Shown: positions 1 to 64,000 of the stretch, in pieces
Position numbering within the stretch: the stretch's first letter is position 1
How the letters are laid out: each line of letters begins with the position of its first letter
NCBI GenBank assembly: GCA_040954595.2
Contig: CM082590.2
Location: 5,332,001-5,396,000, forward strand
Source of the DNA: Balanoglossus misakiensis
Lineage: Eukaryota > Animalia > Hemichordata
DNA length: 64,000 nt
Direction: 5' to 3'
Notes under the pieces: generated by a model
Databases searched by the model: none
Told to the model about the DNA's origin: nothing
The model's input: only the letters and a program-made list of their open reading frames with translations
Made by a program: the position numbers and the translations under genes

Positions 1-25
1 CTACAACCAGATACACAGGACTTAC

Positions 26-169
26 CTCCATACGGACCACCGCTCTGACGACCACTGCCACCGTAACCACCAGAACCACCACCGCTGCCCCTCACTGGTC
101 CAAAATTTGACTGTCCACTGGCATAATTGCTTCCAAAGTCATTGTAGTTTCCACTACTGTTGCTATACC
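26..169 (-). pseudogene. Orphan exon resembling the hnRNP A1/A2/A3 glycine-rich/M9 region
   Basis: aag|GG...GGAG|gtaagt, 144 nt, phase 1-1. Translates (G)YSNSSGNYNDFGSNYASGQSNFGPVRGSGGGSGGYGGSGRQSGGPYG(G), which resembles the hnRNP A1 YNDFGNY..SNFGPMKGG..SGPYGG segment. No RRM exons seen upstream in the window. Confidence 0.75.
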
Positions 170-621
170 CTTTAATTTAGAAAAAAAAAACAATAGAAAT
201 GCATTATCATAACAATAGTACTATGCAAAATACCTTGAATTGTTTTACCTGTTGAAAAAACTCGAGAAAATGAATATCAGTCTCTAAAATTTATGCATTT
301 TGGACCAGATTTTACTCTCAACTCTCATATCATACAAGGGGGATGGAAGTTGTGTGTGGTTGAACGTTCATTCATTACATATACACATGTACAGTGTCTT
401 GTATCAAACATAATTAATGGAAAAAAAGGGCAGCGAAAGAGAGACTTTATCCCTTTAATGTTCAGTCAATCTAGACAAGAGGGACCCAAAGTTAAGGGAC
501 TTTCAAAAATTGGACTTTATAGACAGGTGGCCTTTATAGACGGGTTGATTAATATACATGTTTATATTAAAATCTTGGAAATGACGAAATTCTACAGCCA
601 AATTCAGATTCGAATACACAC

Positions 622-749
622 CTTGAAATGGTTGGCTGCCTGTTTCAATCCAACATCAGTATCCAAATTTTGAACTCAAGCAATTTGGCTGTGAAGTGCA
701 GCCATGTTGAACAAGACACAAGCCTTCTCAAAAGAGGATGATGTCATAC
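622..749 (-). pseudogene. PDCD6IP: Orphan PDCD6IP/ALIX-like Bro1-domain exon with an in-frame stop
   Basis: tag|GT...AAG|gtgtgt, 128 nt. Translates MTSSSFEKACVLFNMAALHSQIA*VQNLDTDVGLKQAANHFK, compared with ALIX (recalled) YEKSCVLFNCAALASQIAAEQNLDNDEGLKIAAKHYQ. TGA at 676-678. Confidence 0.8.
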
Positions 750-1154
750 CTATACAAAACAAGAAAAATACAAGATTGAATCATTCATATGGATTACATT
801 ATGTTGTCCCCCAAAATAATATGTGCTGTTCTGATTAGTACCATACTGTTAAAGAGTGATGAGGAATGATCAAATTAATTATTTTTGGATTTAATTTATA
901 TTTCTTGTGGTGGCTGGGAACACAGTTTACTCTGTAGAACAACTTTACAGTGAAAGAGTTTTAAACTGCGCCCTGTCGAATTATACCATGGAAGTTTTTG
1001 AGTGAGATGTGATGTACCAGTGGTTGGGTATACTTAGACAACAAGATTATCAAGTGAACCACAGGAAATAAAAACCACAGGTAGTGTTTCATATATCTTT
1101 GAAATACAGTAGAAGGAGATCATATAACCTATTTCTCACAACTTTTTGGTTTAA

Positions 1155-1239
1155 CCCTTTCACCCCCAGTTCCCTCTATAGAGGTCCAACTTTATTATAG
1201 AAAACAATGGGTTTGGACTGAACCATGGTGGTGAAAGGG
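1155..1239. mobile_element. piggyBac-like MITE
   Basis: TTAA-CCCTTTCACC...GGTGAAAGGG-TTAA. A diverged inverted copy lies at about 50588-50678. Confidence 0.7.
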
Positions 1240-1681
1240 TTAAACCCGAGTGGACAGACCTGCAATGCACAAAATCAGGGTTGAAAGTGTTCAGAGTTTG
1301 ATACATGTATTACATATACGAATTCTTTGCCATGATACATGTACGTGTGAAACATATATTGTATCATCTCCCTATTTAAAATCAGTGTGCCCTCTAAGCC
1401 CATATGACGCGCCACTGACTCAACAAACTCACTTGAGATTCAAGAAAATTATCCACTATACATGAAAAGGTATAGGGCTGACTCAGAGAAATTGTTCAGA
1501 AACTTGAATATCAATTTTGGAATATTTTGTTTGGCTCAGGCTGATATCTTTTACTTGTGGGAAGAGGCAACAGCATAAGAATACCGTACAGCATGAAGTA
1601 AAAAGTGTCAAGGTACCATACATTTGATTTGAATCAGATTGTGATAATAGATAATTTTTACTATTTGACAAATTGACTTAC

Positions 1682-1738
1682 CCATGTTGCATCATCATTA
1701 TCTGTGTTCCTTCACCACAGTTGATCAGATAACGGCAA
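1682..1738 (-). pseudogene. ELAC2: ELAC2/RNase Z(L)-like exon 2
   Basis: ctag|T TGC CGT TAT CTG ATC AAC TGT GGT GAA GGA ACA CAG...CAT GG|gtaagt = CRYLINCGEGTQIMMMQH(G). Matches the tRNase Z N-terminal motif RYLFNCGEGxQRxMQEH. Confidence 0.75.
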
Positions 1739-2015
1739 CTAGAACAACAAAATATACGTACCATGTGTCAAATCCCTTTTTTATAGTCTTTGAAAAACTA
1801 TCACTAGGGAAGGATATGGTACAATTAGCGTTGCTACCTATGATTTTTTGGTGTGAAAATTGTTTTACAGTTGCATGATGAAGTAAATATGGATGATCCA
1901 CTTCACAGGAACATTGCATGATTTAACTGAACTGTCATTTGCAGTACTTATTTTTGTGACCTTACTCTCTGAAAGTTGAATGTATCAGACATCATGTCAG
2001 GTTCTTTCTTACTTC

Positions 2016-2280
2016 TTAGTATCTAGCCGTGTTTTGTCCACTTTGCATCCAAAACTAATGTCTAGCCTTGTGGATGCCACTGGCCCAATAAAGCCTGATA
2101 CCCCTTGTTGGGAATTGTGATGTAATTAGTGTCCCTTTGAAGTCAATTACAGACTTTGTTTTTCAAATGATTGGACAGAGGATATATATATACACATGTG
2201 TAATTAAATTTCAATGTAATTAGCCCTGCCTTTACTATAATCTTAAACTCTATCAACACTGTTAAGTTAATGTGATTTTC
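2016..2280. repeat. Dispersed repeat (non-autonomous DNA transposon family with TAG-like termini)
   Basis: tagtatctagccgt...gggaattgtgatgtaa...gaagtcaat recurs at about 53510-53780 and 59810-60075. A short version with both TIRs lies at 62156-62283. Confidence 0.7.
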
Positions 2281-2725
2281 CCACCTTTTCCTGCTTGATT
2301 CATTGTGGCTATGTGTATCTATGACAATTTGACTGTCAGTGATCCGATGTTTATAAATCCCGACCTGACCTGACCAGGTTGATAAGTATAAGAAAAACTA
2401 TGTATCGATAATCCATGTTTTTCTTATTAGCACGATCATCATGCAAATTAGTGAAAACTGTAAATAACCGTCAGAATAATCATGTTAATAGGTAATACAA
2501 AAAAATATTGTCAGTCGAGAAATGCTAATAATCAAAATGTTGATCACGTCGATAGGAACAGCCATTCAAGTTCCATTGATCACCCTCATTGCCATCGGCC
2601 ACCCCCACTTCATAACTCTAACCAAATAATGATATAATGATCAACACCAATTTTAAAATGTTGGTGATATTCTCACGCTGTACCCAATGTGATAACAATG
2701 AATGCAATGTGGATAGCATTCTACC

Positions 2726-3000
2726 CACAGGGAGCTCTTCTTCCTTGTTTGTAATGTGTGTGTGTTGATATTGATTAATATAATAAAACAAATCTGTGAA
2801 AATATATGTTCACCTTTGTTTGTTGACAGGTAAAGTTTGGGGTACACATGTATTCAACAGAAAAGGGTTAGACTACCCTAACCTGTCTACGAACAAACAA
2901 TCATGACTATATTTGCAAACACACATATTTTTTTCAAACATTTTTAAATTAATCAATCACAACACACACTTTTACAAACAAGGACGAAGAGCTCTCTGTG
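2726..3000. mobile_element. Foldback MITE, possibly P-element type
   Basis: TIRs CACAGGGAGCTCTTCTTCCTTGTTTGTAA / TTACAAACAAGGACGAAGAGCTCTCTGTG, flanked by the 7-bp direct repeat TTCTACC (2719-2725, 3001-3007). Confidence 0.7.
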
Positions 3001-3386
3001 TTCTACCCACAAACGTCGGAATCATACTGCAGTGGTCGCCTGATTCAACCAGTAAAGGTCACACGAGGTCATCAATTGTTGTCGGTTTTCTGGTTGACAT
3101 TTCTCTGAAAACACGCGGTTTTTTTCACGGACTTATTTTGGCGATTGGTGTGAGTAGTCATGAAGTGTAATGTTTGGAGCATTGCTTGACCCTAGTTACT
3201 GTTGTGCGATAGGGTGAAATCGTCAGCTGAAATTTATTGTCGATCGTCCATAGGCTCCAGTTTATTATTCGACGTCTGTGTTTCTACCCACACACTAAGT
3301 CGTGAAAACTATCAGTGATATCTAAAAACCATGGAGGTATCCCCATGCTAAAAACACACAAAATACTGCAATGTTTCAATACTCAC

Positions 3387-3634
3387 TCTGCCAAATCTGT
3401 ACAGACGAATAATGATGGTGGAGAGTGTAAGGGGGCCTGAACCCATGACTTGCTGAGAAAACAGTTGCTCGCTCCTTGGCTTGCCATGTTTTGGAGAAAC
3501 ATGAAACCGTTCTGGATGTATAACGAACACAGGTCAAGCACCGTCTTACCATAGAACAGGCGACATTGGAGTTTATGACAGAAACGTGCTATTAAAACAA
3601 ATTGGCAGGTTCGAGTTTCTAGCCTGCATGCCAT
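3387..3634 (-). pseudogene. ELAC2: ELAC2/RNase Z(L)-like exon 1
   Basis: ATG at 3634 followed by an Arg-rich leader and a second Met (MASQGASNCFL). QVMGSG lies in a shifted frame, then HSPPSLFVCTDLA and GA|gtgagt (phase 2), which joins in frame to the exon at 1682-1738. Resembles ELAC2 YLQVVAAGS..AALYVFSEFNR|YLFNCGEG. Confidence 0.65.
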
Positions 3635-4639
3635 GTTTACATCGAAGACTATGTACGGGTCAAAGGCAAAGGGTCGAAGGTCAGCAACAGCGCCCTCTTG
3701 GGGTATATTCTGTGGAACTTTTGAAAGTTCCCGATCTCGTATCCAAAGGACGCCAGCAGAATTATTTCCCGCGGCATTTTAATTCTCATTCAAATATGAA
3801 ATAAGTAAAACTCACCCGGTCTGAATTGGTTTGTTTAAAGGGGAGTTAGGATAGGGTCTTCCTTCGGTAGTTTTGACCCCCAATTAGGCCTAAACCTATG
3901 AAACAAAGGCTTTAGAGAAGATATCTTATTTTTCCAATTTTCTAACAGTAGGCGTGTTTATGGCTAATCATTTAAATCCTTTCCTAAACATAGGCCTAAA
4001 GAAAATAAACCCGGTGAAGACTGGTTGGTTTAAAGGGAGTTTGACTATGAATATGACTCGATCATTTGAAACTTCATACGACAGGTGAATTAAGTAACGC
4101 ACTATACAGAGCATATCAACTTTCAAAGGCCATCTCCGAAAATGCTCATTGGAATTTCACAAGAAATTCAGAACTTATTCCCAGAATTGCACTCAGAACA
4201 GCGGGCATAGCTGGCAAACATACTTATATCAATAACAATGTTTCAAGGACTATGTTGATTAGGCCTATATAAGAAATCGTTTTGTAGATTCGGCGGTCAA
4301 AACTATACAACGAAGACTAAGTTTAAGGTAAAGGTCTATTCAAAATCGAAAATACAATCTAATAGAGAGAAAACTACACGCCACTGATAAGTTAAACTGT
4401 TATTTTTCTAGAAGCGTCCCAAAGCTTTAATGATGTCACATATACAAAATTTATAAAAATTGTGTGAAATATGATGAAATCGCGCGCATCATGCAAGAAC
4501 TATGACGTCATTCCAAACGACGGCAGCCAGAGAAACAAAAAAAATCACAATATTAATAAAATTGCCTACCTACCTACCCTTTTTTGAAAACCATGTAATC
4601 GGAACACATATATTATTTTTCTGTTGCCTAAGACCGAAA

Positions 4640-4845
4640 GAGTGATGTTCAAACTTCTTCGACACGGTGATGATTCTTGCTGCTGTGTTTTGTGAGCGCT
4701 GAAGTAGATTTATTGCAGATTGAGGAAGACCAAAAAGTAACGAATTGCAGTAATCAAGTTTGGTTGAAAGAACTGCGTGAATAAAAGTACAACAATCATT
4801 AGAAGACAGGTACTGACGTATTGATCCGGTGCGTCGAAGACGAAA
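4640..4845 (-). mobile_element. L2/CR1-group LINE reverse transcriptase C-terminal fragment
   Basis: IRQYLS...IHAVLSTKLDYCNSLLFGLPQSAINLLQRSQNTAARII is a typical L2/Crack ORF2 C-terminal motif. Confidence 0.8.
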
Positions 4846-4874
4846 AACACACAAGTTGTCAGGCCTACTCTCTT

Positions 4875-4992
4875 GGAGTGAGGAGGAACCCAAACCCTAA
4901 CCCTAGCCCTAACCCTAACCCTAGGAGTGAGGAGAAACCCAAACCCTAACCCTAACCCTAGGAGTGAGGAAAAACCCCTAACCCTAATTAGG
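4875..4992. repeat. Interstitial telomere-like (CCCTAA)n tracts in a composite tandem repeat
   Basis: Three blocks of GGAGTGAGGA(G/A)...AAACCC followed by 2-4 CCCTAA/CCCTAG hexamers. Confidence 0.75.
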
Positions 4993-6227
4993 GTCCAAGT
5001 GGTCCCCCATGTAACCCGAATTCAAAGGTCTACCAAAAAAAACATTATGTTTTTTAAAGGTTATAAACACTGTAAATGATAGATTTCAATGAAAATAATT
5101 TATTTTAAGTTTTTGGAGCTCTAACCCTTGTATATTTCAGGGAGATTAAATCTCAGGTAACATAGAGGACCAGTTTATCGGTTAAGGTATTCATCAAGAT
5201 TTAGGAATATTATTCAACAAACCTGTGTTGGGGACCACTTTGATGTTACCTGTATATTGTCTATGGGCGAAAATGCGAACTTTCTAAATTGTTGCAATTT
5301 CATTGTTTTTAAACATACAGCTGTCAAACTCACATATGTATTAAAGTTGACATAACAGCTTTCAAAACTAGTTTCAGTTTTAAAATTGAAGGTCGCTAAG
5401 TGTGTGAGTTGTAGGTTGCAAAATACATACCAAAGGTGAATTTTAAAATTTTCATGCTTGTTTTGTTCTGAGCACACCAGTTTGTTTATTTCTTAGGCTT
5501 TCACTTTGATTGTTCAATATGTTGATTTTTTTAATATACACTTTGCTTTTTTAAGATTATTTTTTTATTTTAAGCATTTCAAAGATGAAACTTTGGGTAG
5601 ACCATTATGAGATGTTATAGAATATTGAAAAGTGTACACTATTAAGATGGGACACCATTAAATATTTCAAATAATGCTGCAAAATAGACTGAAATAATCC
5701 CATTGACTTAACATGAATAAAAACAAAAGAATAAGTTTTTGGGGACACTTGGAGATTTTTTTATGTTGAAAACTCGGCGAAAAACGGGTTGTTTTATGCT
5801 TATTCTAACGAATATCTTACAATCCAATATTTGGTTTTTAAGCTCAGAGTCTGGGCTCTCTAACCCTGAAAACAGTTTTCCAAAAATCATAGAAATGAAA
5901 TCAGAGAGCCAACGATTACAATTTGTTACGATCGTATTTTGCACTCACTTCCGGGTTTCGGCGAATTGCAGACAAATACTTTTTATAAAATGCTTCGTCT
6001 TATGCTTATTCTAACAGTTATCTAACAATCCAATATATGGTTTTAAAGCTTAGAATCTTGTCTCTCTAACCGCTGAAACCGTTTTTCAAAAATCGTAGAA
6101 GTGAAATCAGGGAGCCAACGATTACAATTTGTTATGGTCTTTTTTCGTGTGTAGGGTTAGGTACATAGGGATTTGGGCGACAGGCAAAATCCTCAGTTTT
6201 TTACGTTAAGTTTACATCACTTCTGAC

Positions 6228-8005
6228 TCACTTAGAGAGGGCCGATCTTTAAAGTATAACGTGTTTTGAAATCGTCAATTACTGCTCTAAAACATGTTAA
6301 AGACTCGAGTTGGTATCTTTTAGAATAAATTAATAGGTTTGCTAAAAATAAAGTGATGTTTAAGTGATTCTTTTGTTTTTATGCATGTTAAAGAATAGGA
6401 CAAATTATAATATTTGTGACCCTATCCTGATTTGTACAATTAAAGTAGCTTGAGTACTGTTTTTTTCATGATGTATAGACATTTGAATTCTCTATGCTAT
6501 AGTAAATTATGTTTTTTTAAATGTAGACAAGAAGTTATAAATATGTAATTATGAAAAATAATGTCAGTGCCCCATATGCTTTACACTGTAGACAACAGGG
6601 TGTCATAGGTTAAAATTTTGGAAAGTAAGAAAACATGTTGTTTAAAGCTTGTTATTTTCAGAGTGTGTAAAGAACATGATGGGATACTCCATACATTTTT
6701 TAAAAAGTTGTTACATGTACAGCAATGCCAGTAGCTATTGAGTCAAAATAGGTAATTCAAATATCTCACAATGACATTTTGGTTATATTGCCATGTGTTT
6801 GCAAAGTTGCTATAAACACTTAGCATTGTCCAATTTAAACACAATTTTCTGTTTTGAAAAGGATATAATAAACTTCATAACAGATTGAAGAATCAAATTG
6901 ATTGTGTTAGGAATAAGGAAACCGCATTGTTCCAAGAAAGGCGCTGTCAATCGACAAAGTAGACAATGCTGTTTGACCCCTTTAACAGCCTATATTATCA
7001 CCCAAAATTGACATTGTTTGTACCACTCTGGTTTCTTTATTTATTCAGCATTGAAGTTCACACTTTAACAATATTTTAAATACATATTGTTCTTTATAAT
7101 ACATATGAAACAGTTTTAAAATCGGATGATGCTAAGTGTTTAAACCAACTTTGCAAACATATATTGAAATATAACAAAATTGTCATTGTCAGATTTATGA
7201 ATTACCTATTTTGACTCATTAGCTACTGGCATTGCTGTACATGTAACAACTTTAAAAAAATGTATGGAGTATCCCATCATGTTCTTAACACATTCTGAAA
7301 ATAACAAGCTTTAAACAACATGTTTTCTTACTTTCCAAAATTTTAACCTATGACACCCTGTTGTCTACAGTGTAAAGCCTATGGGGCACTGACATTATTT
7401 TTCATAATTACAGTTTTATAACTTCTTGTCTACATTGTCTCATTTAGAGTGGGCCGATCTTTAAAGTGTAACCTGTTTTGAAATCGTCAACTACTGCTCT
7501 AAAACATATTGAAGACCTGATGTGGTATCCTTAAGAATAAATTAATATTTGTGCCAACAAAAAAGTGATGTTTAAGTGATTCTTTTGTTTTTATGCATGC
7601 TAAAGAATAGAACAAATGATAAAACTTAAGACCCTACCCTAAGATGTACAATAAAGGAGATTTATTACTGATTTTTTCAGGAAGAATAGACATATAAATT
7701 CTCTTTTCTGGAGTACATTAATATTAAATAAATAAAGACAAAAGTTATAAAAATATAATTATGAAACAAAATGTTTGTGCCCCATAGGCTTAACACTGTA
7801 GAAAACCAGGTGTCATAGGTAAAAAATTAGGAAAGTAAGAAAACATGTTGTTCAAAGCTTGTTATTTTCAGAGACTGTTAAGAACATGATGGGATACTAC
7901 ATACATTTTTTTTAAAGTTGTTACCTGTAAAGTAATGCCAGTAGCTATTGATAGAAACTAGGTAATTCATAAATCTCACATGGACATTTTCGTTATATTG
8001 CCACT
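6228..8005. repeat. Direct plus inverted duplication complex
   Basis: About 6520-6830 is inverted at about 7123-7436 (roughly 310 bp arms, high identity), and about 6228-6800 is repeated directly at about 7440-8005. Confidence 0.8.
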
Positions 8006-8379
8006 TTATTTTTGGCACACCAGTTGATTTATTCTTGAAGATTTCACATCGGGTCTTGAATATGTTTTAGAGTAATGATTGGCGATCTCCAAACAGGGTA
8101 CACTTTTAAGATCGACGTACTCCAAGTGTGTAAAATCCGATTTAATAACATGCATCCACTGTTCATGTAATACATGGGCAAGTTTAAATTAGGGACCAGA
8201 GTTTATCACTTACCTTAGCTTCATTTCTCTTCATGATTGCATTGGTTCATTTCCTGTAGATTATTGTGCATGTTACAACAGATTGACTTCAAAAGTACTG
8301 CATTTAAGTTCTCTCTTATCCACCCTATTAATTCTGTCCTTTCTTATTCTTAATTGACGTACGGACGGTGGAAAATTTG

Positions 8380-9310
8380 TTTGGTTGAGAATTCCGCCAT
8401 TTCATCAGCCAAAGTTGGGTTGTCTTCTTGTACTTTTCAACATCTTTGCTGCTAACTTTACCAACTGCTATCTCTTCTGCAAACATTTCTTCAATGGCTT
8501 GCTAAAAGTGTGATGGCCGTGTTTAATTCCTTGGCCTGAAGTTTGACTTATATTGTCCCGACCCCCCCCCCTGTACCAGGGCTGCCAGTCATCTCCACAC
8601 CACCCTCATCTGTATTGTCAACAAAAGGCCTTTTGGATATGGCCAGTTTTTAAAACAACTGATTTGGGTGGTGGTCAATGCTGGGTGGTTACTGTGCTTC
8701 CCACTGAACTCTCATCATTTTCATATTGCTCAGTTGCACTCACTTTCATTTTTTCTCTTCCATTTTTCTATTCGCAACTATCTTGGAACACAATTCACGC
8801 GTTGAATAGGTAACACTCGCAGATTCCTGCACACCTTTTGTCATGGCATAAAGAGATGCCTGTGTGCGGGAACTATGTGCCATGTGTGACGCGAGGGGAA
8901 CTGCAAGATCAGGATCGTTCAGCAAAATATATGTAACGATGGATTTGCATAAAATTGTTGTGGTCAGTTCTTTTGAACAGACATCCGCGAAGCGCCAGGC
9001 AGCTTTCAGCGCCTTCGCAAACATACTCGAGTTAAAATCCCCGCCATGATACATCCTGAACAACCTGGTAGAGTTCTCATTCCCCCCCCCCCTCACAAAA
9101 GGGTAACGCATATTCAATATACATCATAGCCTGTTTATACAGTGTAGACGAGAAAACAATTCTTGCGGTCCCTGATGTTGCTGAAGTTTTATGTGCCGCA
9201 ATAGTCACAACCAACCCCTTGTCAGTCTCTTTGGGCTGCTCTAACATCCCCAACTGTTATGTTTTCATAGGCACAATTTCTTTGCGCATTGTCTAGGACT
9301 AGTTGCACCA
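8380..9310 (-). mobile_element. Degenerate tyrosine recombinase, Crypton-like
   Basis: Frameshifted pieces: LVLDNAQR..NITVGDV..LVVTIAAHKTSATSGTARIVFSSTLY and ELTTTILCKSIVT...LASHMAHSSRTQASLYA. These give the R..HKT..TxxR(K)..MxHS..T...Y layout of eukaryotic YR proteins, with the catalytic Arg apparently mutated to Cys. Confidence 0.65.
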
Positions 9311-9770
9311 TAAGGCTGCATTCACAAACACCTCTGGAGGGGGGGGGGGGCAGGAGAATTGAGGGGGGGATTTCAAAAAATTGAGGGTATGTAAGGGGGG
9401 ATTTGAAATAATTTAGGGACTGAAAGGGGGGGACTTGAAAACTTTGACGACTAAATATTTATTTTGAGTCCACAAAAATGCCGTTTCGCGCCCTTTATTT
9501 TACAAAATTTTCTGATGGGGGAGGGGGACACCCCCTCCCACACCCGCCCCCTCCATTAATCAACACCTTTCAATCATTGATTGGTTTATCTAGTGTCCCA
9601 CGTCAGGGGACTTGCCCCCACCGCATGATAACTTTGAGCGGCAACGGTTAAATTTGTCCTCCCCAACATACCGATAGTTGAGTTTTTGCCAGGTTCATTA
9701 AAATGCAGCTTTGAGCTCTGTATTTTATAACATTTTCTTACGTGAAATCCCCCCCCCCAATTTTCTTTCA
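9311..9770. mobile_element. G/C-run-rich non-autonomous element fragment(s)
   Basis: Begins taaggctgcattcacaaac followed by multiple G runs, and truncates the YR ORF. About 9640-9745 is shared with about 17220-17320. Confidence 0.5.
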
Positions 9771-10122
9771 CAGAGCAAAACACATCACCTAGTATCTATC
9801 TTGTAAAAAAACCACCCCTACCCTCTTTCTCTCTTATTTCTGCCTCCAATTCTCCGTCTGTTTCAATAACCACCCCTATCTCGCCTTCAGAATCACTTCT
9901 ATTGTCTGATTCGAAATCTCTTTCTCTTTCACTAACCCTCTCCCCCATCTCACCATCACTTTTATTATTTCTGACTTCTAAAGATCTTTTCTCCCCTTCC
10001 CTACAACTTCCTGCCCTACATTGCCCTTTTTCCTCTGCTGTGTAATGTATTCCCTTTTGAGTCGCAATGCAACTCTAGCAGTTTGGGCCAGTTAGTATTT
10101 TGTATTTGGGGTATCTGGTACT

Positions 10123-12125
10123 AATTACCCTTCGGCTCCCAAGAAAAGGACAAGGACAACTCTTTGGCAGGAAATATAGGAAGTACTTTTTATTTGCAAG
10201 ACTCCACCTTACAGAAACTAAATAAACAATAAACTCAAGTACAGGGAAAATAAACTCATGTAATAATGTTGGGAGTGGTGGGTGGGTTACAAAAGCAGAG
10301 AGCTCCCAAAACACGCACGCAGCATCTCAGGAAAGAGCTGTGTGTAAACTGCGCATGTGCAACTGGCCGATAGAGGGCTCACTAACCCGATGAGTAATTA
10401 GACATAATGACACATTATTAAACAAATTACCCTTTGGCTCCCAAGAAAAGGACAAGGACAACTCTTTGGCAGGAATTATAGGAAGTACTTTTTATTTGCA
10501 AGACTCCACCAAACGGAAGTACCGGCCAGAGAGTTGTCCAAATTAAAGTTAAAGCAATAAGTAAATTAAATAAATAGAAAAATTCTAAAATTGACACGCT
10601 AACAAGACCTGCTGATTTGAAACTAACAACTCTGAAACTGTGACTACAAGTCGTAACATGTGAAATACAGGCAGGTGGACAAGGGAATTTTAACATAATG
10701 CTCATAGGCGTCTGAGCGCCAATCCCCGTGGAGTTTGATCACGTCTGGGGGAACCCCTGCTGCATGGGCCAGGGAGGTTCCACCCCTACGCAAACTGTGA
10801 GCAGAATAAAGTTGGCTGTCTTTGCCAATGGCTTCCAGTAGTTTGCCAAGAGCCGATGAAAACGATGAAAATGTCAGACTGACAAGCTTCCCGTTCTGAG
10901 GGTAAATGGCTGATCTCTCGCGGCCGGCACCGAGGAGAGCATGAGTTTAACTGCCGACACAGGGCAAAGGGGGCTGCCAGGCAACGCTGCTAGCGGAATA
11001 AAGAGAGTGCGCTCATGACACTGCAGTGTCTTGGACCAACGCACTGCAAGCATAACGTGTTTATCACTAACTGCAATATGGCGCCTGGTGAGGTGGCGAT
11101 TGCGATCAAATGAGTGCTTGGAGGGAGGAACCAAGTTCGATTTCCTCAAAAAGGCAAAGAAACAGCGCACCAAACTGTTAAATGAAACTTGCTGGAAAGA
11201 TCAATAAATGTTGCCATTTCCTCCACCATGGGAACTGTCAAAGGCAACTTCTGAGAAGGTGTGTGGACACTGCTGTTTCTGATGCCTGTGAGCGCCAATT
11301 TGAAAACCAGGCATTCGAAAGGTTCCAGGCTGTGGCCGGTCAGTATATGAAGTGTCTTGACACCTGCGATATAATTGGTAACGGATGCAGGACTACTACA
11401 CGACCTGCTAAGAAACTGGGCATAAAAGCGCCAAAACTGTGGACGTTGTAGGCACCGCTTGAAAACCGTAGTGAAGTGCAAAACTTATATAGGAGCGGAA
11501 CTGAATATTCAGGTTCCTGAGCGTACCGTGACGAAAGGCTGCTAGCCGGGAGTTCTTGATCTCTTGTCTTAATAACTCCAGATCTTGCTGCACAGCTGCA
11601 AATAAATTAAAATAAGACGTTTAGTGAAAACAATGCTTCTGAAGGACGAGTTTCTTCAAGAAGTTTATCTCCTGTGAGTGAGGCAAAGGTGTCACGGTAC
11701 TTGCGGTCCAAATGCAAGCGTGACAAGCAATCGGCAATGCTGTTCTGAGCGCCAGGAAGATAGGCGCGCTTTCAGCTCGAACTGATGTGTCGCTGCAATA
11801 AACCAAAGTTCGCGCGTGGCTGACATGAGAAAGGGGTCGCGACCGCGGCCGGTGTTAAGAACCTGTACCGTGCTGCTGTTGTCACTGTAGACTAGAATGC
11901 GCAGAACTGTCCATTTGTCACCCCAAAGTCTGGCCGCCACTACGATGGTGAGCATTTCAAGGCAGTGGATAGGCTGTTGCTGCTGCAAGACAAAATCTGG
12001 GAATGGGGCATGGAAATACTGTGAGGCTGAGATTCCACCACATCCTGAAAGGCAAGCATCTGTACATATAACGCTGTTGGGTGTGGACCAGACCAGTTCC
12101 GGAATAATCGAAACGCCGTTATATA
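10123..12125 (-). mobile_element. 5'-truncated Ngaro-type (DIRS order) retrotransposon: RNase H, tyrosine recombinase and split direct repeats
   Basis: RNase H: ICTDACLSGCGG...IHCLEMLTIVVAARLW...VYSDN...NSIADCLSR. YR: FFAFLRKSNL...WSKT...CPV...AHSLRRGG...HGDWRSDAYEHY, in several frames. The 86-bp direct repeats at 10123-10208 and 10425-10510 fit a B1-A2-B2 3' end. Confidence 0.85.
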
Positions 12126-12126
12126 A

Positions 12127-12471
12127 AGGGACAAAATCACTCTCTCGCTGCCCTTTTACCATTAATTACGTTTGATACAAGACGCTGGTTATGTTATTCT
12201 ATATGTGGATATATAGTGAATCAACGTTCGACCACACACATCCTCCATCCCGTTTGTAGGATATGGGAGTAAAAATCTCGCCAAAATGAATAAATGGTAG
12301 ATACCGATTATTCATTTTGGCGAGTTGTTCACTCTTATGTCTTTTAGTGGGATGAAAGTTGTGTGTGATTGAACATTGATTTGCTATAACCACATTGTAT
12401 AATTACATTAACGTTGTCTGGTATCAAACATAATTAATGGCAAACGGGAAGCGAGAGGGGGCTTTGTCCCT
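12127..12471. mobile_element. Kolobok-like MITE
   Basis: About 55-bp imperfect TIRs (agggacaaaatcactctctcgctgccc... / ...gcgagagggggctttgtccct), with (A/T)TAA flanks. Related ends occur at about 395-458, 13010-13072 and 15937-15993. Confidence 0.7.
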
Positions 12472-13824
12472 TTAATGATGTGCATGCATGTCACCACCGT
12501 CCAATAACAATCAGATACGATAAAGGAATATTCATGTTTTCCAAACATTCTGCAGTTATGTAAATGTATTTCTTAGAGACAATTGAGCTTATTTTGTCTG
12601 TTAAGTATATTAAGATAAATTTTTTGACAAATTGCCAAAAATTAAAGAAATCTCGGTACAGTCAGAAATTCAGGCAATTTTAAAAGAAAGTGAAATATTT
12701 CAATGAAAAAGAAAACTATATTGTCTCAGTGTAGTACATTTACATCCATTTGTTTTAGTGGATGAGATTATGCTTTGTTTATAAAGTTTCAAAGAGGAGA
12801 ATGCAACGTTTTCATTGTTTTTAGTGTTCCCATGGTGGCCGCCATATTCCTTTGCGGCAAAGCTTTATTATTTATATGGTTAAAACTTGCACACACAATC
12901 TAAGCGTATATGCTTCAGTGCATTCACTATATGGGCTAATGGTTGTAAAGCTGACATGTGTGGTTGAACGTTGATTCACTATATATCCACATGTAGAATA
13001 ATATAAACAGTGTCTCTTATCAAATATTATTAATGGAAACAGGGCAGCGAGAGAGAGACTTTGTCCCTTTAACAAGGTATAAAGATAAAAAGTCCACCAA
13101 GTTCACGTAAAGCAAATGTTGAAGTTATCAATGCAGATATTTAACAAAATGAGCAAAGCATCTGATCCATCACGGCGATACTAAGTATCACGACATTGGC
13201 GATATTTCGTTATGACAGCTGCAGTATGGTAAACAACTGGATTTTGAAACCTACCCCATTTTTCAGCTTCAGTGTTATAACCAGTGATGTATTTGGAAGT
13301 TGTCTTCAATGCAGAAGTGCGCGAACTACTGGGACGATGGCAACAGAACTATATATATATAAACAGCGCAACAAAGGCACGTGATGAAAGTGTTTTGCAT
13401 AACAAGACTGATTGGATCGTTGCCAAAAAAACCTGTGATATACTTTCTGGGTTATACTGTACTATAAAGTGCACCTTTGAGTTTGGTGACCAAGAGTACA
13501 CTAATGAAGTCGCGGTCTGATGAGCACGTTATTGTAAAAGAAACCGGGCCAGGGTCAACAAACACCATTGTTTGGAATGCATTGTTTTGTGAGATAAACC
13601 ACACAGATGACTATCCTTCATCAAAAGAATGACCGACAACACATACAGAGAGAATAAAAAAGTAGTTCCTTTCAATACACCGCATCACCCATAAAGATAA
13701 CTTCTGTATGGCACAGATCACGCGCAGAGGTCATGAAGTTCTACATATTCTTCTACATGTTCTTTGTCTCTGGCGTTCCGTGCGTCGGATTTCGCCAGTA
13801 GAGAAGTTGTATTCAGCTAAATAC

Positions 13825-14190
13825 ATTCAATTCAATTCAATTCAATTTTATTTCACTTTCAATTTTTACATCGAATGGTGAACAATGTACTGATTAAGTG
13901 AAACAAGGAGGTAGGAAAAATAATGCATTCGCACTAGTCAAGTCCACCCCCTCATGGTGAACAGTAGAACACTTGGTTAGTAATACATACAAAAGGAACA
14001 AATAAAAGTCAAACTATGCTTTTCCTAACAAGGATTTCATCTGTTTCTTAAAGCCCCAGTATTTCTTGTGTGCATCCATTTTTCATCATCGAAAAAAGCC
14101 CGTTTTTCCAGTACATCCATCATGGAATACTATATAATGAAGATGTAAGAAAGGTTTGGGCAATTGTAGCTACATGCAAGCCGAAAATAT
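13825..14190 (-). mobile_element. LINE 3' end fragment
   Basis: The minus strand ends AATAAA followed by a (ATTGA)n tail; upstream coding remnants are degenerate. Confidence 0.55.
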
Positions 14191-14579
14191 CGCCCGTAAC
14201 ACTTGAAATGATGCGCGGGTTTGTTTACAACGGAAATGTTGTACATGTCGATCAGCAAACGTGCCACTTTGACATTTTGATGGTCAGACCATTTTCGGAT
14301 TTGATCTGGTTCCATCGACTGATTTCTCCCATAAAGTTATCTTCCCAAAATTTCGCCGAATTAGTGCGCATTTCTTCGCTGAGTCGCTTGATTTGGGGCG
14401 ACCAAACCTCTTCCGCATAGATTCACATTTGAGTGCGCATGCGCACTAGTCAACAGTGTCAACATTAGCCTGACTCACGTGACTTTCTGTCCGGACAAAA
14501 GTCATTCTTCACTCGTTATATTGTAAATTGTATGAGTTTATCAGCAGAGCTGGGGATGATGACTGTTCGATTCAGTATC

Positions 14580-14860
14580 AATTATCATCTACTTTTAGAA
14601 ATTATAGATGCCGTTTCAAACAAAATTTTGCCCCTACGAGAAATACTGTGGCTTTAAATGAACATTTTGACCTTGTTGAGCGCATATTTTCAGGAAGTTT
14701 ATTCCAAACCTTTGCTGCAGTGTACTTTTTGGAATGTTGGCCAGCATTACTGTTATATTTCGGCATAAAAAGTAATGTAAATTTAAAAAACAAACGACAT
14801 ATATCTGATTGATACATTGTTCGTGGATTAATCAAATGACTGTGTTTTTTATTAAATTGA
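14580..14860 (-). mobile_element. L2/CR1-group LINE ORF2 C-terminal remnant
   Basis: LFMPKYNSNAGQHSKKYTAAKVWNKLPENMRSTRSKCSFK (WNxLP..SFK terminal motif). Confidence 0.65.
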
Positions 14861-15029
14861 TGTTAATGGTGTTCGACTAGAAACAGTTCTACACCACCTG
14901 CACAAGATGATTGGTTTACAAAACAAGAATGAAAAGTCAGCTCCATAATGCTAAAACATAACAAAAAGTATCACTCAGATATATGTCGTTTGTTTTTTAA
15001 ATTTACATTACTTTCGTCAGATTCATTAA

Positions 15030-15535
15030 AGGCACATAAGCTGCAACTTTGGGCTAATTATCATAATTTTTGTTTCACATTGCACTACCATTAGTCCATG
15101 CAGATGAAGGCAGTGAACTATACACAAGCATCATAAACCCTAAATATGAGTGCATATGCAAGTTTTAACCAGATAAATAATAAAGCTCTGTCGCAAGCGA
15201 ATAAGGCCGCCACCATAGGAAAATGCAAGAAACAATGAAAATGTTGCATTTCCGGTTATGAAACTTCATAAACAAAACATGATCTCATCCACTTGAGCTC
15301 ATGGATGTAAATGTACACCTCTGAGACATAATATTTTCCTTTTTCATTGCAATATTGCACTTTTATTAAAATTGCAGATATTTTCGTTTTTCTTTAATTT
15401 TTGACCATTTTGTCATAAATAAGTGTTGAGCTTTTTATATTATCATGAAATATGATTTAATAGACATAATTTAAAGCATATACGAGATTATTTAAAACTT
15501 TAATTTTTTTATATCCAGTTGCAGCTCATGTGCCT
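15030..15535. mobile_element. Kolobok-like MITE with TTAA target site duplication
   Basis: TTAA-AGGCACATAAGCTGCAACT...AGTTGCAGCTCATGTGCCT-TTAA (19-bp TIR, 1 mismatch). An internal part recurs inverted at about 12620-12900. Confidence 0.8.
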
Positions 15536-16941
15536 TTAACCCTATGTACGACGTTTAGAGGGCCGAGGTGAAAGCGTTTATAAATACTTATTATGAAAGG
15601 GACATAGACGTATTCTTTGGGTTTTTTTTCAGCATTTTGTGTTCTGTGTACCAAATGCAACTTTTTGTTCTACTGCAAACAGAATGGTAATATATATCTA
15701 GTACTCCGCTTGTCACCATAGCCTGTAAGTGTGTAACTGCCATTGTTGTTGCTGACAAATGAATTCTAGTCCAGACTAGAATGCTTATTCTGAACAATAA
15801 CAATGCTGACTATACACATATAGGTTGTGTTAATAAGCTGGATACTGGGCATATCATCATACTTCAGGCATTTGAACAAGAAACTGCAGAAGACACACAA
15901 AACAAAGTACTCAAACATGTAGAATAACACAAAAGGTGTCTTGTATCAAACATAATTAATAGAATAAGGGCAGCGAGAGAGAGACTTTGTCCCATAATTG
16001 AACACGTGTGAAAAGAGCTCTAAACACTAAAAGTACAATCAACCTGTAAAAATAGCACTGGTGTTAACGCGTACAATGAAATGCTTCCTCTGAATACAAG
16101 TAAAAGAAATCATCTTCCAAAGAGCTTCCCTTTCATTGACATCACCGTGCAGGTGCTGAGTGGATAAAGAAGGCCTTGTTAATCATCGTGACCTGGTTTC
16201 ACCCAAATGCAATTGGGTTGACTGTTGAACGTGTGCCAATTCAAGAGTGAACCAGACTGTCTGGGTGTTTTGCGTCTGGCCATTTTTTTTTGCAATGAGA
16301 CTCAGATACCTACACAGGCCGTTCACTTATACATTTCACAAAAGAAGAGACGAAGGCCACTGATCAGCTACCATACATGCACACTCTAAAGCCAATCACT
16401 TTCCCGCAATTCTCCCTACCTTAAATAGGTTTTAAGCTACCTAAGTGAGTGATGAAAATCTCATATGGTCGACACAATTTTAAGATGGCCGGTTGAGGGC
16501 GCGTCAGTAAAGAGCCTTGTAGCGAACCGTGGGCTGTGAGAGAGTCAAGGTCAGTGAGTGTCTCTGATTTTCTGTCCCAGGGCTGCTTGAAAGAAGTTGC
16601 ACTGCTTGTAGGATTGCCTTGACACATGACACTTGATTGGGCATGTTCATATAGTTTATTTCTTTTTACATTTCCATATTTATATATGGTTAGGTCATAT
16701 CTGCTTGCCAATGTTACCTGCAATGTTCTCTAAACAAACATAATTTTTTAAAGCTTTGAGTCAATTTGAAGATTTGTAAAAGAGTCTGTACTTTGCATGT
16801 ATTGTGGATAATTTCCTTGAGTCACCAGTGAGTCAGTGGTGTATCATATGGGCTTAGAGGGCACACTGACAGTGACAAAACTATACCCCAAAGCGTTGCA
16901 GAATGGTCCCAAGCAGACATACATTTCCACAACTTCGCCTC

Positions 16942-17513
16942 CATAGGCGTAGGAACCAGGAGGGGGTGGTCATTTGCCCCCCCCCCCTCCAATGCTGAAG
17001 TGGGGGAGGGGGTAAGGATATACTTTTGCCCCCCCCCCCCAACTTTAGAGACAAAAAATTGCGGTTTGGAGATTGTTATATTACAAAATATTCTGTCAGA
17101 GGGGGACACCCCTTCCCACACCCATCCCTTTCATTCTTTCACACCTTTCATGTTTGGCCTGGTGTACCTGGGCAGAGTACTTGCCCCCCCTCCCCCCACC
17201 GATGCTAACTTTGATCGGCGAAGGTTAAATTTGTCCTCCCCAACATAGTAGAGTTAATTTGCTTTTGAGTTCATTAAAATGCAGCTTTGAGCTCTGTATT
17301 TAATACAATTTTCTAACGTGGGCACCCACTCCCAAACCCATCTTTACCAATTCTACTAACTATTGTAATGACTTGTCCTTTTAATTTGTTCATATATTAA
17401 TTTAATTATTTTATTTTATTTATGTATGCAAATTTCCATTGTAAGTCATTCACCACCAGAACGTTGGTTACATTTGCCCTCCCCCGAACCATGAATTGCT
17501 CCCTAAGCCCCTG
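16942..17513. mobile_element. GC-run-rich MITE
   Basis: Starts cataggcgtaggaacc and ends ctccctaagcccctg (degenerate TIRs). Shares an internal segment with about 9640-9745. Confidence 0.5.
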
Positions 17514-19756
17514 GATTCGCAAATTTTTTGTACAATGTGCACTCTCATCCATATGGGCTAAGATTATTCCTCAAATAATTTAGCGAAAATATAAACAGAA
17601 AATCATTTCCAATCAAATGCAACACAATTTGAATGACATCCAATGGGCTATTCATTGTCCTATCATAGAACATTGAAAGGGTATATGAATAAGGCTTTCC
17701 AACAAAAGGTACCACATAATTAGATTTAATAATTATTTTTCGCTTAGAATGAATATAGTGGAAACAAATTCTGAAAATATTGTCTCAATTTTATTCAAAC
17801 CAAATTGCCAATATTGAAATGAATTCTTCAAATACATGTCATCAATAATTGAAATATGAGGGGTATTAAAATTCAGTATGTTCAAAAATAATTCAATACA
17901 AACAAAGTTGTCTTAATCATGACAGCTGTCCCTGACACAGATGTACACATGGCCTATACGGGCACTGGCTAAACACATCTGTTTGACCCACGTCTATTAA
18001 CTTTACAAGTTTATCTTCACACTGATAAACTAGGGATTGACCAACCAGGTTAACATATTTGGGGGAAAATGTGCTTAAAGCATAGTAGGGATGCTTTTAC
18101 AGGAACAACATCCAAAACAAAAGGATCAGATCAGAGTGAATAATCCAAGCTGGCCAGTTTCTGTGTGGGGGATATTTGTGAGGTGAATTTACAAGCTTCA
18201 TACTTCACACATCTAGTTGTTTAAAACACAATATAGATTTTAAAAGGAAATATTACATTACAAAAGGCTGTGGTTTAAGTATTTTATCGACAAAATTATC
18301 AGATTGTACAGATGGTCTCAGAACATCCTTGGTTATTGAGCTGTCTTAAACACAGAAACTCGTGAAGTTTTTTGTCCTATTACTGAATATTCAAGGAGAT
18401 ATTGTCATTGCAATTAACCTTGTCCCTGCTGGATCAATGGATAAAGAGAACACTGAGTTAACATGAAATAAAGTCTGTCCCCACATGTCTGAGTAATGGT
18501 TCCATACAAAAGGATTCACTGACAGATGGAAGGTTATTTTTAAGATGGATGGTTTTGATCCAAGGGAAATGAAATGAAATCACTATATGCCACTTCTGTC
18601 AAGATTGTTAGTACATCAATTAAAATTTGCATATATCACATGTTGATATGCATAATTAAAGACATTAAATCTGTGACAGAAAAAAATTAACATACCGCAT
18701 ATATTTTCCGCAAAAAATACAAGTCACAAAGAAAAAAAAGCAAGTATTATATTAACACACCAAAAACTGCCGTATATTGATAAACTTGAAATTTGCAAAT
18801 GAATGTTTAAATGGAAACATTCATAATTCAAGAGGACATTAAAAACATGAAATTCTTGATAGTTTTAAAAACGCAAGTTATGTAATTCTACATTGATGCA
18901 CAATTCATAATAGTACTTGGTGTAAAGACAGACAATCTCCTTCTCTCTCTATTAAACATAGATTTGGCTACACATCAACAAAATGTGTTTAATGTCAGTT
19001 GTGGTATACTAGTCCATAAAAGAAATCACCACTTAAAATGCAAATATAAATTGAGATACTGCAATCCAATTCACCTGGGTCATTTGATTATGTTACAAAT
19101 GCAACCTCAAAGTGAATTTTCTCACAAGAAGATTGAAAGGCCACATTTTTATTTATCAAATCATAGGATTGGTCTCTGCACAGATATATACTGCATGAGC
19201 ATTGTTCCCATCATATAGTGAGTGATTAAAATGTCATTTCATCCAGTTATCTGTGACCATGCTTTTTTGGCCGATGAACATATGGTGAAGCAGTGTCTAA
19301 CTGGAAGATCTATTGTATAATTTCCTACAGTCACCTAAAAACAATTCCCACTACAACTAAACGCAGATCAAACATGAAATATTTCACTCTTTTGTCTGAA
19401 TTTGACATTGTTGGAACTGTTCTGGGGATGTATCCGAATAAAATTAATATAAGTATTATTCCTTGTACTTGGAAATAATGTCACAACTCTGCCATTATAT
19501 ACACAATGGGAAATGCAGTTACTGTGTAGTACATGTGTGGCCAGATCCAAATTCTGTAGTGTTTGGAATCTACCAGTCTTGCGCCCTCATGAGATGTTTG
19601 AGAGTACATTATGGATGCTAGGGTGTATTGATGGAAATGTTCGATTTATGTTTTGGTAACATTCATGCACATGTATTGTGGTATCACAGATACAATACTG
19701 TATGTTAATGTAGAGTATTGTGATAATCTTTAGGTGACACCCACATCAGTATGTCT

Positions 19757-22700
19757 CTAGTGTTTACTTGCCAGCTCACGAAAGTGAGTTTCACAAACCC
19801 AAATAACACCCGTGCCATATGCTATTGGCTGAAGGCCTCCAAACTGTCCATCTTCATCAGCTTTACCGAGAAAGCGTTGGAAATCTCTGCGGTGTATTGA
19901 CGATTTCATCTTTTCTAACTCCTGCATGGACTTTTGTAGTGGCTCTTTGGATATGTCATTCAATTCTGGATACTTGCTTCCAAAATCATCCAATAATTCT
20001 GACAGTAAGTTACCTGCTTTCCCAGCGATTGCTGGAAGTGTTTTTGCTGCTGCAGCAGCAGTACCAGTTGGATCTGGAATGAACTTCAACAGACCACCTG
20101 CTACCTCGATGATCTTCAGAATTCTACAGATATGCGGGCCATACTTCTTGAGAAAGCCATTCACATTTCTAACTCGATATCCCGGGGAATCAATGAAATG
20201 CAACTGTTGTGGCTTTTCACAAAGCAAGTGGACTGCATAACCATCAGAGAAGTGGGAAAACACATACTGTGTCAGTTGACCCACAACTGATAGGCTGCCT
20301 GTGTTAACCGACAGCATAACAAAGTGACTTGGGCAGCGCATGTCTTTGGACATGTCAAATCTAGTCTGGGTAGAAATTGGTCTTTCTACCCCATTCCACT
20401 GTAGTAGGTCTAATCTGCTGTGAAACAGGTGACTCTTTGATGTGGGGATGGAGCAGATTAGACTGCTTCCACTCTGCGTCATTTCTCCAATGAAGGGTTC
20501 ACGCAGAACAATACAGTGTGGGCATGATAGGGAATATGGTACCTTCATATCAACATTCATGTACTGAGGGGTGTTGAGAACATCCTTCACGATGCCTTGG
20601 AGTTGTTGCAGGAGGCAACAAGCCTGTGGTCCCCTAGCACTGACAAGGATACTGTTGCTATGGTAAAGCAACTCAAAACGCACAAGGTGCGCAGCATTAA
20701 CACTGCCATCAAAACAACCTGACTTGACACATTCGCCACATGGTTCCATCTCCTCGTTGCAAAGAAACACAATATTATTTCGTGTGTATGTGGGATGACT
20801 TGACTTTGCAAAAATGGCCTTCTCATTGACTGCTACTATTAGATCACAGAAAAACAGTGGAGGTAGAAAGCCAAATGGATAAAGGTGACTAGCCTGTCTG
20901 TCCTTGTTTTTGGGATATGGATACCAATTTTTCTCTGATGGCTGACCAACAGGTAACTTACAAGGAAACAAATAACCCTTCTTTGCTTCAACTGATGTTT
21001 GTTCGTCACCAAATGCAAAACAGATACGCAATGATGTAAAAACATCTAAAAGTGAGCCACGATATTCACTTTCGATGTCTGCCCAGGCTTTTACCATGTT
21101 CTCCATTGACAGTATGCCATTGTTATCAATGAATTCCCCAGACCCATCTTCCCTCGCATAAGATATCAGTGTCTTAAATTTATTAGCCAGCCAATGGGGA
21201 TCGAGTACTACCAGCACTTGCAGACCCTTGTCTCCAGTTGTACATCTAGATGGATCAACCACTATGTCACCCTGACTACATAGAAAACTGGTTGCATTAT
21301 CTAATGTCACACCCTTTTCAATTCCAATGTTACCAGCAATCTCCTGGTATTCCTTGTAGGTCATTACTGGGTTTGGACGTTTCAGTCGTTCTGATTTTAA
21401 GTTCACTCGCAAGAGATTCCACTTTTCTGGGATTTCTGGGTTTGTTGATTCCAAAAGATTATCACAAACCTTTGTTAGTGCTTTTTGCAACTGTGCAATG
21501 CTCTTATTCCCCTTGTATAATATCCAATTTGGGAATTTTTCTGTGCTGCAAACCTCAACATATCCAACAATGTGTGGACAAGAAGTCTGATCTCTTCCTT
21601 CTGAAGGAGGCATTTGACTTTCATCAACCAATTCCTCATCACCATCAATACTCACATATCCAGCTAATCCCTTAAACATACTCTTTCTTTTCAGCACATC
21701 TTGGTTCTGACACACTAAGCAATCTTTGCGCATATTTTGCCGGTAGTGCTTGCGATGTGTGTCTCTCATTTCAACAAGTGTATCATGAACCGTTTGCCAA
21801 ATCAAGGCGAGTACAGACCTGTTTAACATTGGCGCATCAGCATGGGTACCTACCAGAATAACTGGAGAATTTAGAGCATATGCAAACACAGTCTGCAACC
21901 ACAATTTCACTCTCCCCATTTGATGTGAAGATGACACCTTGTTCGTTGTTGAACTAATGGCAAATTTGCTGAGGTCAAAGGTGACCAAAAAGACACTGTC
22001 ATCTGTAATAAACAGTGAATGTGATTCCAGAAAATCTACATCCCCAGCAAAATCAAACACGGTCAACTTAATATCTCTCTCTTTGAGATTAATTTCCGAG
22101 ATGTCTATGCCATCAGTTTTCTGCACGTCTGATGATTCACCCTTCAATGCTTGCACTAGAGTTGTTTTTCCTACACGTTCATGACCAACGAGAACGACCT
22201 TGACATTCCTATTAGGCAACGTGTTTGTGTTCAGAAATTCCTTCAGGTAAGACAAGACAGCTTCCTTACCACCCCTTAAAATATCACGTGGTATGTTTAT
22301 GGATGGATTGCCTTCTATTCTTATGTATTCACAATCTACAAGTTTGCTCAACGATGGTGGTATTCTCTTAATTGAATTGTTACTCATATCCAATGTTGAT
22401 AAACCAGGAATTGAACCAATGTCCTCCTGCAGATCAGTCAAACCATTGTTATTTAAGAACAACTGTTTAACACTCCCACAAGCTATGTGTATTTGGTGTT
22501 GTTTCATTTTTCTGTCTGCTTGAGGTGATTTCTTCACTTGGAGGGTACAGTAACTAACATTCAGTATTTCAAATGACCCAGAATGTTGGATAGACCATGG
22601 TACAGGGATCTTAGTATCAATGCAGGTGAAATACCTAGCTGAGGGCAAAAGCCAACCAGCCACTTTCTTGGGATCAACAGACTTAACACTGATTAAAGTG

Positions 22701-22969
22701 AGACTTTCTGATACCTTTATGTTTCTCACCTCCTTGATGTCGACATTACATAACACTAATGAACTTAATTCTCTACCCTTCATAAGTACATCTAACCTTG
22801 ATAATGCTTTGCTGTCACCAACTACAACTGCATTTACTTTTTCGCCTCTGTTGTAAACAGCTGTCAACTTCTCTCCCAAAGTGTCATCTGACAAGTCGAG
22901 GACTTCATGCGTCAAATCGGAATGTTCAACTGTGATTAGTTCCATCTTTCCAGCTTTGAGTAACGCTTT
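19757..22969 (-). CDS. Terminal exon 8: LRRs, Roc GTPase, COR and C-terminal domain
   Basis: Acceptor tttttttccag|AAA adds KALLKAGK in frame before the ORF-track Met. LRRs LFLNNNGL/LDMSNNSI/IRIEGNP; P-loop GHERVGKTT; TDGID; DFAG; VGTHAD; COR motifs IPEKW, LDPHWL, FPCKLP; C-terminal HLLCE..H..GY...FGGL...WVCETH. Confidence 0.95.
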   Translation of the reverse strand, partial: KALLKAGKMELITVEHSDLTHEVLDLSDDTLGEKLTAVYNRGEKVNAVVVGDSKALSRLDVLMKGRELSSLVLCNVDIKEVRNIKVSESLTLISVKSVDPKKVAGWLLPSARYFTCIDTKIPVPWSIQHSGSFEILNVSYCTLQVKKSPQADRKMKQHQIHIACGSVKQLFLNNNGLTDLQEDIGSIPGLSTLDMSNNSIKRIPPSLSKLVDCEYIRIEGNPSINIPRDILRGGKEAVLSYLKEFLNTNTLPNRNVKVVLVGHERVGKTTLVQALKGESSDVQKTDGIDISEINLKERDIKLTVFDFAGDVDFLESHSLFITDDSVFLVTFDLSKFAISSTTNKVSSSHQMGRVKLWLQTVFAYALNSPVILVGTHADAPMLNRSVLALIWQTVHDTLVEMRDTHRKHYRQNMRKDCLVCQNQDVLKRKSMFKGLAGYVSIDGDEELVDESQMPPSEGRDQTSCPHIVGYVEVCSTEKFPNWILYKGNKSIAQLQKALTKVCDNLLESTNPEIPEKWNLLRVNLKSERLKRPNPVMTYKEYQEIAGNIGIEKGVTLDNATSFLCSQGDIVVDPSRCTTGDKGLQVLVVLDPHWLANKFKTLISYAREDGSGEFIDNNGILSMENMVKAWADIESEYRGSLLDVFTSLRICFAFGDEQTSVEAKKGYLFPCKLPVGQPSEKNWYPYPKNKDRQASHLYPFGFLPPLFFCDLIVAVNEKAIFAKSSHPTYTRNNIVFLCNEEMEPCGECVKSGCFDGSVNAAHLVRFELLYHSNSILVSARGPQACCLLQQLQGIVKDVLNTPQYMNVDMKVPYSLSCPHCIVLREPFIGEMTQSGSSLICSIPTSKSHLFHSRLDLLQWNGVERPISTQTRFDMSKDMRCPSHFVMLSVNTGSLSVVGQLTQYVFSHFSDGYAVHLLCEKPQQLHFIDSPGYRVRNVNGFLKKYGPHICRILKIIEVAGGLLKFIPDPTGTAAAAAKTLPAIAGKAGNLLSELLDDFGSKYPELNDISKEPLQKSMQELEKMKSSIHRRDFQRFLGKADEDGQFGGLQPIAYGTGVIWVCETHFRELASKH

Positions 22970-25900
22970 CTGGAAAAAAAGAACACATTCGATAAATCCC
23001 TTCAGTATCTAACACAAGAACAACAGTATACTACACATTGAGGATTCATTTATACATTCTTCGCAGACTAAATATGATGTAGTTTCTTTTTCTGGATTTG
23101 TGTACTGGTGCAATCGTTCTTTTGTCTGAATAAAGAACGCATTCTATGAATCCAGTACAAACACGACAGTTTGTACATACGATACATCAATTCATTTGTT
23201 AACATGTATGATTTAGAGAGCCTTGTTAGACTCTTAAACAGTTACTATTCTTTAATTCACTTTATTCTGTTGTTCTTCTGTAGTTCTCTTTCTGGATAGG
23301 TGGACTAAAAATCTTTCATGCATAATGTGCATGCCCTATGCTCATTCATATCATATTGCTAGATTCTGATTGCCACAGATGTACCGCGACAATTGCTATT
23401 ACTTCTTTACAGGGTGCTGTGATGAACACAGATGTAGTCCCACTTTGTAGGTTTCTGCACTAACATTGTTGCATGTATTAGGTATGAAAATCTAAATTCC
23501 TATATCTTACATGATACATGATGGTATGAGTAGGTTCATATTGCCATACTAATACTGCAGAATTTCTTTCTGTGTGTGGAGATGTGGTGAAATTGTACAG
23601 ATAACATATCAACAGTACTGATATATAAATTGGGAATTTACCTTGGTTGATAGTGATACACGGGAATATGACAGCAATGTCAACAACATTGTCCCATCAT
23701 GGTCATACTATAGGTTCAAAGAAGAATAAACATAGTTTATGAAATACATCAATGTCTGAACCTCTTCTTTTGATAATTATATACTTATATTTTTCATCTG
23801 AGGAAAGATGTGACCAAACCTAGAATAAATGTGTCTAAACATTTTCAAAGCATTACCAATCCCTCAGAAGTGTGTTGACACAAATCGATCATTGCAGTGT
23901 ATGAGTTAAACATCAGAAAATCTGCATGGCCTGCTTTATTCTGCTTCATTCTGTTCACGTGTGATTAATTGTACATTTGCCGTAAACAAAAGTGATATTA
24001 TCGGATAAACAATGAAACATTAACCATAATTCTTTATATTTCATATTGTTTTTATTTTCTGAGACGGGTTGGCGGGACAGACTAAGCATCTTATGGGTTT
24101 CTGTGTCTGAAATGTTGAAACTGATATTTTGATGTGTTATGCATGTAATGAGAAGCGACCGTGCAACTTAAATATACATAATGCATAATTAATTATTATA
24201 ACATGACTGCCTTTGTTTTGCATAGAAACCTGCAGTAGTCTGTCAGCGGTAATTTTATCCAGAGTTGGCTTTTTGAGCTTATTTAATTTCATTCAAGTTC
24301 CCAGCCTGTGAAGAAGCTTGACTCCGACATTAGAACGTCTGTCCTACCAAACACCATCTCCTCAATGTGCGTTTACAAGCAATTGCAAGGATTTGCGGTG
24401 ATGTTCTGTCTTTGACCAAGTGTTTTGATCAAGGATATAACACTACCACCATGTCTGGACTTGATAGATACATACCTTCAACTTTCTTACTGCGAAATCC
24501 AAAGGGGTTTCGCCATCCTAAAATATAAGAAGCCACATAACAGTGTTTATCGCTTGTTTTTTTCTTGTTTGTCTGTCAGATCTACAGAAATGTTTATCTG
24601 GACAGCTTGAAGTCGGTCAGTATGCAAGAGATTACCTTTAATGTTATAATAGAAGATGTATGAATAGAAGGCACAAAAACAAACAGTGCTTATGAATTAT
24701 AAGCAATGTTCGTTATAAACTAGTCTAGCGCTTGCCAAAGCTCGCAAAATATTGTCTGTGCATGAATGCACTGGCAAGTAACATGGCCACGAGAGCGACC
24801 AACGTAATGCCATGTTGCTTCTTGTCACAGTCTGGTTTATGTTTGTTAAAGCTGTAATAAAAGGATCATTCCCCACTGGCCAAAACTGTACACGTGGTTT
24901 AGATGTCTAAAGCTATGTTGTCTACAACTTCACCGCCATTGAATGAAAACAAAACAAGAATCATTTTCACAAAGTCAGCCAGCATGTTGGGGAGCCAGAA
25001 TAATCTTATGAACTCTCACGGCAGATAACCATCCACCTGAAGTACCCGATAATATCAACCGAAAACTGGGTGATAAACGTTGGAATTTCGCGGATGTACG
25101 CGAAAAATTCTGGAATGACACAAAATTCTTGCCTACGGGCGAAACTTAAACAGGAACAGTCAGTTGTGTCCACAATTAAAAAATCCCCCGGACCGCCATA
25201 TTTTAAGCAAATTTCAGGCAAAATGGGTGTACGGTGGTCACAGATTCCACTAAATGACAATAAATCACCAAACGAAACTATGTTTCAACTCTCTTCGGAA
25301 ACACATGGCCGACGACTGTTAATATACGAGAGAATACAACAAATGTAACGGATAGCCTCACACTTCACTGTGTAAAGCGCGCCAGGGATCTACTTCAGCG
25401 ACTACATATAATACTCAGACGTCCATTCTACCTGACTTCACCGCTAGTGGCGCCCTGCAACAGCCAATTTTACTTGGCGTCAGTCACTTGTAAGTGAAGT
25501 AATGCAGTTTTCATCAAGTCTTATTTGTTTGCTATCTTTAGGATTATGATCAACGAACAACTAGTGCGGTCGAACTGTTTTTGGCAAAGTTTCAGGGTAA
25601 CAATTTAATCGCTGTGATTATTTCAAAGAGTTTAGTTAAAACCTGAGTGACGGGTATTGTACGGGCATTGCACATGTAGGGTCATGTTTGGATTGACAAT
25701 GCCATAGGTGCTAATTTGTGTCCGTCTTCGGGACTATAGGCAACGAACATCCAATAAGTCTGAAACACAATATGAGAGTGAGCGAAATTATTTTAAGAAG
25801 TAAAAGTCGCCTGAGTTTGAATTGATCAAGTCTTTGATACTTCAGGGGGGAGTTGACCCTTTCCTGAGTCTGTCTTGATCATGGCAACCTGATACAAAAT

Positions 25901-28900
25901 CTTGTGTGTATCTATAAGGGCATTTCATTAGCTAGCCTTTATCTATCGCTACAAGTCGTACATTAATTTTTAAAAGCATAGCAAGTCTAGAATGTTTTCT
26001 CCGTTCTTCTAAAGTTTTCTATCGTGTAATCTTCAGACAAATCAACGGGGAGAAATCATGAGAGCCAGCTCAGCGAGCTTGAGTGCGAGGTGAGGGCGGA
26101 CTTTATCTGAACCATAAATCATAGCAAAAATTGTAGGCCAATGAAAGGTGTCTTGGGTGAAACCCTCAATAACTGAATTTCATTGCATAGATTACGTGGG
26201 ATTCTCCCTATGTTAGGATTGGAATATGTGACGCTTTCTCTGGAATGTTTTTTAAAAAATAAGCCCTTTTCCGTCTCAACCTTGCCATAACATCTCAAAG
26301 CTCTTTAATTTTTTCTTGTGCTTTTTTGGTTATCTTCTTTATTGGTGAAATGCAGTTCAGGTCTGGTAAACATAGATTTATTAATATTGAAGAGCAGGTA
26401 TAGCAAGAAAGCAGAACTGAATGGTGAAGGTTTGTGGGTTGAAGCATTTATATTTGCAGATTTTGTACAAACGCTTTTACAAGACTTAGTTGTGACGTGT
26501 ACCAGCCTTTATCAAATGTGTTGCACAATCACGACCGCCTGGTGGCACTGTGACCATAGGTTGCCTGTGCAAAATAGGTGATAGACGCCCTTCTCGTCTG
26601 AGGCCATGTTTATTAAATTGGGCATGGAGTAATGAGCGGATGTTTTCGCCGTATCCGGAGGTCTGGTCACGGTTGCGTTGTGATCATTCGTTCCACGCGT
26701 TCGAGTTTTTCCAGCATTTTGGTTTTCTCTATGTTCAGTGTGTCCATTTCCTGTTCCGGTCAGACACTGGAATTCCGCGTTTTCCTTGATTTGTCGATAG
26801 TTTTGTTCGAGATTTGATCTTCTCTGCCGGGGGGGGGGGTGTCAGAAGTGCCCGATCGAGGAAGGGGTGCCACCGTTTTGATTTTGAAAAGAAAACAACT
26901 TGCCTGTATCACACGTAGAAGGTAAACTTGTAAAGTGCGCACATTTGTACGCATCTGTTCCTTCCAAGGAAATCTTTGAGATTTGCTAAAATACTCACTT
27001 CTACTATTGCTTTTTCATGAGATTATACACATGCCCTATATACATTATAATATTGAATGTTTAAACAATCTATAATTAAACAATAGACATTTATATTTAC
27101 AATAATATAAATCTGCTGATCTTGATCTCACATTCAACAAAAACAAACAACACTTCCTGCTCTGACTGATTGATTTCTTTTTTTTAATCTTGTGTAAACA
27201 CTGCATAATTATACAAGACCGGCTGTCATTGTTAAATAGGTTGTAAAGTCTGGGTCGTTGGGAACATGGCAGAGGGATAGACTTTAACTATTTATTTTTA
27301 TTTACCTATGTTGAAAAATGTGTGTTATTGATAATAAAACGTGTCAACTGATGTGTGAGTGCAGAATAGAAATTAGTGTGATTACATTAACTTACTTTAT
27401 CCTGCACATCAACGCTGGCATTGGATTGCAGTAGAAGTTTCACCACGTCACCAGAGCCATTCTGTGCTGCATAGTGTAACGGTGCCCGACCAATCTATGG
27501 GAATACAGCAAAAATGTGTCACTGAAAATCCCTGACTATAAGCGTATAATGGAACACGCAATGTTCCATTAAGCATGCATTGTAAGACACATTCTGTACA
27601 TTCATTTGTGAGATGGCACAACATGTTTGCCGAAACTTTTTTTTTTTGGGGGGGGGGGGGATAAATAAATAGTAGTCCAGTCCCCCATGTAATAGACATG
27701 AATGCATGATGTGGTGATAGGGCAGTGTCCTTTGAGGGAACATTAACATCACAGGTATTATTTTACTTGAGATTTATGATACGCGCATGTGATGTTTTCA
27801 TTTGAAGATATCCTCTGTACAATACCTCAAACTGACAATGATCTAAATATTATAAAAGCCTAGACAGCAGTTTCATTACCCCTTAAAAGAGCATTGAGAA
27901 CGCCAATTATGAATCAAAGGTAAGAAATATGCGGAACCACTGTTGACATTCAAATGCTTATGGTGGACTTCAGCCAGACAACTTGTTTTTAGTCTCGCCA
28001 GCCAGACCTCTCTCTCTGTCATTCGACGGCATAGCCACACGAAGTGCGCCACAAGCGGTGAAGCCACAAGAATCGAGCATTGGAGACAACGTCGCCGTTT
28101 GTGGCGCCCTTCGTGTGCCTGGCCGCGACGTCGACGGATAGCGAGCTCTGGCAGGCGAGTAGTCTTGGTTACCCAGAGCCCTCTGCTTCTTCCGCTGGGC
28201 ACTCCAGAAAGAGGGTCTATGGGGAAATACCATAGACAAATCGCCGGGCAAAGATGGCCGCCTTGAGACAAAAAGCGATGCAGCGAAGCGGTCCAGAAAT
28301 ATCATGCAAGGGGTGGAGGGAACAGCGTTCAACCGTCTCGATGGACTCTTGCACGCTCAAATGACGGATGCAACGCACTGAGTGTGTAATGTGTTGAAAA
28401 CTGCATCTGCTGGCTCTGAACCTTTAGACCAACCAAAGTCATCTAATTAATGCATCGGTACACACAAACATACGACACAACCCAACACAGAACTCAACAC
28501 TCGGCATGAACTGAAAGCAGCAAATGCTCCAGCGAAGCCAGAGTTATGACCGTATGTACATTTATACTCATACACATCTGAATGTCAAGTTTGCATTGGC
28601 TTTATGGCTGCCAAACAGAAAGTTTGTTTCAGGGTTTTGACAAATATCATTGGAGTATGTAAGTGACAGCCGCGCATCAGGAAACTAATTGTATCTCATG
28701 AAACGCAGGGATGGTGTGATTTTCAATATTACCTACAGTCATAAATTGCGACAACATGTGGTGGGAAAGTACTAGAATTTAAAATAAAATTAGACGTGAC
28801 CATAGCAACACGTGGCAAAAGGCAAGCCAAATTCTGACAGGAACATTGTGATCGTACTGGTGAACTTATAGGGCTTCCCAACAGCCAGCAATCTGGACTT

Positions 28901-31900
28901 ATCAACTGAAGACCTAGCTGTGGAAACCTAGCTGTTCCGCCGGGGGGGGGGGAGATGCGGGGAATTAGTATCCCCCCCCCCCGGTGGAACAGCTGCATTT
29001 CCACAGCTACTGAAAATCCAACTCCGAAAAAGTTGGATTTTCAGAAATTTAATTCCACTTTCCTCGTGCAACGGAAGATTCTGAACGCGTTTTGCTTTCA
29101 AAAAATCTACGCTGGACGCCCATTTGTGTAATACGCCCTTTACGAAAACAATAAACTTTACCCGGAAACGCCTACACTAAACAGTATAGAAAACATTTTC
29201 CAATTTCCGAAAAACCTCTTTTTTACATAATTACTGCTGAAAAAGTTAGAAATTTATGAAAATATTCCCCATTCTTTGCCAATTTCTAATGAAAAAATTA
29301 CATAATGGTATTCTTAGTCTCTTTCCTGCAGCTGTACAGCAGGAAAAATGCATTTTGTCATATTTTGGCTTTAAACTAAAATAAAAATTTATCTGTGAAA
29401 AAACTGAGTCTCCTTCAAAGCCATGTACATGACAGTCCTTTTGATTTTTTTCTAATGAAATTTTGTCTCCATGTTTATCATGAGTAATATTTCTATTGAA
29501 AATTTGCAAGTGTGTGAATTGTTTGTAAAATTTCGCCAGAAAAAACAATAGCATCAAAAAGTAAATCTGAAACCCGATATTTATTACAAGAATTGTTAGA
29601 TTAATATCCGTATCACACAAATCCGTTGGATTTCGTATGAATTTTAGGAAATAAGCACTGCTCATTGACAAATCCATATTTTGCGGCTAAAATACTTGGA
29701 AAGAGTCAGTGGCATGTGAGAGCTTGGAAATTTCCAAGTACTGACAAGGGTCAGTGGTCGGAAATTTCCAGACACTCAGGGAATGTGAGAGTCTGGAAAT
29801 TTCCAAGCACTGACAAGGGTCAGTGGTCGGAAATTTCCAGACACTCAGGGAATGTGAGAGCCTGGAAATTTCCAAGCACTGACAAGGGTCAGTGGTCGGA
29901 AATTTCCAGACACTCAGGGAATATGAGAGCCTGGAAATTTCCAAGCAATGACAAGGGTCAGTGGTCGAAAATTTCCAGACACTCAGGGAATGTGAGAGCT
30001 TAGAAATATCCAAGCACTGACAAGGGTCAGTGGTCGGAAATTTCCGGACACTCAGGGAATGTGAGAGCCTGGAAATTTCCAAGCACTGACAAGGGTCAGT
30101 GGTCGGATATTTCCAGACACTTAGGGAATGTGAGAGCTTAGAAATTTCCAAGCACAGACAAGGGTCAGTGGTCGGAAATTTCCAGACACTCAGGGAATGT
30201 GAGAGCCTTGAACTTTCCAAGCACTGACAGGGTCGTGGTAGTCCTCCGTACATGTCTGCGTTCTCCCGGCGTTTAATACACGGCTTCCACCACATCTCTG
30301 CAAGGCTCCATGGACAAAACTGATTCGTCTGAGATCCGGATCCGGACAGCAGCTTTTTGGCCGAGATTGGATTTTATCGGGGGGGAATCTTTCCCCCGTC
30401 TACCCACAAATGACTCCAAATATGATGTAATTAACTTCCGAGCCGCTCGCTTTCTGATTTTCTCTTGTGTTTACCTGTTGAGATCGCCATATTGAATACA
30501 GTGAGGTTATCTCAATGGGTAAACACAAAAGTTTCAGAAAGCGAGCGGTTCGGATGTTAGAAGAAGTCAATCGCAGTTATAACCGGTTAGTAGACAGGGA
30601 AAGGATATTCTCCCGATAAAATCGAATTTCGGCGAAAAGCTCTGGTACGGATCTGGACCGCAGACGCACCAGGTTTGTCTAAGGAGCCTTAGCGTCACAA
30701 TGTTCATGACAGGCTTCGCCTACCAACTCCTCTGAGTTAGCCCATACACTAGTTGTTTATTGGGAATTGGTATTGTTTATCTGACACAATTGTTCTTTCT
30801 ACTCTGTATACAAAGTCACAACTTCACAACTACCAAATGCTATTGTTCTTGAATTATGCAGTGTTACCAAATGTCACAGTTCAAACCACTGTATATAAAG
30901 AAGTATTGGCCATCCCGCCCCTCTCTCTTCATTCCGAACCTATTCCCAAGTGTACGCGGTACATTTGTTGGTGCCGAGACCAGGATGTCGGGCATGGAGA
31001 GAGAGAAGAACAGCAGAAGAGGCCACCGCAGTCAAACGACCAAACTCATCCGTAGGGTTGAAGATATAAATACAGGCGAAGTTCCTCAACAGATCGTTTT
31101 CCTAAAGGCCATAATTTGAAACATGATAGAGAAACTCAAGATTTCCAAGCACTGACCCTGTCAATGCTTGGAAATTTCCAGGCTCTCACATTCCCCGAGT
31201 GACTGGATATTTCCGGCCACTAACCCTGTCAGTGCTTGGAAATTTCTAGGCTCTCACATTCCCTGAGTGTCTGGAAATTTCCGACCACTGACCCTTGTCA
31301 GTGCTTGGAAATTTCTAAGCTCTCACATTCCCTGAGTGTCTGGAAATTTCCGACCACTGACCCTTGTCAGTGCTTGGAAATTTCCAGGCTCTCACATTCC
31401 CTGAGTGTCTGGAAATTTCCGACCACTGACCCTTGTCAGTGCTTGGAAATTTCCAGGCTCTCACATTTCCAAGCACTGACCCTTCTGGAGTGACTAGCAA
31501 TTTTTTGCAAATTGTACTATTAATTGAATTCATAATTTAGTTATTAGTTTTTTTCAATGAAATATTCAAATCCATACAACCTAAAGATGGCTCCTTCATT
31601 ATTTCTATGGAAATTTCACAGTTTATTCTTTTCTTTCTGCACACTCGCAAACATCTTGAAAATAATCATAGAAAAATATCGAAATATATTGTACTGTGAA
31701 CAAAACACTAATTTCCTTGAAAAAAGTTTAAAAAACGGCTACTTTTCGGAAATTGGAAAATGTTTTCTATACTGTTACTAGATGATTTCATGTCTTCAGA
31801 CAAACACAGAGAAATAAACTGTCAGGTTTAATCCCCCTGAAATTTTTTCCTTGCCTTTATGCAAAATACAGAATGATTTTTCAAGACATAGACCGACCGT

Positions 31901-34900
31901 GTTATGGCAAGTGTCCACGGCTGTTTAGCCAACATCGCTAAAGTTATTATAGGCTTATATTGAGCATTTGTGAACAGATAAACAGTTAGGCGTAGGTCAC
32001 ACTATACATGTATAGGGCTCAGTCGATATACTCGTGTCATCAATGGAGCAATTCAAGCGCCTGTGCAATACGTTGCAGTCATCTCTACAACAAGCTGACT
32101 GACTAAAATAATTGGAATCGGACAACAGTGTGATAATTTTTATCAGCGGAATCTAACCGACGTGACAAGCTCAATGCAATGCGGGCCGGGTTAACGCAGA
32201 TTTGAGTCTTAGCAAGGCTGGCTTCTCTAGCTTGAGTGGTCGTCCCGTCGAGCGCTCTGCATGGATGATACACGTCCTATTATACCAGCGCAATCCCCAC
32301 TGCAGTCGCCTCGACCTACTAGGATTTTCAATTGCCATCATGCCCAGTCTACGCTACAGTGGGCGGCTTCCATCATTCAAAAAAAAATAATTCTAAAAAT
32401 AGAATTTCAGGGATTTGTGGGCAATTTTTTTCCAACAAACAATGCACACATGCGCAGCGTGACAAGAGCTTCCGTTTGAAGTTTTATAACCAGTTTATAT
32501 TTTAATGCGGGGTGGCAGGCTATATATTGTTTTATCAATACTGGAATAGAGGATTTCTTTCATGATTTAATCAGGAAGAAGGGCTCTCATTTGTTGGTCC
32601 TAAATTACGATACACACTAATATTTACATATAAATCAACTGATCTTGATTTCACATTCAACACAAACAAACAAAACTTCTTGCTCATAATGATTGATTTC
32701 TCTTTTTAAATCATGACAAAATGTGCTTTTAAAGAAAAAATACATTGAAATTTTTTTTTTTTTACAGAATCCATAATTAACAAGACAGGCTGTCATAGGT
32801 AAAAATAGGTTGTAACGTCTGGGTTGTTGGGAATAAGGTAGAGGGATAGACGTTAATCATTTATTTTTATTTACCTTTGTTCAAAAATGTGTGTTATTGA
32901 TAATAAAACGTGTCAACTGATGTATGAGTGCAGAATAGAATTGGTGTGATTACAGTAACTTACAATGGACTGCACATTGATGCTGGCATTGGATTGCAGT
33001 AGAAGTCTCACCACGTCACCATGTCCTTTCCATGCTGCATAGTGTAACGGTGCCCAACAATCCTGTGGGAATACAACAAAAATGTGTCACGGATAATCCC
33101 TGACTATAACCGTCTAAGGGAACACACAGTATTTCATTAAACATGCAATGTAACACACATTCTGAAACATTCATTTTGAGATGGCATGTTTTGCCGAAAC
33201 TTTTTTAGGTCCCATTGGTATAGGCATATATACCATGGGACCTTATGAGATCGGTTGCGTCTGTATGTATGTATGGATGTATGTATGGATGTATGGATGG
33301 ATGGATGTATGTCTGTATGTCCGTCCACATCAAAAACTTGAAAACCGCTGCGCGTATCACCTCAATATTTGGTGTGTAGGTGCAGGCTGGGCTGTAGATG
33401 GGAGTTTGTCCAAACGAAATTGCCAGGCCCAAAAATATGCAAATTAGCTGGAAAAATGTGAAATTTATCAAAACTCTGAAAGTCAACAACTACCCGTCAG
33501 ATTGCTTTAAAAATTGGTATGCATGTACCATATGTCAACCTCACATCGACCTGTAAGTGTTAAGTTAATATCATCGATGTTTTATTTTTTTATGAATTTT
33601 TTAGTCTTTTTATTAAATTTATACCTTTACTTATACCTCTATGGTTAAGCTATGTCCACATCTTATTGTGGAATTCTGGTCCGTGCAATAGTCCTGTACA
33701 GTGACTGTCTATTGGTCAGTGAGCACAATGGGGCCAAAATAAAAGGCACAATTTTGGGCTCACCTGTAACACCTGCTTAACACATTAATTATGTGCATAC
33801 CTAATTCCGGGCTAACTAATAGGGCTAGAGGTTTCGTTCTTGTGGGACATGGACCAGTATAGGGTCAAAATTTCTTGCCCAAATTTTGGGTGACCTCAGG
33901 TGACCTTTGACCTTCTTTCCTATATCTCGGCATCCAGAGCAGGTACAGACTTGGCGTTTGGAGGGTTGGGACTAAAATTGAAAAGCCAAAATATTGGTCA
34001 CCTGTGACACCTGCATATCTCATTTATTATGTGTATACCTAATTCCAGGCTAACCAATAGGGCTAGGTTTGGTTTTTGTTGAACATAGACCAGTATAAGG
34101 TCAAAATTTCTTGCCCAAATTTTGCATGACCTCAGGTGACCTTTGACCTACTTTATCATATCTTGGCATCCAGAGCAGGTACAGACTTGGCGTTTGGAGG
34201 GTTGGGACTAAAATTGAAAAGCCAAAATTGGGGGTCACCTGTGACACCTGCATATCTCATTTATTATGTGCATACCTAATTCCAGGCTAACCAATAGGGC
34301 TATAGGTTTGGTTTTTGTTGAACCTGGACCAGTATAGGGTCAAAATTTCTTGCCCAAATTTTGCATGACCTCAGGTGACCTTTGTACTTTATCATATCTT
34401 GGCATCCAGAGCAGGTACAGACTTTGCGTTTGGAGGGTTGGGACTAAAATTGAAAAGCCAAAATTGGGGGTCACCTGTGACACCTGCATATCTCATTAAT
34501 TATGTGCATACCTAATTCCAGGCTAACCAATAGGGCTATAGGTTTGGTTTTTGTTGAACCTGGACCAGTATAGGGTCAAAATTTCTTGCCCAAATTTTGC
34601 ATGACCTCAGGTGACCTTTGACCTACTTTATCATATATTGGCATCCAGAGCAGGTACAGACTTGGCGTTTGGAGGGTTGGGACTAAAATTGAAAAGCCAA
34701 AATTGGGGGTCATCTGTGACACCTGTATATCTCATTAATTATGTGCATACATGTACCTAATTCCAGGCTAACCAATAGGGCTATAGGTTTGGTTTTTGTT
34801 GAACCTGGACCAGTATAGGGTCAAAATTTCTTGCCCAAATTTTGCATGACCTCAGGTGACCTTTGTACTTTATCATATCTTGGCATCCAGAGCAGGTACA

Positions 34901-37900
34901 GACTTGGCGTTTGGAGGGTTGGGATTAAAATTGAAAAGCCAAAATTGGGGGTCACCTGTGACACCTGCATATCTCATTAATTATGTGCATACATAATTCC
35001 AGGCTAACCAATAGGGCTATAGGTTTGGTTTTTGTTGAACCTGGACCAGTATAAGGTCAACATTTCTTGCCCAAATTTTGCATGACCTCAGGTGACCTTT
35101 GACCTACTTTATCATATCTTGGCATCCAGAGCAGGTACAGACTTGGCGTTTGGAGGGTTGGGAATAAAATTGAAAAGCCAAAATTGGGGGTCACCTGTGA
35201 CACCTGTATATCTCATTAATTATGTGCATACAAATGTACCTAATTCCAGGCTAACCAATTGGACTATAGGTTTGGTTTTTGTTGAACCTGGACCAGTATA
35301 GGGTCAAAATTTCTTGCCCAAATTTTGCATAACCTCAGGTGACCTTTGACCTACTTTTCCATATCTTGGCATCCAGAGCAGATATGCTTATTGCTATGTT
35401 GCTATGTGCTATGTTGGCTTGGGCCCGATATTGTTGCTTGCAGATCTGCTTGCAATGTCACCTGTAATTTTTATTCTGGTGTGTCACTGTTTCCGCATAA
35501 TCCTCAAATGGGACCACAGTGTCCTTGACGCTATTTTTTTCGGGTGGGGGGATAAATTAATAGTAGGATACATCCCAGTCCCCAATGTAATGGACATGAA
35601 CGCATGTTGTTGTGATAGGCCAGTGTCCTTTGAGGGTACAATAACATCACAGGAATTTTTTGACTTGAGATTTATGATACGCGCGTGTGTTGTTATAATT
35701 TGAAGACACCCTCTGTACAATACCTCTAACTGACAATGATCTAAATATTATAAAAGCCTAGACAGCAGTCTCATTACCCCTTAAGAGCATTGGAATTAGC
35801 CAATCAAAGAACGGCAATTATGAATGAAAGGTAAGAAATATGCGGAACCACTATTGACATTCAAATGATTATGGTGGACTTCAGCCAGACAGCTTTTTTA
35901 GTCTCGCAAGCCAGACCTCTCTCTCTGTCATTTGACAGCATAGCCACACGAAGTGCGCCACGAGCAGCGAGGCCGGGAGAATTGAGCGTCAAAGACGGCC
36001 TCACCGCTTGTGGCGAACTTCGTGTGCCTATGCGCGGCGTCGACGGATAGCGAGGTCTGGCCTGCGAGAAGAACATTTCTTTAGACTGAGTCAGTTTTGT
36101 AATGGTTCAGATTACGGTTTATGAAGGAATCAAACTTTGTATCAGGGTTAAACGTTTACTTTCAATTTTAACAACATGTGCTGAGTTGTCTGCTATCATC
36201 GTTATTACGTATCAGAAAAATAGTGCAATTACGTCAATATGTATTTTTGTTGTACATTCGGTTAATCCAATTTCTCTCGCTCTGTTGACGCATAAGCAAT
36301 ATGTGCAGCGTGTGAAGACGGAGCTGGATGCGTCCTCGTTTTTCCCTCAGAATTTCCGCTTACGGTCTAGTATTGAGCCTTACGTGTACAGTAGTACCTC
36401 TATGAATGTGCCAAGAATCGCATGTATCTACGTAAATTCCACTCTTGACAATGCTAGAGAAGAAATCTGCTGTTTCTGCCCGTACGACTGTCGGTCATCA
36501 GAGCTTGCCCGCCGCGGCCATTGTTGAAATCGGAATCTATTGTTTCAGAGGTCATTACACAATCGACGGTGCCATGTCACAGCGCTGTGAAGACTGCAAT
36601 GCTGTATCACAACGAGTATCCCTGTGTCAGGGAGACTTAATGCTGTGCCCCAAGTGTAACAAGAAAAGATTTGGTACAAGTGTGAGTAGCAGTAGTTCTG
36701 ATAATACCGATGCAAGACCCACTACGGATGCCGCCTCTGAAGATGGTCCAGTCATCTGTGAATTGGCATGCTTTGTCGTGAATAAACTGAGCTCAGGTAT
36801 GACACGTGCTTCGATGGAAAAAGTTATAAGTAGACGATGCCAAGAATATTGTTTTTGAAGTGGCTGGCGATCGTGGTCCGTCCCGTCGTAAAACTACCCT
36901 CACAATTCGAGATGTGGTTGACTGTATAGCTGATCTGCCCGTTGATACCCAGAAACGGTTTGTTGCTCAACAGCTGCATCGTCTTCCTCCGATAGATATT
37001 GACTATGTAGACTATATCAGTCTTCTGAAAATGGTTCGTGATATGCGTGAAAAACTGGACTCGGTTAGTGCCAAGCTTGAAGCCAAAGAGGTAATTATGG
37101 ATTCGGTCCGTTCCGATCATTTGAATGGCAGTGCAGCAGCTGTTACCCAGTGTAATCCAGGTGGAGCAAATATGTCCAGAAAACCAATGAGTTCGCCAAC
37201 AAAACTGGCACCCAACACGGAGGTTACGGCACTCTCTGATGGTGATATTTCTGATCAAAATGTCTCAGAGGTTGGTTCAGGTGCAGAGCAAACATGGTCA
37301 TTCGTAGTAAAAAAGAAAAAGAAGGCGACTGCAAGTGTTCAGCATCCCAGGAAACCTAAACAAATCGTTCAGGGATCGGGTAATTCTACGCATCACTTTA
37401 CCGTTGCAGAGAAGCTACCGAAATTGCGAAGTGTTTTTGTGAGCCGTCTTACTCCAGATACAAGCATTGATCAGGTCAAGACTTTTATTAATGACAAGTG
37501 TGGTCCTTCAACATTTCAAGATGGCGTCAAATTGAAAACACGCTTTGACACATATTCATCGTTCAGAATCGATGTTAATGACAGTTGCATTGAAAATGTC
37601 CTCTGTCCTGAATTGTGGCCAACAGGAGTTCTTGTGAAACCGTATTATCTCTCGAAGTCGGAGTTGATCGCAATGTCTAAGAAAGGTTCGTCACAAGTAG
37701 GAATTTAAGAAACTCATAATGTATTCTATTAACATTGCCAGTTACAACTTAAGAGGTTTAAACTCCTCCCGTGGTTCTCTTGACGTTTTGCTTAATTCTT
37801 GTGATATTATCTTGGTTCAAGAGCATTGGCTTGATAAGGAAAAATTATCTGTTCTCTGTGCTTTGCATAATGAGTTTACCTCAACAGGTGTGAGTGCCAT

Positions 37901-40900
37901 TGACAGTTCACACGGTGTTCTCACCGGCAGACCCTACGGGGGTGTGGGTATTCTTTGGCGCAAAAATCTTAGTGGTATCTCTCCTATCCTATTTGATGGG
38001 GAAAGCCGTGTTGTAGGTATTCGTATTAAAATGTCAGATAAGCCAGATGTTGTAATTTTTAATGTGTATCTGCCAACTGCAAACTCTGACTGTGATGAAT
38101 ATCAGCGGATCTTAGGCTTGTTACAAGTTACAATCAATGATTTAGATACATGCTGTTGTCTTATTTCTGGCGATTTTAATGCAGACCCAACGAGAAATCA
38201 ACATGAGTTCACCCTTTTAGATAATTTTGTGAAAGATAATAAGTTCGTCTTTTCAGGCATTGAACGTCTGCCCCCTGAAACGTTTACATATTTAAGTGAT
38301 TCGTGTTCAGCCAGAAGTTGGCTTGATCACATTATATGCTCATCATCTTCTGATACTATAGTTGATTCTGTTAAGGTAAACTATGATATCATTTCATCTG
38401 ATCACTTCCCTGTAATGTTCACTTTGAAGACTCATTTGCTACCAAGGATTAGTATTTCGTCACCAGCTGAAATACATAGTCCTAGTTGGAACAAAGCGTC
38501 CTCTTGTCAACTTGAAAACTATAAAGTGTATTGTGATAGACTTTTATCTGAAGTTTATATTCCTGTTGAAGCACTGGCATGTACTGATCCAGACTGCTGT
38601 ATACATTCAGAGTCGATTGACACTTTTTACAATGATATTATTTCTGTACTATTAACCGCAGCGGATAGGACTCTTCCTAAAATTACACACTCAAATAAGC
38701 ATGCAATTCCTGGTTGGAATGCTCTAGTCAAAGATTATTATGACAAAGCTCGCACTGATTTTTTAATCTGGAAGGATAATGGCTCCCCTAAATTTGGTCC
38801 CTTCTTTGAACTTATGCGCAGGTCCAGAGCTCAATTTAAAAGGCAGTTAGCTAATTGTAAGAAGGCAGAAAAAGAAATGCGCGCTATAGCCCTGGCTGTA
38901 AAATTAAAGAAAGACTCCAAGGTGTACTGGAAAGATGTCAGTAAACGGAAAGGTAGATCAATATCTCCATCATCTATTGATGGTCATTCGGGTGATGTTG
39001 AAGTGGTTAATATGTGGAAAAACCATTACGAGAATATTTTGACAAAAACTGGAAAAGAATCCGCACCTGATTTTATGAACATTGAGTACTGTGATGACAT
39101 GATTGTACACCATGAAGAAATTTGTGAATTAATTAAGAACCTTAAGACAGGTGCATCGTCGGGTATCGACATGGTGTCACCTGAGCACCTGAAGTATGCG
39201 CCATACAGAGTCAGTGTTCTACTTTCCCTCTGTTTCACGGCTATGTTAATTCATGGCATTGTTCCCAAACAATTGATGACTACAGCTTTGGTTCCCATTC
39301 CAAAAAACCCAGGTGGTGACATTTATGACAAATCTAACTACCGTCATGTTGCTGTTGCAACAACGATATCTAAATTGTTAGAGAGAGTTTGGTTAAATCG
39401 CTGCATGGATTGTCTAACGACTAGCGAGCACCAGTTTGGATTTAAACCAGGCCATGGTACCGATATGTCAATTTTTGTTCTTAAAGAAATTTTGAATTAT
39501 TACAAGCGTTGTAACACTCCTGTTTTTGTCACTTTTATGGATGCATCCAAAGCTTTTGATTATGTTCGTCACGATATTCTCTTTGTAAAACTTTTGGCGA
39601 GGGGTGTCAATCCTTATCTCATTAAGATTTTGTCATACATGTATAGGCACCAAGATTTTGTGGTGAGATGGGATCGGTTGTTATCTAAACCTTTTCCCTC
39701 AAAGAATGGGGTTAAACAGGGGGGAATTACGTCACCAATATTTTTCACAGTCTACTTGGATGATATCAGCAAAAATCTTTCCGGTCTTCCGTATGGCTGC
39801 CTTGTAGGGGACTATAAGGTTAATCATTTAATTTACGCCGATGATTTGGTTATTATATCTACTGGAGCCTATGGCCAGCAGATGCTTGTTGATACTTGTG
39901 GTCATTATGGCAGCATTAACTCAATTTTCTTCAATGAGAAAAAAACAGTCTGTATGTTAATTCAGCCAAGTATGCGCAGGCTCAGACACGTTCCAATTTA
40001 TCTGAACGGCCGATAACTGAATTATGTCAACGTTTATAAATATCTTGGTCACCTTATCACTTGTGACCTTAGGGATAATGAGGACATTCTAGCTCAAACG
40101 CGACAATTTTATGTTCGCGGTAATGCGATTATTCGTGATTTTAAATTTGCGTCTATCTCTGTTAAATGTCATTTGTTTTCTGTATTTTGTGATATCCCGT
40201 ATTGCTCTTACTTATGGAGTGCTTTTTCTGTGTGTATTTTTAATGCAGTTAGGAGAGCTTACTCACAGGTTTTCCGTAAATTGTCTGGTTTTAAACATTC
40301 TTTTATTCAGAGCAACAGTGCGATGTTTGTTAATCTTTCTATTTTAACTTTTGATGAAATACTCCGGAAAAAATTATTCAGCTTTTTAAGCAGACTCCAC
40401 CTCTCAAGTAATCCACTTGTAGCCAGTGTTTTATCACTATCAAATAGTGGACTTTGGAAGGTTTGGAGTAGACGATTGTTTTGATGTTTTTTATGGTGTT
40501 TTGTTTTGCTATGGATTATTTTATAATCTGAAATAAAGATGAAATAAATAAATAAATAATAAGCCTCACAAAAATTTCGGTTTGTTTTATTCTCTTTTTT
40601 TCTAGTAAGTTTGAGACAATGTCTCTGTTATTCTTTGGTGAACCAGTGGTCTTCTTCTTGGTGCTTGCCTATTGTTTATTTAGCAATTAGAGATGTCACT
40701 AATTCAAATTGCGAATGCAATACAAAGAATAGAACATATATTTCCATGGATAACGACCTAGTTATGTTTAATCTTTTCCATTGTGTTTGGAATATATTGA
40801 ATGTTTCAACAACAGAGTTAAACCATGTTAGAGGAATTATCAGTTTGGACTTCATTGCTGAAAACCTAGTCTTTCTCAAGCAGTATAAATTATGCAGCAC

Positions 40901-43900
40901 CTGATATGTGGGCGCAGAAGTCTTGATGGGTGGAGCGTTTGACGGATCTCAGCAAATCTGTCATTCTATCAGAGACTGGATTTCTTTTTGGTTGCACGTT
41001 TTTTTTATATTAACCCACCGATGTACCTCAGCTTTCAAGTCGCCCAAAATAGTTGGGTTTGATATGTGAAGTCGTTGTGTCCGTGTCAATTGAAATATCC
41101 AGAAATATAATGCAAGGGGTGGAGTGAACAGCGTTCAGCCGTTTCGATGGACTCTTGCACGCTCAAATGACGGACGCAACGCACCGAGTGTGTAATGTGT
41201 TGAAAACTGCATCTGCTGGCTCTGAACCTTTAGCCCAACCAAAGTCATCTAATTAATGCATCGTACACACAAACATACGACACAACCCAACACAGAACTC
41301 AGCACTCGGCATGAACTGAAAGCAGCAAATGCTTCAGCGAAGCCAGAGTTATGACTGTTATGTACATGTATACGCAAACACATCTGAATGTCAAGTTTGC
41401 ATTGGCTTTATGGCTGCTAACCAGAAAGTTTGTTTCAGGATTTTGACAAATATCATTGGAGTAGGCAAGTGACAGGCGCGCATCAGGAAACAAATAATAT
41501 CTCATGAAACGCGGGGACAGTGGGATTTTCATTATTACCTACACAGTCATCAACTTCGACAACATGTGGTGGGAAAGTATTTAAAATAAAATTAGATATG
41601 ACCACAGCAACACGTGGCAAAAGGCAAGCCAAATTCTAACAGGAACGTTGCGATCGTACTGTTGAACCTGTAGGGCTTCCCAACAACAAGCAATCTGGAC
41701 TTATCAACTGAAGACATAGTTGTGGAAACGCAGCTGTGCCGCCGGGGGGGGGGGGGAGATAAGGGGAATTTGTATACCCCCCCCCCCCCGGTGGAACAGC
41801 TGCATTTCCACAGCTACTGAAGATCCAACTCCAAAAAGTTGGATTTTCAGAAATTTAATTCCACTTTCCTCATGCAACGGAAGATTCGGAACGTGTTTTG
41901 CTTTCAAAAAATCTACGCTGGACGCCCATTTGTGTAATACGCCTTTTACGGTACCAATAAACTTTACCCGGAAACGCCTACACTAGATGATTTCATGTCT
42001 TCGTACAAACACAGAGAAATAAACTGCCTGGTTTAATCCCCCTGAAATTTTTCCTTGCCTCAATGCAAAGTAAAGAATGATTTTTCAAGACATCGACTGA
42101 CCGCGTTATGGCAAGTGTCCACGGCTGTTTAGCCAACATCGTGAAACTTATTATAGGCTTATATTGAGCATTTGTGAACAGATAAACAGTTAGGCGTAGG
42201 TCACACTATACATGAATAGGGCTTAGTCGATATACTCGTGTCATCAATGGCGCGATTCAAGCGCCTGTACCACCTGTTGCAGTCCTGTCTACAACAAGCT
42301 GATTGACTGTATACTTGGAATCGGACAACAATGTGATAAGGTTTATTAGCGGAATCTAACCGACGTGCCAAGCTCAATGCAATGCAGGACCGGGTTAACA
42401 CAGATTTGAGTCGTAGCAAGGCTGGCTTCTCTAGCTTGAGTGGTCATCGCGTTGAGCGCTCTGCATGGATGATACACGTCCTACTATACCAGCGCAATCT
42501 CCACTGCAGTCGCCACGACCTTCTAGGATCTTCAGTTGCTGTCATGCCCAGTCTACGCTACAGTGGGCTGTTTTGTTCATTCAAAAATAATTCTAAAAAT
42601 AGAATTTCAGGGATTTGTGGGCAATTTTTTCCAACAAACAATGCACACAAGCGCAGCGTGACGAGATCTTCCGTTTGAAGTTTTATAACCAGTTTATATA
42701 ATTTAATGTGGGGTGGCAGGCTATATGTTCATTGATCATTACTGGAATAGAGGATTTCATTCATGTTTTTTTTCAGTAGAAGGGGCTCTTATTTATTTTA
42801 CCTATATTACAATACACATTTATATTTACAATAATATAAATCTGCTGATCTTGATCTCACATTCATCACAATAAAGAACACTTTTTGCTCATTCAATAAA
42901 AAAACATTACTTCTTGCTCTGAATGATTGATTTCTTTTTTAAAATCATGCAGCAACAATCCATAATTAACGAGACAGGCTGCCATTATTGAAATAGGTTA
43001 TAAAGTCTGGGTCGTTGGGAATAAGGCAGAGGAATAGTCGTAACTATTTTTTTTATTTACCTATGTTAAAAAATATGCGTTAATAAAACGTGTCAATTGA
43101 TGTTTGAGTGTAGAATAGAATGAGTGTCATTACAGTCACTTACATTATCCTTCACATCGATGCTGGCATTGGATTGCAGTAGAAGTCCAACCACGCCACC
43201 ATGGCCATACCGTGCTGCATTGTGTAACGGTGCCTGACCATACTGTGGGAATACAACAAAAATGTGTCACTGAAAATCGCTGACTATAATCGTCTAAGGG
43301 AACACACAGTATTTTTTTTGGGTGGGGGGATAAATTAATAGAATGATACATCCCAGTCCCCCACGCAATGGACATGAATGCATGTTGTTGTGATAGGGCA
43401 GTGTCCTTTGAGGGTACATTAACCTCACATGTATTATTTTACTTGAGATTTATGATACACGCGTGTGATGTTTTCATTTGAAGATACCCTCTGTACAATA
43501 CCTCAAACTGACAATGATCTAAATATTATAAAAGCCTAGACAGCAGTTTCATTACCCCTTAAAAGAGCTTTTGCATCAGCCAATCAAAGAACAGCAATTA
43601 TGAATCACAGGTAAGAAATATGCGGACCCACTATTGACATTCAAATGATTATGGTGGATTTCAGCCAGACAGCTTTGTAGTCTCGCCAGCCAGACCTCTC
43701 TCTCTCTGTCATTCGACGGCATAGCCACACGAAGTGCGCCACGAGTGGAGAAGCCACAAGAATCAAGCATCGGAGACAACGTCGCCGCTTGTGGCGCCCT
43801 TCGTGTGCCTGGCCGCGACGTCGACGGATAGCGAGGTCTGTCCATTGAGAATGACGTTTCTTTAGAGTCAGTTTCATAACGGTAGCTACACAATGACGGT

Positions 43901-46900
43901 TTATGAAAGAATCCCACTTTGTAGATTTTCGGTTGAAAAGTCATCCCAAGTTTGGGGATTTTTTCTGTTGAAAAGTGACCCTTCTGGGTGGCACATACCC
44001 GTACACCTTCCTATGGGAGTACCCCCCCCGGCCTGTTGTGCAGGATACATGGCACCCCTACAATTTACAATTATTTATTTTCAGAGCTTTATTTCGCTAG
44101 TTCGCTTCGCCGTTGTTACTGACAGCTATTACACTACAGTTTGTTTAAATATAAAATAAATGTCTCATCGTGCATGTAGCAATAATTCATGGTTAGGTCC
44201 CTAACTTTCCGGTCAAAAAGTTAACTATTGGTAGATTATTTATCGAAAAATCGAATTATGAATTTCGATATGAACACCCTGATCCCAACCTCTCGAATTG
44301 CTCGACGTTTTAATAAAATATTGCTTTATAGTGGTATGATATTCAAAAGTGAATTGGTTGGTCTCAAAAGAGATAAGAATTTAACTTGGCCGCAGGTATA
44401 GCCAGGGTCCAAAAACTCTCCCTCAAACTCTTTCATACTCTTCATAATCCTATTATGTGTGTCAGTGTATTGCAGTAACACTTGTTTCGTGATTGACATC
44501 CCGAAGGTCGTCAACACTACATAATTTAAGTACAGTGTCACCTTTTTAGCCGTTCGGGCTATTGGTGAGTGAGCATGTAAAGACACTTACCTCATTCTTA
44601 GCATTGACGTCAGCTCCATGGTCGATCAACAATTGTGCCGCTTCCAGTTTATTTTTTTCGGCCGCTACATGCAATGCAGTGTATCCAGACTGAAATTGAC
44701 AAATTCATTTGAATTAAAATGAACACAAGGTATGTTCCAATGTTGGACTTGTAAGGTTACATGGCTAAAATTTCACTGGAATCGATGTGTAACTATAAGT
44801 GTTTACTTATATTATGAGTTAAATGTGTGTAGCATCTATAGTTGTTTCAGACCAAAACACTCTATTGTTTCAGAGAACATTTATAACATGTCCTATAGAT
44901 TTTTCTAACAAGTGAAACTCTATAAAATTCTAATATAATGTAGCGCACTATACATGTTTATGCACACTCATAGGTGCAACAGGTCTTAATATCATTTCAT
45001 AAATTACATTGATATGTTCAAATTTTCAATCACACCAACTACTCTAACAGATAAACATGGCAGACTTGATACACCAGACACATACAATCCCTCGTGTTTC
45101 TCTGTTGATGTAAGTTGAAGTCTGGCCCGCTATGAACCCAACATTGGCATGGGACATCTTGAAATTTTCAATCTCACCAAATACTCTAACAGATAAACAT
45201 GGCGGACGTGATACACCCGACACACACAATCCCCTGTTTCTCTGTTGATGTAAGTTAATATTTAGGTATAGCCTGCTATGAACCCAACGTTGGTACGTAC
45301 GGTACATCAATGTTATAATCATTTAATGTTGCTAGGAAACATCAGAAAAAGAATTGTCTAAACCAGTCTGGACATTTCTCTCAAATTTGTCTTTTTTAAA
45401 AAAGCGTTTGTAGTATCCATTGAATGGAAGTGAAATTACCTATGTTTTTTTCTTCAATTTTAAACTCTAAACGTTCTGGTTCACCGAATTTAACCAAAAA
45501 CACAAAAAGAAAATTGTGGTCGCGCAAATAAGTGTGAAAGTGGAGTTCACTAAACAAATTGAGTTCGCCCTTCTAATAAACATAAGAAAGTTGCTTGTTG
45601 AATGTATGTGACCAATCTGATTAAAATCAGATGTAGAGTTAGGCGTTGTCTTTACCTATGGTGGTCATTTTGGCTGTTCAGTTCTCTGTCTTGGCTGTTC
45701 TCGGGTGGACGGTCCCTTTCCGAACAGTAAAGCCAAGAATCAGCCAGAGTAAAGAGACTAACTAGACCTAACTCTACACCTAACTCTACATCCTATTTAA
45801 CCAGATAGTTTAGTGACAATATGAAACGGTCTCTAAGCTTATAATTGCACGTAATGCATGGGGCACACGCAATCACTAGCTTCCTCCACAAATAAAGATT
45901 TCGTCCAAATGGCAAGTCTCCAGCCTGCAATGACACAGATTCCACATATTCTTCGGGTGTCCGCAAATGAAACATTTCAGCTTGGCCTTGTCACGACTCT
46001 GATATTCTCCCTGTATGCCCCATAGACAAGCACTGTGTCCTTACTCTGGCATTGTTCTATGTCCATTGAGGTACAATAACACGTTCATCTCCACACATGT
46101 GTGTTTACTCAATCAAGTAATTTATACAGCTAAGATATCCATCGAAGAGACAGAGGAAATAAATATTACAATCAATCGACAGCTGCCCCACCTCAAAGAT
46201 TCAAATCACGCCTGAAGAATACACTTGTAATACAAACACCACAGACTAAAGAAATCCGCACTTTTTGTTTATAAGGGCAATCAACGGCAATCTTTTCCAT
46301 GACCATATTTACCTGAATTCCAGATTGACTTACGACGTGGGATTTTTAATCTCTATGTTGTGTCGCTTTTGGGGTTTTAATTTTTTTGTAAACACTTTCA
46401 TTTATTATGACATTTGCATCCATCTAGAATTGTCAACAACCGCGCCACAGACTGTTACTGGTCACAATATACAGATACTTGGACATATTATCCAACACTA
46501 TGTTCTTATTCGTTTCAGTTTCAAATTTTCTTTCTAACCTCAAATTGCTATAAGAGAAACAAAGGAGGAAACAAGCTTCATTTTCTCACACAATTTTGCT
46601 ATTTCAAATGCATTAAGCTGGTATATCAAACACAGGAAAGGTTTGTGTTCATCAATAAAGTCAAGGTAAAATCTTTTGCCGCTTCAGATTCTATACCTGT
46701 GTGACTTGGTTGTACGTGTGAAATGTTGAGTGAGGCAGTGCAAATACTTACCCAGACATCGTATTCACCCTTTGCATTTACATCGTACCCATCAGCTATC
46801 AACGATTGAATCCTTGCAACATCACCATTCCAAGCGGCAGTAATGAGATCCTATAACATTCAGTGAAACATACAATTGTTATTTTTTAAATATTCCGTTA

Positions 46901-49314
46901 AAAATAAAATTCTTCAGTAATTGAACTGACCTTTGATTATGAACAAACAATATCACAAACACCAGGAAATAATACCTAAACTTTTACATCACATTGTATA
47001 AACTTTGTGCATCGATGATATGGTTATGTATTCTAATTACACATAAACGTACACGGCTCACACCAAAATATAGATACATGTACTGGAAAATGCCCGGATG
47101 AGCCCATGGACTCATGATAAGGCAACAGTCTCAAGAGAACGGTGAACAAATGCAATGAAAATATCATCATGAAAGTTTGTCCAAACTGTGTGGGCAAGTT
47201 ATTGCGTAGCTGTAGTAGTGTGTGGGTCGTGCGACAGCTTTGTATACCTGGTCGCTGATGTGCTTCCCAAGAAGCATTTTTGACAGTTTGATAGGGCTTG
47301 CATGATTTCCATACAAGAAACGTGAACAAGGTTATGGTCAATTCATTGTCCAGCCACTCTATTGTTATAGTCTTCAGATTTGGGATCTCGTTCTGTTGGT
47401 CAGAACACGAAATCAACAACCGACGGTCAGCAAAGAACGTCACAGCACGGCTGTCACTACACGGCCAACGGATAACACTTGTTTCCGTTGTTATCAGCCA
47501 TAATGTCACGGTCTATGTAGACTAGTTCCTTTCTATCGGTTATAATGTCTCATTTTATAGTAGTTAACCGTATGCGCATACGGACTGGTCAGTTTCTTCG
47601 GCCGGGGGTGGATTCTATTTTGTGGATATCCAAAAGTGACTGACCGCTCCCCTCCTTCATTGACCATACAAAAGTGGGTGAAACCCCGCCCCCCCCCATC
47701 ACCCAATTCCAAAACAGGGTGACCTCTCCCATGAATACACCGCCCCACCCAAGGCAAAGAAACTGACCAGTCCCTTATTTCGAGATTTTGTTAATTCATA
47801 CACGCGCACAATATCCCTTCATGGAAAAATGTGAATTTTTCTGAGTTTTGATCGCGAATAATAAAACATGGTGCAGACACTGCTGAAAGGAAACCATTCC
47901 ATCGGTGAAATTCTGATCACAAAATACTGGAATTCCAACAAAACGAAACCAATGATCGATACGATATTCCAGGTTAACGACAACCGGCCCATAATGCACT
48001 GCTGAGCACAAAATGTCTGACGTGTAATTTTGTACAGAGGAAGAACTCGCTGGTGTTTAACCCCTCCCCCCCCTCCCGTCTTGTACATGAAGGCAGACGA
48101 CAATAAACCATACGCTGAAAAATGCTAGTAACCCAATAATTTTGCTTGTACACGTAACTGTTCATTAGTACCAAAAAAACTGATGCATGGTGTACCTTAA
48201 TCTTACGTTGAATTGGGATTAAAGCGTTCATTAGCAACTTCTTCACTATGGTATATTAGTGTCACGAGTTTTGGAACAAATATTTTGTTATGAAATTATT
48301 ATTTATGGTCAGTAAATATCACAACTTTATATTTACACACGCACCGATTTAATTGCATTTCTTTTGGGGTTACAACAAATATGTCTTCTTGGGCAGAGAG
48401 TCGGTGTATAAACGTCGAGGGGATAAAATATTCATTGCTTTTTGTTCTTCCAAACTTAAGCGAGGGGTTTGGGGTCAAACGAAAATAGTTGCATTTGACA
48501 TGCCTCACTTTATGCATTATTTTCGTGATTTTACTATCAAATTTCGATTGGTATATTATTAAAAGCCTACTCGTGGGTATGCACACATGTATCATCAACC
48601 TGTCGTGTCGTCTGTCGGCAAAGGATACGGAGAAGATTGAGTCAGCTCATGGGGAATTAATAATTATCCACGACCCCTTATGACCAATACCATGCCTGCT
48701 TCACCTTGAATGAACTCGTTTCGGGTCAAAGGTTATAATTTGATTTGGCGTCAATCTGACTGCCCCATATATAGACACATTGCCGGAATAGTTACAAAGT
48801 AACACAGACATGGATTTCAATGGGCGTTTTATCTAAAGCTAGAACTCGCTCATAAAATTGTGTTTACTTGGGACTTGCTCAACCGGTAAAATTATTTTTG
48901 AAAAATATCGTTCAATGGAGACTTGGACTTGTGAATGGAAAACATTGTGATTAGTGTGACTTTTTTGTCAACTGGGTAATTGTTTATTTATGAATGCACT
49001 ATCTAGCAATAGGCCTACACACAAACACTAGAAGTTTCTATATTTTCCGTGTGTCAGCGCCACAAGTCTAAACGTAACCGTCATATGTTTTGTGACCAAA
49101 ATTTCTCGTTAAATTTACGTGCATGGGGTTGAAGGGAGAAATTTTGAACAACAGTCCTCACCACCACCCCCCCCCCCCCAAAAAAATATAAACCACTCGT
49201 AAAAACAGTCGTCGTACGCGTCACTGCCAGACATCGTTGCCTTTGGTGTGAAATGTCGGTTGCTACAGTTAAGAGTTCACTTACCCGTGGATCCTTATCT
49301 TCTCCGGAAGCCAT
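19757..49314 (-). CDS. ANK-LRR-Roc-COR (ROCO family, kinase-less, MFHAS1/MASL1-like core) gene, 8 coding exons, about 1259 aa
   Basis: join of 49314-49285, 46850-46752, 44689-44591, 43242-43144, 33062-32964, 27494-27396, 24517-24476 and 22969-19757. All introns are phase 0 with GT..AG, and there are no stops in any exon. Confidence 0.85.
24476..24517 (-). CDS. Exon 7: ankyrin C-cap start
   Basis: ttttag|GAT...AAG|gtatgt, 42 nt, DGETPLDFAVRKLK. Confidence 0.85.
27396..27494 (-). CDS. Exon 6: ankyrin repeat (duplicate copy 1)
   Basis: cccatag|ATT...AAA|gtaagt, 99 nt, IGRAPLHYAAQNGSGDVVKLLLQSNASVDVQDK. Confidence 0.9.
29716..30238 (+). repeat. 69-bp tandem array (about 7.5 units)
   Basis: Unit GTGAGAGCCTGGAAATTTCCAAGCACTGACAAGGGTCAGTGGTCGGAAATTTCCAGACACTCAGGGAAT, starting at 29716, 29785, 29854, 29923, 29992, 30061, 30130 and 30199. 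Confidence 0.95.
30302..30690. mobile_element. ~390-bp foldback (long imperfect palindrome) MITE nested in the TIR element
   Basis: Nested pairs: aaggctcc/ggagcctt, ttttatcggg/cccgataaaa, ccgagccgctcgctttctga/tcagaaagcgagcggttcgg, ttgtgtttacc..gagat/atctc..ggtaaacacaa. Confidence 0.75.
31140..31484 (-). repeat. Inverted copy of the 69-bp array (about 5 units)
   Basis: Reverse complement of the 29716-30238 unit. Confidence 0.95.
32964..33062 (-). CDS. Exon 5: ankyrin repeat (duplicate copy 2)
   Basis: cccacag|GAT...ATT|gtaagt, 99 nt, DCWAPLHYAAWKGHGDVVRLLLQSNASINVQSI. Confidence 0.9.
33205..35535 (+). mobile_element. Non-autonomous Helentron/HINE (DINE-1-like) element with a central tandem array
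   Basis: Inserted in a T-run (empty site at about 27636). 5' gtccca..tgggac hairpin, (GTAT/GGAT)n microsatellite, internal ~240-bp repeats, 3' tgggac subTIR and stem-loop agtgtc-ctt-gacgct followed by a T-run. Confidence 0.8.
33745..35381. repeat. ~236-247-bp tandem repeat (about 6.8 units)
   Basis: The marker gacctcaggtgacc occurs at 33892, 34128, 34367, 34603, 34848, 35084 and 35331. Confidence 0.95.
36574..37708 (+). pseudogene. LINE ORF1 with a frameshift near 36830
   Basis: MSQRCEDC...CPKC (putative zinc finger), then in another frame VDDAKNIVF...FVAQQLHRLPPID...SVFVSRL...YSSFRI...LWPTGVLVKPYY. Confidence 0.75.
37719..40484 (+). pseudogene. LINE ORF2 (AP endonuclease plus reverse transcriptase) with a single nonsense codon
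   Basis: SYNLRG, QEHW, GDFNA, LDH, SDH; QFGF, DASKAFD, GVKQGG, YADD. After TAA at 40014-40016 the same frame continues LNYVNVYKYLGH... to a stop at 40484. Confidence 0.9.
43144..43242 (-). CDS. Exon 4: ankyrin repeat (duplicate copy 3)
   Basis: cccacag|TAT...AAT|gtaagt, 99 nt, YGQAPLHNAARYGHGGVVGLLLQSNASIDVKDN. Confidence 0.9.
44591..44689 (-). CDS. Exon 3: ankyrin repeat
   Basis: tttcag|TCT...GAG|gtaagt, 99 nt, SGYTALHVAAEKNKLEAAQLLIDHGADVNAKNE. Confidence 0.92.
45020..45300. repeat. Two-unit tandem duplication (about 140 bp)
   Basis: tactctaacagataaacatggc...tctctgttgatgtaagtt...gctatgaacccaac occurs twice. Confidence 0.75.
45630..45792. mobile_element. Small MITE
   Basis: TIR gatgtagagttagg / cctaactctacatc. 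Confidence 0.55.
46752..46850 (-). CDS. Exon 2: N-terminal (cap-like) ankyrin repeat
   Basis: ttatag|GAT...TGG|gtaagt, 99 nt, DLITAAWNGDVARIQSLIADGYDVNAKGEYDVW. Confidence 0.9.
47580..47775. mobile_element. MITE
   Basis: TIR ggactggtcagtttctt / aagaaactgaccagtcc with a C-run-rich interior. Confidence 0.65.
49285..49314 (-). CDS. Exon 1 coding part (start codon)
   Basis: Strong Kozak context gccATGG; MASGEDKDPR|gtaagt, phase 0, compatible with exon 2. Confidence 0.75.
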
Positions 49315-49453
49315 GGCTACGTTATTGACATTGTGTTGGAATACTTTAAGAATCTGGATCAGTAGCACCGCTTTAGAGTTGAACAAGTTAGCTTCGTAAA
49401 TGTTCTATAATGGCGTCGTCGCCTCCCTGGTCAGGTGATGTTGACAACAAGTT

Positions 49454-49572
49454 GGGGAAACCCCCGATAAATAAGGAAGTACACTACAATGTAAAATAAT
49501 GACAAGAGTTTGGTCAAAGTTCATAACACCAAAAAAGTGTGGCATATACACTTCAATGCTGTGGTGACGTCA
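49454..49572. promoter_or_regulatory. Putative promoter-proximal kappaB, ETS and CRE motifs of the ROCO gene
   Basis: GGGGAAACCCC at 49454-49464, AGGAAGT at 49474-49480 and TGACGTCA at 49565-49572, 140-260 bp upstream of the ATG. Motif matches only. Confidence 0.4.
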
Positions 49573-52500
49573 CAGCAGAATTCCTAGATTTCTGTTTAAA
49601 TCACTAAACTAGTTGGCACCAACAATTTGAATATTTATGTTTTATGACAGTATGAGCAGTGGAATGAAGTGGCCTATTCCCACTTCACAAGCTTCAGTAC
49701 AGGACATAGTCTCGCTTTGCAGACACTTCTCACTTCACTATTTCACCACTGGCGGTGTGACAATGCGAGGAGCGAAGCCAAAAGTGTCTGGGGAGAACAC
49801 AGTCGCATGAGGAGTGTGCTGAGTTTACATGGCGATCACCTATGACACTTTTCTGTGTCATAGGCGATCGCCATGTTATACAATTCAACCCCTGTGCGCC
49901 TGTGGGGGAGAATCACTGCATTCCATTGTGATGACGTACACACAAGACAGGCAATGAATTCAGATATTATAAAGGACCCTTGACCTAGTTGACTTTCATT
50001 CAATGCGTGTCGTGCCAGACAGACTGTGACAGACCGACAGGCACCGTCGTAGTTGACAGCCCAGTGCAGTATAAGATATCGTATGCATGTACTGTGCTGT
50101 CAACTTCAGCAGTGCCTGTAATCATGTGATTGTGAGTCAATATCATTGCACATCTACGACTACATTTTCAATCGAGGATATTGTTTCATTTGTCAGTTGT
50201 GGGTGATTTCCTGTGAGTGTTGAGAAATTTAGTATTTCCCGTCTTTGCAAATTGGCATATTTTTCCAATATGTAGCATTATAGCCAAATACGACATTCTT
50301 GCCGACTGTGTCTTAAAATTTGGAATTGTTGCATGAGAGATTGAAAATCAGAGTATATTATATAAAAATGAACCCACTCTCATACAATCAATTTTAAGTG
50401 GTCAATGACCTTCAATGTACTGTACATTAAAATAAAAGATATAATTCATAAGATATACAAGTAGTAAAGCTTTCCTCAATTATAATTCAAGTGACCATCC
50501 AAAATAATCTATAAACTCAAAAATCTCTGGTAGAATGAAGCTGAAGCAAGTGCTGGCAATTAATGATTTATCTCAAACTGATATTTTTAATCATTTCATC
50601 ACCATGGTTTATATTAAATTCATTGTCTTCTAGAGTAAAATTGGACCTCTATAGCAGGAAATGGGGTTGAAAGGATTAAGGTAGTCTTGTACCTTGAAAA
50701 ATAAAATCTTAAATTTAGACCAAAAATTTTGGGTCATGGTGCAAATTTAAATGAGAGAACCAGGCGATATAATCTCTACCACGTTGTTTCATGAGTCACT
50801 GGACTGACCCATCAGAAGACTAAACTGGCCAGTTTATTACTTTTTGCCTTTTAAAACACATCAACAATTTTCAAGATTAGAAATTCCGGTACTCATACCT
50901 ATCAACACTTGTTGATGTGGTCAGTGGAGGAAACATTGTAAATTATGTATTTTGATGGTTTGCTGTAACCCAGGTTACATCAATTATTAATCAACAGTCA
51001 GAATCTTTCAGCAAAAAAATCTCTGGAAAAGAAGTTTGCTGCCAGGGTGGAAAGAAATTAAATGATCCACCCTTAACTATAAAATTTCGCACAACGGGGG
51101 AATTGAAGAGGCTTATCAATCTAGAATTTGTAAATTGAGACATATTTGAAACGCCATGAGCTGCCACATTCCACATTCACAATAAAATACATACAATCTT
51201 TTCCCTATATCCCCATTACAAATTGCACAATCAAGGCACACTATTGCATACCACAATAGTTGTGTACTCTTTGTATGGAGGCAAATTAAAACAGGCATGG
51301 CACCATTTAATATATCAGTTGTTCAAATTGCAACATCCATCCACAATATGGTGTCGATATAAAGATGTTCTTGTATACCTATCAGTTTAAGCTTATTTAG
51401 ATGGACCAATCTAAAGTTGGAAAGTAAAATCCTGAAAATAATGCAAAAAGTGGCAGCTCTTGAGGATTTAAAGAAGGGCAATTGACACATGACCCACAAC
51501 ACACGCACCGATAAGACTCAGTATAAGACCCACGTTGGCAAACATTTTAGGCAAACATTGACCAGTTGTAATAAAACTGCCGGTCAATTTAATGGGTCTT
51601 ATAAACAGAGAATGGCCTTCACCTGCATCTGATTACATGTTGGAGTCAGTGAGACTCCATGTGTACCAGTGTCCAGTGTGTAATTGTTATCAGCACCGCT
51701 CAACTGCATTCATACTTTTTAAATTAAAACTAAAACTTTGAATATTGTTCCTATTAGCCAACATCGATTGAATTGTTGTTCATATCAGCGCGTTCACACT
51801 CACTCATGTATTAAGTAAAGAAGAGTAAATGACATCCCTGTCCACACAAGAACACTATAAAAGTCATAAGTTTGTCCTTCCATTCATGAGGTTTCTGTAA
51901 CTATTGTTCTTGATATTCCGATGGTTTAGTTTGAAGTTTATTGACATGCGGTCTGTTGAGCTTTGTGTCTTAAAGATTAAATACTGTTTGTAATTTTAGC
52001 TTTACGCCAGTAGACTTAGACGGAAACCACTCCACACTATATATAGCACAGAGTGTTTGTTTAGTCGGCAGAAAAACACTCCACCACAATCAAGTAGCTA
52101 CACACATTGTTTTCAGCAAGATCGCGATAATCTCAGTTGAGCCTCAGGTCATACAGCTGTTTGGCAAAATATTGTCGCAACCATGGCCCCTTCAGAGCAA
52201 CATTTTCTGAGTTGCCAAACGAGGCTGTGGTTTATTTCGCATGTTTTTAAAGTCTAGGGCCGGTCAAAATGTTTATATTTATTTAAACAGGAATAAACGA
52301 TGTCATGTCCACGAATACTCTTTTTTCCTCAAAGAGGGCAAATCAAAATCCAAAAATATTGGGCCGTGTGTAAATGCACATTATCGTAAAGGGGCATGCA
52401 TGCGATAACAGAAAAAACATGGAGACTAAAGTTATAAACTAAAAAACTAATAAACTAAAAAACAACAACATCAATCTAGAATTTGTGAGCTGAGACATGT

Positions 52501-54924
52501 TTCAAGAAGGGCAATTGACATGTCACCCACAACACACGCACCGATAAGAAAAACAGTATAAGACCCACGTTGATAAAAGTTTAGACGGTTCAGCGTAAGT
52601 TTGGATTTCTAATCCTGTACTACTGTTGTCCTCCCTCTTGTCGCTACCAAGTCAATCGGATTCAACGCCCTCCTATGTGCAACGAAGATAACTGTTTTTA
52701 TTACTCAACTGCTTCCAACAGTATAAGACCCACGTTAGCAAATATTTTTAGGCAAACATTGGCCAGTTGGCATAAAACTGTCGATCAATTTTATTGCTCT
52801 TGTCAACAGAGAATGGCCTACACCCGCATCTGATTACATGTTGGAGTCGGTGAGACTCCATGTGTACCAGTGTCTTGTGTGTAATTGCTATCAGCACCGC
52901 TCAACTGCATTCAGACTTTTTAAATTAAAACTTCAACTTTGACTATTGTTCCTAATTACCAACATCGATTGAAGTGTTGTTCATATCAGTGCATTCACAC
53001 TCACTCATGTACTAAGTAAAGAAGTGTAAATGACATCCCTGTCCACACAAGAACATAAGTTTGGCCTTCCATTCATGAGGTTTCTGTGACTATTCTTTAG
53101 GTATTGCTGTTCTAGGTATTTTTTTGATAATCCGATGGTTTACTTTGAAGTTTATTGGTATGCTGTCTGTTCAGCATGGTATGTACATGTACGTAGCAGA
53201 AGCAATTTACTTTGGGTCTTAAAGATTAAATACTGAGTGTTCTATTGGCTTTATGCGTATAGACTTTGACGGAAACCACTCAACACACTTAATATATAGC
53301 ACATGGTGTTTGTTTAGTCGGCAGAAAAACACTCCACCACTATCAAGTATCTACAAACATTTTTTCAACCAGATCGCGATAAAGTCAGGAATTATCATGA
53401 ACTACAGCAGTTTGGAAAAATATTGTCGCAACCATGGCCCCTTGAGAGCAACAGTTTCTGAGTTGCCAAAAGAGGTCGTGGTTTATTTCGCATGTTTCGA
53501 ATTATACTAGTTTAGTATCTAGCCGTATTTTGTCCGCTTTGCTTTCAAAATTATGTCTAGAGTCATGCATGCTACTACATGCCACTGGCCCAATAAAACC
53601 TGGGAATTGTGATGTAACTAGCGTCCCTCTGAAGTCAATCCCAGACTGTTTTTCCTAGGATTGGACAAATGATATACATGTGTGTAATTAAGGATGGATA
53701 ATTTTTATTATTTCAAATTAGCCCCACCTTCACTATAATCTAACGCCCAATCACCAGTGTTCAGGATATGTGATTGACTACAAGGAGGTGCTAGTTACAT
53801 CACAAATCCTGGACTATTCCAGCGCTGGCGAAATGGAACCAATCAGAACGTGCGTCTCATAAGTGTATCGAAATGAAAATTTTAACCGTTACTTCGCCTT
53901 GCCGATTGGTATTATTTTTTTTCTACTGCAGATCGCTGTCCTGCATGAGTGTTGCGTGATTGATGGTGATTCGCTGCTCTGTTTCGGCCTTTGTGTAAAT
54001 CACAGTCGAGGAGTGACCGTGTGTAAATGCATGTGCACATGTCCGCTTATTATCCGGAGACTTCAGTGGAGTCGCTCAGGTCTGACTGTCAAAAGGACAC
54101 CGCTCGAAAAAGTATGCAGTAAATCATGACTTATTGGGTAGAATATTGTATTTCAAGGGGTATATTTTTTTAGAAAATTGGGCCAGGACAGGCATAAATT
54201 TTAGGCCCAGTCAGACGAAATGGTGCCTACAGCACATTGCATAGCTATGTCAGCCCAGCTGTCACATATATTGTGAAAGGCTGGCGCCATACCTGCGTCA
54301 CCTTGAAGGAACTCATGTCGGGTCAGAGGTCATCATTCATTTATATTGCATGACTCCGGTCTGCCATGTTTATAGAAGCACTGTCAGAATGACTACAAAG
54401 TAACACAGGCATGTATTTCAACAGGTGTTTTATCTCAAGCTAGGACCTGCTGCTCATCAAAAGTTAGTTTACAACAGATCAGCGAAAGAGGTTAAATACG
54501 TGTAACCAGAAAAAACTGTAAATAAAATGTCGTCATGAGAGACCGGGACTTCTCTGGGTTTTTTTGTCACACGTTGGATAACCGCGCGTGTATTGAAAAA
54601 AATCACTTAAACATTAACTAGGTCGTAAGACAGATAAACGCCAACTTGATGTAGGTTAATTTAAGTTTACATATAATATCCATAAATCATAAGACCCACA
54701 TTGACAATCAGTTTTAGACGGGTCAATCCACTGTTTGATTTCCATCCCTGTACTACTGCTGTCCTCCCTCTTGTCGCTAACGAGTCAATCGGATTCAACG
54801 CCCTAACACGTGTAATGTAGATAAGCAATCGCTTGCAGTTATTATTGTCGTAAGAATGGCCTTCATCAACACCTTCATCTGATTTTATTTGGAGTCAGTG
54901 AGATTGCATATGTACCAGTGTTAA

Positions 54925-56221
54925 AGGAATTATTACACCTATTTTTATTTCATTTGAGTGTAAAAGATTCATTTAGTAAAATAACCATTTTATCCAAATC
55001 AAGACATTATATTTTGGCTGTGGTTTTCTATAATTAATGATTCATTAATAAAATCGTCGAAATTCATGTCCCTCAGAAAAAATCTCAATTCGTATTTGCC
55101 GCGTATAGACCACGTGACATGACGTCATTGGGGGAAGTCGTTGCCAGTATGTAAACAGTGATATCGTTGCACAGCTTAGCCCAAAGCGAGAGTCCCGCGT
55201 TTCCATCATTATTATCAAACGATGCGTCGTCGGGGCTGTAAAAACACTATCCGTAGTGTACATAGTGTACATAGATTTCCGAAAAGCAAAGGACTGAGAG
55301 AAAAATGGGAGCGCTTCGTACAAACGGCCCAAAGGTCACTACATCACCGTAAAGGTAATGATGAATGGAACTGTACCGGTGTTATGCCAGTTTTGGGTAA
55401 TCGGTCGCTTGTGAACAGGGAGTTTATCTGTGATATTTATGTATGAAATTTGTCGTCCCATTACGTTTTTTTCACAACTGAGATGTCAGCAATGATGTTT
55501 TAGTACGGACCGTGTCGGCATGGCGTAGTGCCGCGCACCGGGTTCTTAGTGTATATATCGGTGATCAGACGAGCGCAGACCTCCGTATCAGGAGGCAGAT
55601 CTGCTATGAGAATATTTGAGTTTCACTGAACCACTCCCTGAATATTTATTGTAAAATAAAAACAAACAAACAGAAAATGATGCTTATTCACCAATCTATA
55701 TTTCCCACTCGAGAAGACTCTGGCGAATCTCGACCCGCGCTTGCAGGCATTTCTTCGCTCGGTACATCGACAGATTCCCCACCAGCCCGAACAGGTTGAG
55801 GAGAGACCTCACCTCACGCCTTGCTGGTTCAAATCTATACGGCTGTGACAGGAATTTCCTTGAAAGCAGCGACGAAGAGCCCAAAACTCTCCATCGCTAC
55901 TGTCTGAATCTTATACTCTCCCAACAAAATGCCTCGTCACTGACCGTGTTTACCGTTGACGCCATAAAAGTCAAGTAGACGACATGTACGCCTCTCGATG
56001 CGATGAATTGTAGACTAAAAGCGAAGGAGAGCCCCCAATGACGTCACATGTAACGGGGCCGTTCAGACAGAGATTTTTTTGAAGGAGTGAACATTTATTA
56101 GGATAACATTTATTCATCGACGAGAATAAAAAAAAAACGACACCAGAATTCAAATCATGAATGCAATTTTAGTTTACAGTCAAACAATGAAAAATATTTT
56201 TTGATAGGTGTAATAAACTCT
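54925..56221. mobile_element. Kolobok internal-deletion derivative with a THAP remnant
   Basis: TTAA TSDs (54921-54924, 56222-56225) and TIR aggaattattacacctat / ataggtgtaataaactct. + strand RCVVG/GCKN..HRFPKSKGLREKWERFV (THAP). Empty site TTAA at 61155-61158. Confidence 0.85.
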
Positions 56222-56605
56222 TTAATTGTGTCATCTTTATCAGCACCGTTCATTCGCATTAATCCTTTTCGAATAAGATTTATTAAAACCGAGACCAGTA
56301 TTCATAAAATTGTCAGCCAATATTGATGTTATTGCTGTTATCAGCGCTCTCTCAGTGGTACGAAGTAAAGGAGTATGGGGGATATTTGTGACCTGGCCAC
56401 TATAAAATGTATTCATAAATTTAACCTTTCAACTATGATGTTTGGGACTATACGTACATCAAGAATTGTTGTTGTGGATATTCCGATCCGTGGAATCCGT
56501 TTTGAAATTAATTGTCATACAAACAATCTATTCAGCTTGTAATCAGAAGATATTTACTTAGGGTCTTAAAGATTAAATACATGTATACTGTTTATTGTTT
56601 TGGCT

Positions 56606-56759
56606 TTCCCCCGTATTTCGAACGAGTGTGCCTGCTTCGCGGACGAGTGATTCCCCGTATAGCGGCCGTATCCCTCCGAGCCGCAGGCGAGGAGGGATAC
56701 AGCTATACGGGGAATCACGAGTTCGCGACGCAGGTACACGTGTGAGGAATACGGGGGAA
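56606..56759 (+). other. 154-nt GC-rich rod-like hairpin
   Basis: Nested stems: ttcccccgtatt/aatacgggggaa, gtgtgcctgc/gcaggtacac, tcgcggac/gttcgcga, gtgattccccgtatagc/gctatacggggaatcac, gtatccctcc/ggagggatac; loop gagccgcaggcga. Confidence 0.8.
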
Positions 56760-59700
56760 TTATATGTTTATCACATACATAGATCCGCTAATTTTGCTTT
56801 TCAAATGAAACTCTTTGTGGTTGCGATAAAATTTGGAACTATTTTGTGCAAAATTGAAGATCGATGTTATGCGGTCTATCTGTCAGGTGACTCAGTTCAC
56901 GACCTGGACGATTCTGGTTTTGGCGAGGACCCGTCTGTCGTGCTGGATTTCATCGTCCGTCAAGGTTTCACCGGAGCAGGAAACCTTTCTTGTGCCTTTT
57001 GCTTTATGACTAGACCGTTTTGCTCTAATCGTCGCATCAAAATTTTTGCGAATACTCAATTTTGTACCTGTTGCTCGCGCGACAACGCGACGACATTGGC
57101 TCAGCACTGCTGACCTCGCGACGATAAAAATGTACACAGGTAAAACTAATCGTCGATCGTCAATATTTACACATACGAAACATTTTATTTCTCTTTTCTT
57201 ATGTTTTTATATCGAAATAAAACCAACAATTACACTGAATTTTGCCGCCCTAAGGGGACTTTGTTTACCAGTTTAAAATAGTTCCGTTTGGTGACGTCTA
57301 GTCAGAGGGATGGTAATTACAATAACGCTTGGTGCATATTTACCTACGTCTGACGTCATACTTTGGTAATATGCGGAGCTATGTATGTGATAATCTATCG
57401 AATGTCGTTAATTTTGTTAAGAAATTGCAGTTGATAGATTATGGAACATCTACAGAACTTTCTGCAAGAGTGCGCCACTTTGCAACGTAAACAGAAAAGT
57501 GTCGCGATGAAATGTGAAATTGTTCTTTTAAAACAAAAATAAAGCAAATACGTCCACAAATTACAATGATCATCCATTGTAATACTGTTTTAGATGTTCA
57601 TGATATTATCTGAGAATTTCTTTTGCCAGCCAACATAATCATTTTGTAATGTCAATTAAATTCAAGAAGGCTCGTGGCATCATTTCAAAATATTAATTCC
57701 TACATACAAACTAATAATTGGCAAATTAGCTATTTTTAGTCTTAGTACACTTACCGCCGAGTTCTGAATAACACGCCGTCAAAGCCACTGGACGTCGACC
57801 TGCATACATGGTCAGAATACTCGCTGTATGACAGAGCAGACAACTTTAAAGGAACCGCATTGATAACAGCGTCACTTTGTGCTGTTTATTGCTCTCCACT
57901 CACAAATGGAATTCAACTGAAACCACTCGACTTCATTTATTGCAACTAGTGTTTACCTTTACGCACACAAAATAACCCTGCTATAAATTATCAGCATATA
58001 AAGTTTAAGTCTAAAGTTTTTTCTTCTCTATAAAATGCAAGTATGAATTTTATCAGCTATTTTGTAATGCAAATTGTCAATTCTTTTGTGCATAAATGTG
58101 CAGGAATGTATTAGCGTAGGGGGGGGGGGCTCCTTAAAGATTAAATACTGTTTAATATATTGGCTTCACGCGTATAGACTTTGGCGGAAACCACTCAACA
58201 AACTTAATATATGGCACAGGGTGTTTGTTTAGTTGGCAGAAAAACACTCCACTACAATCAAGTAGCTACAAACATTATGCAAACATATTTAAATATTATT
58301 ATTACAAACATTGTTTTCCGCCAGATCGCGATAATCTCAGGTGAGCTACAGGTCATACAGCTGTTTGTCAAAAATATTGTCGCAACCATGGCCCCTTTAG
58401 AGCAACAGTTTCTGAGTTGCCATAAGATTCTGTGGTTTATTTCGCATGTTTTTAAAGTTTAGGTCCGGTCAAAATGTTCATATTTATTTAAACAGGAATA
58501 AACGATGTCGTGTCCACGAATACTCTTTTTTCCTGGAAGAGGGCAAATCAAAATCCAAAAATATTGGGCCGTGTGTAAATGCATATTATCGTAAAGGGGC
58601 ATGCATGCGATAACAGAAAAAACATGGAGACTGCAGTTATAAACTAAAAAACTAAAAAAAATCAACATCAATCTAGAATTTGTGAGCTGAGACGTGTTTA
58701 ACGAAGGGCAATCGACACGTCACCCACAACAAACGCACTGATAAGAACAACAGTATAAGACCCACGTTGACAAAAATTTAGACAGTTCAACCTAAGTTTT
58801 GATTTCTAATCATGTACTACTGTTGTACCCCCTCTTGTCGCTACCAAGATAAATGTTTTGATTAGTCAACTGCTTGCAAAATCTGCATCTGATTTCATTT
58901 GGAGTCCCAACACGTGTAAATTTAACCTTCCAGCTTTGATGTATACTAAGAATTATTGGTGTAGATAATCCAATCACAAATAATTTGCGTCCGGTCTCAA
59001 AATTAATAAGAACAACAGTATAAGACCCACGTTAGCAAATATTTTTAGGCAAACATTGGCCAGTTGTCATAAAGCTGTCCATCAATTGTATTGCTCTTAT
59101 CAACAGAGAATGGCCTTCACCTGCATCTGATTACATGTTGGAGTCAGTGAGACTCCATGTGTACCAGTGTCTAGTGTGTAAGTGTTATCAGCACTGCTCA
59201 ACTGTATTCATAATTTTTAATTGAAACTTAAACTTTGACTATTGTTCCTATTAGCCAACATCGATTGAATTGTTGTTCATATCAGCGCGTTCACACTCAC
59301 TCATGTACTAAGTAAAGAAGTGTAAATGACATCCCTGTCCACACAAGAACATAAGTTTGGCCTTCCATTCATGAGGTTTCTGTGACTATTCTTTAGGTAT
59401 TGTTGTTCTAGGTATTTTTTTGATAATCCGATGGTTTACTTTGAAGTTTATTGACATGCTGTCTGTTTAGCTTGGTATGTACAGGTACGTATCAGAAACG
59501 ATTTAGTTTGGGTCTTAAAGATAAAATACTGTTTGTTCTATTAGCTTTACGCGTATAGACTTTGACGGAAACCACTCCACACCCACACTATATATAGCAC
59601 AGGGTGTTTGTTTAGTCGGCAGAAAAACACTCCACCACAATCAAGTAGCTACAAACATTGTTCAATCAGATCGTGATAAAGTCAGGAATTATCGTGAGCT

Positions 59701-62155
59701 ACAGCTGTTTGGCAAAATATTGTCACAACCATGGCCCCTTTAGAGCAACAGTTTCTGAGATGCCATAAGAGGCCATGGTTTATTTCGTATGTGTTTAATT
59801 ATACTAGTTTAGTATCTAGCCGTATTTTGTCCGTATTTTGCTTTCAAAATTATGTCTAGAGTCATGCATGCTACTACATGCCACTGGCCCAATAAAACCT
59901 GGGAATTGTGATGTAACTAGCGTCCCTCTGAAGTCAATCCCAGACTGTTTTTCCTAGGATTGGACAAATGATATACATGTGTGTAATTAAGGATGGGTAA
60001 ACTTTTTATTTGAAATTAGCCCCACCTTCACTATAATCTAACGCCCAATCACCAGTGTTCAGTTTATGTGATTGACTACACGGGAACAGATGCTGGTTAC
60101 ATCACAACTTCTAGATTATTCGATCGCTGGCGAAAGGGAACCAATCAGAACGTGTGTCTCATAAATGTATCGAAATGCACATTTTAACCGTTACTTTGCC
60201 ATGCCGATTGGTATTTTTTTTTTCTACCGTGGACCGCTGTCCTGCATGAGTGTTGGGTGATTGATGGTGATTCGCTGCTCTGTTTCTGCCTTGGTTTAAA
60301 TCACAGTCGAAGATTGACCATGTGTAAATCCTTTTGCTCGTGTCCGCTTATTATCCGGAGACTTCAGTGGAGTCGCTCAGGTCTGACTGTCAAAAGGACA
60401 CCGCTCGAACAAGTATGCAGTAAATCATGACATATTGAGTAGAATATTGTATTTCAAGGGGTATATTTTTTAGAAAATTGGGCCAGGATAGGCATACATT
60501 TCAGGCCCAGTCAGACGAAATTGTTTCTACAGCACATTACATAGCTATGTCAACCCAGCTGTCACATATATTGTGAAAGGCTGGCGCCATACCTGCGTCA
60601 CTTTGAAGGAACTCATGTCGGGTCAGAGGTCATCATTCATTTATATTGCATGACTCCGGTCTGCCATGTTTATAGAAGCACTGTCAGAATGACTACAAAG
60701 TAACACAGGCATGTATTTCAACAGGTGTTATATCTCAAGCTAGGACCTGCTGCTCATAAAAAGTTAGTTTACAACAAATCAGCGAAAGAGGTTAAATACG
60801 TGTAACCATAAAAATTATAAATAAAACGTCGTGATGAGAGACCGGGACTTCTCTGTTTTTTGTCACACGTTGGATAACCGCGCGTGTATTGAAAAAAAAT
60901 TAACTTAAACATTAACTAGGTCGTGAGACGGATAAACGCCAACTTGAAGTAGGTTAATTTAAGTTTACATATAATATCCATAAATTATAAGACCTACATT
61001 TACAAACAGTTTTAGACATGTTAATCCATTTTTTTATTTTCATCCAAACGTAGATAAGCAATTGCTTGCAGTTATTATTGTCGTGGAGAATGGCCTTCAT
61101 CAACACCTCCATCTGATTATATTTGGAGTCAGTGAGATTGCATGTGTACCAATGTTAATTGTGTCATCTTTATCAGCACCGTTCATTCGCATTAATCCTT
61201 TTCGACTAGGATTTATTAAAACCGAGACCAGCATTCATAAAATTGTCAGCCAATATTGATTTTATTGCTGTTATCAGCGCTCTCTATGTGGTACAAAGTA
61301 AAGAAGTATGGGGGATATTTGTGACCTGGCCACTATAAAATGTATTCATAAATTTGACCTTTCAGCTATGATGTTTGGGACTATATGTACATCAAGAATT
61401 GTTGTTGTGGATATTCCGATCCGTGGAATCCGTTTTGAAATTAATTGTCATACAAACAATCTATTCAGCTTGTAATCAGATTAAATTTAATTTCAGTCTT
61501 AAAGCTTAAATACATATATACTGTTTATTGTTTTGGCTTTATGGCATACCGAAACCACTCAACACATTTTATAGCACAGAATGTTTTAGCTGGTAGAGAA
61601 AAACTCCGCCATTCAAACACACAATCAAGCAGGATAGAAACACTTCTCAACTAGATCGTGATAAAGTCAGGATTATCATGAGCTTGAATTCAGCTGTTTT
61701 GCATTCAACACATTGACGAAAACTATTCCCCCCACCCCCTTGGCCTTGTACAGTTTCTGCGTTGCCAGAAGAGACCATGTTTTATTTCTCATGTTTAGAA
61801 TTATTCAATTATTCATCGGCCAGTTACAGAGTTGACGAAACGGAGCCAATCAGAATGTACGTCTCACAAATGTGTTCACATATAAATTAAACCGTTACTT
61901 GTCCAGTACTATTCTATTTCGACTGCAGATCGCTGTCTTACGTGAATGTTGCATGATTGTTTTGGGGTTTTGTGCTACTCCGTTTTCTTGGCAAGCTCAG
62001 TCGAGCAGTGATGACTGTGTTCTAACCAGTACAACGGTAAATCCTGACACGTTAAGTAGCTTCATGACTGTGAGTATACACATATGTTCCACAGTAGATT
62101 GCATCAGGGACACACTGCACTGTCTACAGGATCGCGCGTCAGAATAGTCAAGTAT

Positions 62156-62283
62156 CTAGTATCTAGCCGTATTTTGTCCGCTTTGCTTCCAAAACTACGT
62201 CTAACTTCAATCATGCCACTGGCCAAATAAAACCCCATACATTGTTTTGGAAGCAAGGCGGACAAAATACGGCTAGATACTAG
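62156..62283. mobile_element. Small MITE with ~40-bp TIRs
   Basis: ctagtatctagccgtattttgtccgctttgcttccaaaac / gttttggaagcaaggcggacaaaatacggctagatactag. Confidence 0.75.
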
Positions 62284-63529
62284 ACTAGTGTCTGCATGGC
62301 CATGGAAAAAGTTCTCAGAAATTCGGTAGATTTTCTATTTTCTGAGAATTTCCATTTGCCAGCCAACATCATAATTTTATCATGTCAATTAAATTCAAAA
62401 TATAAATTCCTACATACAAACTAATAATTGGCAAATTAGCTAACTTTAGTCTTATTACACTTACCGCCGAGTTCTGAATGACACGCCGTCAAAGCCACTG
62501 GACGTCGACCTGCATACACGGTCAGAATAGTCGCTGTATGACAGAGCAGACAGCTTTAAAGGAACCGCATTGATAACAGCGTCACTTTGCATGGTTTATT
62601 GCTGTCCACCACTGCCTTGCACAAATGGAATTCAACTGAAACCACTCGACGTCATTTATTGCAACTAGTGTTTACCTTTACACACACAAAAAACCCTGCT
62701 GTAAACTATCAGCATATAAAGTTTAAGTCTAAAGTCTTTTTCTTCTCTATAAAATGCAAGTATGAATTTTACCAGCTATTTAGTAATGCAAATTGTCCAT
62801 TATTTTGTGCGTATATGTGTTGGAATGTATTAGCGTAGCGGGGGGGGGGGGGGCATCTCTTAAATATTTCATACGGTTTAATCTATTGGCTTTATGCGAA
62901 TATACTTTGACGGAAACCACTCAACACACTTAATATATAGCACAGGGTGTTTGTTTAGTCGGCAGAAAAACACTCCACCACAATCAAGTAACATATAAAC
63001 ATTTTTCAACCAGATCACGATAACGTCAGGAATTATCGTGAGCTACACGTCATACAGCTGTTTGGCAAAATATTGTCGCAACCATGGCCCCTTTAGAGAA
63101 CAGTTTCTGAGTTGGCAAACGTGGCCGTGGTTTATTTCGCATTTTTTTAAATTCTTCATCAGGCAATTCAAGCGCTGGCGAAACGCAACCAATCAGAGCG
63201 TGCGTCTCATAAATGTATCGGAATGCAAATTTTAACCGTTTGATATAACAATACAAAATCTGAGAAGGAAATGACAGAATATATTTGTATGAGGCCATTT
63301 GTGTGTGCGGGCCATTTTTAAGACTAAATTTAAAACAGTTATTAGAGCCCTTGACAAGTGGTTTTTCCCCCTGCCAAGCACCCTTCTTATCAAGCTTCAT
63401 TCAATATTACATGAGCAAAACAGTTCAGCATTTCACCTTGGTGTTTGCAAATTGTTCCTTCACCCATATACCAAACCACTGTTCTCCAAACATGCTGCTC
63501 ATCATCCTATACACACTGAGAGAGCACCA

Positions 63530-63551
63530 AGTGTCCTTGACGCTATTTTTT
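63530..63551 (+). mobile_element. 3' end of a second Helentron-like element
   Basis: agtgtccttgacgctatttttt is identical to the 3' stem-loop and T-run at about 35518-35539. Confidence 0.55.
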
Positions 63552-64000
63552 GATATAGCTGTTTTATAGATAATTTTACCATAGGAAAACTATAGCTTGA
63601 GGTGAGCAACAATGCTGACTGAAAACGTAGGATGGGAACACTTTTTTCACTCTTCATGCTTAAATTCAAAATATACAAGAAATATGTTGTTTGACGGGTC
63701 CCATACAAAATGTAGAGCGGAATATAAAGTAAGGGTACCTGGAGGAACGATAGTCGATATAATCTCTACCACGTTGTTTCATGAGTCACTGGACTGACCC
63801 ATCAGAAGACTAAACTGGCCAGTTTATTACTTTTTGCCTTTAAAACACATCAACAGTTTTCAAGATTAGAAATTCCGGTACGCATAGATATTAACACTTG
63901 TTGATGTGGTCAGTGGGGGAAACATTGTAAATTATGTATTTTGATTGTTTGCTGTAACCCAGATTACAGCAATTATTAATTAGCAGTCAGAATCTTTCAG

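What the first reader, a model, noticed from the sequence alone, without database searches (positions are those of the whole stretch)
27396..43242. Hypervariable, tandemly duplicated ankyrin cassette exons in a ROCO gene: a natural DARPin-like diversifying receptor
Seen: three 99-nt phase-0 exons with intact splice sites encode YGQAPLHNAARYGHGGVVGLLLQSNASIDVKDN, DCWAPLHYAAWKGHGDVVRLLLQSNASINVQSI and IGRAPLHYAAQNGSGDVVKLLLQSNASVDVQDK. Framework codons (GCA CCG TTA CAC; GCA GCA; CTT CTA CTG CAA TCC AAT GCC AGC) are identical even at third positions. By hand count the pairs differ at 16-19 nt and 11-12 aa, and copy 1 vs copy 3 has about 14 nonsynonymous vs 2 synonymous changes. Positions 1 (Y/D/I), 3 (Q/W/R), 11-12 (RY/WK/QN), 19 (G/R/K) and 33 (N/I/K) differ in all three copies. 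Established: apart from position 19, these are the beta-turn and helix-1 positions that form the ankyrin binding groove and are randomised in DARPin libraries (DxxGxTPLHxAAxxG). Diversifying repeat arrays are known in fungal NLRs and in the LRR exons of brown-algal ROCOs. Inference: positive selection on a ligand-sensing array of a probable innate-immune GTPase, with copy number changing by unequal crossover. Because the cassettes are phase 0, they could also be skipped combinatorially. One-repeat-per-exon structure alone is common in ankyrin genes; the distinctive feature is the site-specific diversification.
Basis: partly seen in the sequence, partly recalled or inferred. Interest (0 to 1): 0.9.

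Follow-up and report, generated by a model that had tools for sequence, protein, structure and literature searches.

The report
Fast-diversifying ankyrin exons in ROCO gene
A signalling-GTPase gene of an acorn-worm-like animal carries three recently copied mini-exons, each coding one ankyrin binding module, whose predicted contact residues change several times faster than the neighbouring introns, which likely makes it a rapidly diversifying, possibly immune, sensor of a type so far described in seaweeds and fungi.

Summary
Observation confirmed. The three 99-nt exons (43144-43242, 32964-33062, 27396-27494, minus strand) lie in an intact 9-exon, 1281-aa ankyrin-LRR-Roc-COR gene without a kinase, whose nearest kin are hemichordate proteins. 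They arose by triplication of a ~2.9-kb unit. Exon-only dN/dS (1.4-2.5) is not significant. The unchanged framework codons are what youth alone predicts, and ordinary ankyrins vary most at the same five positions. Calibrated on the copies' own introns, however, the six library-randomised codons evolve at omega about 7 (2.4 under pessimistic assumptions), with 12 changes against 3-5 expected. An independent sample shows 19 further variant letters; 11 of the 12 seen in two or more runs fall in codons 8, 11 and 12. One run that behaves like RNA holds in-frame splices of the preceding exon to a cassette, cassette to cassette, and cassettes to other genes' exons. Not shown: immune role, ligand, exon skipping, copy-number polymorphism. 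It works like brown-algal ROCO LRR exons and fungal NLR ankyrin arrays; I found no animal ankyrin-ROCO case in ten literature searches. This scan earlier noted an ankyrin-cassette ROCO gene in a mussel (e1-9532795). New variant of a known kind.

The parts
49285..49314 (-). first coding exon (ATG, 10 aa), predicted
   Evidence: ATG plus GT donor, phase 0; start not confirmed by RNA
46752..46850 (-). exon 2, 33 aa, divergent ankyrin (N-cap-like)
   Evidence: AG/GT, phase 0; no Pfam hit, weak tblastn likeness to exon 3
44591..44689 (-). exon 3, single-copy ankyrin repeat
   Evidence: Pfam Ank 4e-11; its 3' end (27 of 28 letters alike) is joined to a cassette start in run X3
43144..43242 (-). ankyrin cassette exon A
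32964..33062 (-). ankyrin cassette exon B
27396..27494 (-). ankyrin cassette exon C
24476..24517 (-). exon 7, first half of the C-cap repeat (14 aa)
   Evidence: AG/GT, phase 0; matches the same region of P0002 by eye
23642..23707 (-). exon 8, second helix of the C-cap (22 aa), predicted
   Evidence: only open phase-0 AG/GT candidate found in 22970-24475
19757..22969 (-). last exon, 1070 aa: beta-rich/LRR region, Roc GTPase, COR, Cys/His-rich and helical C-terminal region; no kinase
41098..43923 (-). duplication unit A (upstream intron + exon A + downstream intron), 2826 bp
   Evidence: self-BLAST
28292..36141 (-). duplication unit B, 2928 bp once two later insertions are removed
27080..28150 (-). 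duplication unit C (3'-truncated)
36830..40484 (+). LINE-type retrotransposon ORFs inserted between units A and B
   Evidence: Pfam RVT_1 5.6e-29, Exo_endo_phos 7e-14; ORFs
29180..31776 (.). non-autonomous DNA element in unit B: 34-bp perfect terminal inverted repeats, ACTA target duplication; unit A has the empty site
33207..35531 (.). insertion upstream of exon B holding a 236-bp tandem array

Best explanation
This is an intact ankyrin-LRR-Roc-COR gene with three tandemly duplicated one-repeat exons whose predicted binding-face codons change faster than the neighbouring introns, likely because diversifying selection keeps retuning a ligand-sensing surface that would switch the GTPase, most probably in defence against pathogens. 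Steps: (1) shown: a ~2.9-kb exon-plus-intron unit was triplicated, and since every exon is phase 0, adding or losing a unit keeps the frame; unequal crossover as the route is inferred. (2) Shown for these three copies and echoed in a second sample: amino-acid change piles up at library positions 2, 3, 5, 10, 13, 14 and 33. (3) Shown in a related sample: exons of this cassette family are spliced in series and to the preceding ankyrin exon. (4) Inferred: N-cap, exon 3, cassettes and C-cap fold into one DARPin-like array whose concave face binds a changing partner. (5) Inferred by analogy with other ROCO proteins: binding alters the Roc-COR nucleotide and dimer cycle and signals through the uncharacterised C-terminal region. 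(6) Inferred: the changing partner is a pathogen or non-self molecule.
For: Gene model with 8 of 8 introns GT-AG and phase 0, 1281 aa open. Intron tree length 0.184 from 785 three-way columns; omega of six library codons 7.5 (95% 3.9-14.3, p 6e-7), 2.35 (p 0.018) with CpG x10 and tree x1.5; above 1 in 6 of 6 settings. Fully relaxed simulations: 12 changes observed in either six-codon set against means of 2.9-5.0; reached by at most 2 of 700 runs per setting; six three-state residues against 1.1-2.2, P 0-0.019, a statistic that names no positions. CpG columns are not more variable than other dinucleotides in these introns (0.37 vs 0.27-0.37). Other sample: 16 of 28 variant-letter rows in codons 8, 11, 12; 11 of 19 letters absent from the window's copies, and 11 of the 12 such letters seen in two or more runs. 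X3 joints. Library positions 2, 3, 5, 10, 13, 14 from PMC3308923 passages. Relatives swap N-terminal modules (1 to many ankyrins, DED domains, a Rho-type GTPase) on the same core. Precedents: PMC3341825, PMC11378527, PMC4986451.
Against: Only three full copies, in one haplotype. Exon-only dN/dS 1.4-2.5 is not significant (Fisher p 0.17-0.44). The unsupervised M1a/M2a-like test ranges from p 0.0009 to 0.18 and is not significant in 2 of 6 settings. The other 27 codons give omega 0.74-1.09, so no net purifying selection is detectable on them, and total exon change is only marginally above neutral (P 0.009-0.32). The same five positions are the most variable in 407 ordinary repeats. The second sample's variants are unphased contigs, mix alleles with paralogues, and cover only about codons 7-24. 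Splice joints rest on single contigs of depth 3.5-10.7 in a run listed as 'DNA?'. No ligand, expression pattern or effector is known.
Confidence: 0.62

Rival explanations
1. Recent tandem duplication followed by relaxed constraint: surface residues drift neutrally and only look DARPin-like because those positions are tolerant in every ankyrin.
For: Exon-only tests not significant; identical positions top the entropy list of ordinary repeats; omega near 1 on the other 27 codons; mixture test not significant in 2 of 6 settings.
Against: Relaxation caps the rate at the intron rate, but the six codons run 2.4-7.5 times above it and fully relaxed simulations almost never reach 12 changes. New letters in the second sample avoid most codons, third positions included, and cluster in three.
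Confidence: 0.12
2. The variation is imported, not selected: short gene-conversion tracts or exon exchange with older paralogous cassettes elsewhere in the genome bring in divergent codons.
For: Cassette-family exons join at least two other, dissimilar downstream exons in X3, so a wider pool exists; which copy is closest changes along the unit, though only at p 0.076.
Against: Tracts from older donors should carry synonymous changes and neighbouring codons; synonymous divergence (0.08-0.15) equals the intron level (0.07-0.17), and codons 9-10 between the hot codons show no variant row. Exchange may still act together with selection.
Confidence: 0.1
3. Selection is real, but the partner is not a pathogen: self/non-self (allorecognition) signals, gamete or symbiont molecules, or an endogenous selfish element drive the change.
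For: The sequence tests show a changing binding surface only. Fungal repeat-diversifying NLRs act in allorecognition (abstract lines of PMC12222747 and PMC13449251).
Against: Cytosolic repeat-plus-NTPase architecture with DED-fused kin and expansion in marine invertebrates fits pathogen sensing at least as well; no test here separates the two.
Confidence: 0.14
4. A targeted mutation or somatic recombination process diversifies the cassettes within individuals.
For: Many cassette variants in one sample (90 contigs in X1); proposed for Ectocarpus (PMC3341825 abstract).
Against: No inverted or silent cassettes in the window; a germ-line multigene family explains the contig count; variation follows codon function, not a visible sequence motif.
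Confidence: 0.02

Closest known systems
Brown-algal (Ectocarpus) ROCO genes with one-LRR-per-exon arrays (PMC3341825, PMC11378527)
   Same: Roc-COR GTPase; one repeat per exon; exon duplication; diversifying selection on the repeat; candidate immune receptor without functional proof.
   Different: Here the cassette is a 33-aa ankyrin, not a 24-aa LRR; the LRRs sit unshuffled in the last exon; three copies rather than about ten; no inverted or silent intronic copies in the window; animal host.
Fungal NLRs with highly conserved ANK/TPR/WD repeats (PMC4986451)
   Same: Young ankyrin repeats with positively selected sites on the inner helix and beta-hairpin face.
   Different: Those are STAND NTPases with C-terminal repeats; here the switch is Roc-COR, the repeats are N-terminal and each is its own exon within a duplicated intron unit. 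Repeat-number polymorphism is shown there, untested here.
Kinase-less ANK-LRR-Roc-COR proteins of marine invertebrates (Ptychodera P0002/P0004, Glandiceps P0003, Saccoglossus P0005/P0132, Hydractinia P0134, Tubulanus P0138, Actinia cluster of P0148, Branchiostoma P0158)
   Same: Same core and C-terminal region; 40-53% identity to the hemichordate proteins; one hemichordate clade, SH-aLRT 100 in a quick tree.
   Different: Uncharacterised. Their ankyrin repeats are old (best internal identity up to 55% in P0005, 39% in P0138) against 64-67% here; N-terminal modules differ from gene to gene.
LRRK1/LRRK2, DAPK1, MFHAS1 (vertebrate ROCO proteins)
   Same: ANK-LRR-Roc-COR order as in LRRK2; best PDB sequence hit is LRRK2, E 4e-19 over residues 165-378.
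   Different: No kinase or WD40 domain after COR; vertebrate ankyrin regions are not known to me to be diversifying arrays (recalled).
DARPins (engineered)
   Same: Cassette aligns without gaps to DARPin internal repeats; N-cap, internal repeats, C-cap layout; variable positions coincide.
   Different: Natural and germ-line encoded; binding has not been shown.

Membership tests
ROCO family | Roc GTPase directly followed by COR | tested here: met
   Pfam Roc 256-377 and COR-A 513-666 of P0001; COR-B hit in 9 of 28 aligned relatives, not in P0001 itself
ROCO family | intact GTP-binding motifs | tested here: met
   P-loop, DxxG and G4-like motifs present in P0001 and conserved in 5 of 5 aligned proteins; motif names recalled; activity not assayed
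LRRK/Roco kinases | kinase domain after COR | tested here: not met
   no kinase hit among 11 Pfam families on P0001; the last 270 aa have no Pfam hit and fold as a Cys/His-rich beta part plus long helices
Ectocarpus-type exon-shuffled ROCO | one repeat per symmetric exon | tested here: met
   five 99-nt phase-0 ankyrin exons; repeat type is ankyrin, not LRR
Ectocarpus-type exon-shuffled ROCO | diversifying selection on repeat surface | tested here: met
   with the caveats given
Ectocarpus-type exon-shuffled ROCO | inverted or inactivated repeat exons in introns | tested here: not met
   blastn and tblastn of the window find only the three cassettes
Ectocarpus-type exon-shuffled ROCO | exchange of repeat exons between genes | tested here: inconclusive
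   cassette-family exons joined to two other downstream exons in single low-depth X3 contigs; no genome available
Ectocarpus-type exon-shuffled ROCO | alternative splicing of repeat exons | tested here: inconclusive
   serial inclusion seen once; no skipping joint listed; no long reads
Fungal HIC-repeat NLR | STAND (NACHT/NB-ARC) NTPase | tested here: not met
   Roc-COR instead
Fungal HIC-repeat NLR | repeat-number polymorphism between individuals | not testable with these tools
   contigs of X1/X2 are too short to span the array
Dscam-type mutually exclusive exon cluster | only one cassette of the cluster per mRNA | tested here: not met
   one X3 contig (depth 10.7) joins two cassettes in frame; single contig, related sample

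The most novel reading that the evidence does not exclude
Acorn worms keep a genome-wide pool of exchangeable ankyrin cassette exons, shared by several ROCO and other ankyrin genes and reassorted by recombination and combinatorial splicing, so that each animal carries its own intracellular library of DARPin-like pathogen sensors: an animal counterpart of the algal ROCO system, perhaps evolved in parallel in mussels.
Probability: 0.22. Interest if true: 0.9.

Novelty: new variant of a known kind. Interest (0 to 1): 0.68.

Why it matters
How invertebrate deuterostomes build diverse intracellular receptors without adaptive immunity is open; known cases centre on TLR, NLR and SRCR expansions. A kinase-less ROCO GTPase with exon-encoded, positively selected ankyrin modules would add a new receptor class in animals, give a first handle on a family of uncharacterised marine-invertebrate ROCO proteins, and show natural selection choosing the positions that protein engineers randomise. 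It is directly testable by population resequencing of one locus and by long-read RNA sequencing.

Tried and rejected
No genome is held for the window, so paralogues could not be collected. No RNA holder was listed by the run search; X3 is listed as 'DNA?' and is read as RNA only from its joints and exon-restricted cover. The cassette profile search returned generic ankyrin proteins (175 of 328 candidates, best 120 listed), no close cassette relatives; I used them as a control. The search with the C-terminal 210 aa found 1 protein. The full last-exon model from 5 sequences was poor (pLDDT 50.8) and was not used. The C-terminal model (pLDDT 79.7) gave no Foldseek match at E<=0.001 and only generic helical hairpins, Z<=7.0, among 48,161 chains; the Atlas gave one lead at 0.77 to COR proteins; so no effector is identified, which does not show a new fold. 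No Rfam hit in the window. CpG decay as the cause of hot codons 3 and 11 was considered and does not remove the excess. 'Framework codons conserved at third positions' was rejected as evidence. Depth on the cassette core in X1 (about 14,000 summed, against about 700-3,400 on the last exon) was not used as a copy number. The careful tree did not finish; the quick tree is quoted. The spliced protein could not be folded, so mapping to the concave face rests on register with DARPins and on papers. Look-ups of earlier findings by sequence, place and a second word set were empty.
Full report
Observation. A six-frame motif scan and self-BLAST of the window find three closely related ankyrin exons on the minus strand: A 43144-43242, B 32964-33062, C 27396-27494. 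Each is 99 nt, flanked by AG and GTAAG, phase 0, and codes the quoted peptide. A-B, A-C and B-C differ at 18, 16 and 19 nt and 12, 11 and 11 aa; A-C has 14 nonsynonymous and 2 synonymous differences; six residues (1, 3, 11, 12, 19, 33) differ in all three. No further intact, broken or inverted copy is in the window.

The gene. Nine exons from 49314 to 19757 give an open frame of 1281 aa with 8 of 8 introns GT-AG and phase 0: a 10-aa start exon, a cap-like ankyrin, a single-copy ankyrin (exon 3), cassettes A, B, C, two short C-cap exons and a 3213-nt last exon. The last exon codes a few LRRs, Roc (E 2.7e-15) and COR-A (E 6.7e-15), and no kinase. Of 7,996 candidates scored, 10 passed E 1e-20; the four full-length ones are hemichordate proteins at 40-53% identity. 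An exhaustive search extends the family to proteins that include Hydractinia, Actinia, Tubulanus and Branchiostoma records; 5 of the 20 clusters I looked up carried a name. In a quick tree of 29 Roc-COR cores the protein falls in a six-member hemichordate clade (SH-aLRT 100), sister to two Ptychodera paralogues. The host is therefore most likely an acorn worm (inference). Relatives carry different N-terminal modules on the same core: one to many ankyrins, DED domains plus ankyrins (P0132), or a Rho/Ras-type GTPase (P0003, P0144). The C-terminal 270 aa fold confidently (pLDDT 79.7) but match no known effector.

How the copies arose. The exon sits in a unit of upstream intron, exon and downstream intron, 2826 bp for A and 2928 bp for B after removing two insertions; C keeps the first 1.1 kb. 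The long introns are due to later insertions: a LINE between A and B, a 2.6-kb element with 34-bp terminal inverted repeats and an ACTA duplication whose empty site survives in unit A, and a 2.3-kb insert with 236-bp repeats. Intron blocks differ at 6.5-13% between units. Which copy is most distinct shifts along the unit, but only at p 0.076, so gene conversion is possible, not shown.

Is it selection? Nei-Gojobori dN/dS is 1.65, 2.53 and 1.44, Fisher p 0.34, 0.17, 0.44. Seventeen invariant codons match the neutral expectation of 14.8-19.5. The co-duplicated introns give a neutral clock: 785 three-way columns, tree length 0.184. Exon position n equals library position n+2 (gap-free alignment to DARPin repeats). 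With that clock the six classically randomised codons (library 2, 3, 5, 13, 14, 33; list recalled, partly confirmed by PMC3308923 passages) have omega 7.5 (95% 3.9-14.3); it stays above 1 in 6 of 6 settings, the worst being 2.35, p 0.018, with tenfold CpG mutability and a 1.5-fold longer tree. Adding position 10 gives 6.6 to 2.35. The other 27 codons give 0.74-1.09. A mixture test naming no sites gives p 0.0009, 0.033, 0.005, 0.11, 0.015 and 0.18 across the six settings. Simulation with no constraint except against stops (700 runs in each of six settings) gives 2.9-5.0 changes in six codons against 12 observed, both for the classic set (at most 2 of 700 runs reach it) and for the set printed in PMC3308923 (0 of 700 in each setting); six three-state residues against 1.1-2.2 (P 0-0.019); total changes 27 against 16.6-24.6 (P 0.009-0.32). 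CpG columns in these introns are no more variable than other dinucleotides picked the same way. So the excess is real and confined to the predicted binding face, on three sequences.

Independent sample. Three contig sets of one sample hold the gene. X1 and X2 cover introns and exons and differ from the window at fixed sites, for example 5 of 411, 3 of 230 and 6 of 247 letters in the last exon, so they are another individual, population or sibling species. Laid on exon A at 80% likeness, 90, 36 and 6 contigs matched. The 28 variant-letter rows lie between codons 7 and 24; I infer that the ends were blind, as differences that the window's own copies show there are not listed. Sixteen of 28 rows are in codons 8, 11 and 12 (library 10, 13, 14), with all four bases at the first position of codons 8 and 12. 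Nineteen letters occur in none of the window's copies; 11 of them are in those three codons, and 11 of the 12 seen in two or more runs. These rows are unphased, not independent events, and mix alleles with paralogues, so the binomial p values (6e-5, 3e-8) are only indicative. Loose ends, read by hand, add new residue pairs at 11-12 and a new 31-33 ending followed by a GT donor in X1 and X2.

Splicing. X3 covers the last exon and the cassette bin but hardly the unique introns, and holds joints that X1 and X2 do not list: a cassette start joined exactly to the end of exon 3 (27 of 28 letters match 44591-44618; depth 9.4); a cassette end joined in frame to another cassette start (depth 10.7); and cassette ends joined to a different C-cap-like exon (depth 3.5) and to a different ankyrin exon (depth 5.2), both decoded by hand. 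I read X3 as RNA although it is listed as 'DNA?'. Its two readable cassettes have Y/G/N and F/G/R at codons 8/11/12, unlike A (N/R/Y), B (Y/W/K) or C (Y/Q/N), while exon 3 is almost unchanged. This shows that cassette-family exons are used in series, argues against strict mutual exclusion, and suggests that the family is shared by more than one gene. It does not show skipping, nor a transcript from cassette C to the Roc exon.

Mechanism. Best reading (0.62): a cytosolic sensor in which the ankyrin array is the variable binding head and Roc-COR the switch; duplication of phase-0 units changes array length, and selection retunes the concave face against a changing, probably microbial, partner. 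Duplication, rate excess and splicing are shown; fold, binding, switch coupling and immune role are inferred. Rivals: relaxed constraint (0.12), import by conversion (0.10), non-pathogen partner (0.14), somatic diversification (0.02).

Known systems. Ectocarpus ROCO genes have one LRR per exon, exon shuffling and diversifying selection (PMC3341825: abstract, sections 15 and 25; PMC11378527: abstract and passages). Fungal NLR ankyrin repeats show selected sites on the inner helix and hairpin (PMC4986451 passages). DARPins bind through randomised positions on the concave face (PMC8229355 passages). Aplysia has TIR-ROCO fusions (PMC9334734 passages); PMC8195603 passages discuss ankyrins in marine-invertebrate immune expansions but not this family. 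Ten full-text searches listed no paper on diversifying ankyrin exons in an animal ROCO gene; the library lacks most subscription papers, and I read no supplements.

Verdict. Real, a ROCO family member, not an LRRK-type kinase, working like the algal and fungal diversifying repeat sensors with a new module and host. New variant of a known kind; interest 0.68.

Noticed in passing
window 36830-40484 (+): LINE with a 292-aa ORF1 and an endonuclease/reverse-transcriptase ORF2 of 771 aa, interrupted by one in-frame stop before a further 155 aa, followed by an (AAAT)n tail; lies antisense in the intron between cassettes A and B.
   Followed up: partly
window 29180-31776: 2597-bp non-autonomous element with 34-bp perfect terminal inverted repeats, ACTA target duplication and two internal 69-bp tandem arrays in opposite orientation; the empty site is preserved in unit A.
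   Followed up: partly
window 33741-35381: 6.8 copies of a 236-bp repeat inside a 2.3-kb insertion upstream of exon B.
   Followed up: no
window 51467-63216: About five degenerate copies (65-92% alike) of a non-coding unit of 0.7-2 kb upstream of the gene; no Rfam match, no long ORF. The region is prone to tandem duplication beyond the exons.
   Followed up: partly
window 10644-12165 (-): Four short frames with motifs that recall a tyrosine-recombinase (DIRS-like) retroelement remnant (motifs recalled); no Pfam hit.
   Followed up: partly
window 4570-4987: Telomere-like (AACCCT)n runs next to a short frame that recalls the end of a LINE reverse transcriptase (recalled; no Pfam hit).
   Followed up: partly
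window 22624-22959, run X3: Contigs of depth about 40 match only the start of the last exon and then diverge: a further expressed paralogue; X1/X2 also hold a low-depth copy of the last exon about 86% alike at 20448-20741.
   Followed up: no
P0003 (Glandiceps) and P0144: Relatives with a Rho/Ras-type small GTPase domain fused in front of the LRR-Roc-COR core, possibly an integrated decoy (inference); P0132 has DED and fibronectin-III domains in front of the ankyrin.
   Followed up: partly
P0001 residues 800-1069 (window 19760-20569, -): Conserved C-terminal region with invariant Cys/His residues and a long helical hairpin, shared across the invertebrate family, with no Pfam or clear structural match; candidate output domain.
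   Followed up: partly
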